A stretch of DNA of 64,000 nt from Yuukianura sp. NJ FZ-2021 (taxonomy: Eukaryota). The notes under the pieces were generated by a model. It searched no databases. It had not been told where the DNA came from and was given only the letters and a program-made list of their open reading frames with translations. Of this stretch, positions 1-64,000 are shown piece after piece. Numbering within the stretch: position 1 is the first letter of the stretch; each line of letters begins with the position of its first letter. The translations under genes were made by a program, and so were the position numbers. The DNA lies in contig CM102287.1 of NCBI GenBank assembly GCA_046563655.1, forward strand, positions 2,294,001-2,358,000. The letters are read 5' to 3'.

Positions 1-112
1 GCGCCCTTTTTGAAATAACTTTTTCCCTCTTTTTCCTGTCCTTTGTTTTTGTTTTTTTTTTTTGTAGTTTTATTAATTAACTCGTGATTAATCGATTAAT
101 TCAATTACTAAG

Positions 113-3100
113 GAAGAGGGATGGAAGCTGAATAGAACAAACTACTACCAGGAAGGGTGGTTGTCCACAGGCAACATGCGAGGAATCCTCGGAGTGACCT
201 TCACCACGACGCAATGGAAAGATGGACCACAACCCCCCTCCAGAACAAACTTCAACCTCAGAGGTCACAGGTCACAGGTAGGTTATGACTATGACATTTC
301 CCATTTCAACTTCTTTTCCTATAACTCTGTCCATTTCAGATCACCCTCGTCCAGTGGAATGAGCCCTACCAGAAACTGGCTTCGTGTGACAGTTCAGGAA
401 TCATCTTTGTCTGGATCAAGTTCGAAGGGAGATGGTCCATTGAGGTTATTCTCATCTTACTTTTAAGAACTCGATATGTCAACGTCAAAATAAGTGTAGA
501 TTTGACTCTTTTTCTTGTGTTTTAGTTGATCAATGATCGGAGTACTCCAGTTACGCACTTTGCTTGGTCACACGATGGACGAATGGCTCTCATCTGCTAC
601 CAGGATGGATTTGTGCTAGTTGGTTCCGTCGCTGGACAACGCTACTGGAGTTCTATGCTCAACTTGGAAGCTACCATCACAGCAGGCGCCTGGTAAACAC
701 AAATCTTCACTTTTTACAATCAGATTAGTCTGACTTTTGTTAATTAACGTTTATTTTGGTAATCAAATGCATTTTTATTCTTATTATTTGTGAATGTAGG
801 ACTCCTGATGATCAGCAAGTTTACTTTGGAACGAGCAATGGACAACTAGTGGTGATGGACGTTCACGGAATCATGGTCTCTCAAGTCCAACTGCCCGTCG
901 ACTCCCCCATCACGCAACTGAGCTGGAACTGCGAGAAATTCAAGATGGAGGAGAGTGAAGAGGGCGAACTTTGGAGCGGAGCAAGAAGACCTCTCGTCCT
1001 CGCAGTCGCCTTCAAAAGTGGGCTTATCTATCTCATGCGAGGATTCGACGACCTCACTCCAGCACACATCTACACTGGAATGCAAGGAATCCTCATGGAA
1101 TGGAGCAACTCTGGGGAGTACTTGGCAGTAGCTGGATCCCGTCCAGTCGAAGTCATGACGCAGACTGGGCATCGCAACCACGAATACTTTAATTCTCTCC
1201 ACTTCTACTCCCCCACAGCCATCAGAATATCAAATCTTACAATTCCTTCGACAGAGGTAACACTCCACGTTTTCACTTAATATTTTTCATTTTGTGTGAA
1301 CTTCATTGTTTTTGATTTGTTTTTGCAGTCACCAGTAACCGCCCTTTGCTTCGGACACAATGACAAACGTATTTTTATAGCCACTGGGAAGGAACTGCAC
1401 ATCGGATGGGTGGGAAAGCGAATCGCAACTCTCCAACTGCTCTGTCGCCTCATGATTTACAAATCTCTGAGCACGGAAACTTGTGTGACCCACCTCCCTC
1501 TGCCTCTGCCAGTCCGTGCTCTCATTTCTTCTCTCCACACGCAAACAATCATCGTAAGTCCCACCAATTACTACTTTCTCTTCAAATAATTTCAAATATT
1601 CATTTTGCATTCCTTTCAGTCAACTTTGCCGACTGCTCAAGAGATGCGACAGTTCTCGATCCATCCGCAGCCCAGCAATCAGCGACTGTACTGCACAATG
1701 GTTCGGCATCAGGAAGATTTGACGCAAAGTCCAGGCACAGTCTACACTCTCTACATTGAGAATCTGGGCGGAGTCGTAAGCACTTTTCACACTCAAATAT
1801 CCCCTTTGCAATGTAAATTCTGAAAATGTTTTGAATTGCAGGTTCCTATTCTGAAAGGGAAGCGTATTTCCAAACTGCGACCGGAGTTTATCATCTACGA
1901 TCCAGAAGTGTGTGAGATTAGTCCAGAATCCAGTCCTCATCCAGATGAACCCCTCCCCTCCACTCCAGCGTCGTCCAAACCTTCTACTCCCAAACTTGGT
2001 CGCAGAATGAAGTGCAAAGGGAAGCTGGGCAGTGGGAGTTCGGATTCGGATGAACTGGAGCTGTGTGCGAGTCCTCGCATGCAGCGGAAGAGACATCGAA
2101 ACAGACTGAGGGAAAGAGCACGAGAACAGGAAAGAGAAAGGGAGGAGGATTGGGAACGCAATCGAAACGGGCTCCTCCCCCGTCCCGAACACCAACTCAA
2201 CTACAACGACATTCTGCCAGAGGCACTCAAAATCGCTGAGGTCAGTTTTTATAACTTAAAAGTCGTCATTTTTTTGAAAATTCCGGTAGTTTTTGGAGAA
2301 TTTAAGTTTTACTTTTTATTTGAACTCCGATTCACCGATTCATTTCAGATCACTTCCAACATTTGGGGGACAAAGTTCAAGATTCGTGGACTTGTTCCGT
2401 TCCTCCCTTCGAATTTGGGTCATGTGACCTACAGGACTTCCGTCCTCCATCTTCAACCTCGCCAAATGACAATCAAGTAATCATCAACCTTAAATTTATA
2501 TTTGACTTTTAATTCACTTTTCAAATTCATTTCAGGATTACGGAGCTGAGAGATGAGAATGACATTTTCTTCTTCCATCCCGATCCACTGCTTTTGGGAG
2601 ATGAAGAAGAAGAAGAGGATTTGGTGGTGACAGGAAGCTCAACAGACGCTTTCAACTTCCAGGGCACCGACTACTACACTCCGCCTCCCGTCCGATGCGT
2701 CCTCCAGCCAAATACACACAACAGGTACAAAATACAAATTACTTCGAAACAACAAAAAAAAACTTTCTTTTTTGGAAAAGGGGCGGGGTTTTTTCTTAAA
2801 CTTACAATTTAGGAGAAATCTCTCTAAAATTTCACTAAAAACTTTGTTTTCCTTGCAGTGTGGCTGTGAATCAAGGGGAGGGAAGGTCCAGCCACTGCTC
2901 TTCGTCCACTCAACCGTCTGACTTTCCTTCTGAAAGTCCTCGTCACAGTTCCTTCCAGCGCATGAAGGGCGGCTGTCCCTTGGTCACAGCCAGAGCTCAC
3001 ATCGAGAGAATCGACCAAAGAAGCCCCACTCTCACTTCTCTCAACAGGACTTCGGGATCAGTCAGAAGTCCCACCCGACGCTGCTGGACCGCGGCAGAGG

Positions 3101-4527
3101 CCACTTCAACTGTCCCACCGCCAGTCACTGCGCCAATCCACGTTCGTCGCAGCATGAGTGCTTCCTACCTCGAAGGTTGCTCAGCAGACTCAGAACTTAG
3201 ACTTCCCCTGCCACTGGATGTCGTTGGGGAAGAAGGAGGCTCTCCTCCACGCAGACTCGTTCTCGTCAAAGGAAGGTTCGTAAAAACAAAGAACAATTTC
3301 CAGTTTCCTTCCTTTTTCCTTTGCAAATTGTACTTTAGACTTTTGTTGTTAATTTTCAGGGGAAACGGGCGAAAGAAGAGATTAGCAGAAACTGGAAAGT
3401 CCAAGAGTTGGGATTCCTATGATCTGCAGTGGTGGAGAAGAGGAGGGCAAGGTGGTTTGTCCAGCGGAAGGGAAAGCCTCAAATCCTGTCCAAAATGCTC
3501 CTTCCCAGCCACTGTTTCCAGCCACCACTCTCCAGTTCACAGTTCCATACGCAGAAAGGAGGTCAAAAGGTCACTGGAAGGCAGGACAGAGGAACTAGAA
3601 GACAGAATCGAAAGAGCTTCGGAACCTGAAATTCCGCGGACGAATTCCGGCGTGAGAAACACTTTGGGTATTCCTGAACCCCCTCCCGCCCCCACACATC
3701 GTCGCTCAATCAGTCTCTTGACTCCACTTCTGCGCAGAAGGGAGAAGAGTCGGCAGAGAGGCGAAGATGGAACTTCCGATTCCTGGCCCACCACTGGATC
3801 CAGTCGCCCTTCGAGTGGAAAGAAGCAAGGCTACTTGGCCACTGCTTCCTCCCCTCTCCGCCAACTCTTTGCTAATTCTCCACTTCTGTCTCGACGTAAA
3901 AATCGGACAAAGGAAGTGTACGTGGACAGTTCTGAGGAAGAGGAGTCTGACGGCGGAAGTCGAGTGAAATCAGACGGAACTTCCACTCCGCCCACTTCTT
4001 CTCCAGCCAGAAACACACCAAGGGACTCCTTTGTACTCAGAGACAAACATCAAGGCAGAAAGGTTTCAAATCCACAACATTTCTTTAACAAATTAAAATT
4101 AATTTAATATTTTAAAAAAAAAAAGTATTTCAAAATTTTTGTTTATTGTTTGTTTAGTTGGGAATGCAGAAGATTCACGACGTGGAGGGAAGTCGAATCA
4201 TGCGCAGAAGAAGGGAGTTTGTGATGACGAACAAAGCTCCGATGTGGAACGAAAACAGCCAAGTTTACCAACTGGATTTTGGCGGTCGTGTTACTCAGGA
4301 ATCTGCCAAAAACTTCCAAATTGAATTCCGAGGAAAGCAGGTACAGAGTCCCACAAATATTTAAAAATTCAGACAATTGGATTGTGAATTGTAAGTTTGT
4401 TGTGGTTTAGGTGATGCAGTTCGGTCGGATCGATGGGAATGCGTACACTCTGGACTTCCAGTACCCGTTCTCTGCCCTGCAGGCCTTCGCTGTCGCTCTG
4501 GCCAATGTCACGCAAAGACTCAAGTAG
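113..4527 (+). CDS. TULP4: Tubby-related protein 4 (TULP4/Tusp), about 14 exons; start codon lies upstream of the window
   Basis: Spliced exons give [18 protein letters not shown]...[21 protein letters not shown], a SOCS-box-like [10 protein letters not shown], and a C-terminal tubby domain ([32 protein letters not shown]...[25 protein letters not shown]). Stop TAG at 4525-4527. Confidence 0.93.
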
Positions 4528-4672
4528 TTGCTCCCTCCAAGTCCAAACTAACAACTGCTTAGCTTGTTCCTTACTCAAAAGCGTTCAATCAATCCACTCA
4601 TTCACTCTCTCCAAGGAAAGGGAGTGTTGGCGTGGAAATTATGCTTCTGCTTCTTTCTTCGCTTAATTAATC

Positions 4673-5059
4673 TGTTGGGGTGAATTGGGGCAAAAGCGCC
4701 AAGTTTAATATTAGCATTACAAAACGAAAGGTTTGTCGGTTAGCGCTTGAGGCTAACTTATAGCGTTGGTTTAAATTTAGCATTTCTGGATTTTCCTTTT
4801 GTATTGTGATGCATAGGCATAAGAATAAGCATAAGTTCAATTCCGTACTTCATAGGAGTAGGATCTAGAGATTAAGTCTCTCCAATTTCAATGCTCATAT
4901 TTTAACTTTTAAGTCATTCAGTCAATTTTCATTTCTTATAAACTTTAATTCTCCACTAAATAAACTTCAACTAATCAAACGAACGAGTCAGTTGCTACAG
5001 GCCAGAGTTGACCGCTGATTTACAGTGGATTTACTGGATTCCACGTTCCAGCCATTTCA
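4673..5059 (+). repeat. 5' LTR (387 bp)
   Basis: Direct repeat of 10898-11285; begins TGTTGGGG and ends ATTTCA. Confidence 0.96.
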
Positions 5060-5070
5060 TGGTCCTTCGA
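5060..5070 (+). promoter_or_regulatory. Primer-binding site TGGTCCTTCGA (tRNA-Tyr type)
   Basis: Abuts the 5' LTR. Complementary to a tRNA 3' end ...UCGAAGGACCA; the Tyr assignment is from recalled tRNA sequence. Confidence 0.85.
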
Positions 5071-5263
5071 CAACCGTCTGTTCAACGACTGTAGCAACTC
5101 GTCATCATCATTGGGATTGGTAACCAGTGATAAACGATCACTGGCAGGTAACGTACTGTATCGTTCCTTCTGTCGTCTGCTATTGGTAGTCACAGTATTG
5201 CCAAATCACCTAATCTAAAGGTTGAGGTTTAGTTGGTCTTAGTAACTGACTAAAGGTACAGTC

Positions 5264-8200
5264 ATGGCTGACTTTATGAAGTTAGTAACTGTCAGAAATG
5301 CGATAAAATCAAAATTAACGAAAATTTTAAATGATTTAAAACAAAATGCTGCTGATATGACTCTTGTGGAATTGCAGGTGACCTTGGATGATGTGGACAA
5401 GCATCAGTCCAAGTTGGATCGCCTCCAAGAGACCATGTTCTCGATGTTGAATTCCGAGGAGGAGATAAACGTCCAAATCGACGCAGGGAACGTCGTAGAG
5501 GAGGTCATCAAGGAGTGTACCATCCTCATCAAGCAGTCTCAGGCTAACATTATGGCAAAAGAACGTGTGGATGTTCCTGTTGCTTCGACATCGGGTCGGA
5601 TTCCGAAATCTGAACAAACCGAGTCAAATGTTAAGGCCAGACTGCCGAAACTGGAGTTACCGGATTTCGATGGAACTTTTGAAGACTGGATCAGCTTCAA
5701 GGATCAGTTTAAGTCCATGATCACGGACAACTCTTCACTTTCGGCCACTGACAAGATGCAGTACCTTAAATCCTGTCTAAAAGGAGAGGCAGAGAAGCTA
5801 ATTGGTCACTTCACGATTTCTGCCAACAATTTTCAACCGGCATGGGATCTCTTGGTGAGACGGTATGGTAATGAAAGGGAAATTATCTTTTCATTAATTA
5901 GGAAGTTGTATAATTTGAGTAAGGTCAATGGTGGTGATAATGTGGCAACTCAGTTGCGAAAACTGTTAGATTCATTTTTACAGATCACCAGCCAACTCAG
6001 AGTAATGGGACGTAAAGTGGGGCAGTGGGATGACCTCCTTGTTGTCACAATGGTGGACAAACTTGACTCGGACACGAGGAAAGAGTGGGGCAAGGCACTG
6101 TCAGGCACTAATATGCCAACTGCTAAGGAACTGGAGGACTTTCTGGAAAATTATGTCAGGGGGATCCAGGCCTTTACGTCCAATGACAAAAACAACTCCA
6201 AATATAAAGAACGACAGACTGAACAAAAGTCACATACCGTCAAGGCCAGAGAGACGTGTCATTATTGCCCAGAGTCACATCCGCTTTTCAGATGCGAAAA
6301 ATTTGCCGCATTGAGAAGGGAGGATAAGGTAAAAGTTTTGAAGCAGTGTAAATTATGTTTTAATTGTCTTTCTAGTGGTCATTGGACAAATAATTGCAAG
6401 TGGAAAGGAACTTGCAAAAAGTGCGGAGAGAAGCACAACACTCTTATCCATGACGGGGAGAGGAAGGAGAAGACTAAAACTGAGACAGCTGGTTTGAGCG
6501 GTGGGTCTAATGGATCTATTTCATCAAATTTCGTCAGCGGTGGGACTGTACTCCTGTCAACAGCCATTGTGGAGGTAACTGATTCAGTTGGTTCCTCTCA
6601 AAAATGTCGCGTGTTCCTGGACAGTGGGTCAGAGGCTTCGTTCATGACGGAAAAATGCGCAACCAAATTGGGTCTCAAAAGACGTAAGTGTAATGTCTCA
6701 ATCAACGGAGTTGGGGCTAATGGAATTTGTAAGGCAAATGGGACTGTTGATTTCAAATTAAAGTCATGTGTAACTGAGTTTGAACTTAATGTTTGTGCCC
6801 TAGTGTTGTCTAAAGTTACAGGTGAACTTCCGTCCTTTCCGGTTGGTAGTCAGTGGAAGTCGTGGGAACATTTGGCTACTTTGAAGCTAGCAGACCCTCG
6901 ATTCTATGAACCACGGGAAGTGGATATACTTTTGGGTGCTGACGTAGCAGAATACGTTTTCCTGGACCAGCGATTGATTGGGAGAAGGAACGAGCCAATT
7001 GCCCGCTCCAGTCAACTCGGATGGATCATTTCAGGGCCTGTTACAAATGATGGTAGCAGTTCAGTTCTCTCGTCAGTCGTCACTCTTCGTGTTCATTCGG
7101 CTCGGGTCGAGTGTGAGGAACTATTGCAGAAATTCTGGGAGTTAGAGCAAGTTCCAGATCACCCGAATTGGACAGCGGAAGAGACAGAAGCGGAAAAGCA
7201 TTTTCTTGCTCACACCAAAAGGGAAAACGGAAGGTATGTTGTGTCACTTCCCATGAAATCTAACATTTCCAATTTAGGCAAATCGAGGGACACTGCCCTC
7301 AAGAGACTCTTTGCAATTGAGAGAAAATTGGCAAAGGATGTCCAGCATCAACGTCAGTACAGGGACTTCATGTCGGAGTACTTGACCCTTGGCCACATGG
7401 AGCCAGTACCAAAAGAGGCACTTGGTGAGACACTTGGTAAGACGTATTATTTGCCTCATCACTGCGTCTTGAAAGAAGACAGTACCACAACCAAATTGCG
7501 GGTAGTATTTGATGGATCCTGCAAAACAAGTTCTAATCTGTCTTTGAACGATTGTATGATGGTAGGTCCAGTCGTTCAGCCAGATTTATTCACACATTTA
7601 CTTAGATTTCGTATGTACACTGTGGCTCTAAAGTCTGACATCAAGAAGATGTACAGACAATTTTTAGTTTCTCCCGCAGATAGAGACTTCCAAAGAATTC
7701 TATGGCGAGAGACCACTGGTGAACCCGTTCGTGAGTTCCGATTGAAGACGGTGACTTACGGTACAGCCGCCGCTCCATTTTTAGCCACTCGTTTGCTAAA
7801 TCAGTTGGCAGAAGACGAGGGAGCACGATTTCCATTAGCAGCTGTGGCCTTAAGGAAACATTTTTATGTTGATGATCACCACGGAAGTTTCCCTCTGGAA
7901 TCGCTGGCAGCGGACACTAAACTTCAATTGGAAGGAATTCTGAGCACAGTGGGACTGGAATTAAGTAAGTGGGCTTCTAATTTTCAAAATGTGATTGGTA
8001 AGGAAATTGTGTCAAATGAAATGCCCAATTTAATCTCATTAACCGATGAAAGTCAATCAAAGGCTTTAGGAGTACAGTGGAACTCCACAGAGGACAATTT
8101 TTCATTTCCAAGTTATAGGTGTGACATACAGGAGTTCTCCAGACGACATTTGCTAAAAGAAATCGCCAGAGTCTTTGACCCGTTGGGATTCTTAGCACCC

Positions 8201-10504
8201 TTTACCATCGTCGGCAAGTTGATCTTCCAGCAACTTTGGGCCATTGACAGAGTAAGTGGTAAGAAAATGGACTGGGATGCTCCGATCCCAGAGTCCATTT
8301 TGGGGGAGTGGAATTCCTACCTAGACGGAATGAGTAAGTTGTCGGTAATTAAAATACCAAGGTTGATTAATTGTGAATGTATTTCGGAACTGCACGGTTT
8401 CTCAGATGCGTCTGAGAAGGCCTACAGCGCAGTAGTTTATCTCCGTGCCTTTAGTTCTTCTATTTCAGTTCGCGTGGTTGCTGCAAAAACGAAAGTAGCA
8501 CCACTGAAGGCACAAAGTCTGCCACGACTTGAATTGTGTGGCGCCCTACTGCTAGCAAAACTGATGAATTCAGTTATCTCTGCAATGGATCTGCGGTCCC
8601 CAGTTCACTGTTGGACGGATAGTGAGATTGTTCTCAAGTGGATATCGTCACCGTCCAGAAGATTTGTGACCTTTGTGGCCAACAGAGTGTCCGAAATACA
8701 ACAGTTAATACCTGGTGAGTCATTTCATTTTGTTCCAGGAATCATCAATCCGGCAGATTGTGCCTCGAGGGGAATTCCGGTTGATGAATTGTCCTCATTC
8801 AATCTATGGTGGAAGGGGCCAGATTTCCTACAGTGTCCTGGAATCCCAAATTTCCAATTTGAAAGGGAAATAGAACGGGAGAACTTGGAGGAACGTAAGG
8901 TGAAATTGGTCAATCATAATCAGTTGGTAGATTCGATTTTGAACAGGTACTCGTCTGCACAAAAGCTCTTTAGAGTCATTGGTTATGTACTTCGGTTTAT
9001 TTCGAATGCCAAGGACAAGAAGGAAGGAAGACAAGTTACGAAGTTGAACTTTCCATTGTTGTCAGTTGAAGATTTGGACCAGGCGATGCTCAAATGTGTT
9101 TGGTTGAGTCAGCGTCAGGATTTCTCGGAGGAAATCAAGCGTTTAAGTCGGGGCAAAATGGTAAAGGTATCAAGTCGAATTGTGTCGTTAACCCCTTTTC
9201 TAGATTCTCATGGCAACATAAGAGTCGGTGGAAGACTCGGGAAAGCAGAAGTACCAGATTCTGCTAAACATCAACTGATCTTGGATGGAAAATCTGCGTT
9301 TGCCAAATTGTTGGTTGAAAACCTCCATCGGAAGCTGCATCATGGAGGAGAGATGGTTCTACGCTCAGAACTTCAACAACGGTTTTGGATCTTACGCGTA
9401 AGGAATTGTGTGAAATTGGTTTTGAGAAATTGTGTCAGATGTAGGCGTGTCAGAGGAATAGCCATGAAGCAGCTCATGGGTGATTTACCGGCAGCCAGAG
9501 TAAGACCAGCAGCAGCGTTCGAGCGGACAGGAGTTGACTATGCTGGCCCGTATATGCTTCAGTCAGTTGGAGGCAGAGGACGGAAGCCGTTTAAAGCATA
9601 TATCGCACTGTTCATCTGCTTCGTCATTAAAGCCATTCACTTGGAAGTGGTAACTGATTTGACTACGGAAGGATTCTTGGGAGCCTTTAAGAGGTTCATT
9701 TCACGCCGTGGTAAGCCCTCTCACATGTATTCCGATTGCGGAACGAATTTCGTTGGTCTCGACAATGCCATCAGAGAGGTAATATCATCGCCAGAGTTAA
9801 ATGCTGACATACATGCAAATTTAGCAGAGGATGGTGTAGAGTGGCACTTCAATCCTCCGTCAGCTCCACACCAAGGTGGATTGTGGGAATCGGCCGTGAA
9901 AAGAGTCAAATTTCATTTAAAAACTGTCATTGGCGAAGAGGTTTTAACATTATCTGAATTTAATACTATTTTGTGCCAAATAGAAGCTGTCCTGAATTCG
10001 AGACCACTGGGTGCCCTATCAGAGGACCCAGATGACATGGAAGCCTTGACTCCTGGTCACTTCCTGGTTGGGCGGTCATTGGTGGCATTACCACAACCGG
10101 ACTTTCAAGAAATCCGGATGAACCGACTCTCCAGATGGGAAAGACAGGAGCAAATTACCCAAAGATTCTGGAATCGGTGGTACAAGGAATATTTGTCCAG
10201 TCTTCAACAACGTGTGAAATGGCAGAGACCACTGGAGAATGTCAAAGTGGGAGATCTTGTGTCCATTGTTGAAGACAACTTACCACCTCTCAAGTGGAGA
10301 CTAGGACGTGTAATCGAGTTACACCCAGGAGACGACGGTTTAGTCAGAGTCGTGACAGTTAAGACTGCAAAAGGAGTCTACAGTCGACCCATCGTCAAAA
10401 TAGTTCCACTACTTCATTGCAACAACTTGGAATCTGACGAAGAAGATTTTGAAGAGAATCAATTGTCAGTTCAAGAAGACGTTGAAGATGAGTCTAAGTC
10501 GTAA
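5264..10504 (+). CDS. BEL/Pao gag-pol polyprotein, 1746 aa, uninterrupted
   Basis: LPKLELPDFDG gag region, three Cys/His knuckles (CHYC..H..C, CFNC..GH..C, CKKC..KH..IH), protease FLDSGSEASF, RT (YYLPHH, LRVVFDGS, YVDD), RNase H (HGFSDASEKAYS), integrase (GVDYAGP, SDCGTNF, WESAVKRVK), in the order PR-RT-RH-IN. Confidence 0.97.
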   Translation: MADFMKLVTVRNAIKSKLTKILNDLKQNAADMTLVELQVTLDDVDKHQSKLDRLQETMFSMLNSEEEINVQIDAGNVVEEVIKECTILIKQSQANIMAKERVDVPVASTSGRIPKSEQTESNVKARLPKLELPDFDGTFEDWISFKDQFKSMITDNSSLSATDKMQYLKSCLKGEAEKLIGHFTISANNFQPAWDLLVRRYGNEREIIFSLIRKLYNLSKVNGGDNVATQLRKLLDSFLQITSQLRVMGRKVGQWDDLLVVTMVDKLDSDTRKEWGKALSGTNMPTAKELEDFLENYVRGIQAFTSNDKNNSKYKERQTEQKSHTVKARETCHYCPESHPLFRCEKFAALRREDKVKVLKQCKLCFNCLSSGHWTNNCKWKGTCKKCGEKHNTLIHDGERKEKTKTETAGLSGGSNGSISSNFVSGGTVLLSTAIVEVTDSVGSSQKCRVFLDSGSEASFMTEKCATKLGLKRRKCNVSINGVGANGICKANGTVDFKLKSCVTEFELNVCALVLSKVTGELPSFPVGSQWKSWEHLATLKLADPRFYEPREVDILLGADVAEYVFLDQRLIGRRNEPIARSSQLGWIISGPVTNDGSSSVLSSVVTLRVHSARVECEELLQKFWELEQVPDHPNWTAEETEAEKHFLAHTKRENGRYVVSLPMKSNISNLGKSRDTALKRLFAIERKLAKDVQHQRQYRDFMSEYLTLGHMEPVPKEALGETLGKTYYLPHHCVLKEDSTTTKLRVVFDGSCKTSSNLSLNDCMMVGPVVQPDLFTHLLRFRMYTVALKSDIKKMYRQFLVSPADRDFQRILWRETTGEPVREFRLKTVTYGTAAAPFLATRLLNQLAEDEGARFPLAAVALRKHFYVDDHHGSFPLESLAADTKLQLEGILSTVGLELSKWASNFQNVIGKEIVSNEMPNLISLTDESQSKALGVQWNSTEDNFSFPSYRCDIQEFSRRHLLKEIARVFDPLGFLAPFTIVGKLIFQQLWAIDRVSGKKMDWDAPIPESILGEWNSYLDGMSKLSVIKIPRLINCECISELHGFSDASEKAYSAVVYLRAFSSSISVRVVAAKTKVAPLKAQSLPRLELCGALLLAKLMNSVISAMDLRSPVHCWTDSEIVLKWISSPSRRFVTFVANRVSEIQQLIPGESFHFVPGIINPADCASRGIPVDELSSFNLWWKGPDFLQCPGIPNFQFEREIERENLEERKVKLVNHNQLVDSILNRYSSAQKLFRVIGYVLRFISNAKDKKEGRQVTKLNFPLLSVEDLDQAMLKCVWLSQRQDFSEEIKRLSRGKMVKVSSRIVSLTPFLDSHGNIRVGGRLGKAEVPDSAKHQLILDGKSAFAKLLVENLHRKLHHGGEMVLRSELQQRFWILRVRNCVKLVLRNCVRCRRVRGIAMKQLMGDLPAARVRPAAAFERTGVDYAGPYMLQSVGGRGRKPFKAYIALFICFVIKAIHLEVVTDLTTEGFLGAFKRFISRRGKPSHMYSDCGTNFVGLDNAIREVISSPELNADIHANLAEDGVEWHFNPPSAPHQGGLWESAVKRVKFHLKTVIGEEVLTLSEFNTILCQIEAVLNSRPLGALSEDPDDMEALTPGHFLVGRSLVALPQPDFQEIRMNRLSRWERQEQITQRFWNRWYKEYLSSLQQRVKWQRPLENVKVGDLVSIVEDNLPPLKWRLGRVIELHPGDDGLVRVVTVKTAKGVYSRPIVKIVPLLHCNNLESDEEDFEENQLSVQEDVEDESKS

Positions 10505-10897
10505 CTTACATTTCAATTATTCATTTCATAACTATTAACTTTTAGTTTAAGTACTATGGTTTAGTTTTATAAGTTTTATTTTCATTTACTTTCATTTATT
10601 TTCACTTATTCAGGTTGGTTTGTTTCAATTACCACACCATGCGGAGCCACTTTGATTTCATTTCCAAAAGTAACGTTGGATCTTGGCAGTCATGCACATT
10701 GGGTTTCTCATCTTCTTGCTTAAGTGGAGGTTTTAGCAAATTGAGCCTGCCCTTAGTTTTGACGGGGAAGGGTCAGTTTCGCACTGCCCTATTGGCTCAC
10801 CCGACCACTTAAGTCCCTTTCTTTTACTAGTGCTGGCGTCATGATCATTTAACTAATTAATTGAATGACAGAGTAGATCTGTCATTGTGGGCCGGCA

Positions 10898-11285
10898 TGT
10901 TGGGGTGAATTGGGGCAAAAGCGCCAAGTTTAATATTAGCATCACAAAACGAAAGGTTTGTCGGTTAGCGCTTGAGGCTAACTTATAGCGTTGGTTTAAA
11001 TTTAGCATTTCTGGGTTTTCCTTTTGTATTGTGATGCATAGGCATAAGAATAAGCATAAGTTCAATTCCGTACTTCATAGGAGTAGGATCTAGAGATTAA
11101 GTCTCTCCAATTTCAATTCTCATAATTTTAACTTTTAAGTCATTCAGTCAATTTTCATTTCTTATAAACTTCAATTATCCACTAAATAAACTTCAACTAA
11201 ACAAACGAACGAGTCAGTTGCTACAGGCCAGAGTTGACCGCTGATTTACAGTGGATTTACTGGATTCTACATATCAATCATTTCA
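10898..11285 (+). repeat. 3' LTR (388 bp)
   Basis: Direct repeat of 4673-5059 with about 12 substitutions and 1 indel; followed by the TSD TAATC. Confidence 0.96.
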
Positions 11286-12172
11286 TAATCAAACCAATTA
11301 ACAATTGACACATCAGCCAACCTTATTTTGTGCGTCCAAGTAAACAATTCAAGCTGGAATTGATTACTCTTAATTCTTTCCTCCTTCTAATTGTGCTTTG
11401 AAATTAATCGGAGCGTGGACGAAAGTGGAAGGTTGCGTCGTTGGTTTGAAGAATTGTTGTTTTCCCTGGGTTGCGTCATTCGAAGTACTCTGTGATGGAT
11501 GGGAATTGAGGATGTCTCACGACTCATCAGTTGCATCACATCTTCTTCCTCCCACAAGGTGAGAAAATACAAACATTTTAGCCCAATTCAACCAGTTTCA
11601 CTCTCTTGCAGACGAGTCACAAGGATCACAAGTACCCCCTCATGACCTTCCGCGCCTCCCTGTCACAAGAAGAGGTCACAAGGTCACAAGATGGATTGTT
11701 TTGACTCAAGGCCACAACCCATTTGTCATTCCGCCCTCTGCATTTCCACAACCAATGACCCTTGCATGACCCCTTCAATTTCCAATCCAAATATTCCTTT
11801 AGTCAATTTCAACTCAATTTCCTCCTAATTTTGCAATTTGAGGCAGAAGGTCTTGAGGAAATGTGAAGGACTGAGCCCTGTAAGGGACGCTCTGCCCCAA
11901 TTTCCACCACTCAAATACTCAATCCACTTTTTATTCCCAATCAAGTGGACCAATTGGGGGGACTTTCTTTTGAATCTGAATGTTAATCGAAGTCTCTCTT
12001 TTCAGAAGATGGTCCCTTGGCAGTGTTTCCGCGTGTCCAAGAGGAGTCGGACACTTTGGTGGTCAGTCGGAATGTGATCATGTGCCCCTCCTTTCCATTA
12101 TCAACGTCCATTAATCTCCTCGATCATGGGAAAATGGGTCGACTCACACTCAATTCCATCACTGACGACCAC

Positions 12173-12180
12173 TATAAAAG
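12173..12180 (+). promoter_or_regulatory. TATA box of the cuticle protein gene
   Basis: TATAAAAG about 80 bp upstream of the ATG at 12254. A matching polyA signal AATAAA follows the stop at 12933. Confidence 0.7.
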
Positions 12181-12253
12181 ACAAATGTAAACTTGGACCT
12201 CACAATCACTCCACATTTAGCTTCAAGTCAACCAAGTCAAGGGTCCCAGCGTC

Positions 12254-12843
12254 ATGAAACTCGTAAGTCAAGTCCCATTAATTTTCAAGTGTCTCTTCTT
12301 AACTTTTGTCATCTTCTCTAGTTCATTTGTTTGGTGTTGGTTGGTCTGAGTACTGCTGCTCCGCAGTCAGGAAATGTTCGTCGCCAGGCAGGGAGTCCAC
12401 CAAGGTCGTCGGATGAACCCATCCGCATTTTGCGTTTCGACAACGTCAACAACGGAGATGGGTCCTACGCCTATGGCTATGAAACTGAGAACGGAATCAG
12501 CGTCGGAGAAGAGGGCGTCGTCAGAGCTAGCAGAGGAGGGGAGCAAGTCCCGATCACGGCAGTCAAGGGCTTCTTCGAGTACTCGGATCCAGTCGGAGAC
12601 AAAAAACGAGTAAGTACTGGAGAACAGTACTACTTTAGTACTTGAGAAGAGTAGTTTGAACTTTCCTGTTGTTTGTAGGTGGACTACACTGCTGATGAGG
12701 ATGGATTCGTGCCGCGTGGAGCTCATTTGCCCACTCCACCTCCAATTCCAGAGGCCATCATGAAGTCACTGGCCATTCTCTACTCCAACGCTCAGCAACA
12801 GAAAAGACAGGAGAGGAGCAACCAAAACAGACCCCGTTTCTGA
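12254..12843 (+). CDS. RR-1 cuticular protein (chitin-binding R&R), 3 exons: 12254-12262, 12322-12609, 12679-12843
   Basis: Signal peptide [18 protein letters not shown]&R consensus [14 protein letters not shown]...[43 protein letters not shown]. Confidence 0.95.
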
Positions 12844-13432
12844 ACTTACTTCCACCACTTCAACTGTTCCGCTTTCAATAATTTGTAATGAACTTGTCCA
12901 TGCAATTGTGCCATTGAGCAGACAGTTTACGGAATAAACGATTAGGAAAAGTCAATGGAAAAGAGTTGGAAAGGCATGTGCTGTCCAGTTCCTTTCGGGT
13001 TCTTTTGGTGACCTCTTTCCGTGAATTCCATCCACTTCCGGATGCTTCATTTCATTCCGCATCTCTTGAGACCCTTATTTTGAGTACTTTGTTTTTAAGA
13101 GGCTGGAAGCGAGTGGTGGGAAGGGCTGGGTGCGCTGGAGTTCATTGGCATCTGAGCATACAAGTGGAGATGAGTGTATACGCAAATTCTTTTGTAGGAC
13201 GAGGGGAGAGATCATAGCAACACACAGAGGAGAGAGCATAGAGAGGAAGTAGGTGAAGGATTAATCCACAATTACTTCTCAATTAAGGATACTTTGAACC
13301 AGGGCACTCAACTACGGAGTAATCGTGTCTTCTGTTGCCCATATTGTGTCAGGTACGTCCACCACATTCACATTCACATTATTCAATTGATTCAATTGAG
13401 TAGTCAATTACTAATTAGATTTGCTGAGCGGA

Positions 13433-14912
13433 ATGTCGGGGGAAGAGCGGTCGCTCCAGGATTGTGAGACGTATGTCCAACGACACAACATCCAAGCTCT
13501 CCTCAAGGATTGCATCGTTCAACTCTGCGTCCAACGACCCAACAACCCCATCACCTTCCTCAAAGAGTACTTTCAACGACTGGATCAGGTACTTGTACTC
13601 ACTAATTAGTTATTCTCAACTAATCAAGTGTCTTTGTAGGAAGTGGGAGTGAGTGAACATGCTTGTGCTGGTGACCTTTCTCCGGAGGACACGGAGGACT
13701 TGTCTCCCCTGCCAAGGGCACAGCCCACTCGAAGGGGCGGAGTCAGTGCAGAGCCAGTCTCAGAGGAAGATGCCACGAGCTACGTCAAAAAAGTAACACA
13801 ATCATCTATCTAAAATGTACATTTTGGTATTTAATTGGTGTAATGTGAAACAGGTCGTTCCAAAGGACTACAAGACGATGGCTGCCCTCACGAAAGCAAT
13901 CGCCAAGAACGTCCTCTTTTCTCATCTGGACGAGGGGGAGAGATCAGAGGTTAGTTGGAATCTAATTAGTCAATTAACTTAGTTTAATTGTGAGTTGTGT
14001 TTGAGGTGTTTGATGCCATGTTTCCGGAGAGTTTCTTGGCTTCAGAGACGATAATCAAGGAGGGAGACGAGGGTAACTTTTTCTACGTCATTGATGCTGG
14101 TGAAGTGGAAGTTTCCAAAGAAGGCAAGTTTCTCACGAGCATCTGCGAAGGGGGGTCATTCGGAGAACTGGCACTCATCTACGGAACACCAAGAGCAGGT
14201 AACCAACATTCCAGCATTCTACATGGCTTTTGCAAGTATTGGCAATATTCCTAAATATATACTCATGTTTTCCCTATTTATTGCAGCAACCGTCAAGGCA
14301 AAGACGGATGTGAAGCTGTGGGTGATTGACAGAGATTCTTACCGGAGGATTCTCATGGGATCCACGATTCGAAAACGAAAAATGTACGAGGAGTTACTGG
14401 CCAAAGTGTCCATTCTGGGTGAGACTAAACTATGGAATTTCAAAGTGATTTGATTGACAAGTTAATTTTTGATGTAGAAAATCTGGATGAGTGGGAGCGT
14501 CTTACGATCGCTGATGCTTTGGAGCCCATAACTTTCGAGTGTGGTTCAACGATTGTGCGACAGGGAGAAAGAGGGGATGAGTTTTTTATCATCGTGGAGG
14601 GAGTTGCCGTGGTCACGCAAAACATCCACGACAACGAGGTCAAAGTGGGTGAGCTGGGCAAGTCAGACTACTTTGGGGAAATTGCGCTTTTGCTGGACCG
14701 ACCTCGTGCTGCCACCGTAAGAACTCAATTCCAATTGAAGTAAGGTCAAAGGTCATGACTCATTTTGGTTGTGATTGAAGGTGACTGCTGCCTCTCAGCT
14801 CAAATGCGTCAAGTTGGATCGAGCAAGATTTGAGAGAGTGCTTGGGCCCTGTGCTGACATTCTGAAGAGGAATATCCAGAGATACAACTCCTACGTCTCA
14901 CTCAGCGTTTAG
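13433..14912 (+). CDS. Pka-R1: cAMP-dependent protein kinase type I regulatory subunit
   Basis: Docking domain [22 protein letters not shown], pseudosubstrate RRGGVSAE, two cNMP cassettes ([32 protein letters not shown]). Stop TAG at 14910-14912. Confidence 0.96.
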
Positions 14913-16648
14913 TCCAACGCATGCGCAGTCCCCATCCCTTTGTCCATTTTAGCCACACCACAACCCTTAAGTTTCCTTGTCTTAGCTATTGTTTGAACGC
15001 TTTAGTTTGACTTTAGATTGTCGTAGACTAGGTTCCCTGCCCACCCTAGAATGTGAATCTCTGGAAGTAGTTGGCCTGTTGCTGACTAATTAGTTGTTTA
15101 GTTTGTACGATTAGCGTAGTTGTCCCTGCCCTGAGCAGTGTTCTGCTGGTCAGAGATGCCCCCTATCCCACCATCATCATAGTCATTAGCTCCACCTAAT
15201 AAGTTTCTCTCGTCTGTTCACTAAGGAATAAATTACAACAAAAACCCACTTCCACTTATACTCCATTCTCTTCATTTCATCGCAAATTTTAAAAATGATC
15301 GTTAGTATGATTTGTTGCTTAAGAATTAGTCAATAATTAGGAGTTGATTAATTGTTAATTAGTGACTAATTCTTATTGAATTCTATTTGTCCTGCGTAGT
15401 TGTGATGCCCATCTGTGAAGGAAGTAGAGGTGGGTGAAAGAAAAACGTGTTGTATTTCGTTGGTAGACCCAAATTTGAATTTCCCTCTCCTTTGATTACG
15501 GAATTAAAATTGATCCACTTTCCAATCAACCTCCACTTCCTCGCTAAGAGAATTACGTTTATTAATGAACTATCCTTAATTCTAATTAACAGTGCACTTA
15601 TTTTGCAGTTATCAATTGTAGCTTAATTGATTTCTTACAATTAACAAATTATCGGTGGTGAGTAATTGAGAGTGTAGTTGTACTGTTGTGTTGAGGTGGA
15701 ACCCAACCCACTTCTCCCCCTATGACGCATCTCCCCGCTTTCTCCAAATGTATAGTAGGCTATAAGATATAGGAAACAAACAGGAGTTTAGACGTGGTTG
15801 CACAAAACGGTTCCTACACTTCACCCTGCGCTCTCCACACGCCTCTACTTTGAATTATCTCAATTACTTTCACTAACCAACTTAATTAGTTGATTTTTAA
15901 CGAGTTAGGTGTGTCAATATAACTAGTGAAGCGTTTCATTAACTGGAATTAGTTTCATGTTTCTACAATTAATCTCTGATTTTTGGACAGTGTATTTCTA
16001 TATTGTCCAACTGCGGTTTGGCTAGTGGATCAACTAAGTTGGTGTGTTGTGTGCATCTCTTTACGAGATCAGTGGAAATTGAGGGGTGCGGAGATGAACT
16101 TTCTCTCATCTTCATCTCTCCTTTCTAAAAGTGATCTTCCCAAGTGATCTCTGTCGTATTCATCTTATCTTCACCCAACCATTTACTGTCACTAAACTTT
16201 GTGGTTTTACAGTTGACTGGGATTTGGGAATAGGGTTAAGTGTTTTCTCTTCAGACATTAGTTAGTCAATTTCTAGCTCGTCATTGACAGATCGGTGAGT
16301 CATAAAGATGTATTGATATCCTTCCTATTCAGTATTTGATTTGTTTATTCATTCTACAGACCCTTCTCCCACTGCCGAACGACTTGGGACTTCTGACGGT
16401 CGATCAATCAATCAGCATTCTACACAAATCAACAAAGCAGAAACGGAGTTTGGAAGAATCAGGTGAACATTTTTAATTGGACAAATTCCGGCTACCGACA
16501 GCTTAAAATTGATAGCAATACTTCTGGAATTCGGAGATTAGTTAATTGTTTGTTGTTTGTTTAGGTTGTGGGAGAGTAGAATTGGTGGAGTGAAGTGGCC
16601 GTCGTCATTATTGGGGAAGGGGAGTGGGTTGTGGGTGGGACGAACGGA

Positions 16649-19142
16649 ATGAGGTACCCTGGGAATGACGAAGGAGGTTAGCCATCTTATTCTCTCATTT
16701 ATACATTCATAGTCACGAAACATTGTTTTCATTTCATAAATGATATTTGCAGCAGCCCCTGGATCTGGCCAGTCTCCTCAATCGCAGTCTGGCTTAGGAA
16801 ACAGCAATGGAAAGGAAGACCAGAAGCCGAGATACTCCATTCCAGGAATCCTCCACTTCATACAGCATGAGTGGGCCAAGTTCGAAATGGAGAGATCATC
16901 TTGGGATCTAGAAAGAGCAGAACTCCAGGCAAGAATTGCTTTTCTGCAGGGAGAGCGCAAAGGTCAGGACAACCTCAAGAATGACCTAATTCGACGCATC
17001 AAAATGCTCGAATATGCTCTGAAACAAGAGAGGTAAGCCACTATGTCTTTCCTTTGTCTGTCCTTCCATTTCTTTATTTCCTTGTTTCTTTTAGAGTCAA
17101 GTTTCAAAAGTTGAAGTATGGAAGTGATGGTGGTGGTGAGGCAGTGAAGCCGCCTGACTTGGACCCAGAGATTCCTGAGCTCCAATCGGCAACTAACAAT
17201 GATGAGCCCATCACTTCGCAAGTGTCTTGGCGCCAAGGACGACAGCTTCTGCGACAGTATCTTCAGGAAATTGGCTACACTGACACGATCATCGACGTCC
17301 GTTCAAACCGTGTGAGATCACTCCTGGGATTGGAGGGTCCTGAACAGACTGGACTAGAGGAAAACGGATCACCAGAGAAACGAGGAATCGAAGTGAGCAG
17401 AAGGGCACCACCGAATCAGAAGAAGGTAAACTTTTTCCTCTTCAATTCCATTTCCATTCTGATTTTGTGTTTGTTTTAGTCTTTGGCTGAAGCAATGATG
17501 ATGGAGGCTGAATCTTCAGTCATGGCTAGTTTTGACTTTTTGTCGGGAGGAATGGACGTGGATGACGAAGAGATGGGAGATGACTTGGAAGACGCCGAGG
17601 AAGAGCTCAACAAGCCCAAGAGAAAGGCAAGGAATACTTTGTGCTTTACTGAAGTAGGATCTAATGATTATGCAATATGTTTGTAGGCTCTTTCTGATGA
17701 AGTTGATGCAGAGACGGAGGAAGTGCTGAATGAGTTTAGTTTTCTGGGATCGGATGAAGCTTCTGCTTACAAAAGCGAAGACTGGGGAACAGGCGGTGGT
17801 GGAGACGAAGTCAGTTTGGGCGAATTAGCCCAACTCACCGTCAACAACGACTCGGACATCACGATGGACGTTAGTTTCAAAATAAAAGTTAACTGTTGAA
17901 AGTAATGCTAAATTGGCTTCTATTTTACAGGTAACTTTAGACAAGGAAGCTTTTCGGAAGACATGGATGGCCAAGTACACTTTGCGAAGTCACTTTGACA
18001 GTGTGAGGGCTCTCGCTTTCCATCCCACGGAACAAGTTCTTCTTACTGCTTCAGAGGATCACACACTCAAACTCTGGAATCTACAGAAGACATCTTCCGG
18101 AAAAAAGTAAGCAAAAGAGTAACAGACCTCAATTAGTAGTAAGTTACTAAATTGTTCTGGATTTTTTTATTTTTGTTTTGGTTAGAGCGGCATCTTTGGA
18201 CGTGGAGCCACTGTACACGTTTCGTTCCCATTCGGGTCCTGTGACTTGTCTCGTCATGTCATCGTCAGGAGAGCAAGTCTTTTCGTCGAGTGTGGATGGA
18301 ACGATCAAGGTGTGGAATCTGCCCAGTTCCAACATTGACCCCTACGACTCCTTTGACCCCTCCATTCTAAGCAAAACACTCGTGGAGCACAAGGACGCAG
18401 TGTGGGGACTCAGTCTCCAAAGCCCAAATCGACTCCTCTCCTTCTCTGCCGACAAAACAGTGCGTCTCTGGGACCCCTCAGCCAAGACTCCCCTTCTCCA
18501 AACATACTCTTCAGACAAAGGTAACAACATCACTTTAGTAACTTTTAGTAAGCTAATTGTTGAATTCACTTGAATTGGTTGTAAATTCTCACTTTAATTG
18601 TAGATGGAGTTGTGCGAGCCATAGATTTTGTGAGAGACGACTCTTCTCACATGGTGGTTGCATATGATGGGACAGTGATTCTGCATGACCTGGAAACGAA
18701 GAAGGAGATTGTGTCGTTTGAGGGAGAGGGCACAGCAGGGGTCAACAAGGTCATCTGCCATCCCACACTTGCTCTCACCGTCACTGCTCACGAAGACAGA
18801 CACATTCGATTCTGGGACAACTCCACTGGCAAGATGCTCCATGCAATGGTCGCCCATCTCGACGCAGTCACCTCGCTCGCCCTCGACCCACATGGACTCT
18901 ACCTTCTCTCTGGAAGTAAGAAACAAAAACCAACGCTTATTTTTCTAATTTTAAATTGCGTCTTTTGTAAAGGTCATGACTGTAGCCTACGCGTTTGGAA
19001 CGTGGAGTCGAAGCAGTGTTTGCAGGAGATGACAGCTCATCGCAAGAAGTTCGATGAGGCCATTCATGACGTCGCTTTCCACCCCTCCAAGCCCTTCATC
19101 GCTTCAGCTGGGGCCGATGGACTGGCCAAAGTGTACACTTAA
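16649..19142 (+). CDS. Cka: Striatin family protein (Cka/STRN3-like; STRIPAK subunit)
   Basis: YSIPGILHFIQHEWAKFEMER...LKNDLIRRIKMLEYALKQER, GRQLLRQYLQEIGYTDTI, and C-terminal WD40 repeats ending ASAGADGLAKVYT. The ATG at 16649 is inferred from a phase-compatible short exon. Confidence 0.95.
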
Positions 19143-20043
19143 GGTTCCCCCTCTCAATTCCGTCATTTAGCACGCTGTATCGCAGAGATGGAGGAATGCA
19201 ATGCAAATAAGGGCCCACCACCCTTCCCTCGACTCAACCAGTTACGACCTTTAGGGACTTGACAAGTAATGGACTTTTCTCGGAAATAAAACATGTTTTA
19301 CCGTAACAGTCTCCGTTTACGGGGGTAAGTGGGGGTCGGAACTCCCGGTTTAAAGTGAAGGGGAACATAGCGATCACTAATCAACGTTTTCCCCTTCAAC
19401 ACTTCCCTCAACTCGTACTTCTTGTTTTGCTCAAATCGAAAACTAAACCACTTTTTACAATAATCGTTAAATTATTAACAATTGTTTACAAACTGCTATT
19501 TATTCAAGGTTTGTACTTGGAATGGAATTTTATTTTATGTTTATTTTATTCTGATTTGTTTTTGAATTTTGAAAGTGTTTCCCGCCCTTTGCGTCTCAAG
19601 TCCAAATATCGCATTGTCTAATCCACTGAAATCGCAGTCTGAAGTTTGGCGGGTTATCTGGAGATTAGTCATTCGCTTGACTTGTACTTGAGACAAAAGT
19701 GCGGGAAATCAGTTTCTAAATTCAAAAAGTTAAAATCAAAACAAAGTCAACAAAAGCAAAACAAGTGAGTTGCCGGAAGTTTTTAGGGTTAATTAGTTAG
19801 TTTAATTGTGTCATTAATCGATTAGTGAGTGTTTTTCATTAAGAAGTGCCAACTAACGATTCTGTACCCATTTTTGTAGGTATCAGTGGCTATACAGTGT
19901 ACATCTACAAGTTTGCAGCTTTCACCGTTCCGATTCCCGGTAAGCGGAAAACCAAATATTTCCATTCATACACATCATGAAGAGACGTTAAGTTTTAATT
20001 ACTTAATTAATAACATTGTAATTGCGATTGTGAAGGATTGAAG

Positions 20044-21839
20044 ATGCCTCCAACAGGGCTGGATTCCGCCTTACAACAACTCAACTCCCTCGACTTACCG
20101 AAACGATCAATCCACGATTCCACCAAAGAATTCACACATCTCAGACTTCTGCTCTTCAATCTCATGCGACACCACGAAGGGAATTCAGTTCTACTCATCG
20201 GACCCCCTGGCTCCGGAAAAACTTCAGTAAGTCCCCTCACAACGACTGTAATTGCTTATTAATCATTGATTCTTAACTTAAACTGATTATCTGTAGATGA
20301 TCACCACAGCTTTTGAGTCCGTCTTAGCAGACAACGACGAAGAGGATCTTCAACCTGCTAAAATTGTCAATCTGAGTGGTCTCTTGTCAAAAGATCTCAG
20401 AAGCTCCATCGCCACGCTTGTTCAAGAACTCAAAATGGAAACAGAGTTTGCACAACTCCTGGAGGAGGGAAACAATTTTGAAGGTAATGCAAAAGTATAC
20501 TCGACTTACTTCTTCTGAATACGTTGTCAACGTTTGCTTCTGTTTTAGATAGACTTGCCGATGTGCTTCAACTCCTCCGATCTTCCCTTGCAACAAAGTT
20601 CAAAGCCAAACCACTCGTCATTGTGCTGGATAGATTTGACCTGTTTACAGAACACCGAGCACAGGCACTTCTCTACAACCTCCTGGATACCGTCCAGCAA
20701 AAAGAAGTAACAATTCATACTTTATTACATTCTACAATTTATTCTAATTTTTTTTATATTGTAATTCTGTTAATTTTGATGTAGTCTCCTCTGTTGGTGA
20801 TTGGGGTGACTTGTCGCGTTGACATTTTGGAGTTGCTGGAGAAGAGAGTCAAATCCAGATTTAGCCACCGTGCTCTGTACCTGTCATGTCCTTCCATTTC
20901 CCACTACTTGACATTTGCCAAGGATCTCCTCACCATTGCCTCGGATTCGGTAAGCGCCGTTCAATTTTATTTCAACTTGAATTCTGAAACATTCCTATTA
21001 CTAAATTAGTTTTATTTTCAGAAGGTGGATTTGTTGTGGAATGCTTCCGTCGCTAATTTCTTTAGCTTGACAACAGTTGAAAGAGGGCTGCGTCGATTGT
21101 ACAAAATGGATAAGACTGTGGGCACTTTGGTCCAGTTTCTGGTAAGCCTCAACACACGTTCTACTATTTCCTTAGTTGTTTTGGTGGAATGGAAATTTAT
21201 AATTTAAATTTAATTCAATTTTAATTTAATTTAAATTTAATAAGTGTTAACAATGGTTTGTGTTTGCAGACGACTCTGTTGCTGTGTTGTGGAGAGGATG
21301 GTCTAACGGATGACCTCTGCACAAAAACACTGGACCAATTTGTAGGCAGTTCCACTCTCCAGCAAGTGCTGGACTTGACAGAAACTCAAATGTACATTGT
21401 AAGTGCCACTACCCTTTATGTTCCCTTAAATGTCCAAATTCTGACTTGGATTGTTTTGCTTTAGATGTTGGCTGTTTACCAAGTGACAAAGGGTGGAAAT
21501 GCAGCCTTCAACTTGAGCAAACTGGAAGACATTCTGCGTAAAGCAGAAGTTAGTTTAGCCAAGACTACTACTGGCAAGGAACAACTGGGCCTCGCCTTCC
21601 AGTATCTCGTTGTAAGCTACTTTTCAACTTTTATCAACTTGTGAGCCATTTATGTCCATCGACAACAGTTTGAAGAGTTGTTTTTGTTGTTGCAGAGGAA
21701 GGAACTGCTCACTGCTGTGGATGGAAAGGGAGATGGAGGCCGTGACAGTTTCTACAAGTGCGAAATGAGGGCAGAAGAATTGAGCCAAGCCATCAAAGCC
21801 TACCCTAACCTTCCTACCATCTTCCAAAGTCTCACCTAA
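20044..21839 (+). CDS. Orc4: Origin recognition complex subunit 4
   Basis: NSVLLIGPPGSGKT (Walker A), VLDRFDLF...QALLYNLLD, IGVTCRVDILELLEKRVKSRFSHR, C-terminal AIKAYPNLPT. Stop TAA at 21837-21839. Confidence 0.9.
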
Positions 21840-22367
21840 TCAGTAAGTAACTTCCATTTCCTCCATTTCACTTTCATTTCCTCAGTTTCTATCCGTCCCA
21901 TTACTTTTTCCATTGACAATTCGTTTAGTTAGGTCCTAAGGATGGAGAGACAGTGTGGAGGAACAAGAAAATATATGTTTTATTCAGTTAGAGAGCCAAG
22001 TTAGTGATTCCAAGTAATTAGGAAGAGGTGACTAAGTTAATAGCAGACTACTTGGACTCGCATTAAGTTTGTAATTAAAATTAGGTTGGTAACTACCAGT
22101 TCCTGGAAGGCCCCAGTATATTTAGCTCAGTGATTGTGATAATTCCTTACAATATTCAAAGGCTGCTGTGATTGTAGTGGCCGAATTGAGTTAGAATTGG
22201 ACTGTGTGTTGCATAAAATTGTACAAATGGCACTTGTGCCTTGCTCCCTTAAGGGTATCCCCTAGTAGGACCAGAACAGTGTTACACTTTGGGAAGTTAA
22301 GGCTATGGGCACTTTAGTTGAGAATAATAACATCACTCACTGGCAGGAGTTGATCACTTCACTTGAG

Positions 22368-22901
22368 TCATGACGATTGGAACATTTTGAGTAGCACAAA
22401 GAAGATAGGTAGCATTATGGATGGTCGAAGAGAGGGAGCTGCGTTGGGGTCACGACATTCTGAGTGGTCGATGGTGGACACGAAGCCCTGTCTGCACAGA
22501 CACACTGGCTTCGACTCCTTCTTCCGCTCAGTGTCTCCGCCCAGGAGAGTTCCTGTGTAGATCACGCACTCTGCTCTCTCATGACACTTGTGGTTGAAGT
22601 TAAGTCTACTCAAGGCCTCTTTGTCCTTGGGCAAGTGACAGGCTGTGCCCACCTTCCGACGACACTCCTCACTCTGTCTGTCGTAAGACAGTGCTGGTCC
22701 ACTGCAACCACACAAATGCCCTTGTGTGTACTCTTGACAACTGAGTCCTCTTCCAGCGTCACACTCGAACTTGGAGTCCAGCACTTCCAGTCCAGCAGGG
22801 TCGGGAACTTTACATGTCTGACCCCATCCTGCGAACTTGAGTTCTGAACAGAGCGTTGACTGGAGGAAGGAGATTGAGAGAAACAAAGTCCAGCACCACA
22901 T
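22368..22901 (-). CDS. Small secreted cysteine-rich protein (EB/EGF-like), probably GPI-anchored; CDS in a single exon
   Basis: True ATG, hydrophobic N-terminus, about 12 Cys in the mature region (CGC, CLC patterns), hydrophobic C-terminal tail IMLPIFFVLLKMF, minus-strand AATAAA near 21979. Confidence 0.8.
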   Translation of the reverse strand: MWCWTLFLSISFLQSTLCSELKFAGWGQTCKVPDPAGLEVLDSKFECDAGRGLSCQEYTQGHLCGCSGPALSYDRQSEECRRKVGTACHLPKDKEALSRLNFNHKCHERAECVIYTGTLLGGDTERKKESKPVCLCRQGFVSTIDHSECRDPNAAPSLRPSIMLPIFFVLLKMFQSS

Positions 22902-23829
22902 CTTCCAAGTATTTTCAGCGGCACTCGGTCTGAATCCAAACTAGAAGCAGAGTACTAGAGTTAGATTTGGTTAGTTTGAATGGATTGGTGATTGATATTG
23001 GTATGACTGTGTTTACTTTGTAATGGGGAGAGTATAGTTAGGAAGTCCTCACTTTTCCAGGGAAGATCCTTATGGAAGTGGACCTGTAATTGAATAGAAG
23101 TGATTAGCGAGAGATGAGTCAAGGTTTGCTTAGTAAATGGAGGAAGTGGAATCACTTGTCCCACTCATTGTTTACATTTCCACCTAACACCTTGTCATTC
23201 TATTATCTCTGCTCAAACTAATCCAAAAGTTAGGTTATTCTAATTGCTGGATAAGAAACAGCGAATGGAGCACTTACGCTTGATGTTTGTGTCAAATGGG
23301 AGTTTGAGGTGGAGCGTAGATGGAATCAAGTAGGAAACATTGTCAAGTGGAGCTGGAGAAGAGAAGTGGAGGTCACCTCTATGCATAGGAGACTGATGAG
23401 AGGAGGTCAAGGTCAAATCGTCAGTTGCCTTGGTTATTGTGTGATGCCAGAGTTAGGGATGCAGTGGAAGAACCAGATGATTGTTGTCAATTGGTAACTG
23501 ACCACGTCTCAATGTATCTAAAACAGAACACAGAGTCAGTGCTGAACATTGGAGTGGACATGTTGAAGTGTTGTTGATTTAGTAGTCACTTACCTCGTTA
23601 AGATGTGGATTCTTGGTACTAATTGAGTGTTTCTCTTTAGTGCTATAGTTAGTTTTAGCGCTGCTCCACTTTCCTTTGACTCATGATAAAGCCTGTTTAT
23701 TTCCAAAGTGGACCACTCCACACTCACTTGAACAACCGCCGAAAGCTCAATGATTGGCACAGTGTTCTGCTGTTGCCAAAATCTTAAGGATTTAGTATTA
23801 TGTAGGTCAATGTAGAGGATGGTACGACC

Positions 23830-24319
23830 CAAGGTAACTAAACAAAAAGACACACGAGCTTTCTAAGGTAGTCTCACGAGCGGTTTTTTCAATTTTTTTG
23901 GCGATATTTTTTAGTGGGGCGGATTGTTCGGTTTCCAAGGAAATAAAACTTTATAAAATTCCTACAAAGGTTGGTTGAGGTAAGAATGATGTGTTACTTG
24001 TAACCAGTATTCAGTATTTTACGAAAATCAACTATTTGCCATTGAGTTGCATTGAATTCGTAGTAATTATGAGCGTAAAATTTGTCTATTCCATTTTCCA
24101 ATCCTAAAACCAATCTACAACACTTAGCCCCATTATTGGCTACACTGGGTGGTTACAATGGAGGAATTTGATTTTGTACTCTGACCGAAGGAAAACGTTG
24201 TCAGAGCAAAGCTAAAAACAAACAATCCGCCCCACTAAAAAATATCGCAAAAAAAATTGAAAAAACCGCTCGTGAGACTACCTTAGAAAGCCCGTGTGTA
24301 TTTATGTTTAGTTACCTTG
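23830..24319. mobile_element. Non-autonomous DNA transposon (MITE), 490 bp, hAT- or P-type
   Basis: About 99-bp TIRs starting CAAGGTAACT (23830-23928 and 24221-24319, about 4 mismatches); perfect 8-bp TSD GTACGACC (23822-23829 and 24320-24327); no ORF. Confidence 0.92.
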
Positions 24320-25637
24320 GTACGACCTATCTCTCTCTACTCTCCGTTTATCCGAATTCCTACTTTCCACCCATCCAAAAAATCTCTAGTCCAAAAGAAT
24401 TCGTCGTAAAACACGAGAAATCCACACTGCCCTACTTCCCTCATTTATCGATCAAATAAACAAAGTCACGTATTACTCCCCCTTTTCTAGATTTGCCTCT
24501 TACGTAGGGGATTCCTCATTGTGTGTCGGCATTAGGGGGTGCCGCTCATTAGGTGTCGGCATGGGCTACGCCGTTCCCTTAGTGTAGTGATCATAAAACT
24601 GAAATGTTTAATTTCAAAATAATACTGCATAATTTTAATAATAATTTAAATTTATGTTAATATTATAATATTATATTATTATTATCATATTTTAATAGAA
24701 ACTACATCATATTAAAATATAATATTTTAAATAACAACTATAATTATATTTTAATTATTACGCTATTTTAATTTATATTAATCATGTAATATTATATTAT
24801 ATATAAATTATATCTAATATAATGCAACTTGAATTTATCATTATTAGATTATTAAGATAATGCAGTATTATTTTCAAATTAAACATTAAACTGGGTGAAG
24901 GGGTGGGAAAGTTGAAGGAGCACACCCCCATTACCCCGGGGGGGACAGTAGGGAAAAAACATCCCCACTCCCCGTGGGGGTGGGGGTGGGGCGGAAAAGT
25001 GGGGGGAACACACCCCGTCCCCCTGGGGGGGGAGGCGGAAAAGTGGGGGAACACACCCCCTTCCCCTGGGGGCAGATCAGTGTGGGCGGTTTACAACCGG
25101 TTTATTAATATATTATAAATACTATGAGTGTTTATATTAATTACTTATAATTGAAAAACAGCTGTTGTTTTATTATTGTTAAAGTTTATATACAATATAT
25201 ATTATATATAAATATAATATATATATATATAATAATATATATTATCAATAAAACTATAATATTAAAAATAATTCTACTCATAATAAAACAACAGCTGCTT
25301 TTCAATTGTAACCAAGTAATATAAATACTCATGATAATAATAATAAATTAATTAACATATATTTTTTTTTGTGAAAAAAAAATAGATTATTATATTTTTT
25401 TCCTGGTAGTTTCGTAATTTATTATTAAATTCACATGAAATGCGAATTTGCCCATATGTGCCCACCCCGGTGATTCCGGCCACCCCGCCATAGCCTCGAT
25501 CCAAACCACCATAAATTGGGGTAATAATTTCCCAAATTCAGCTTCAATTTATGAGCATCTAAGGAAATTACATAAATGCCAATTGTCAAGGACTTTCATT
25601 TTGGTTTTTAGGAAACTTGGCACGATGACAGACTGGA

Positions 25638-27383
25638 TCACACAATTTCCTGCGGAAGTTTCTGGCCGGTGACTCCTGCGACGATGTTTTGTGCTGTGAG
25701 AAGTGCCATGGCTGTCCTGCTCTGCAACGTCGCACTCCCAATGTGTGGAATCAGAACTGGAACAAGAGAGAACAATTAGGAAATACTGGAGGTAAGAAAT
25801 CTTGTTCTTATTTGTAGTTACTAGAAAGTAGACCCAAGAGAGGACCCTTAAGCAGGGGTGAGATGCTGGTCGGATGCTGGATGGATGTCGGGTGGGATCG
25901 CCACTTTCCCAAGGGCCCACTTCACTTCAAGTGGAAGGTGGGCCTTGGGAAATGTGAAGGCGCGTATTAGCGTCCACACGAATAAACACAAGAAGAGAGA
26001 TGAGGATGAGATGGCTGGACAAGGGACACAACTCTCCTGCCCTCCACCGCTGTCAGTCCACTTCCGCAAAGCTAAGGGAAAAGCGAAGGTCAAAGGTCAT
26101 GCAAGGCTACACAGTTAGTTTTAGTGTGAAAACATACCGCAGTTGTTGAGTTTCGTGAGTGGATGTCCCAGTGGCAATGGTTCTGGTGTCATCACATCCA
26201 ATCCAGCAGCAAAGATCTTCTTCTGCTCTAGAGCCTGCACCAAATCATCCTGTTGCACTAGACCTTCCAATCAAAAATCAAAACATTATTTTTCATCTTC
26301 AATTTGTAGATTTTATGTAGAAGGTCATGATCTCGGTCTTACCTCCACGGGATGAGTTGATGAAAATGCAGTTGGGTTTCATGAGATTGAAGGCAGCGGC
26401 ATTGAAGATCTCTTTCGTTTCTGCACTCAGAGCAGCAGTCACAATGATAAAGTCGCTCAACCGACACAGTTCTTCGAATTCCACGTAACGAGCACCTTCC
26501 ACTGCAAAGACAAAATGCTAAGTGTTAGATTTTGCTATGTTGATATTTGTTTGTAGGAATGGAAATGTTTACCGTCTGTTCGTTTTCCTCTGCCGTTGTA
26601 GAGAAACTCTTTGACTCCAAATGGTTGCAGTCGCTTCCAAACTCCTTGTCCAATCCTACCCAATCCATAAATTCCCACGGTAGAGTTGGCCAGTCCCATT
26701 CCCATCATCCAGGTTGGTCCCCACCCACTCTTGATCCAGTCACCACTAAAAACAACGTTATTTTACGCTTAAGGAATTGCCGTTTATTTTGTTTTAAAAC
26801 TCACTCCATCAATGCTTTGTTGGATTCCAAAATGCGACGTGAAGTAGCAAGTAGGAGAGCGACCGTTAGTTCTGCAGTGGCATCCGTTAGGACGTCAGGG
26901 GTAAACCCAAGCTTCACTCCGCGTTTCTGTAAGGCTGGCAGATTGACATGGTCCACCCCAACACTCATCGTCCCAACAACCTTTAGAGTAGGCCCAGCCA
27001 TTGTCACAACTTCGTCGTCTATTTTGTCTTGAACGGTGCAGAAAAGTCCGGCTACTCCGTTGACACTTTTGAGCAGGATTTCTCGAGGGCAGGGACTCGG
27101 TTCTGTCCATGTCTCCACGTCACACCTAAAAACAATGGGAACAAAGTTAGAGTTTGTGAGTCTGATTAGAAACTGAATGCTTGTTTGTAACTTACGATTG
27201 GTTGAGTAAGTCGAAGGCTGGTTTTGGTATATCTGGTCGAGTGACGAAGACTTTGGGTCGATTGTTGGTTGACATGGCTCTGCGACAAGGTTTGAGTGAG
27301 TTTTGTCTTAAAATGCTGGAAGTGAATAGGAGTGGCCCTAGTCCTAGTAGCCGGTTAGATTTAATCCATGAGCTTGACAGCAT
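25638..27383 (-). CDS. GRHPR: Glyoxylate reductase/hydroxypyruvate reductase (D-2-hydroxyacid dehydrogenase), 6 exons
   Basis: [55 protein letters not shown]-binding motif, [18 protein letters not shown], last exon [10 protein letters not shown]...QEIV then stop at 25640-25638. Two in-frame ATGs (27383 and 27275). Confidence 0.93.
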
Positions 27384-28942
27384 CCGATAATCCGATCCAA
27401 GGTGACCTCGACGTGACCTTCACACCTCAACTCAGATGTCTTCTTCCAGTCCTTAAGTCTTACGTGTGTGTTGAGTTCTATACCAAAAATTGAATCGAAA
27501 GGCGTGTCTCTGGTAATTACTAATTAGTCAACTACTGATTAATTAGTTATCCATTAATCCAGCCTTTATTTAGCGATTCCCTTGCCTTTCCGTATGATTT
27601 CCTGTGTCCTGTTTACCGCGTGACTTTATTTTTGAATTTTAAATTTTGAATTTGTGAAGTTGGCGCCTTTTGAAATTCGGTGGAAAAGTTGATGTTTGTG
27701 TTTGGAAGATGGCGCTGCGGAGAGAGGGTGACGGGTGTTGTGTGTGCCTTTTAGTGCAACCGGCGTCTCTGCATTTGAATTTTTCCCTCCTTCCTGGCGC
27801 ATTCGTCTCTTCTTCGTCATCCCTCTTTTTGTTCCTCCATCTTCAGCTGGATCCTCTCTCGCAACTCGCAAGTGAAGTGTCCGTTACTTTAATTCTAGTT
27901 TAACTAACTTTAATCGATTAATTAGTGTTGTTAGTTAGTAGTTGTTAGTTGTTAGCATCATCTCATCACCATACAAAGTGTCAACTACAGGTAACAACAA
28001 CCAACAACTAAAGAAGCAAAAGTCATATGTCTAACGGTCAATGTTTGTTGTTTTTTTGTAGTTGGGAATGGGATTTTCTAAAAATGGATACCCACATCAT
28101 CACCTTCCGCATCGGCATCACCTCTTCCAAATCTTTTGATCCTGCTTCTCAATTCTCCATTTCAGTCGTCGTTCCTCTTGTGTAAACTTTGGCAACGAAT
28201 CATTCCCACCTCTCCATTTCTACTTACTTCAATCGCTGCTCAACTACTTCCAAGACAGGACGCAAACCACTTTTCACATTCCACTTTCCATATTTTGATA
28301 ACAAGGTAAGGAACACTCTTTTTCATTACTCCTGGTTGGCATTTAGTCATTTGTTGGGGCTTCAATCAGTCATAGTGAGAACCGTTGAGGTCAAACATAG
28401 TTCAAACGTCAGGTCACTTGGACAAACGTAATTCGGAAGGGAGGGACTTTACCGGGGTTCATCCCTTACATGAGGTGCTAAAAATGGAATTGAGATGCTA
28501 GGAAGATAAATGGCCCAACACTTGCCATCTTCGTATCTATCAGTGTTTATATTCCATCTTCATTTCTTAGACTCAATTCGGTTCCAGTGCAGGGTGACAC
28601 TGGCTTCGTTTCATTTACCTAAACTTACGCTTCAAAGATCTTTAGCTAAGAGATTCTTCTCAAAACAACCCACGCATTCCACAGCATCTCAATTCCAAAG
28701 TTATTTTATGATTCTGATCCCACGTTATTTTTGTTTTGGTTTTAGATAAGTGGCAAGATGCTATGACTTCTATTCTTGCCTAAGTATTTTAAAGTTCAAC
28801 TGAAGTTATGTACTTTTGTTTTTGTTTTGAAGGAGTAGTGGGGCTATGGGGGACTCTGCCTCACAATTTTTAGCTCAGCCGTAGGGACTAGTCGGGAGCA
28901 GTATTTGGGAGAGGGAATAGCTTAAAAATTACCAAATATCAG

Positions 28943-29365
28943 AAACGGTTTGCTTTTTGAATTTTTAGGGGGCATTTAAAAAGTTCTTTTAAAAACAACT
29001 TTTCTCTAGAAAAACGTTTTTTAAAAATTACTTCTCAAACGTTGCTTTTTGAATTTTTAGTGGGGGATTGAAAAAGTTCTTTCAAAAATAACTTTTCTCT
29101 AGAAAAACGTTTTTTAAAAATTACTTCTCAAACGTTGCTTTTTGAATTTTTAGTGGGGGGTTTAAAAAGTTCTTTTAAAAATAACTTTTCTTTAGAAAAA
29201 CGTTTTTTTAAAAATTACTTCTCAAACGTTGCTTTTTTAATTTTTGTGGGGGATTTTAAAAGTTCTTTTAAAAACAACTTTTCTCTAGAAAAACTTTTTT
29301 TTAAATTACTTCTCAGTTCTCAAACGTTGCTTTTTGAATTTTTAGTGGGGGATTTAAAAAGTTCT
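28943..29365. repeat. Tandem array 1, about 93-bp unit, about 4.5 copies
   Basis: TCTAGAAAAACGTTTTTTAAAAATTACTTCTC (with small variants) recurs at about 29005, 29098, 29191 and 29284. Confidence 0.9.
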
Positions 29366-29388
29366 ATCCTTTCAAATATTTAATCCTC

Positions 29389-30358
29389 ACTTCTAAGCTT
29401 GAATCCTTCGCCACTTTCTATTTTTTTAACCATTAAATTCTTAGTTCTAAGCTTCGACTCCTTCGACACTTTCTATCTCTTTAACCATTAAATTCTTAGT
29501 TCTAAGTTTCGACTCCTTCGCCACTTTCTATCTTTTTATCCATTAAATTCTTAGTTCTAAGCTTCGAATCCTTCGCCACTTTCTATCTCTAACCATTAAA
29601 TTCTTAGTTCTAAGCTTCGAATCCTTCGCCACTTCCTATCTTTTTAACCATTAAATTCTTAGTTCTAAGCTTCGAATCCTTCGCCACTTTCTATCTCTTT
29701 AACCATTAAATTCTTAGTTCTAAGCTTCGAATCCTTCGCCACTTTCTATCTCTTTAACCATTAAATTCTTAGTTCTAAGCTTCGAATCCTTCGCCACTTT
29801 CTATCTCTTTAACCATTAAATTCTTAGTTCTAAGCTTCGAATCCTTCGCCACTTTGTATCTCTTTAACCATTAAATTCTTAGTTCTAAGCTTCGACTCCT
29901 TCGCCACTTCCTATCTTTTTAACCATTAAATTCTTAGTTCTAAGCTTCGAATCCTTCGCCACTTTCTATCTCTTTAACCATTAAATTCTTAGTTCTAAGC
30001 TTCGAATCCTTCGCCACTTTCTATCTTTTTAACCATTAAATTTTTAGTTCTAAGCTTCGAATCCTTCGCCACTTTCTATCTCTTTAACCATTAAATTCTT
30101 AGTTCTAAGCTTCGAATCCTTCGCAGCTTTCTTTTCAACCATTAGATTCTTAGTACTAAGCTTCGAATCCTTCGCAACTTTCTATCTTTTTAACCACTAA
30201 ATTCTTAGGTCTAAGCTTCGAATCCTTCGCAACTCTCTGTCTTTTTAACCATTAGATTTTTAGTTCTAAGCTTTGAATTCTTCGCAGCGTTCTTTCTTTT
30301 TAAACATTAGATTTTTAGTTCTAAGCTTCGCATCCTTCGCAACTTTCTATCTTTTTAA
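29389..30358. repeat. Tandem array 2, 55-bp unit, about 17 copies
   Basis: Unit AACCATTAAATTCTTAGTTCTAAGCTTCGAATCCTTCGCCACTTTCTATCTCTTT; copies degenerate toward the 3' end. Confidence 0.95.
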
Positions 30359-30359
30359 A

Positions 30360-31917
30360 GATATTTTTACATTCAGAGACAAATTTTTTAAAAAGTTTAT
30401 TATTCTCTGTTAAGGCGTAAATTCGCATTCAGAGACAAATTTTTTAAAAAGTTTATTATTTTCAGTTGAGGTGTAAATTCACATTCAGACAAATTTTTTA
30501 AAAAGTTTATTATGTTCTGTTAAGGTGTATTTTGACATTCAGAGACAAATTTTTTAAAAAGTTTATTATTCTCTGTTAAGGCGTAAATTCGCATTCAGAG
30601 ACAAATTTTTTAAAAAGTTTATTATTCTCTGTTAAGGCGTAAATTCGCATTCAGAGACAAATTTTTTAAAAAGTTTATTATTTTCTTTTAAGGTGTAAAT
30701 TCACACTCAGACAAATTTTTTAAAAAGTTTATTATTCTCTGTTAAGGCGTAAATTCGCATTCAGAGACAAATTTTTTAAAAAGTTTATTATTTTCTTTTA
30801 AGGTGTAAATTCACACTCAGACAAATTTTTTAAAAAGTTTATTATTTTCTGTTAAGGTGTATTTTGACATTCAGAGACAAATTTTTAAAAAAGTTTATTA
30901 TTCTCTGTTAAGGCGTAAATTCGCATTCAGAGACAAATTTTTTAATAAGTTTATTATTTTCTGTGAAGGTGTAAATTCACATTCAGAAAATTTTTTAAAA
31001 AGTTTATTATTCTCTGTTAAGGCGTAAATTCGCATTCAGAGACAAATTTTTTAAAGAGTTTATTATTTTCTGTTAAGGTGTATTTTGACATTCAGAGACA
31101 AACTTTTTAAAAAGTTTATTATTCTCTGTTAAAGCGTAAATTTGCATTCAGAGACAAATTTTTTAAAAAGTTTATTATTTTCTGTTAAGGTGTATTTTGA
31201 CATTCAGAGACAAACTTTTTAAAAAGTTTATTATTCTCTGTTAAGGCGTAAATTTGCATTCAGAGACAAATTTTTTAAAAAGTTTATTATTTTCTGTTAA
31301 GGTGTATTTTGACATTCAGAGACAAATTTTTTAAAAAGTTTATTATTCTCTGTTAAGGCATAAATTCGCATTCAGAGACAAATTTTTTAAAAAGTTTATT
31401 ATTCTCTGTTAAGGTGTATTTTGACATTCAGAGACAAATTTTTTAAAAAGTTTATTATTGTTTGTTAAGGTGTATTTGACATTCAGAGACAAATTTTTTA
31501 AAAAGTTTATTATTCTCTGTTAAGGCGTAAATTCGCATTCAGAGACGAATTTTTTAAAGAGTTTATTATTTTCTGTTAAGGTGTATTTTGACATTCAGAG
31601 ACAAATTTTTTAAAAAGTTTATTAATCTCTGTTAAGGCGTAAATTCGCATTCAGAGACAAATTTTTTAAAAAGTTTATTATTTTCTGTGAAGGTGTAAAT
31701 TCACATTCAGACAAATTTTTTAAAAAGTTTATTATTCTCTGTTAAGGCGTAAATTCGCATTCAGAGACAAATTTTTTAAAAAGTTTATTATTCTCTGTTA
31801 AGGCATAAATTCGCATTCAGCGACAAATTTTTTAAAAAGTTTATTATTCTCTGTTAAGGCATGAATTCGCATTCAGAGACAAATTTTTTTAAAAGTTTAT
31901 TATTCTCTGTTAAGGTG
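30360..31917. repeat. Tandem array 3, about 56-bp unit, about 28 copies
   Basis: Unit AGAGACAAATTTTTTAAAAAGTTTATTATTCTCTGTTAAGGCGTAAATTCGCATTC with three recurring variants. Confidence 0.95.
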
Positions 31918-32074
31918 TTCTGTCGATATTTTAGTGATTGGCTTTTTTCGTTTCGGATATTTGGTCATTTTGAAGTTTTTCCCCTTCCCCAATGCTGCGC
32001 CCGACTAGTCCCTATGGCTGAGCTAAAAATAGTGAGGCTGAGTTCCTGCCACCCACACTACTGAAGGTGCTGCG

Positions 32075-35000
32075 ATGAGTATTGGGAAGAGGTGCAGTTG
32101 CGGAAGTGAAGATGCGATGAAGTGGCCTGACAGTGAAGCAGTGGCGAACTTCCGGAAGAAGAAGGATGAACTGGAGATGTACATGGAAAGAATGAAGGAA
32201 GTGAAATGTAAGTCCACAATGTTCAGTATTCTTTAAAGAGTCTTTGGTTGATTGACAGTTCCCGGTGTTGTGAGTGTTTGATTGTTAAGCGATTTCGTCT
32301 CAATGCGTCTTAGGTCCTTCACTATTTGTGACAATATTTCCCTAGCTTGGAAAGGTTACAAAGAGTAGTGTTGAGGTTGAGATACGATTTGTAGTTTGTA
32401 TTGAAGATCAAAAACTTTTCGTGGTTCCTTCCCCCGACTTCTTTATATTTTTGGACAAGAGTCAAAAGATTCGTAGAGGGGAAGAGACTTGGCATTTAAT
32501 AAGCCAATTCTTGAGTGAATCCCATTTAAATAGGCATGGAAATTGAGGCATTGTCCAGGGGTCACGACCAGGCTACTTGTGAGTCCTTGTCTATTTTGAA
32601 TTGGAATGTGAAGATGAAATGATATTGGAATGAGAGATATTGAGTTGAGTAATGTTTTGGTGGTAATTGATTTATGAATGAGTGAGCCACGGTCATGGGT
32701 CTTCCTTGACGCTTCGTCGCTTTTAAATTGGGTCTCTCAGTCCTAACGATGAGATGTTGGCCCTATTTTTGTCACATCGCATCTCTCGGGAGCTCCGCAG
32801 TTTCCCCTCTTCTCATCTTCATCTTCCTCCATTCTAGAATTGTAGTAGTAGCAAGTGAATAGTTGCACACAACTAGGCTCAATCTTGTTTGAATCTGCAA
32901 ATAATCAAAGAATGGAACTGATTGACCTCTCATTCAGTTGGTTCTAAATCAGTTTGGGAATGCAGAAGAATCTGCGGAAGAAAGCGGATGAGCCAGAAGG
33001 TAACTGGGATTAGGATACTCTGTAGATTAATAATCTAAGATTAATCGTAGTAAATAGTCACTTAAGCCCATTCAAAGAGGTGTGAAAGTTGAAGTGTTTG
33101 TGTTTGAGTGGGAGGAGGGTGTGGGGGACGGAAACAAAGTTGTGATTGTGAATGAATTGGAGGGATGAAAGCATCTCAATTGATCTCCCCACTTGCTCTT
33201 TCACTCTCACCTGTTTTAATTAATTGATTTACAGAGTAGTTGAGTTCCCATTCCCCAGTTAGAGATCACTCATCAGTCAGTTCCAGTGTAAATGAACTGT
33301 CCATAAGTTACTAACCACATGGCGCCCGGTCTACCCTAAAACATTCCAGTATCCCCTCAAGTTTATTTTCATCTTCAACGTTTACACAGAGATCTATTGA
33401 CTATTCTGTACTTGAAGTAACACACGATTACTCGTGAATGTAGCTCTGCTGGTCGTGGTTGTGCATAATTGAGGATTTAATTAGTAGTTTGGATGGGGAA
33501 TAGCTCAGTCACTTGTTGAATGTGCAATGGATTCCTTCCCCTCACACTTTGGTACTTAGAATTTACTCGTTAATTTGATTAAATCCAACTGATTCTTGTT
33601 GTTTATTTGCAGATGAGAGGGAAGATGTTCAGAAGAAGACACAGACGAAATGGATCAACTCAATGCTGGCCAAGGTCAGTTACACACTCATTGCTTAATT
33701 GAATTCATTAAAGAGTAATTGTGTTTGGTTAATTGCAGGGCTCCCATCCCCTCGTGAAGGACCTCTTCAATGACTTCAGAGATGGGACTAAACTATTGGC
33801 ACTCCTCGAAGTCCTCACAAACAATGAATATGTAATCCATTTCTTACTTCAATTTATTCTTGTGCTGATCATCTGATTTGTTTTGTAGAAACGAGAAAAG
33901 GGGAAGATGCGAGTGCATCACTTGAACAACGTCAGTCGAGCCCTCCAGATCCTCAAAGACAACAATGTGCGTCTAGTCAACATTTCCAACAACGAAATTG
34001 TGGATGGGAATGGCAAGATCACTCTCGCCTTGTCCTGGAGCATCTTCCTCCACTGGCAGGTCAGTTTATTTATGTCAAAAGCAGTAAAATCTTCTCAATC
34101 AGCTGATCAATGATTCCGTTTTTCCTTTACTTAGGTCAATGATATCATGAAGAGCTTGATGGCTTCCACCCACCAAACGAATCTGGAGAAGGCTCTTCTG
34201 TCCTGGTGCCAAACGAACACAAAGGTTAGCCAACAATTTCACTTTTGAATTCGTCACCTAACTTTGCCTAAATGGAAATTGTTTGTTTACAGCCTTATCC
34301 AGGAGTTGACATTAAGAATTTCTCCACTTCGTGGTCAGATGGATTGGCTTTTGGTGCTTTGCTACATCGGTGGCGTCCAGACATTCTGGACTATCCTAAT
34401 TTGGCCTCTAAAACAGACCCCTGTGAGAGACTGGAGATAGTATTCAAAGCAGCACACGATGCACTAGGAATCGAGAGACTCCTGGATCCAGAAGGTCAGC
34501 ATTTACTTCTTTTAACTTAAAAATTAGCGGATCCAGTATGAACAGTTTGATTTGTGTGATTTCAGATGTGAATACTGCGATTCCGGACAAGAAGAGTGTG
34601 ATGATGTATGTGATGTGTTTGTTCCAATCGTTGGCTCAAAGTGGACTCGAACCTCCGCCTCTTCCGCTCACTGAAGAATTAGAAGAGGAAATCAAGATGG
34701 AAGTGGCCAAAGTGGAAGCAGAATTGCACAAACCGCCTTCCGAGGAACTCGTGTCCTACCAAAACATTGTGGAGCAAGTTCTGTCCTGGTTGCTCATCGC
34801 AGAAGATCGGATCTCATCCATGGAACCCATCAGCACGCAACTCAACCAAGTCAAGAAGCAGTTCCAGGAACACGAGGTAACTTCACACTCAGATTGTTTT
34901 CAAGAACTGTTGGTCAGTTGGATTATTTTGTAGAAATTCATGCTGAATTTGACGGAGCATCAGAGTGACGTTGGGGAAGTGCTGCAGGAGGGCTCCAAAA

Positions 35001-38000
35001 TCTTGACTGAGGCCAAACTCGTTCCGACGGAGATTGAGGAAGTTCGTGTGCAGATGAAACTGCTCAACACGAAGTGGGAAGATCTCAGAGTCAAAGCCAT
35101 GGACAGACAGAACAAGTAAGAACAGATCTATCAAATTATTCCTGCCATTTCATCCAATCAATTACATCGAAGTGAATTGCCCCGAATCAATTTCCCCCAA
35201 TATCTTCTAGCCTAACCTAAGCTAAAATTTTCTATCCTAACCTAAGCTGAAATTTCCTATCCTAACCTAAGCTAAAATTTTCTATCTTAACCTAAGCTAA
35301 AATTCGCTATCCTAACCTAATCTAAAATTTTATATCCAAAGTTAGGATATAAAATTTTAGATTAGGTTAGGATAAAAATTTTTAGATTAGGTTAGGATTC
35401 CTAACCTAATCTAAAAAATTTTATCCTAACCTAATCTAATAACTTCTGTTCTAACCTAATCTAATATCTTCTGTTCTAACCAAGCTAAATACAACTTTCG
35501 TTGGAATTCAACTTTCTTTGTAATTCGCTTCGGTGTAATTCAACTTTCGCTGTAATTGCTTTCGGGGAAATTCATTCGGGGTAATTTAGTTCGTTGTAAT
35601 TCATTCGGTTAACTGGCGTGCTCCCCTATCTTACTTTTTATTTATTATAATTATTATTTTTTTATTATTAATTTATTTGTGTTTTAGTATCCACGATAAG
35701 TTGATGACTCTTCAGTTGGCTGAGCTGGAAGCACTCAAGGAATTCCTCACTGCGACGGAAGATCGGATTTCTCACGTGGGTCCTCCGCCGCTGGAGGATT
35801 TAGAAGCACTGGAAGAAAGCGTCAAAGCACAACAACAACTTCATGAAGACATTCTCAAGCAGCAGGAGAGAGTCGTCGCTTTCTCCAACCTCGTAGTCGT
35901 CGTGGATGAAAATAATCATCAGGACAATGGTAAACCATCTCAAAATACTTAAGTATTTTTAGTAAGTAACTTTACCCTTATAGTAGTTTGTTGTTCTCTT
36001 GAATTAGATTTTTCGAACATGGAAGATCAGTTAGCAGCTCTGAGTGAACGGTGGGCCCACATTTGTTCCTGGACAGAAAAGAGAGGAGCAGTTCTGCAGA
36101 AACTAAAGCAACAAGTGCCGGATTGCCTCACCGAAGAAGTCTACTTGACAAAGTGGCTTCAAGATCAAGAGAAGAAACTGAGAGAAGTTGAAGCAAATCC
36201 AAATGACACCTCAGAAGATTCACTCATGGACAGATACGAAAAACTACAAGTAAACAATCTTAGTTTTCATTTTATAAACAAACTTCGTTTTATTTGAATT
36301 TTTTTCACTCAACCTAAGTTCATTTTTTCAGAATCTGCAAACAGAAATGGAGGAAAAGATGAAAGGAATAACGAAACTGCAGAACTGCGTCCAGACTTTG
36401 GTAGATGAATGCAGTGGAGCCACTTTTGGAGGGTCTGAAAGTGATACTGGAGGTGGAGTTGGGAAGAAGATGCTGGACAAACTGGAGAGTTTGCAGGATC
36501 GGTGGGAGGCCTTGTCCCAAATCATGGAAGCCCAGTCACAACGCGTAAGTCACTCCATCAGCTGAAGTACATGGCATCATTTTGCACTTAAACGCACGCT
36601 TCAACCCTTTAACTTTTAATTTAACGACACTTTAGTTGAACTTCTGTTTAATATCTGTTAATTTTAATGTCAGTACTTATGTTTAACCCTGATGTTGAGC
36701 ATGCTTAACACTCTTGTGTAGATTACAATGTACGGAGTCCAGTCAAGGGAGAAGCAGCAGGAGAGAGAGGTCTGTGGGCCCGCCGGTGTGGAAATGGTTG
36801 ACATTTTGGCCATGTCCAAGCAGGTAACTTTGGCATGAACTCAACTACACTTTCAGTCCTAACAATGCTCTAAATTGCACTTGACTTTTCCAACACTGTG
36901 TCCAAACATCCATTTTTCATTGATTTCCACTCTTCCAGCATGAATAGAAATTGTGTTGATGATCTTTTGTTGTGTAGGACTTTCCGAAGGCGAAACGAAC
37001 GAAGATTATGAATGAATTTGAAACTTCGTACGGAAGAGTGTTTGAGTGGGTGACGAGAACAGAGAGCCTCATAGAAGTCGTTCCAGGAAGCGAAACCACC
37101 ACATTTGATGAATTGAGTGTGGATGAACAACTGATTCTGTGGGAAGACTTGGAACTGGAGCTCCAGACGAATGAACCTCTCTTCAGAGATGCTCTCAAGG
37201 ACTCTCAAGCACTCATCAAGCACATGAGTCAAGGTAAAAATATCACTTTTAACTTAAATCTTGAAAATTTAAAACTGAAGTCATTATAAAACCTTTCAGA
37301 GAGTCAGGAAACGCTGGATGTGGAAGAGCAAGTTCGCGTTCTAAAAGAAAAGTGGGACAAAGTAGGCCAAGTTCTCAATAAAAGGAAGCTTTTGATCGAC
37401 TATCTGCTGGCGAAGAAGCAAATCCAAGGAGAGATTTCCACAATGTCCAACATCCTAAGTGTAAGTTCCATTTCTTTCATGGATTTTTGAAGTTTGAATG
37501 TGTTTTTGAAAATACTTTTTTCGTAGGCTTACGAGAAGTGGCTGGATAGTCAGGGTGAAGTGAGTCCAATTTCCAACCAACCTCGTAAACTGCTGGAGCA
37601 GTGTCGAGTGAAGAAGAAAACGATGACTTCTCACGAAGGACGACTGGGGAAACTGAACACAAAGGCAGCAGAAGTGCTGGCAATGGACCATGGGAAAGAA
37701 GACAGTGAACTCAAGACAGAGTTTAGTCAGTTCTCCAATCGATGGGCACAAGCAGTAGAGCGGTAAAAGGCAAAATATTATTTGCTTAGTGCGCTAGAAA
37801 CTGAAACTTTATTTTTGTAGAGTGAACTTGAGACTGTCTCAGTTGGAGGGAATCAACCGAATGTCTGCGGAGGAGAAGAAGAGTGAGTCTTCTCATTTGA
37901 TTGGTCAATGGTTGAAGCAGACTGAAGCTTTTGCAGCAGAAGAGCCCAAGTTCCATGACCTCAAGACGATGAAGACTCACCAAAGTCGGTTGCAAGAAGT

Positions 38001-41000
38001 GTTGCAAGAGTCCAAGAGTCAGAGAGACAACTTGGAAGTGATTGTGAGTGCAAGTGTGAAGGCCCAGAGTCCAAGTGATCAAATGGAAGCACTGGAAGAA
38101 CTCAAAGGACGCTTCCACGAAGTAACTGCGGTCATTGAAGAACGAAATGCAACGATCAGTGCCCGTAAGAACCTTCATTTCTCCCTCATTTCAGGATTTA
38201 ATTTGTAATTGAATGTTCATTTCATGATTTAGTTAGTAATTGAAATAATTGATTTTGTTTTGTAGTAATTTCCAAATTGGAAAAGTGGCAAACTGAAATG
38301 ACTGGGCTGGAAGGTTGGTTGGAGGAAGTTGATGTTTTCGTGTGTGCTGAAACAATTGCGGTGGGAGATGCCGATTTCCTGGAAGCACAACTGGAACAGT
38401 CCACAGTAATATTTCTGGAAGAATGATTGTTTTTGATTGGTTGGATCTAAAATTGTTTTTGTTTTACTTTTGTAGGCATTGCAGCATGACGTTGAGGCTC
38501 TAACTGCCACTTACAACGTGCTCAGTGGAACTGGGAAGGAATTGACACACGAACTGGAAGGCGGGATGCAGCAAGTAGTCAAAGCCAGAATTTTTAAACT
38601 CAATTCTCACTGGAATGAAACGTTGAGGAAGGCAGTGGAACAAAATAAGCAGCTCAAGAACGCATACGACAAAACCAAAGACGTAATCAAAATTTAAATA
38701 TTAGTTTTTGTTATTTTGAATTGAAAAAGTTAGGATTTGACTTTAATTTGTGTTGTTTTTGTTGTATTAGGTTCTGCGTGGAGTTGATGAGACTTGTGAG
38801 TGGCTGAATCAGTTGAATCGTGATGCTCCCAAGGTCACCACGATCTCCACTCCTTCTGATTTGGCTCGCCTCACACGAAAGTACCAAGCTCTGAAGGATC
38901 GTGTTGACAAAAGAGAAGAGTCATTTCGAAACCTCAATGAAAAAGCAAACGAACTCCTCCTTCTGCACCAGAGTCAGTTCCATTAAACTTCTATTTTAGA
39001 ACAAGAATTGACTTTAGGCGGAAGTGACCTTGGTTTCTTTCAATTCCAGATCAGGACACGGACGAGGAGAAGAGTGGAGCCACGATTCAGGATTTGGCCA
39101 AAACCGTCACAACTTTGAATGCTCGGTGGACAGAGATCACGGGAATGGTGGACAGGAATTGTCAAATGCTCAAGGACGCCTCATTTCTCTATGGGGAATT
39201 CAGAAGTAAGCTTCTCACTTTCTCTGCAATGTTTGAAGAGTTTTGGTACATTTTTTGTTTCTGCATTTTCCTCTTTGCATGTAAACAACTTCAAAATTAT
39301 CAAGTTTTAATTTCAAAATGGAAGTTAAAATTATTTGTTCTGTTTTTTAGGTTTGACAGCTCAGCAAATGGATTGGCTGGATCGATTGGAGAGGAAGCTG
39401 AAGAAGCCAATCACTTCTGCTGCAGACATGGAAGAACTCTCAGAAGATTTGGACGTAAGTCAATTCTTTAAGTAAAATGTAATTTTTGGAACTTTTTGGA
39501 AAAAATTCTGAAAAATTTTTGTATTAGGATATTGAGCAGTACGTGGGTGATGAGCAGGAAGCGAAGTTGTGCAAATTGCAGGAGATTGGTCGGAAGTTGG
39601 TGCATGACAAGGTGTTGGTTGGTCCAATTCAGGAAGAGGTGCAGCATGTGACCAATCGCTGGACACACCTCAACCGGCAGGTACGTCTTTCTTGATTTGT
39701 TTTTGGGATTTTGCACGATGCAGAGTGAACTAACTGCTTGATTTGCACTTAACTGAAACTACTAAGGCCGAGTCCCGCAAGGCAGAACTGGAAAACGAAA
39801 TGAGTGAAGCAGAGGAGTGGGAAACGGTGGTGCAGCAACTGTACGATGGACTAGAAATTGCTTACAAAAATTTAGCAGCTAGACTAGAACACGATCTCAG
39901 TCCGGAGGACTTTCCGCAGGAGATGGAGGTAAATTATACTTATAATTATATGGTAACTTAGGTAATATAATTATACCAACTTCTAACTTTCACCTTCCCT
40001 TGCACAATCTTTGCTTTTTTTCGTCTTGGCTGGAAATCACACTTTCATTCTTCACTTTAGTCCTAACATTCACTTAATTAAGCTTGTTTTTGGTTGTCTA
40101 ATTATGTTTTGATTTGAAGCAACTGGGAGATGAGCTGAATGAGCAAGAGAAACTGCTCAAAGACATGGTTTTCCAAGTGGAAGTGTACAGAAAGGCAGGG
40201 AAACTGGAGGCTGCTTTGCGACTGGAAGAACAGAAGAACATGCTCCAAGTAATTAACTTCACTCTTACTTTTGGTTTTAATTTTATGCTTAAGTTCATTT
40301 GAATTTCAGGAGCGTTTCAAGGAAGTTCAATCCAAGTTTTCCCAGTTTTCGTCTCCACCACCAGAGTCCAAAATCCATGGAAGAATTGAGAGGACGTGGA
40401 GATCTTTGCGTCAAGTGGAACAAGCACTCTGCTTTCTCGAACTCGCTTCTGACGATCCAGAAAGCATTCTGGGCCAACTCAACCACTGCACGGTAACAAA
40501 TTCCAATCTACTTTTTTTCTAATTTTTCAAAGAAAAAATCCCCCTTTTCACTTTTTACGCCTTTGTAAGCCATTTCCGCAAAAACGGTCGGAAGTTTGTC
40601 GGGAAGGGGGCAATTTCCATGCAAAATATTTCAAAAAATATATTTGGCTCAAACCCACTTAAAAGTTATTATCGTAAAACGTGCATTGAGCTAAAAAAAA
40701 ATATATTTTTTTTTCGAAAGTTTCAAACCAGATTTCGGTTCTGGAAAAGGAACTGTTGTTGTCAAATTTTTCATTTTTTCCCCAATATCCTGAAGTAGTG
40801 TTTATTATCATTTTGTTTATTATTTTTGTGTGCAGAAGGAGTATTCTAATCTGAGTGGATTGAAGCGTGAGGTTGAGATGCTGTTGAAGGAAGGACGGCG
40901 TCAAGTTGAGGACAAGAAGAGTGAGGGGAAGCTGAGTGCAGAACTGGACAACATCAAGCAGCTTTACAACAAATTGGGCATCCAGATTTCCAGCATCAAG

Positions 41001-44000
41001 AATTCCCTGGAGAAAGGCTTAGGACTGAGTACGCAAATGGCAGAAGAACTGGGATCAGTGGAAGTGTGGCTGGAGCAGAGTGAGACAGAACTGAAGGGAG
41101 CCCACCCAGACGCAGACGCACAACTCAACTTTCTCAGGGTAAGTCACCACTTTCTGTATCAAATTCAAATTGAATGTTAATGTGCTTTAACTTTTGCTTT
41201 ATTTCTAACTGCTTTCCCTGAAGGAGAGGTGAGGTGATAAATGATGTCAAAGGTTGACTTATTCAATTTCCTAATTGAGTGACTGTTTTTGTAGAGTCGG
41301 ACGGAGGAGTTGCCGCGATGGACGAAGATTCTGGAGTCCTTCAATGCCAACTATGAGAACTTCCTCAAATTGGTTGACCCCGTGCTGCTGGATGGATTGA
41401 AGGAACGGAGGACGCTCGTTCTGCAGCGATGGGATCACATCAGTCATCAAATTGTGCAAAAACACGAAGCAGCACTGGGAAGTCACCCTGTCCAGCAACT
41501 CCAGGATCAAATGGACAAGAACAGGGTGGAGCTGGAGGAATGGCTCAACACGGCAGACACTTTTCTCTCCAGAATCAACTCGGAAGGGGTTTTGTTCACA
41601 GATCAAGAAATGGCTCAACTTCAGGTCTCCAAATCACAAGTTAACTTTATATTCTGTCATTGAAATGTAAAATGTTTGTGTTTTTGTAGGAATTGAACGA
41701 CGCTTTCCAGGAAAAGACTAATGGACTGGAGTGTTTGAAGGACAATGCGGTGGATCTGATTGTGTGCAAGGGAGATCCTTATACTTTTGACAATGAGGAG
41801 AATGTCGTGATCGAAAAGTTGGCCCATCGTCTGGAGTCAATTGGAGTTCAGCTAGAGGTAAATTTACTCAATTTTGCTACTTGTACTAAACAAAGTCCTA
41901 AAGAGAATAGAGATGCATGTGTTTTTCCTGGAGAGAGGAACATGAAGTCGTGCATGAAATGCTGGCGCACTGCCTACTAAATTTGTGTTGTCCAGTCTAT
42001 TCAATGCCTCTGCTTATTTTCCAAATGCTTTTTCAGAATTTGAGTTCGTGCTTCCTGGATGATTTGGGTGATGACTCCGCTGCAACTGCCATCCCCAGCA
42101 TCACTTCTTCTATTTTCTCCACCAATGGACCCCCACTTCCGAAAACTCGCAAACTGGAACCATCTCCTCCTGCTGGAATTTGCAACTTTGGTTTCGATGA
42201 CTTTGAGGACGAAGAACCAGAAGTTGCGGAAGAGAAAAAGAAGGGGATTTTGGTGGCTCAAGTGTCAACTGAAGTAGAACTGCCCCATCCTCAGAGTCCA
42301 GCAAGTGACAGGAGACGCTACACGATCGAGACTGTGCCAGAAGTGAAAGTGACGTTGAGCCAAGTGACGGGGCAACTTTCAGTGGAAAATGCACAAGTCC
42401 CTTCTGAAGATGCGAAGGAAGAAGATGACACTGAGAACATTGACACTGATGAGGAGTTTTTGGTTTCAGTTGTGGAAGAAGTGGAGCTGAAAGTTGAAAC
42501 AGTTGAAGTTCCAGTGGAATCCAATCCCCCGGTAAGTGTCAAAGTTAATGGTGGTGGGGATCGGTTGGTAGTGAAAAGACCAAGAACAAGCACATTGACT
42601 CCTCCCCCCAGAAGTCCCTCTGGTGGCGGGAGGAAGGAGGGCAAAGTCAAGATTGTGGAGATCAAGTCCAATGACATTGTCCAGGGAATCCTCAGGATGG
42701 AACCGCAATTGAAAAACAAACCAGACAAGATGGCCATCGTCAAGTGTCCGCAAAAGTCTGTTCCAAAAGTGACACTTTCTCCTGTTTCTCACAAAGTGTC
42801 CAAGGTTGGCTTCCACTTCTTGACCTGCCGTGCATTCATCCATTCTTCCTCTGTATTGCCTAACACTTAATAATTCCTTTTGGAAAACTAATTTCCATCA
42901 CTGCATTCATTTATATTCATTTTGCTTTTCCTAACTTTCTAACCCATTAGATTTTCAGAGATTTTTAATTCTTGGAACAGAATGAATCTTTTTTGAATTT
43001 CCTCTGAAGGGAATAGTTTTGGGAATTTTGTGAGTTGTGTTGGTAGAATTTATTTGATTTTGGAAGTAATTGCTTAATTTGTGTTTTCAGACTCTGCAGA
43101 GTGAGATGGTGGAGGAAAGTGGTGAAGATGAGAGTGTTGATCCCTATGGCTTCTCCAAATTGACGGATCAATTGGCAGTTTGTTCACCGAAGGATGGTGA
43201 CATTTGTGCTTTTGAGAAGGAGGGCAGAGAGATCTCTCGGACGATGGGCAGAATGGCCAAGAAGTTGGAGGAAATCGAGAGAGACGCTGATCCCAGGAAG
43301 AGAGTCGACGTAAGTGAACCCAATTCTACTTTTTAAAACAATTTTTGAGGAAATTATAGTGACAAAAGTGAAATGTTGATTTTAGGCGCTGGAGATTGAG
43401 TTGATTTCTGTTGAACCTGAAGTGGCGCTGACCATTAGCAAAGGGGATTCTCTCATTTTCAAAATTTCCAAAGTGGATCTGCAAAAGGCGAAACAGATTC
43501 GAGCAGCACTTGATTTACTTCGAGCTGATTGGCTTCAACTCAAATCTCGTGCCGAAGTGAGTTCGATACTGAAAAAACTAAAACTTTTAAAATTGAATCT
43601 AAATATTTGAATCCTAACCTAAGCTACTAAGCTAAGGATCCGATAAAAATCAACAAATCAATTTAGTGAAGAAGAAACAAAACAGTGCCTGTTGGATTGT
43701 GAAGTAGTAATGTGAACTGTCTTTTCTTTTGTTAGCGTCAACGTTTAGCAGCTCTCAAGTTGGAGACGACGCAATTGGAATGTGAATCTGCGATGCAGGA
43801 TTTGGAACAATGGATTTCCAATGTCCTGCTGTGTCCACAAATCGAAAAAAAGGTAATTAGCTAAACAGAAATTGAGTCTGTAATTTGTTTTCTAATTTTT
43901 TCGTTTTGAGTAGAAGTATGTTGGATCTTTGGCCAAGAAATCAGAGGAGATGAAAACACTGCGGAGGAGAATAGAAGATTTGAGCAAGCGAAGCATTGGT

Positions 44001-47000
44001 GGATTTTCCGTTGATTTCCAAACACTGGAGCGAGAGTGGGCTAAAGCAGAGAAAATGTTAAAGGAAAGCGAAGACAAGGGCACTGGAAAGGGACCTCCTG
44101 GAGGGAAAAGCAAGATTCCAGTTCCACAGAGCAAAGTTTGTGCAGTTTCTCCAGAAGTTGTAGAAAGAGTGACAAAACAAGGAAGTGCACCCACCACGAA
44201 GCCAAAAACTGGACAGAGTTCCACATTTGTGTCAACAGCTACTTGGTCACCTGACATTGTCACGAGAGTCAACCGACTCAGAGAGCAAGTGGCAACAGTC
44301 ACAAGATCACTCGCTTCAACAGGAGATCCAAATGCAAGGAATTTAACTTTTTCTGTTTGATTTTTGGTAGTTTTATTGTTTATTTTTCTGTTTTTGTGTT
44401 TTAGAGCATCAAAGAAGATTTGTTGAAACTGTCTCCGCGTGTGGTGGAGATTGAAGAGTTGGAAGAAAGTGGACTAAAAGGGACTCCAGACCAAGTTCTG
44501 CAGGCGAAGCGAGTGATTCAGAAGTTGGGAGACGAATGGGCGACATTGAACCTCACAGAAGCTCAGATGACTTTGCGTTCTCCTCCGTCCAAAAGTCCAA
44601 GTCCTTCACCACAAGCAGTCAAGAGTCCTGACAGTTGTGACATTGATGACCTGGAGATGTGGTTGGACGAGATGGATGGACTCATGAGGGAACTCAAGAC
44701 GAATTATGAGTCTGAGGAGAGCAGAACAGAATCACAAAACAAGCTCAAGGACATGGAGACTCGCATTTCAAAAAGACACAGGTAATTCCATGTGACTTTT
44801 ATGTAAAAGTTCTCATGTTTACTTTGATTGTTTTGCAGGAGTGTGATGCTTCTCATGAGTAAAAAGTGTCGCATGAGTCCAGCCTATGATGATTCTAGTC
44901 GTAAAATGGACCAGATTGGGTATCGCTGGAGGAATTTGTTGGCAGAAATGACTATAAAAAGAGACAGGTAGCTCAAAATTACATCCAATTTTTGAAAGTT
45001 TGAATAGTTGTTTTAAGTGAGATTTGATTTGTAGGATTTGTGGTGGGAGTGGAATGCATCGAACTGTGTCCAAGTGGTGGGAGCCTCAAGTGGTTCTTGG
45101 TGATTGGATCGACAGAGCCAAGGAGGCTGTGAACAATCCTGTCCAAATCTCAGATGAAACTGCCATGAGAAATTCCCTGTCAAATCTGAAGGTGGGATAA
45201 GTGTATGGGTGATGATGGAGAAGATGACATGTTTGTTTGTGTTTTAGAGTCTGGAGCATGAGATTGGTTCTAAGAAGCCAGATTTGGAGAAGCTGAGGAC
45301 GAAGAAGCACTTGGTTTCAGAGGAGGAGGTTGGTGGGTTTGAGCGGGACATTGAAAGCGTAAGATGGATGTTGATCTGGTTAGAGTAATGAGGGCAGCAG
45401 AGACGCAATCAATCATTCCTCTTTGTTTAGCTCTCCAACCAACTGCCCCAGCAGAGAAAGTACGTCGAGGAGAGGCTGTCCAGGCTACGCAAAGTCTCTT
45501 CCCAGTTGGATACAACTGTAATACTAAAACAAGGAAAAACAACATGAGAAAAAGTTTTAGGAGAGAGTTTTAATTAAATTAAAAACTGTTTTAGACTTCT
45601 TGGATTTTGGAGGTTCGAGCTCAGGTTGCGACAGCGAAGCATCGACCGCCCGAGGAACGAGAAGCAGCGATCCAGTCCATTATCGTAAGAGTACTAAAAT
45701 CATTAAGTACAAAATGTGCTAAAATGAAGTTAGGAGAGCATAAGTGTTATAATTTATGTTGATGATTGATTTGTTTAGAGTCGAGTGGGTGAGAAGGAGA
45801 GTGAAGTGGGTGATGTGGTGAGGAATTACTCTAATTTGGAGCGGGAGTGTGAAGCGGTGGGACAGCACATGACACCTCTCATGATGGTAAGTGGAGTGTC
45901 AATTAAAGTAAAAGTGACTAAATGAGAGTGAATTGCAGGAGAAGATTCACCAGTTGAAGGAGGACTGGGTCTATGTCCAGTCCAAGGGACAAATCAACAT
46001 CTTAACTCCTGCGGCAGAACACAACTTCTGCAACTTCAAACACACGCCACAACGTAAGTCACTTTCTCTACTTTCCAAAACAAAGTCTTTTGGAATGATG
46101 GTCAGCGTATGATTTTTGAAAGAGAAAAAGTGGTGAGTGACTTTCACTTGGATCTTTTTGATTGTGATGTTGTTGGTTGAGTGTAGAAGAGTGGATAGCG
46201 TGGTTTTAAGTGTGATTGGTTGAATGGGTGCATCTGGAATTGTGTCATTGTGTTTGATGTGTGAGGGAAGTGGAAGATGTGGGGAGGGGGACTGCGCTGG
46301 CGCCTCTTTTATTGATCTCTCGTCCCGCTTCCTCTTACCCGGTTTGAGAGGGGGGCCTTGTACCTCCATTCTGAACACAGACTCACACGCTGTCGTTCAG
46401 AGTGGAAGGTGTCAAAGTCATTAGTTGTCAACTGAACATATCACACATCAAACACACTTCAACCACGCACTCTCCCTCACTCCAGGTCACACAGTTAGTG
46501 AGTACTTGTGGTTTTGTGTCAATTGGAGTCATCCTGGATCAAGACATGTGATTGTGTGCTACATTTGAAGTAATCCTTTGTCTTTGTTTTGCAGAGGAGG
46601 CAGCAGCAGAGAGTGAAAGCAGTTTGATTTTGGGCCAGAGTCCAGTCCAATCTGTTCCTCCTGCTGTCCAGCAACTCCAGGATTTTGGAGAGGAAGTTGG
46701 AGCGGCAGAGGCACAAGTAAATCTCCTGTCTGGACATGCAGGATTTCCGCCCATTCTGAACCACTTTTGTGTTTGTTCCAGATTCAGGAAGCAGCAGGGT
46801 CCATGACGCTCACTTTGAAGGCCCTCAAGCAGCAGATTGTGATTGTGGGGAACGTGGAGGACGTGAGGAGTGTGCTGGAGAAGCAGAAGGTAAACACTTT
46901 TTAGTACAATCAAAAGTACTTTTAGTTTCCTTGTGTTTTGGACAAGAGTGTGAGTGGTTAATTGGACTTTCTCCTTGGAGAAAGTTGAGACATTTGAACA

Positions 47001-50000
47001 TTTGATGACAGTGGATCCATTAATTGGGTGGAGTGGAAGACAGTCATGAATTATCAGTTTGTGTAGAGTGGCCCTTGGAATGGTGGAGTGTAAGTTTTTG
47101 TCCCAAGGGAGAAAGTGAAAGTTGTTGAGGTGATGTTGTGGTTTGTATGCTGAGCAGCATCTCTCCACTTTCCTTTCCTGAGTGGAGGTATGATTGGGAA
47201 TTGGGGTTGGAATGATGGATTTGCATAATGGGCTTCACTTTCCCCGATACACATCTCCACTTCCAGTGGAGGAATGGTGGACATGGATCCTATGAAGGGA
47301 CATTAAGGATCATAAAGGGAAATTACACTCACATAATTACAGACCACCACCACACAAATCACACCAACCTACTTTCACCCACCATACCAATGAAATAAAC
47401 AGAGTGAGAGTTGTTGGACAAAGAGAGAAAAGAGTGGAATTTGTATGCAAAAGAGTGAAAGTGGAGTTGGGGATTAATCCCTGCGTCTGGGGAGAGGAAT
47501 GTTGAAAGGAGATGGGGATTTGTGTAGTCATAATTGAGACACTTGTTTTGTGTCCACACTAATTTCCTTCTCTTTTGTTTTTCAGAATGTGGTGCGTGAG
47601 TTGGAGTTGAAGAAGCCGCAGTTGGATGAGTTGATGCAGACTGCAGAGAGCCTCAAGTCAGAGTCCAACAGACACAATCTCCATGTCAAAGGTACAATTG
47701 TGTTCCTCTCTCGCACTGTCAAGTGAGAGGAAGTGTGTGGAATAGAATAGTTTGTGCATTCAGCTCCAACTGTCTCCACTTTCTCTTTCTCTGGAGGATC
47801 CCAGAATGTGTCCATTGGGACACTGGAATGGATTCCACTTTCTCCGCTGGAGCATGTGTGCCTGGAGCCAAGCGGAACCTCCCAGTCATTCCTCCCACAC
47901 CCAAACTTGTCCAGTTGAAAGTTGTAACTTGTGTTTTGTTTGTAGTTACAAAGTTGCGTGAGCACTGGGGAGAGACGAACAGTGCAGTGGTGGGAAGGAA
48001 GAAGGAGTTGGAAGAGTGCTTGGCCCACTCCAGCCAATGGGAAGGTCAACGCAAAGGGATTGAGGACTGGTTCCACAATGTAGAATCCAAATTGACACAT
48101 CTCAACATGAATCCACACGACGCAAATGAACTACAACGAGTAAAACAGTTTCATTCTAAAATATTGTGAATTCTGATGTTTTCAAGTTGTAAATACTTGA
48201 TTTATGTTAGTTGGAGATGGAGGTTGAGCAGTTGGGTCAAGAAGTGTGTGGATTCCATGAGTTGAGTGATGAGTTGATGAGGACGTACTACCAAGATGAC
48301 ACTTGTCTCCTCAAGAGAACCCAGGAACAGTTTGGGCAGAGATTCAACTTTATCACCAACAGGTCACTTTTCATCTTTCAATGTTTGTTAATGGTTGGAT
48401 GTTAATTAGTTTAAATTGTGTTTAGTTTGGGCGTGCGTGGAATGGGGAGCAGAGTGGTGGAGACAGTTCCACTCCAGTCGTGTTCTGGTGGTGAGGATCC
48501 AGAGATTGAGCTCCAGTTGAGTTGGCTGGGACGGATGGAGATGGCGGTGGGAGCTCTGGAACTGGAAGTCCAGCGACTAGGACCCACTTTCTCCAGAGAT
48601 TCTTCCATCGCCAGATCAACACAGAACAAACTCAAGGTAACTTTCACTTTTTAACACAATCTTCCACTTTTACATTCTCTCAACTCCCCTTGTAAGAATT
48701 TATGATGGATGAATTTTTAGTTCGTAAGGATGTTGTGTTTGTTGTGTGATAATTGGTTGAGTGGTGTGGTTTGTTTGTGGATTAGAGTGTTGTGGATGGA
48801 TTATGGATTGAGAAGATGGTGAGTGAATGTTGGTGTGATGTTGGCTTAAGGCTGTTCTTTCTCCAGACGCTCGGAGGATGATGGGTTGTGGGAGAAGAAA
48901 GAGAACAAAGGAGTTTCCATTACAAAATCCATCAGAGGAGGAGATCAATTGGGAATTGAATTCCAAACCAATACATATAGTCATGGATCAATTTGAAATT
49001 ATTACCATAACCCGCATCTCCCTCTGCAGAATTCCACTTTCTCTTTATTTCCTGTTTGAGTGAAAGTGTAATTGTGGGTTGAGGGGTGTAATTGGAAGTG
49101 AATTGGATTAGTTGGCGTTTAAGTCTTAATTAAATCCCTCCTTCCACTCCTCTTTTGAGAAGTGTCTGGTTAGTGTTTTGTTGATGAGTTGGAGGGAAGA
49201 GAGGCACTTAACATTCCTTACTCTTTCCACTTGGTTGAGAGTTTAGTTGGAGGGAAAGTGGAGTTTGTTGTGAATTGAGGAGGTGAAAGGAGGGAGCGCA
49301 TGGCCCTCAACCTCTTCAAGACTTGAGGCCTTCCGTCCCACCGCATCTCAGTTCCACCGCCAGCATCCGACCCTCCACTCCCTCCATTCCAGGGGTCACT
49401 TTTGTGTAGGAAACAGTTTAGTTGTTTTGTGGTTGTGAGGTGAAAGTGGAATTGAGTCAAGTTGATCTGGAACAGAAACCATTTCAACCTGTCACCAACC
49501 AGACTTCTTTTCCAGTCACAAAATAACTTTTTCCTTTCCACTTCAATGCGTTCCAGTGTGTCTGCATTTTCCTTTCCTCTGGGAGACTGGAACAATCCAC
49601 ACAGAAACACATTACAACAAAATGGAAGAGTGGTGGAGCAGAGAGGGAGACTCAGGAATCGGAATGACGTTGGGGTCAGAGGTCACGTGGAGGGTGACTT
49701 TGGGCTCTTCAGTGGCAGGAGACCCCGACCCCTCTCCCTCCCGCCGGCACTTGGTTTAAGAGAAAGTACACTCACTTATGAGTCCAGTGTGGCCCATCTC
49801 CAGAAGGTTCCAGTCAGCTATTCCACTCCGAAAGTGGAGGTGAGGGGGGCCCTTCATCCCAGTTTTAAAGTGGAGGTGAGGGGGGCCCTTCGTCCCAGCT
49901 TGACATTTCATGGTTGTCCCTTGAGAGGAGAAGAGGAAAAGTGGCGGGGGATTTCGAGCTCGCGGAGTTTTAGCCACAGTTTGCCGGTGCGAGGGCGGAA

Positions 50001-53000
50001 GAGGGAGGAAATGCGACTGTTTCTGGACATCATGGCCACTCAGGAGAGATTTGTACAGGTAGAAAGTCAATCGCCTTCGTTCTGGTCTTGACACTAAGAT
50101 TCTTATTGAGAATGGAATGAAAGTGGAATGGAGTGAAAGTGGAATGAGAATGGAATGGTGGTGTGGGGTGAAGGAGTGCCTGGGGATCAACTCAATCCCT
50201 CCACTTTCTCTCACTTTCTTCTTTTCCTTGTGGAATTGTCCCTTGAGCTCATTATCCCCCACTCCATCTTATATGTATTTTGTATTTTTAGGTAAGTGTG
50301 TCAAGGGTCAAGTGTGAGACTAAATCCCCCTCTCAGTCTATCTTACAAAAATCCACCACAAACAACCAACGTCCAGGAATATACGTCCATCGCATTTCAC
50401 AAAAAGAAGGTAAGAACCAATTTGTCTTTCTTGTTACATAAAATAGAGAGGAAATGAAGTAGGGCTTTTTACATTTTGGGTGTTTTGTTCCTATCTTTCC
50501 AAGTGAATTGGAAAGTTGATCTGTAAATCCAACCCCCAACTTTTGAACTTTCTATAATTTTCAAGTCGTTTTCTCTAACTTGGGATTTCTGCAAAAATCC
50601 TAAAATGTCAAAACTTGTTAGCTTTATCTGTTAGTTTGTTTTTGAAAATGGATTGTTACTTTAGTCGGGGTTAGAAAAGCGTCTGTATTTGGATGTTGGT
50701 TTGAAGTGTTGATGGGAGAAAGTGGGTATGTTTGGGTGTGTGATTGCGTTTGAGTGTGTTAATTGGAGTAGTGGTGATTAGTATAATTTGTTGGTTGGAG
50801 TGGGAGCCAGGCACGAACCCCCCTTGACCCTGCCACTTTGTGTCACTCAACCACCCCTCACATTGGAGATGGAACGAGAGACACGCACCCACTCAATCTC
50901 AGTCAGCCACTCACCCTCTCCACTAACGCATCTCTTCATCTTCACTAAGGACCAACTCACGAGTACAATAACCTCACATTCACATATTTCAACTGATTGT
51001 GTTAAGTTCCATCCAGACGAATCTCTGTTTCCAATGAGGTACGTATTTCTTCCATCAGCATCTTTTCACTTTGTAATTTAATTTGGGGTGGTTGACCTCT
51101 GACCTCCAGAGACAAGGCTTAAATTGTGTTAGGAGTGTGTTAGTGGATTAGCATAACTCTCTTGTGCACCCAAGTGTGGGAAGAGGTTACTTTCCTAAAA
51201 AGGAGTTGGAAGTTCCTTGCTCTTTTTCAATTTAGATGAGCAAGATTAATCGTTTCCTAGAGAATACTTGAGTCTGGAGGATGGAAAGTGTAATGCGGAA
51301 CACAAGTATTGTTGGTGACTTCCGGCATATGTTGATTGTTAGGAGTTGCCTTGGCAGAGGCCTTCACTGTGTCCAAGGTCCAATTCAATTGTAGTCAAAA
51401 GTACAAAGTGCCCACTTTTCACTCCATTCCAAATCACAACTCCTTTTGAGTGAGTTTGGATCGTGACCTAGGAGTGACACGGCGGATGAATTAGGACTAA
51501 TGCCACCCTTCAGACGGAACTCGCATTCGGAGAATGGCGTTCCGCTAACTTTCCTCCACTTTCAACTTCATTTGAGAGAGTAGTGTAAAACCAGTGAGTT
51601 TAATGAATGTTAGTTCCATTGTTCTTCAAGTTGAATTGAGAGTTGAGTAGAATTGAGGATTTGGACTTTATGACAACACTCTCATCTCAGCCTCTTAACT
51701 GTTGACTTGAGTGCAGAACCAGGTGGAGAAATCTGTTGCTTCTCTTTAGTCGCCACTGCTGGATGGTCTCTTTTACGACATTCCCACCATCATCCCTCTC
51801 AAATCTCTCTCATCAAACTGTTTTTCCCTACTTCCGATCCTGCATCTTCTCTTTTTGACTCAATGTCTGTGCAAAAGAGAGATGGAGGGAGTGTCTTCCT
51901 TTTAAAGAAAGTCAATTCCACTGGAATCCCATGGAGTGGAACTCAGATTGAGAATTGACTCCCTCCTTAAGCAGCCTCTCATCTTCATTCACCTGTCCAA
52001 CAAGGAATCTACATTTCCAAATTCAATTCCACTTGTTTCCAAATGATCAATTGGCCAGCACAGCGTCTCTCTCTCTTCAAGTGTTATGACTCTGGACTCA
52101 TGCTGTTCTTCATTCATTCAACCATCTCCAACTTCATCTTGAGACGCATCTCTCCCATTCATCACACCTCTGACCTTAAACATGAATGAGGAAACTAGGA
52201 GTTGTGCTGAGGTCACTTCTTCTTGTGTGGCATCTCCAAAACGTCTTTATTCTTTGAGTCTAACTGGGACAAGTAGTGCTTGAGTGACGAATTGTTCAGC
52301 CAATTCATGTGTCACCATCCACTTTCCCATCACTCCCCTAACACTTTTTACTTCTGCTTTTCCAGATTCTGAATGTGGTTGAGAGTGTTTGTGTTGGTTT
52401 CCTAAAGGAGTTGCATGGTTAATGAGTCCATTCCCAGGGGAAGAGTGACCTCAGTTTGTGGTGTCATGACCCCCCTGTGACATTCCCACTTTTTAGTTGT
52501 GTCTGGAATGCTAATGTTCACTTCTTTCACGCTTTCCTCCACTTCCAGCAGATCTTCCGCCGACGGAGCATAAAATTCCGAAGTTAAGGCACATCTCTCG
52601 CCTTGTCAGCTTCAGACGCCGTCAAACCATTTCTCAAAAATAAACTTCTCCTTTTCAAAAGTCTACTTTCTCCGCTCACTTAATCATCCACTCCATTTCT
52701 CTCTTCGGCATCTTTCATTTTAGTGGACTACAGGAATTGATTCACTTTATTACGCACTTTACACTATTCTTTGATGAAGTTGTAAAATAGTTGTGGGGAA
52801 GTGACAGGAATTGGGTAGAAATTTAGAGTCCACAATTGAAATTGATGGTTTCTGTACGATAAGTCACTAAACAGGAAATAACATTAAAAACACAAAATTA
52901 CAGTCTCCCTCCTCCCTAACTCCCGCATTCCCTTCTCTTTACGTTCACTTTTATTACAAAAAGTTATTTTAAGAAACAGAAGTTCCACAAATCTTTTATC

Positions 53001-56000
53001 TCTCCTTTCCATTTTGTGGAACATTGATTTTGAACTTGTGTTTTGCAGGATGGAAGATGCTGGTGAAGTAACTTGTGGAAGTGATGCAAATTCTAAAGTG
53101 GGATTCTGTGAAGAAGATTGTTTCATTTGAAATTGGATGAGATCTGTTGAGTGGGAGGGGGCTGCCCCCCATCCGTCCAGCCATAGAATCTCATCACTTC
53201 AACCCACCACCGACTCAATCAGTGCATAATGACCCACCAACTCCAGTCCCACTTCCACTTGAACTCAAGTACTGGCGGTGGGGCTTCGGAAGCACCAGAA
53301 AGTACCTCAGAGGAACTCGACTCGTCGTCAGTCATGGGCCTCCGATGCACGGGCCATACAGGGCACGCATGCGGTCGCTCCCTTCCCTTCTTCAGCCAAT
53401 TCCACCCCCAACATCACAAAGTCAACTCAGAATCTCCAAGGAAACTGCCAGAACAGAGTCATTTTCATTGTACAAAGTTGAAAGTGGGACGAATGGAGCC
53501 ACTCCCTCCCCACCCATCTTCCAAAGTGGCTCTTACTTCCAGTATCCGAGACCGGACTTAGACGTCTCCACTCCTCCAACTACGTCCAACAGTACAACTC
53601 CCACTTTCACCAACTACTCTACTCAGAAACGCAAACACAGTCCCACTTTCTACTCTACTTTCCCCCACTTTCCTCAGTCAGGAGATGGACGAGGTTCAAG
53701 GTCACTTGGAAGGAGAAGGTCGAAGGTCAAGCCACTCTTCCAGCAAGAGTGGGCTTTTGGCGATCCACGACTCCAGTCTGCGCTGCGCAGAGTGGGGATT
53801 GACGAAAAGTCAGTCCTAAGAAGAGACAGGAGGATTCGTGTAGCTTGTTGCCGCGAAGATGCGAGATTCATCTTTCTCGTCTACTCTGTCATGGCTCTCC
53901 TTGCCAACTTTGAAGAGGTTTAACCTCCACCTTCCTCCACTCTCCTTAGTCTCACACTTTGACTTTAATCGGAACTAGAAACACTATTTGTTTATTGACT
54001 CTTTTATTACCTGATTCCAGGAACTGCAGAGTGAGCTGGAGAGTCATGCCAACACGGTGGCAGCCCTGGGAAGTTCTGGTCGTTTGTCGGCCGCTGGAAT
54101 GGATCGACCAGAAGATGCTCAAGCTCTCCTGAGGAGACTGGACGAGATGAACCAGCGATGGCATGGACTTAAGCAACGATCAATGGCCATTCGGTCAGTC
54201 TCCATTTGAATCACACACTCAATTATTTACACTACACCTTCATTTCTGCACATTCTCAACACTTTCCTCAACTTCCGCTTTCACTTACTCCACTTTCATC
54301 CTTCTTCCTTGGAATTTACAAAATCAAACCACTTTTAAATGGAAATTGTGAAATGAGTATTTGTGGATTTCAGGAGTCGGCTGGAGAGTAACACTGAACA
54401 CTGGCATGCCCTTCTGCTTTCTCTCAGAGAAATCATAGAGTGGGTCATCCGGAAAGACATGGAACTCACTTCACTTGGGCCTCCAGGAGGAGATGTCATC
54501 ACTCTCCAGAAGCAAATGGTACAATCATATGCTAAAAAGTTGTTTTTTCATTGAAATGTAATTGAAAATGTTTGTTTCTGGTTTTAGGATGACCATCGTG
54601 CATTTCGTCGAGAGTTGGATGGGAAGCGACCAGTGGTGGAGACGAATTTGATCAGTGGACGACAACATGTTGCCAATGAACCACCTGTATCTGACCCAAG
54701 TGACAACGAAGGTCAGAATCCACTTGAATTCAATCTCTCTGTTCAAAATGGCCCCCACTGGACTTGACTCTCTTCCTTCTCCAGTCGTAAATATTCCTCA
54801 TTTTCCTAATGGGGCAGAAGGTGTCTCCCCAGGGGGAAGTTACTCAAGTCCCCACTTCTCTCCGAACCAACAATTATTCCACACTATTTATCACTCTCCA
54901 CTTCTTTTTACGACTACTCTTTTGTTGCTACAGCTGGAAGGGAGCTGGAAGGAGACTCAAGGGGCTACAGAAGTGCAGAGGCTGCTGCCAGGGAACTCAC
55001 CAGAAGCATACGCAGAGAAGTCACTAAATTGTCCGAGACTTGGGTCACTCTCCTCGCAAGGTCAGACAACAGACAAATGAGACTCGAAGACACCATTCAG
55101 GTAAACACTTTTAGTACTTTTCCAATTCCAATTTTAATCAAAAATGTATTTTTCCAAAATCACAAGTTGAATTTGGTTGTTTTACAGCGACTGCGTTCCT
55201 TTCAACAAATGCTGGACGATGGTTCTGCTCGACTGGCAACAGCAGAAGCCATCAAGTCTCGTTGGCCTACGATTGCAGCAGTGGGAGACAAATCCACTCT
55301 GCTGGACCAGTTGAAGGTAAAGATTAATGGACCACCATTCAAATTAAAGTGGATGTTGACTTTCGTAATTGTTCCTGTGTGTAAATCAGACATTTCGAGA
55401 GCACATCAGCTCAACGCAGAGAGCTGTGAATGAAATTAATGAGCAGGCGGGCATGTTGACGGGGACTAACATTCTCCTCTCCCACCCAAACGTCCTCCGT
55501 CTCGATGACTTGAATCACCGCCTCAGAAATCTCCAACTGAACGTCGAGGAGAGGGAAAACGAACTGTCATCCATTGGAGGAGCTCCACCAGTCGCCTCTG
55601 TCATTGCAGTCATTCCGCCTTCCAGCAACGCTTCCGTTTCTCCACCCTGGGAGAGAGCTCTCACTTCGGCCAAAGTGCCTTACTACATTAAGTCAGTCCA
55701 ATTCAATCAACTTTCACTTTTTAAACATTCTTTTTAACATTCAGTTCATTGTTTCAGTCACCAAACGGAGACGACGCAGTGGGATCATCCACTCATGACA
55801 CCAATTCTAGACTCACTCGCCACCTACAACGATGTGAGGTTCTCTGCCTACAGAACTGCTCTCAAACTCAGAGCTCTCCAGAGAAAGATCCAATGTAATT
55901 CAAACTTCACTTTTAGTTGGTTTTAAACAAAGTTAAGTTAAAAGTTGTTTATTTGATAGTGGATTCGCTGCCGCTGAAGACTGTAATTGGGACATTCGAT

Positions 56001-58305
56001 TCTTTGGGACTTCGAGGTCACAATGACAGAGTTCTGGATGTTCCTGACATGGTGTCCACTCTGAACTCTCTCTACAACACTTGTGGCCCTTCCACTGGTA
56101 CCCTTGGATCGTCCAAAGGGCCCACCCCTCCTCAGCAACTCAATATTCCACTCCTCACAGATTTGACAATCAACTGGCTTCTCAATGTGTTCGACAGTCA
56201 GAGAACTGGACAGATACGCAATCTGTCTTTCAAGATTGGAGTGGTTCTGCTCTGCAAAGGGCCCATGGAAGACAAGTTCAGATGTAAGCAACTCTTTTTA
56301 CTTTTAGTTTTTGAATGAACTAATATTGAACATTGTTTAGATTTGTTTCGTCTTGTGGCTGACACGAACAAGGAAGTTGATCAGAGGAAGTTGGCTCTCC
56401 TTCTGCATGACTGCATGCAGATTCCGAGGCAACTGGGGGAAGTGGCAGCATTTGGTGGATCCAACATTGAGCCATCAGTCAGAAGCTGTTTTGAAAAGGC
56501 ACCCAAAGACAGGCCAGCCATCGAAGTGACTCATTTCCTGGAATGGGTGCGACAAGAACCACAAAGTATTGTATGGCTTCCAGGTAAATTGTACACATTT
56601 CATTTTTTTCAAAAGTTGTTGTGAATTTATATAAATTGGAATTAAGTTTAATAAAAATTGTGCTTTGTGTTCCAGTACTTCATCGAATCGCTGCGGCTGA
56701 AGGGGCTAAACATCAGGCGAAGTGCAACGTTTGTAAACAAGTTCCTATTCTTGGACTAAGGTAACATTCAATTACTAATTACTTTCTGAATTAAAAAGTG
56801 TAATTACTAAGAGTGTACTCATGTTTTTTTGGATTCAATTTCAGATACCGGTGCTTAAAAGTAAATCAAAACAAAAAATGTGAATGCACTGTTCATTATT
56901 TTTCACAAACTAATTGTTGAATTCTTTTGTTTTAGTGTTTTAACTTTGACATGTGTCAAAAATGCTTCTTCAGTGGGAAAAAGGCCAAGAATCATAAGCT
57001 CACTCATCCAATGCAAGAGTATTGCACAGAAGTAAGTGAAGGAAAAGCAAGAAATTAAAGGAATCAATTGTTATTAAAATAATCTCTTTGAATTTTAGTC
57101 AACGTCGGGTGAAGATGTGAGAGACTTTACGCGAGCCCTCAAGAACAGATTCAAGTCAAAAAGATCTCTTCAGAAGCATCGGAAGTTGGGATACCTTCCA
57201 GTCCAAACTGTGCTTGAGGGCGACACGCTCGAATCACCGTCACCAGCTCCATCTCCGCAACATTCCTTGTCTCCAGACATCCACTCCAGAGTGGACACTT
57301 ATGCCACACGACTCGCAGACGTAGAAATACGAAATAGATACAACTCCACGCCAGATTCGTAAGTTTTTTACTACTTTACAAGTATTCTGACAGTCCAATT
57401 TATTCATTTCTTTGAATTTTAGTGAGGATGAGCACAGCCTAATTGCACAGGTGAGGAGGAAAATTGGATAAAAATGCTTTTAGAGAGATGGCTGATTGTG
57501 ATTTTGTTGATGTTTTTGTAGTACTGCCAGTCTCTGACGCGTGGTGACAGTGTCATCCCTCGAAGTCCAATTCAGATCGTGGCTTCCATTGATGCAGAAC
57601 AGTCAGAACAACTGGAGGCTGTCATTCGAGCTCTGGAGGAAGAAAATGCGTCTCTTCAGAGAGAATATGATCGACTAAGGCACAAATCCCAAGGCAATGG
57701 ACAAAGTTTCCAGTCAACTCCTTCAGATGAACAGAACGCTCCGCCTGACCTCCAGAACGGAAGAAACTTCTATGGACAAATGGATTCCAACGATAACAAC
57801 ATTCTGGCAGAAGCTAGACTCCTCCGGCAGCACAAAGGAAGACTCGAAGCCAGAATGCAAATTCTGGAAGGTAACTTTTTAAACTTAATATTTTTAGCCT
57901 GACTGGATAGATTGACTTTGATTTGTTTTGTTTTTAGAGCACAACAGGCAGCTAGAAATGCAGCTCCAGCGACTGAGGCAGCTACTGGATGAACCCAAAC
58001 CAAACTCTCCTTCCAAGACGGGGACGCTGCAAAGCAAATCTGTCGTGGCAGCTGAACTGGCCATGGATTCTCCACTTCCGCAAAGAGCCGCCAATGGCCA
58101 CTTCAATACTTCAGCAGCAGGTAAATTTGCAGTAATAACTTTGTGTTTTAAACTGGAAAACGTTTTTCAAACTTGGTTTTTTATTTTAGATGGATGGAAT
58201 GTGCAAGATGGCCACTTTTCCGAAGAATCCCGTCCACCACCTCCCACTCCTGGCTATGCCTCCAATGACGCACTGCAACACGGACAAAGACCCGGTGACC
58301 ACTGA
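32075..58305 (+). CDS. Dys: Dystrophin (full-length, many exons, alternative first exons)
   Basis: CH1/CH2 ([68 protein letters not shown]), spectrin repeats, WW ([15 protein letters not shown]), EF-hand region ([42 protein letters not shown]), ZZ finger ([10 protein letters not shown]), coiled coil ([24 protein letters not shown]). The exact start exon and some rod exons are uncertain. Confidence 0.96.
35141..35625. mobile_element. Degenerate foldback/MITE-like insertion in a dystrophin intron with CCTAA/TTAGG-based internal repeats
   Basis: About 60-bp imperfect terminal inverted repeats built from 13-14 bp subrepeats (AATTnCCCCGAA); internal ~25-bp units containing CCTAACCTAA in both orientations. 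Confidence 0.7.
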
Positions 58306-59898
58306 CCTCTGACCCCAAGGGACTCTACACTCGATGAACTACTCTTTAGACTACTTTTTATCTGGACTCCAGTTGACCTGCATTGTGTTCAGTGGACTAA
58401 CTCCCCTGGAATATCAAGTGACTCTTCCTATATCAAGTCATAATCAGTAACTGTTTCTCTTGTACAAATGAGGGAGGAGGGACTCTTTCTAATTCTCTAC
58501 TTAATCCCATCCCGCAGTCACTAGCAACTTAGACATCCAATCCAACTAATCTCTAAGTTTAATTAACTATACATTTTACAGTAGTCTTAGCTTTGGGGAA
58601 ATCATTGTTAGTTTAGCACCCAATTCAGGGACACTTTGTTATGCATTTGACTCTTTCCTCCTTCCTTCAAACGAAAATAAACGAACATGGTTAGTGAATC
58701 GCTTGTATAAAAGAAGAGCTCAATTTGTTTTATAATTTCTCAAAAATTTTCCTCATAAATTCCTAGGCTCTTAAAATTGGGAATTGTGTTAATTAAATAC
58801 TTAAAACTTAAGTGCAAATTCATACACTTTTGGAATTTGGAATTATTTTGTTGTAGTGCTTAATTCACGATGCTGAACATCTTAAACGCAAATTGGTTCT
58901 AATCCGTTTTCTAAGAACATTTCGCAACCAAAATTTCAAAGATTTTTAAAAATTAAAAAAAAAAAAAATTTGAAGAATTTAACATTTTAAAAATTTATGA
59001 GGTCATTGTGAGTTGAGGCGCAAAGAGATCTCCTGTCTAACGCATTTTGTTCCGGAGTTAGGCATTGCATTGCATTTTCAAACTAAAATCTAGGAACTAT
59101 GAAACTATGATGCATAAGCTTTATTTTTCAAAATTTCACAAAATTTTGAACATTATATGTGCAATTTTTTGTACAAATTAAGTGTAGGGATATTTGGAAA
59201 AGAGATGGTGGCGGAGTACTATCGATGGAGTTGATTCGTGATTTGTACTAGCTGTGGAATTGATCGTGACCTCCAAGTTCAAGTTTTGAAAGAGTCTTTT
59301 ACATGGGGAGATAGGCGAGAGAGCAGAAAAGTTGACAGGGGATCGTACGAAGCAGAGAGGCGACATAGGGCTTTTGGTCTCCTTTGCTTTTTGTATGGGA
59401 TATGGGAAGGCAAGTGCCGGGAAAAGGGTTGGGGTAGGAGAGTGAGTGTAGCCTTCTTGCGTCGCATAATCTCCTGTCAACTTTTCCTCTCTTCTGCCTA
59501 TCTCCCAATGTTAAAGTTCAGTTCAAAATCAGAGAGGGTGACAGGGATTGCTGTGCAGCAACTCTTACACTAACCAAATAAATTGGTCGGGTGACATCGG
59601 ATTGTGCGAGTAGCTCCTACACAAACCAAATAAACTATTTCAAAAAATAATGTCAACTGTTTTCCCGCCACTGGCTCACGTGACTCATATTTTAAAATTA
59701 ATCAATTGCTTTTTTAGTAATCAATTACTCTGATCGTTTAATTCCTATGATTCTTCATCAATTAATTAATCCTCATCAGTTAAACGATTTACGCAGAGAT
59801 TAGGATGTCAGTTCGCTTATGTTGAAACGTTTTTATTCAGTTTTATGGTCGTTTATTTAGCAGAAGCAGTAAGTGCAACAACAAGTGAGACAAATAAG

Positions 59899-61792
59899 TT
59901 AGTGCCTATCGAGTCGACAGAGTGGATTGTTGTAGACCATTTGAAGGTCCACTTTTGGTCCAACCAAGTCTCGAATGTTGTCAATTCCATAACGAATCAT
60001 CGTAGGCCTCTCCAGTGAAAGGCCAAAACCTAAGACACGAACGTCCTCCGGCAGACCCATCGGCAGCAGCATCTCCGGTCGAAACATGCCCGAGTTTCCA
60101 ACCTGAAACGTAACATTTTCAAGTCAAATCTTTCTTGAATTCAGCATAATTTTGGAAATGTCTGTTTTATTAGGTTTTTGAAACCAAGAAGGCTATATTT
60201 ACCTCCACCCATTTCTTCAAACCGGGATGATAGGCGAAAACTTCCATGGAAGGTTCAGTGTATGGATTGTATGCTGGTTTGAAGCGAACTTGGTCAATTC
60301 CTAAGCGACTGAAGAATTGCTTGACTGTTCCGAGTAGATGGCCCAGCGCAATTCCACGATCAGCCACAACTCCCTCCACTTGATGAAACTCTGCCAAATG
60401 TGTTGCATCCAAAGTCTCATTCCGGAAAACTCGGTCAATGGAAAAGAGTTTCATGGGTTTGAAAGGCTTGTTCTGAGCTGTAACATTCCAAGTTCACAAT
60501 TCTAAACATTTGGAGTTGAATTAATAAAAGTTAAGGAAACTTGCCAGCAGCGTAAAGCATTCGAGCACTGTCGGCAGTTGTGTGTGTTCTGAGGACGTTC
60601 TTTTGGGCATCCTCAATCTTCCAATCGTAGCCATATCCCTGGGATCCATAGTCTCCTACAGAGTGGACTTTCTTGACCTTCTCCATGTACGTTGGCTCAA
60701 TGTAGTTGCAGTTGTGAGGTCTTGTGAGGAAGAAAGTGTCATGAGCATCACGGGCCGGATGTTGCTGAGGCTGGAAAAGAGCATCGAAGTTCCAGAAAGA
60801 ACTTTGGATGAAACGATTCGTTGGCATCTCAGAGAAACCCATTTCCAAGAAGATCTGGCGAAATTCCGAACGCACCTACACAAGTTAAATTGATTAATCT
60901 ATCTCATAAATCAGAAGATTAACAGTATGCTGTGATAACGAAAGTTGCTTACTTTGAGTAACGGATGTAGATGTCCACAAGTAACTGGAGTCCCAAGTGA
61001 GTTGAAGTTGTACGTCTTGAACTTCTTGGTTTTCCAACCTCCAGAGGCAAGCAACTCTAACGTCAAGTCCGTCTCCGGTTTCTCAATGGTCGTTGTGAAG
61101 TGATGACCTTTGCTAATTTTGTAAGATGTGACTGTCACTTGTTGCATCAACTTCCTCTTCTTGTAGTCATTCACTGTTGTAGAGTCTACGTTAACTGTCA
61201 CATCCTTGGACAACGACTTTAGATTCTTTTGTACCTAAATAAACAAAAACGTAAGTGTAACACCGATGGGTATACTTCAAGAATAAATAGAAGTAATCGC
61301 TACTTACGATATCAACAATAGAATCCACAGCTCTCACAACTTTTGGCTCTCCGCCTTCCTTTTTAATCTTGAGCCATCCAGCTTGAATCGCTTTGCTCAT
61401 CCCGATTTTCCCAGAAGCTCCAGTAAGTTTATTGAGTTCGGACGTAGCAATTCCTTCATCCCCCGACGGAACTGCAGCGAACACTCTGGCCTCATGACTT
61501 CCATGCTCAACAATCGATTGACCTAACCACAAATGAAACTTTAGAGAAGCTGTATCATGGTTACATTCTAATCAATTGATTAATGTGTTTATGATTTACC
61601 TTCTGGAGTGAGTTCCCACTTGACACTCGTTTTCTGTTCCACATCAATGAGCCCGCCGATGCTCTGGAGGCTTTTGATGGCTCCAACGATTTTCTGGTGA
61701 TCCTCTTCGAATTCCTTGGACAATTGAAGGGAATCAACAAGACCTCCCGTGTGGCTCAAGTACCCCAACACCCTCTCCGGCAACTCACTCAT
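59899..61792 (-). CDS. FARSA: Phenylalanine--tRNA ligase alpha subunit (cytoplasmic)
   Basis: [110 protein letters not shown]. Confidence 0.97.
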
Positions 61793-62647
61793 CCTAACTT
61801 GATAGTACTCAACTAATTAACTGGGAAATAACTAATCTAACCACTAGTCGATCAACACAGTTATCACTAGAAGTTAATTAAACGATTAAAATGTGACAGA
61901 GGCAGAGGAACAGGCTCTCATACGAAAACATATGAAAATGATGCAATGCTTCATGCATGACTTAAACTCCACGGTATTTTTCTATTGTAAAAACCATCGG
62001 CTCAACTGCCCTTTGAATCTTCTTTCCATTTGATTTTGGTGAATAATTTACAACGGACAGTTATCCAATTGATTAATTAAATTAACTAATTTTTTAAAAT
62101 AATTAGAATTTAATTAAACAATTAAAATGAGTTGAAAGTAAATATTTGAAGTTAATTTGAGTTTGTGTTTTGACATTTGTAACATTGAGATGCCCAACTC
62201 GGGAGAGTGTAAAGTAGCTTTTAGTAGGACGGTGACACTGAGATAAAAGAGTCAGCTGTGCTGTACTTGTTTATGTTCAAAGTTCAAGTGTGTGTCTCAA
62301 ATTAGCAATTAACACCGATCAAATTAACAGACAATCAAATCCTCAGACTATGGGGGGTGACCTCTGACCTCTCATTTGGTTCCACTTGTGTCAGTTACAG
62401 TGGTAAGTTCCAAAGGTATTTGTTTTTGTTTTGTCATCTGATTGGGAATGAGGTCATTTGCTTTCTTTATCTCTGTGGTTCTTCGCTCCTATTCATTTTA
62501 TTTTTCTACTGGGTGGTAGTCTAAACACGTTCAAACTGGTTTCTCACTTCATTTTCCAACAAGGACCTTTCGAAATGAAAACGTTTTGTCTTTATAGCTA
62601 CCCTGTGCGGGTTGAAATTTGAAACGGAACGGTCATTGCGTTTCAAA

Positions 62648-64000
62648 ATGAAGAGTTTCGCTAACATTGTCCAACTTCAGAACGCAAGGGAAAGCGATGT
62701 AAGTACAAAGAATCTAATCATCCTAATCCAGAAATTTGCAGAGTTAATCATGGGATATTTGGTGTTAGGTTCGCTATGGGCGGATCATGGTTAATCGTCA
62801 CAAAGTTACTCAAGAGTTTATCAACCGATTGGGAGTGGTCGGAGAATTGGACGGACACACGGGATGTGTCAACTGCTTAGAGTGGAGTTCAGATGGAAGG
62901 TAATCATTCACATCAAAATAACACACATTAAAATGCTGAGCTAAAAAGTATAACATTTGTATTGATTATGTAGGTTGTTGGCCTCGGGATCAGATGATGT
63001 CCACATTTGTATCTGGGATAGTTTCCGCAACAAGAAGCTCAGCTCCTTTGCTACTGGCCATCATGGAAATGTCTTCTCAGTCAAAGTAATAATTAGCAAA
63101 CTAAACAGTATCATTTTCATTACATTCCAGTTTCTCTCAACGTTCGTTTCTCATTTTTTTTCCAGTTTATCCCGAACACTTCCAATATGCAACTTGTTTC
63201 TGGTGCTGCAGACTCGTCAGGTAAATTCATAACTAAATGTCACATTTGTATCTTAGATTGTGCTAATAGTTAGTTATGAGTTCTTATATTCGCCTTTTCT
63301 TGTGTTTCAGTTCGAGTTCACGACACGATTGTTGAGGAATGCTTCCACGTTTGCACTTGTCATGATGCCAGAGTGAAGCGAATAGTCACAGATCCCAATA
63401 CACCTCATCTTTTCTGGAGTGCTGGTGAAGACGGGATGATTTTGCAGCACGATTTGAGAATGTCTCACACTTGTACCTCGGATGCCAAGAAGCCAAAGAA
63501 CGTCCTCATCAATTTGAAGTCTTATATTGGAAGCAGAGGGGAGGCAAAGTGCCTGTCAGTCAATCCAGTTCGGACGGAGCTGATGGCAGTGGGTGCAAAT
63601 GATCCTTACATCAGACTGTATGATCGCAGAATGATCAAAGTGCAATACCAGGAAACTGAAGATGGAACTATATCATCCGATTCTGCCGGGATTCCTTATG
63701 GTGCAGTTCAATACTTCGTACCTGGTAACTTTTTCCTCACTTCTTAGTTCAATACTTTTTTGTAAATTTAAATGTAAAGTGTTTGTAAATTGAAGACTCG
63801 ATGTGTTTCAGGCCACTTGCCTTCGAAAATGTCGGATTACAGACGCAGATATCGCTCACTGGCTTCAACGTACGTCGAGTTTAGTGCGGATGGGACTGAA
63901 CTCCTTGCGAATTTGGGCGGAGAACAAATCTACCTCTTTCCTCTGCGTCCTGATCTCCAGGAAGAACCGATTTTCACATTCAACATCCCAGACGCCACTG
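62648..64000 (+). CDS. WDTC1: WD and tetratricopeptide repeats protein 1 (adipose, DCAF9); runs off the window end
   Basis: ELDGHTGCVNCLEWSSDGRLLASGSDD, TGHHGNVFSVKF, VKRI..PHLFWSAGEDG, EAKCLSVNP..MAVGANDPYIRLYDRR, YFVPGHLP, STYVEFSADGTELLANLGGEQIYLF. Confidence 0.88.

Follow-up and report, generated by a model that had tools for sequence, protein, structure and literature searches.

Structure of the locus

The window analysed here, a 64,000-nucleotide stretch of DNA from Yuukianura sp. NJ FZ-2021 (assembly GCA_046563655.1, contig CM102287.1), contains at positions 28834-32062 a gene-less shell of 3.2 kb, in which three short tandem-repeat arrays fill the interior between two inverted arms. 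The features of the locus, with the evidence by which each was delimited, are as follows (TIR, terminal inverted repeat; TSD, target-site duplication).

28829..28833, no strand: left TSD copy, GAAGG (direct sequence reading); TGAAGG, starting at 28828, when the terminal T of the element is taken as target
28834..28947, + strand: left TIR, 114 nt, starting AGTAGT (inverted-repeat search and ungapped arm comparison)
28950..29365, + strand: array 1, 93-bp unit, 4.4 copies, 91% matches (TRF)
29362..30358, + strand: array 2, 55-bp unit, 18.3 copies, 91% matches (TRF)
30370..31915, + strand: array 3, 56-bp unit, 27.8 copies, 88% matches, with a 166-bp (three-unit) higher-order period (TRF)
31916..31948, + strand: unique spacer of 33 nt from array 3 to the right TIR (outside TRF arrays and TIR)
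31949..32062, - strand: right TIR, 114 nt, ending ACTACT (inverted-repeat search and arm comparison; a contig of public run X4 joins this end to the right flank)
32063..32067, no strand: right TSD copy, GAAGG (direct sequence reading)

The two TIR arms are identical at 94 of 114 positions (82% complementary, with 20 mismatches and no gaps in an ungapped comparison) and are separated by 3001 nt (inverted-repeat search); the inner 98 nt of the arms match by BLASTN with E = 1e-27. This agrees with an earlier interpretation of the same DNA, here termed the sequence-only reading, which had described ungapped 114-bp inverted repeats with about 20 mismatches and AGTAGT/ACTACT ends. Divergence between the arms (17.5%, K2P 0.20) is uneven along their length, with 0 mismatches at TIR positions 1-7, 8 at positions 8-30 (the most diverged segment), 5 at positions 31-76 and 7 at positions 77-114. 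The best-conserved core lies at approximately 28854-28910, and the two arms may never have been identical at any time.

By direct reading, the left junction passes from ...TTTTGAAGG into AGTAGT, and the right junction from ACTACT into GAAGGTGC. The flanking duplication had been proposed as either GAAGG or TGAAGG; GAAGG is clean at 5 bp, while the 6-bp version requires that the final T of ACTACT be assigned to the target and thereby shared. If the element was inserted here, the expected pre-insertion site is TTTTGAAGGTGCTGCG, with GAAGG present once.

Tandem arrays in the interior

All three arrays differ from one another, share one orientation and sit between the arms, totalling about 50 monomers. 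Arrays 1 and 2 abut and arrays 2 and 3 are 11 nt apart (TRF). Compared pairwise, the monomers have a mean identity of 0.887, 0.897 and 0.901 in arrays 1, 2 and 3, respectively, against 0.825 between the TIR arms, so that the arrays are indeed more homogeneous than the TIRs, as had been claimed, by a modest amount. Monomers of array 1 are 93-100% like their consensus. A perfect 158-bp repeat at offset 55 in array 2 is the longest perfect direct repeat, and array 3 has a perfect 138-bp repeat at offset 110; these perfect repeats inside the arrays are recent duplications. Inverted matches inside the element are short and A/T-rich (20-46 nt only). Tandem arrays 3 kb in length are easily misassembled, and the copy numbers given for the window may be in error. 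The 3' part of the 93-bp unit resembles the inner end of the TIR (a likeness noted by eye and unscored).

Coding and RNA content

The hallmarks of Polintons are a DNA polymerase B that is protein-primed (pPolB), plus a retrovirus-like integrase, usually accompanied by capsid, ATPase and protease genes. There is no credible ORF in 28834-32062, where the overlapping ORFs encode at most 103 amino acids and all read through the repeats, and the element contains no pPolB, integrase or capsid gene. By gene content, therefore, it is not a Polinton, and is at most a gene-less derivative of one. A scan of 13 of the 64 long ORFs in the window recognised no pPolB, Polinton-type integrase or capsid gene, and the sole integrase domain lies in a BEL/Pao retrotransposon.

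A tRNA- or SINE-like reading of the TIR core was rejected, as ARAGORN found zero tRNAs. A structured-RNA reading of the arrays was also rejected; Rfam at E ≤ 1 gave only three hits, all to sub-threshold miRNA models and all within array 3. An exon-like ORF that opens with ATG runs from 32075 onwards; the element, which sits between a 2-hydroxyacid dehydrogenase-like gene and this ORF, ends 12 nt upstream of it and may therefore affect a promoter region.

Copies and sequence contexts beyond the locus

Outside the element, the other 60.8 kb of the window contain no further copy of any part of it (best BLASTN match 19 nt, E = 0.12), and a short MITE form with AGTAGT and ACTACT spaced 100-130 nt apart gave 0 matches in the window. 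Exact searches yielded 0 matches to the TIR core in viral, metagenome and prokaryote-genome contigs and 0 matches to the 55-bp-unit motif in metagenome contigs; all of these collections hold little animal DNA, so the blank scans say little.

Contigs from four public runs (X1-X4) were compared with a query spanning 28474-29042, which includes the left flank, the left TIR and one 93-bp unit. Both element junctions are present in a second labelled organism. In X4, record 28 bridges the flank to the left TIR (28707-28887, 6 differences), and an X4 contig with a loose end before 28834 joins the end of the right TIR to the right flank; joins between the TIR and the 93-bp array also occur in contigs of the public runs. 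The sharp TIR ends, the flanking duplication and the recurrence of the junctions across independent runs indicate that the locus behaves as one inserted unit.

At position 28897, in the TIR core, coverage is at least 8 contigs in X1, 12 in X2, 5 in X3 and 4 in X4; at flank positions it is 1-3 contigs in X1, X3 and X4 and up to 10 in X2. Where contigs have loose ends, before 28866 and behind 28905/28911, they continue into several unlike sequences, and two of the upstream ones begin with AGAG about 30 nt ahead of the core. As the core occurs in several unlike contexts, it is not unique in related genomes; a TIR found only once in the genome, which the sequence-only reading had named as evidence against itself, is at odds with the 4-12 contigs per run that contain the core. 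The part that is repeated elsewhere is mainly this core of ~45-60 nt and not the whole arm. The consensus of the loose ends, judged by eye, suggests that the other copies are homologous, and more diverged, on both sides of the core; the contigs joining the core to unlike sequences are short, and the terminal 20 nt of the other copies lie beyond their reach.

Summed depth at the TIR core is ~4-10x that of the flank, a low-copy pattern, and summed depth of the 93-bp unit is ~2-13x that of the flank in the 4 runs, for an array of 4.4 units (in both cases contig depth is not equivalent to copy number). Contigs running from the TIR into the 93-bp array are about as deep as the flank. This suggests that the composite may exist only here, and the earlier proposal that the element carries satellite DNA around the genome finds no support in these depths.

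Possible affiliation with Polintons/Mavericks and alternative explanations

We consider that the element derives from a Polinton/Maverick with a probability of about 0.5, the link to this family being drawn through the ends only. The motif (AGT)2//(ACT)2 is the commonest end motif of vertebrate Mavericks, with (AG)3//(CT)3 as the alternative (PMC8097293), published Polinton/Maverick TIRs are 46-1,447 bp with TSDs of 6 bp, and the same authors relate the terminal repeats of Mavericks to jumping-back in protein-primed replication. For Polintons, a second source puts TIR length at 100-1,500 bp and TSD length at 5-8 bp (PMC10748475). The AGTAGT...ACTACT ends of the element match the Maverick motif, the statistics for which come from vertebrates while the host here is an invertebrate. 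The evidence on the host is an exon of Phe-tRNA ligase alpha, which matches one unnamed protein at 90% identity and whose best named matches, at 71-79%, come for the most part from arthropods and include an annelid, an echinoderm, a hemichordate, a tunicate and a fish. The TIR of 114 nt falls within both published ranges; the clean TSD is 5 bp as opposed to the canonical 6 bp of Polintons, a length that is reached only with the shared terminal T. The ends and the 5-6 bp TSDs that the sequence-only reading had attributed to Mavericks/Polintons are in agreement with the published motif and TSD ranges. Its assignment of the element as a non-autonomous Polinton derivative can be retained in part: the ends, the TIR length and a 5-6 bp duplication fit, while the clean 5-bp TSD and the lack of genes do not.

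Alternatively, the element could belong to a different DDE superfamily, perhaps one not yet described, as a non-autonomous cut-and-paste element with long imperfect TIRs, a coincidental AGTAGT likeness and an interior filled with repeats, an explanation that we regard as possible though somewhat doubtful. A TSD of 5 bp and not 6 bp and the absence of Polinton genes, both from the element and from the 13 scanned ORFs, are consistent with this explanation, and conservation peaks in the subterminal core, as might be expected of a putative transposase binding site. AGTAGT constitutes 0.033% of the hexamers in the window, however, which makes its occurrence at a given position by chance ~0.03%; the depth data also suggest a low-copy family, unlike typical MITEs (with the caveat that contig depth is not copy number). 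Transib ends start with CAC. In the portions of PMC2836005 and PMC10045372 that describe the superfamilies compared, none of these combines a 5-6 bp TSD with AGT-type ends, and the ends of piggyBac are CC..GG, although the duplications of MuDR relatives, at 4-10 bp (PMC10045372), would accommodate the one observed. TIR elements with internal tandem repeats are also known elsewhere, including Tetris (PMC4079207), Galileo and DTC84.

It is improbable that no transposon is involved and that the locus consists of two opposed copies of a dispersed repeat around a minisatellite cluster, or of a local inverted duplication, with GAAGG as a chance match. Such an origin could account for arms that are merely 82% alike and for the recurrence elsewhere of mainly the core and not the full arm, and a flank match of 5 or 6 bp with +/-1 slack has a chance of 1.3% among random position pairs from the window. 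However, only 0.17% of 2,000,000 random position pairs in this window agree over 5 bp as exactly as the two TIR edges do, the similarity between the arms ends at the same hexamer, AGTAGT/ACTACT, on both sides with zero match beyond it, and the duplication belongs to the pair of arms, neither of which singly has a duplication of its own. The apparent homology of the other copies on both sides of the core (by eye) also argues against this origin. A collapsed or mis-joined repeat region is scarcely credible even though 3-kb arrays are prone to misassembly, given that contigs from independent runs bridge the flank and the left TIR (X4 record 28) and also contain the joins between right TIR and right flank and between TIR and 93-bp array.

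The element is very probably a real transposon relic. The best explanation is a single old insertion, now immobile, of a gene-less DNA element whose 114-bp TIRs alone are family-specific; that these TIRs are of the Polinton/Maverick kind is the likeliest reading, at about even odds.

A potential route of origin

If the element is of Polinton/Maverick descent, a linear double-stranded molecule with (AGT)2 ends would have been joined to the chromosome by an rve integrase from a putative autonomous relative, and a staggered integrase cut of 5 bp (possibly 6), followed by repair, would have generated the GAAGG duplication. The AGT doublet at either end belongs to the type of terminal repeat on which protein-primed polymerases slide back after priming; slide-back of this kind would explain an AGT doublet preserved in both arms and followed by 23 nt with 35% divergence. 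We infer the integrase, the polymerase and the trans-acting partner alike. The element may have arrived short and been mobilised in trans, or a longer copy may have collapsed in place, and the arrays of 93, 55 and 56 bp would later have been reshaped in place via unequal exchange or slippage.

A more specific and rather unlikely version is that of a ‘mini-Maverick’, a miniature genome stripped of genes in which only ~114 bp of each Polinton end were kept, with copying by the protein-primed polymerase of a helper and insertion by its integrase. Such an element would resemble a defective-interfering polintovirus genome turned endogenous, and its tandem arrays would be filler or repeated cis-sites.

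Significance

Polintons/Mavericks are known almost only as gene-bearing elements of 13-25 kb. A full-text literature search found non-autonomous Polintons/Mavericks as a phrase in 1 paper, and there for Tlr1, which is no proof that others are undescribed. If the Polinton/Maverick assignment is true, this 3.2-kb shell, whose (AGT)2 ends are perfect, would imply that ~100 bp per end suffices for integration, and would offer a natural point of departure for working out the cis-elements of this virus-like class. A true mini-Maverick would set out what Polinton replication and integration minimally require in cis, and would reveal one way in which virus-like elements place tandem repeats beside genes. 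If the likeness of the ends is coincidental, this is an ordinary decayed TIR element. The locus is, in addition, a compact example of tandem-array turnover within a transposon shell.

Comparison with known systems

The element shares with Polintons/Mavericks its (AGT)2//(ACT)2 ends, TIR length, 5-6 bp duplication and apparent low copy number, and differs from them in its size (3.2 kb vs. 13-25 kb), in having zero genes where Polintons are gene-bearing, in a clean duplication of 5 bp where 6 bp is canonical, and in an interior composed of three unrelated tandem arrays. Ginger2/TDD and IS3EU/GingerRoot elements are also similar, with TIRs of 45-300 bp, TSDs of 4-6 bp and enzymes related to the Polinton integrase. 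Ginger1 and Ginger2 (TDD) have TGTNR termini and a 4-bp TSD (5 bp in TDD-4/5; PMC2836005), whereas the element ends in AGTAGT and does not belong with Ginger on this basis. IS3EU/GingerRoot elements have TA..TA termini, occasionally TG..CA, and a 6-bp TSD (PMC10045372); the AG..CT ends of the element set it apart from these as well.

Tetris, a foldback element of Drosophila virilis, is likewise a non-autonomous TIR element with tandem repeats that vary in copy number; its 220-bp repeats are located within the TIRs and occur elsewhere as satellite arrays of kilobase size (PMC4079207). In our element, by comparison with what is described there, short unique TIRs enclose the arrays, which are unmirrored, an arrangement other than that of a foldback. 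Of the three units, the 93-bp one, which was compared with the public runs, appears not to be abundant. To our knowledge, bivalve MITEs that contain tandem repeats are without long TIRs and 5-6 bp duplications. DTC84, a MITE of the bivalve Donax trunculus, is similarly short and non-coding with a central block of tandem repeats; it has a high copy number and up to a few repeats (PMC3879986), while the element described here has three arrays and belongs to a TIR family that appears to be low-copy.

Structure of the element

A gene-less shell at 28834-32062 consists of two terminal inverted repeats (TIRs) and three tandem arrays:

28834-28947, left TIR, starts AGTAGT (inverted-repeat search)
28950-29365, array 1, 93 bp x 4.4 (TRF)
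29362-30358, array 2, 55 bp x 18.3 (TRF)
30370-31915, array 3, 56 bp x 27.8, with a 166-bp higher-order period (TRF)
31949-32062, right TIR, ends ACTACT (inverted-repeat search)

The arms are 114 nt long, 82% complementary and spaced 3001 nt in the inverted-repeat search, and identical at 94/114 positions in an ungapped comparison; their inner 98 nt match by BLASTN at E = 1e-27, and the likeness ends at AGTAGT/ACTACT, not beyond. A unique 33-nt spacer lies just before the right arm. A sequence-only reading had proposed 114-nt inverted repeats with about 20 mismatches and these ends, enclosing three satellite arrays of 93, 55 and 56 bp; direct comparison and TRF, respectively, bear this out. 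The flanks read ...TTTTGAAGG on the left and GAAGGTGC... on the right, and thus define a clean 5-bp duplication, GAAGG, as had been suggested; the longer version also suggested, TGAAGG (6 bp), requires assigning the terminal T of the element to the target. Of 2,000,000 random position pairs in the window, 0.17% gave an exact flank match of 5 bp (1.3% with slack), and AGTAGT accounts for 0.033% of the window's hexamers. The structure is well beyond chance, and the element is very probably a real transposon remnant, whatever its type.

Interior content and surroundings

ORFs overlapping the element are at most 103 aa long and traverse the repeats. ARAGORN found no tRNA in it, and Rfam gave only three sub-threshold miRNA-model matches, all in array 3. 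Elsewhere in the window (60.8 kb) the element has no second copy, whole or partial.

The window is animal DNA. Pfam scans covered 13 of its 64 ORFs with a length of 110 aa or more and identified, besides the BEL/Pao retrotransposon described below, the following:

26801-27307, minus strand, 2-hydroxyacid dehydrogenase exon
55917-56318, dystrophin-type EF-hand exon
in the window, WD40 exons
in the window, Phe-tRNA ligase alpha exon

The named best relatives of the Phe-tRNA ligase exon are mostly arthropods (71-79% identity), with one unnamed protein at 90%; the host is accordingly taken as an invertebrate with no named near relative. An ATG at 32075, 12 nt downstream of the element's last base, opens a frame that extends to GTAAGT at 32208 and is presumably an exon.

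Other repeats are also present in the window. A BEL/Pao retrotransposon (5246-10504, plus strand) has an uninterrupted 1752-aa frame with DUF1759, Peptidase_A17, an integrase zinc-binding domain and DUF5641, and appears intact. A MITE-like element at 23818-24331 has 117-nt arms (91% complementary, spaced 280 nt) that have TTTTTAGTGGGG in common with the 93-bp unit of array 1; this sharing is probably chance, since BLASTN gave no link between the two. After a G-rich 43-bp repeat (24981-25072, x 2.1) comes an AT-rich inverted repeat (25100-25356, 77-nt arms, 84% complementary). The cluster at 35205-35574 is foldback-like, with 25-bp repeats in both orientations and arms of up to 79 nt (78-88% complementary), and has on either side exon-like ORFs belonging to the gene region downstream. 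The inverted repeat at 59284-59528 (82-nt arms, 74% complementary, spaced 81 nt) lies in a purine-rich/pyrimidine-rich stretch.

The insertion in a second organism

Of five public DNA runs labelled as from two organisms, contigs of four (X1-X4, with X4 from the second organism, B) were aligned at 80% likeness to 28474-29042, a repeat-free stretch picked for this comparison. Record 28 of X4 spans 28707-28887 with 6 differences and so bridges from the left flank into 54 nt of TIR; a second X4 contig connects the right arm with the right flank and shows one difference over 30 visible letters. These junctions indicate that organism B carries the same insertion, and since the contigs holding it diverge from the window by ~3-5%, it is old and has probably been fixed.

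Over the left flank (28474-28833), all X1, X3 and X4 contigs are ~3-5% off the window, with two variants in X1 (depths 832 and 477) and in X4 and a single contig in X3; the runs thus derive from diverged individuals or a sister species rather than the assembled individual. In a 200-nt X4 contig, the first 29-mer matches 32133-32161 at 27/29 and is followed by 71 nt from the outer part of the right TIR and by 100 nt of right flank. Both ends are seemingly one 30-mer, giving an apparent 170-nt cycle (window 31992-32162); from this one partly visible contig, it looks like a local tandem duplication or circle over the right boundary, absent from the window.

Copies of the TIR and the 93-bp unit

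Whether the TIR recurs was in question; its core (the best-conserved part of the left arm, about 28854-28910) is not unique, being joined to several unlike sequences in contigs of the four runs. At position 28897, X1, X2, X3 and X4 have at least 8, 12, 5 and 4 contigs, against 1-3 at flank positions in X1, X3 and X4 (in the noisy X2, flank coverage goes up to 10); the loose contig ends leading into the unlike sequences lie before 28866 and behind 28905/28911. Two upstream sequences start with AGAG ~30 nt before the core, near the position of AGTAGT in this element, a weak sign, read by eye in consensus strings of 30 letters. Summed depth over the core is ~4-10 times that of the flank (contig depth, not copy number), a rough reading that points to a low-copy TIR family.

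Contigs running from the inner end of the TIR into the 93-bp array have about flank depth (X1, 604 vs. 1309; X3, 342 and 186 vs. 273; X4, 17 vs. 25), and the 93-bp unit reaches ~2-13 times flank depth, the array itself holding 4.4 units. Neither this particular composite nor the 93-bp repeat thus gives any sign of genome-wide spread, and the earlier idea of an element carrying satellite DNA around the genome is not supported. The exact TIR core had no match in viral, metagenome or prokaryote-genome contigs, nor did a 55-bp-unit motif in metagenome contigs; these collections are poor in animal DNA.

Age and turnover

The 20 differences between the arms comprise 8 transitions and 12 transversions (K2P 0.20) and are unevenly distributed, with 0 in nt 1-7, 8 in nt 8-30, 5 in nt 31-76 and 7 in nt 77-114. 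The terminal heptamer and a core have thus stayed conserved, with 35% divergence in the stretch in between; either the two arms differed from the outset, or the family was under constraint before this copy's death. Mean pairwise monomer identity is 0.887, 0.897 and 0.901 in arrays 1, 2 and 3, and perfect direct repeats extend to 158 bp (offset 55) and 138 bp (offset 110), so in-place duplication of the arrays is more recent than the divergence of the arms. The arrays are indeed more homogeneous than the TIRs, as had been noted, but the contrast with the arms (94/114) is moderate.

Origin and comparison with known elements

Most likely, the rve-type integrase of an autonomous relative would have inserted a linear element bearing (AGT)2 ends at a staggered cut of 5 bp (or 6 bp), 12 nt upstream of a start codon, after which the copy would have decayed, its arrays still being altered by unequal exchange. 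The element may have come in short and gene-less, mobilised in trans, although the single-copy look of the TIR-array junction is a mild argument against a family made up of identical short copies. It may instead be a longer copy that collapsed after insertion, but the fact that the three arrays differ and are not mirrored, and that the TIRs are short and unique, argues mildly against a simple collapse of long, repeat-filled TIRs.

For Polintons/Mavericks, passages of PMC8097293 give TIRs of 46-1,447 bp, target-site duplications (TSDs) that are 6 bp long and a link between the terminal repeats and the jumping-back step of protein-primed replication; PMC10748475 puts TIRs at 100-1,500 bp and TSDs at 5-8 bp, and PMC8969392 and PMC3014272 describe long TIRs and 6-bp TSDs. 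Within the literature library searched, terms for non-autonomous Polintons or Mavericks were met in one paper, for Tlr1, and described examples may exist. The element resembles Polintons in TIR length, in its end motif (defined from vertebrate Mavericks in the relevant passages of PMC8097293) and in a short duplication within the integrase range; this duplication is a clean 5 bp, or 6 bp with the terminal T shared. It lacks the defining gene content, and we do not file it as a Polinton. The proposal of a Polinton derivative is partly supported; a Polinton-derived shell is the best explanation, with a probability of about 0.5.

Transib elements have 5-bp TSDs and CAC-first ends, which do not match those of the element. 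Ginger1/2 (TGTNR termini and 4-bp or 5-bp TSDs; PMC2836005) and IS3EU/GingerRoot (TA..TA termini and 6-bp TSDs; PMC10045372) were rejected on their termini, which are AGTAGT here. TIR elements bearing tandem repeats are a known kind, with Tetris (PMC4079207), Galileo and DTC84 (PMC3879986) as examples; in the present element, though, the arrays are not part of the arms.
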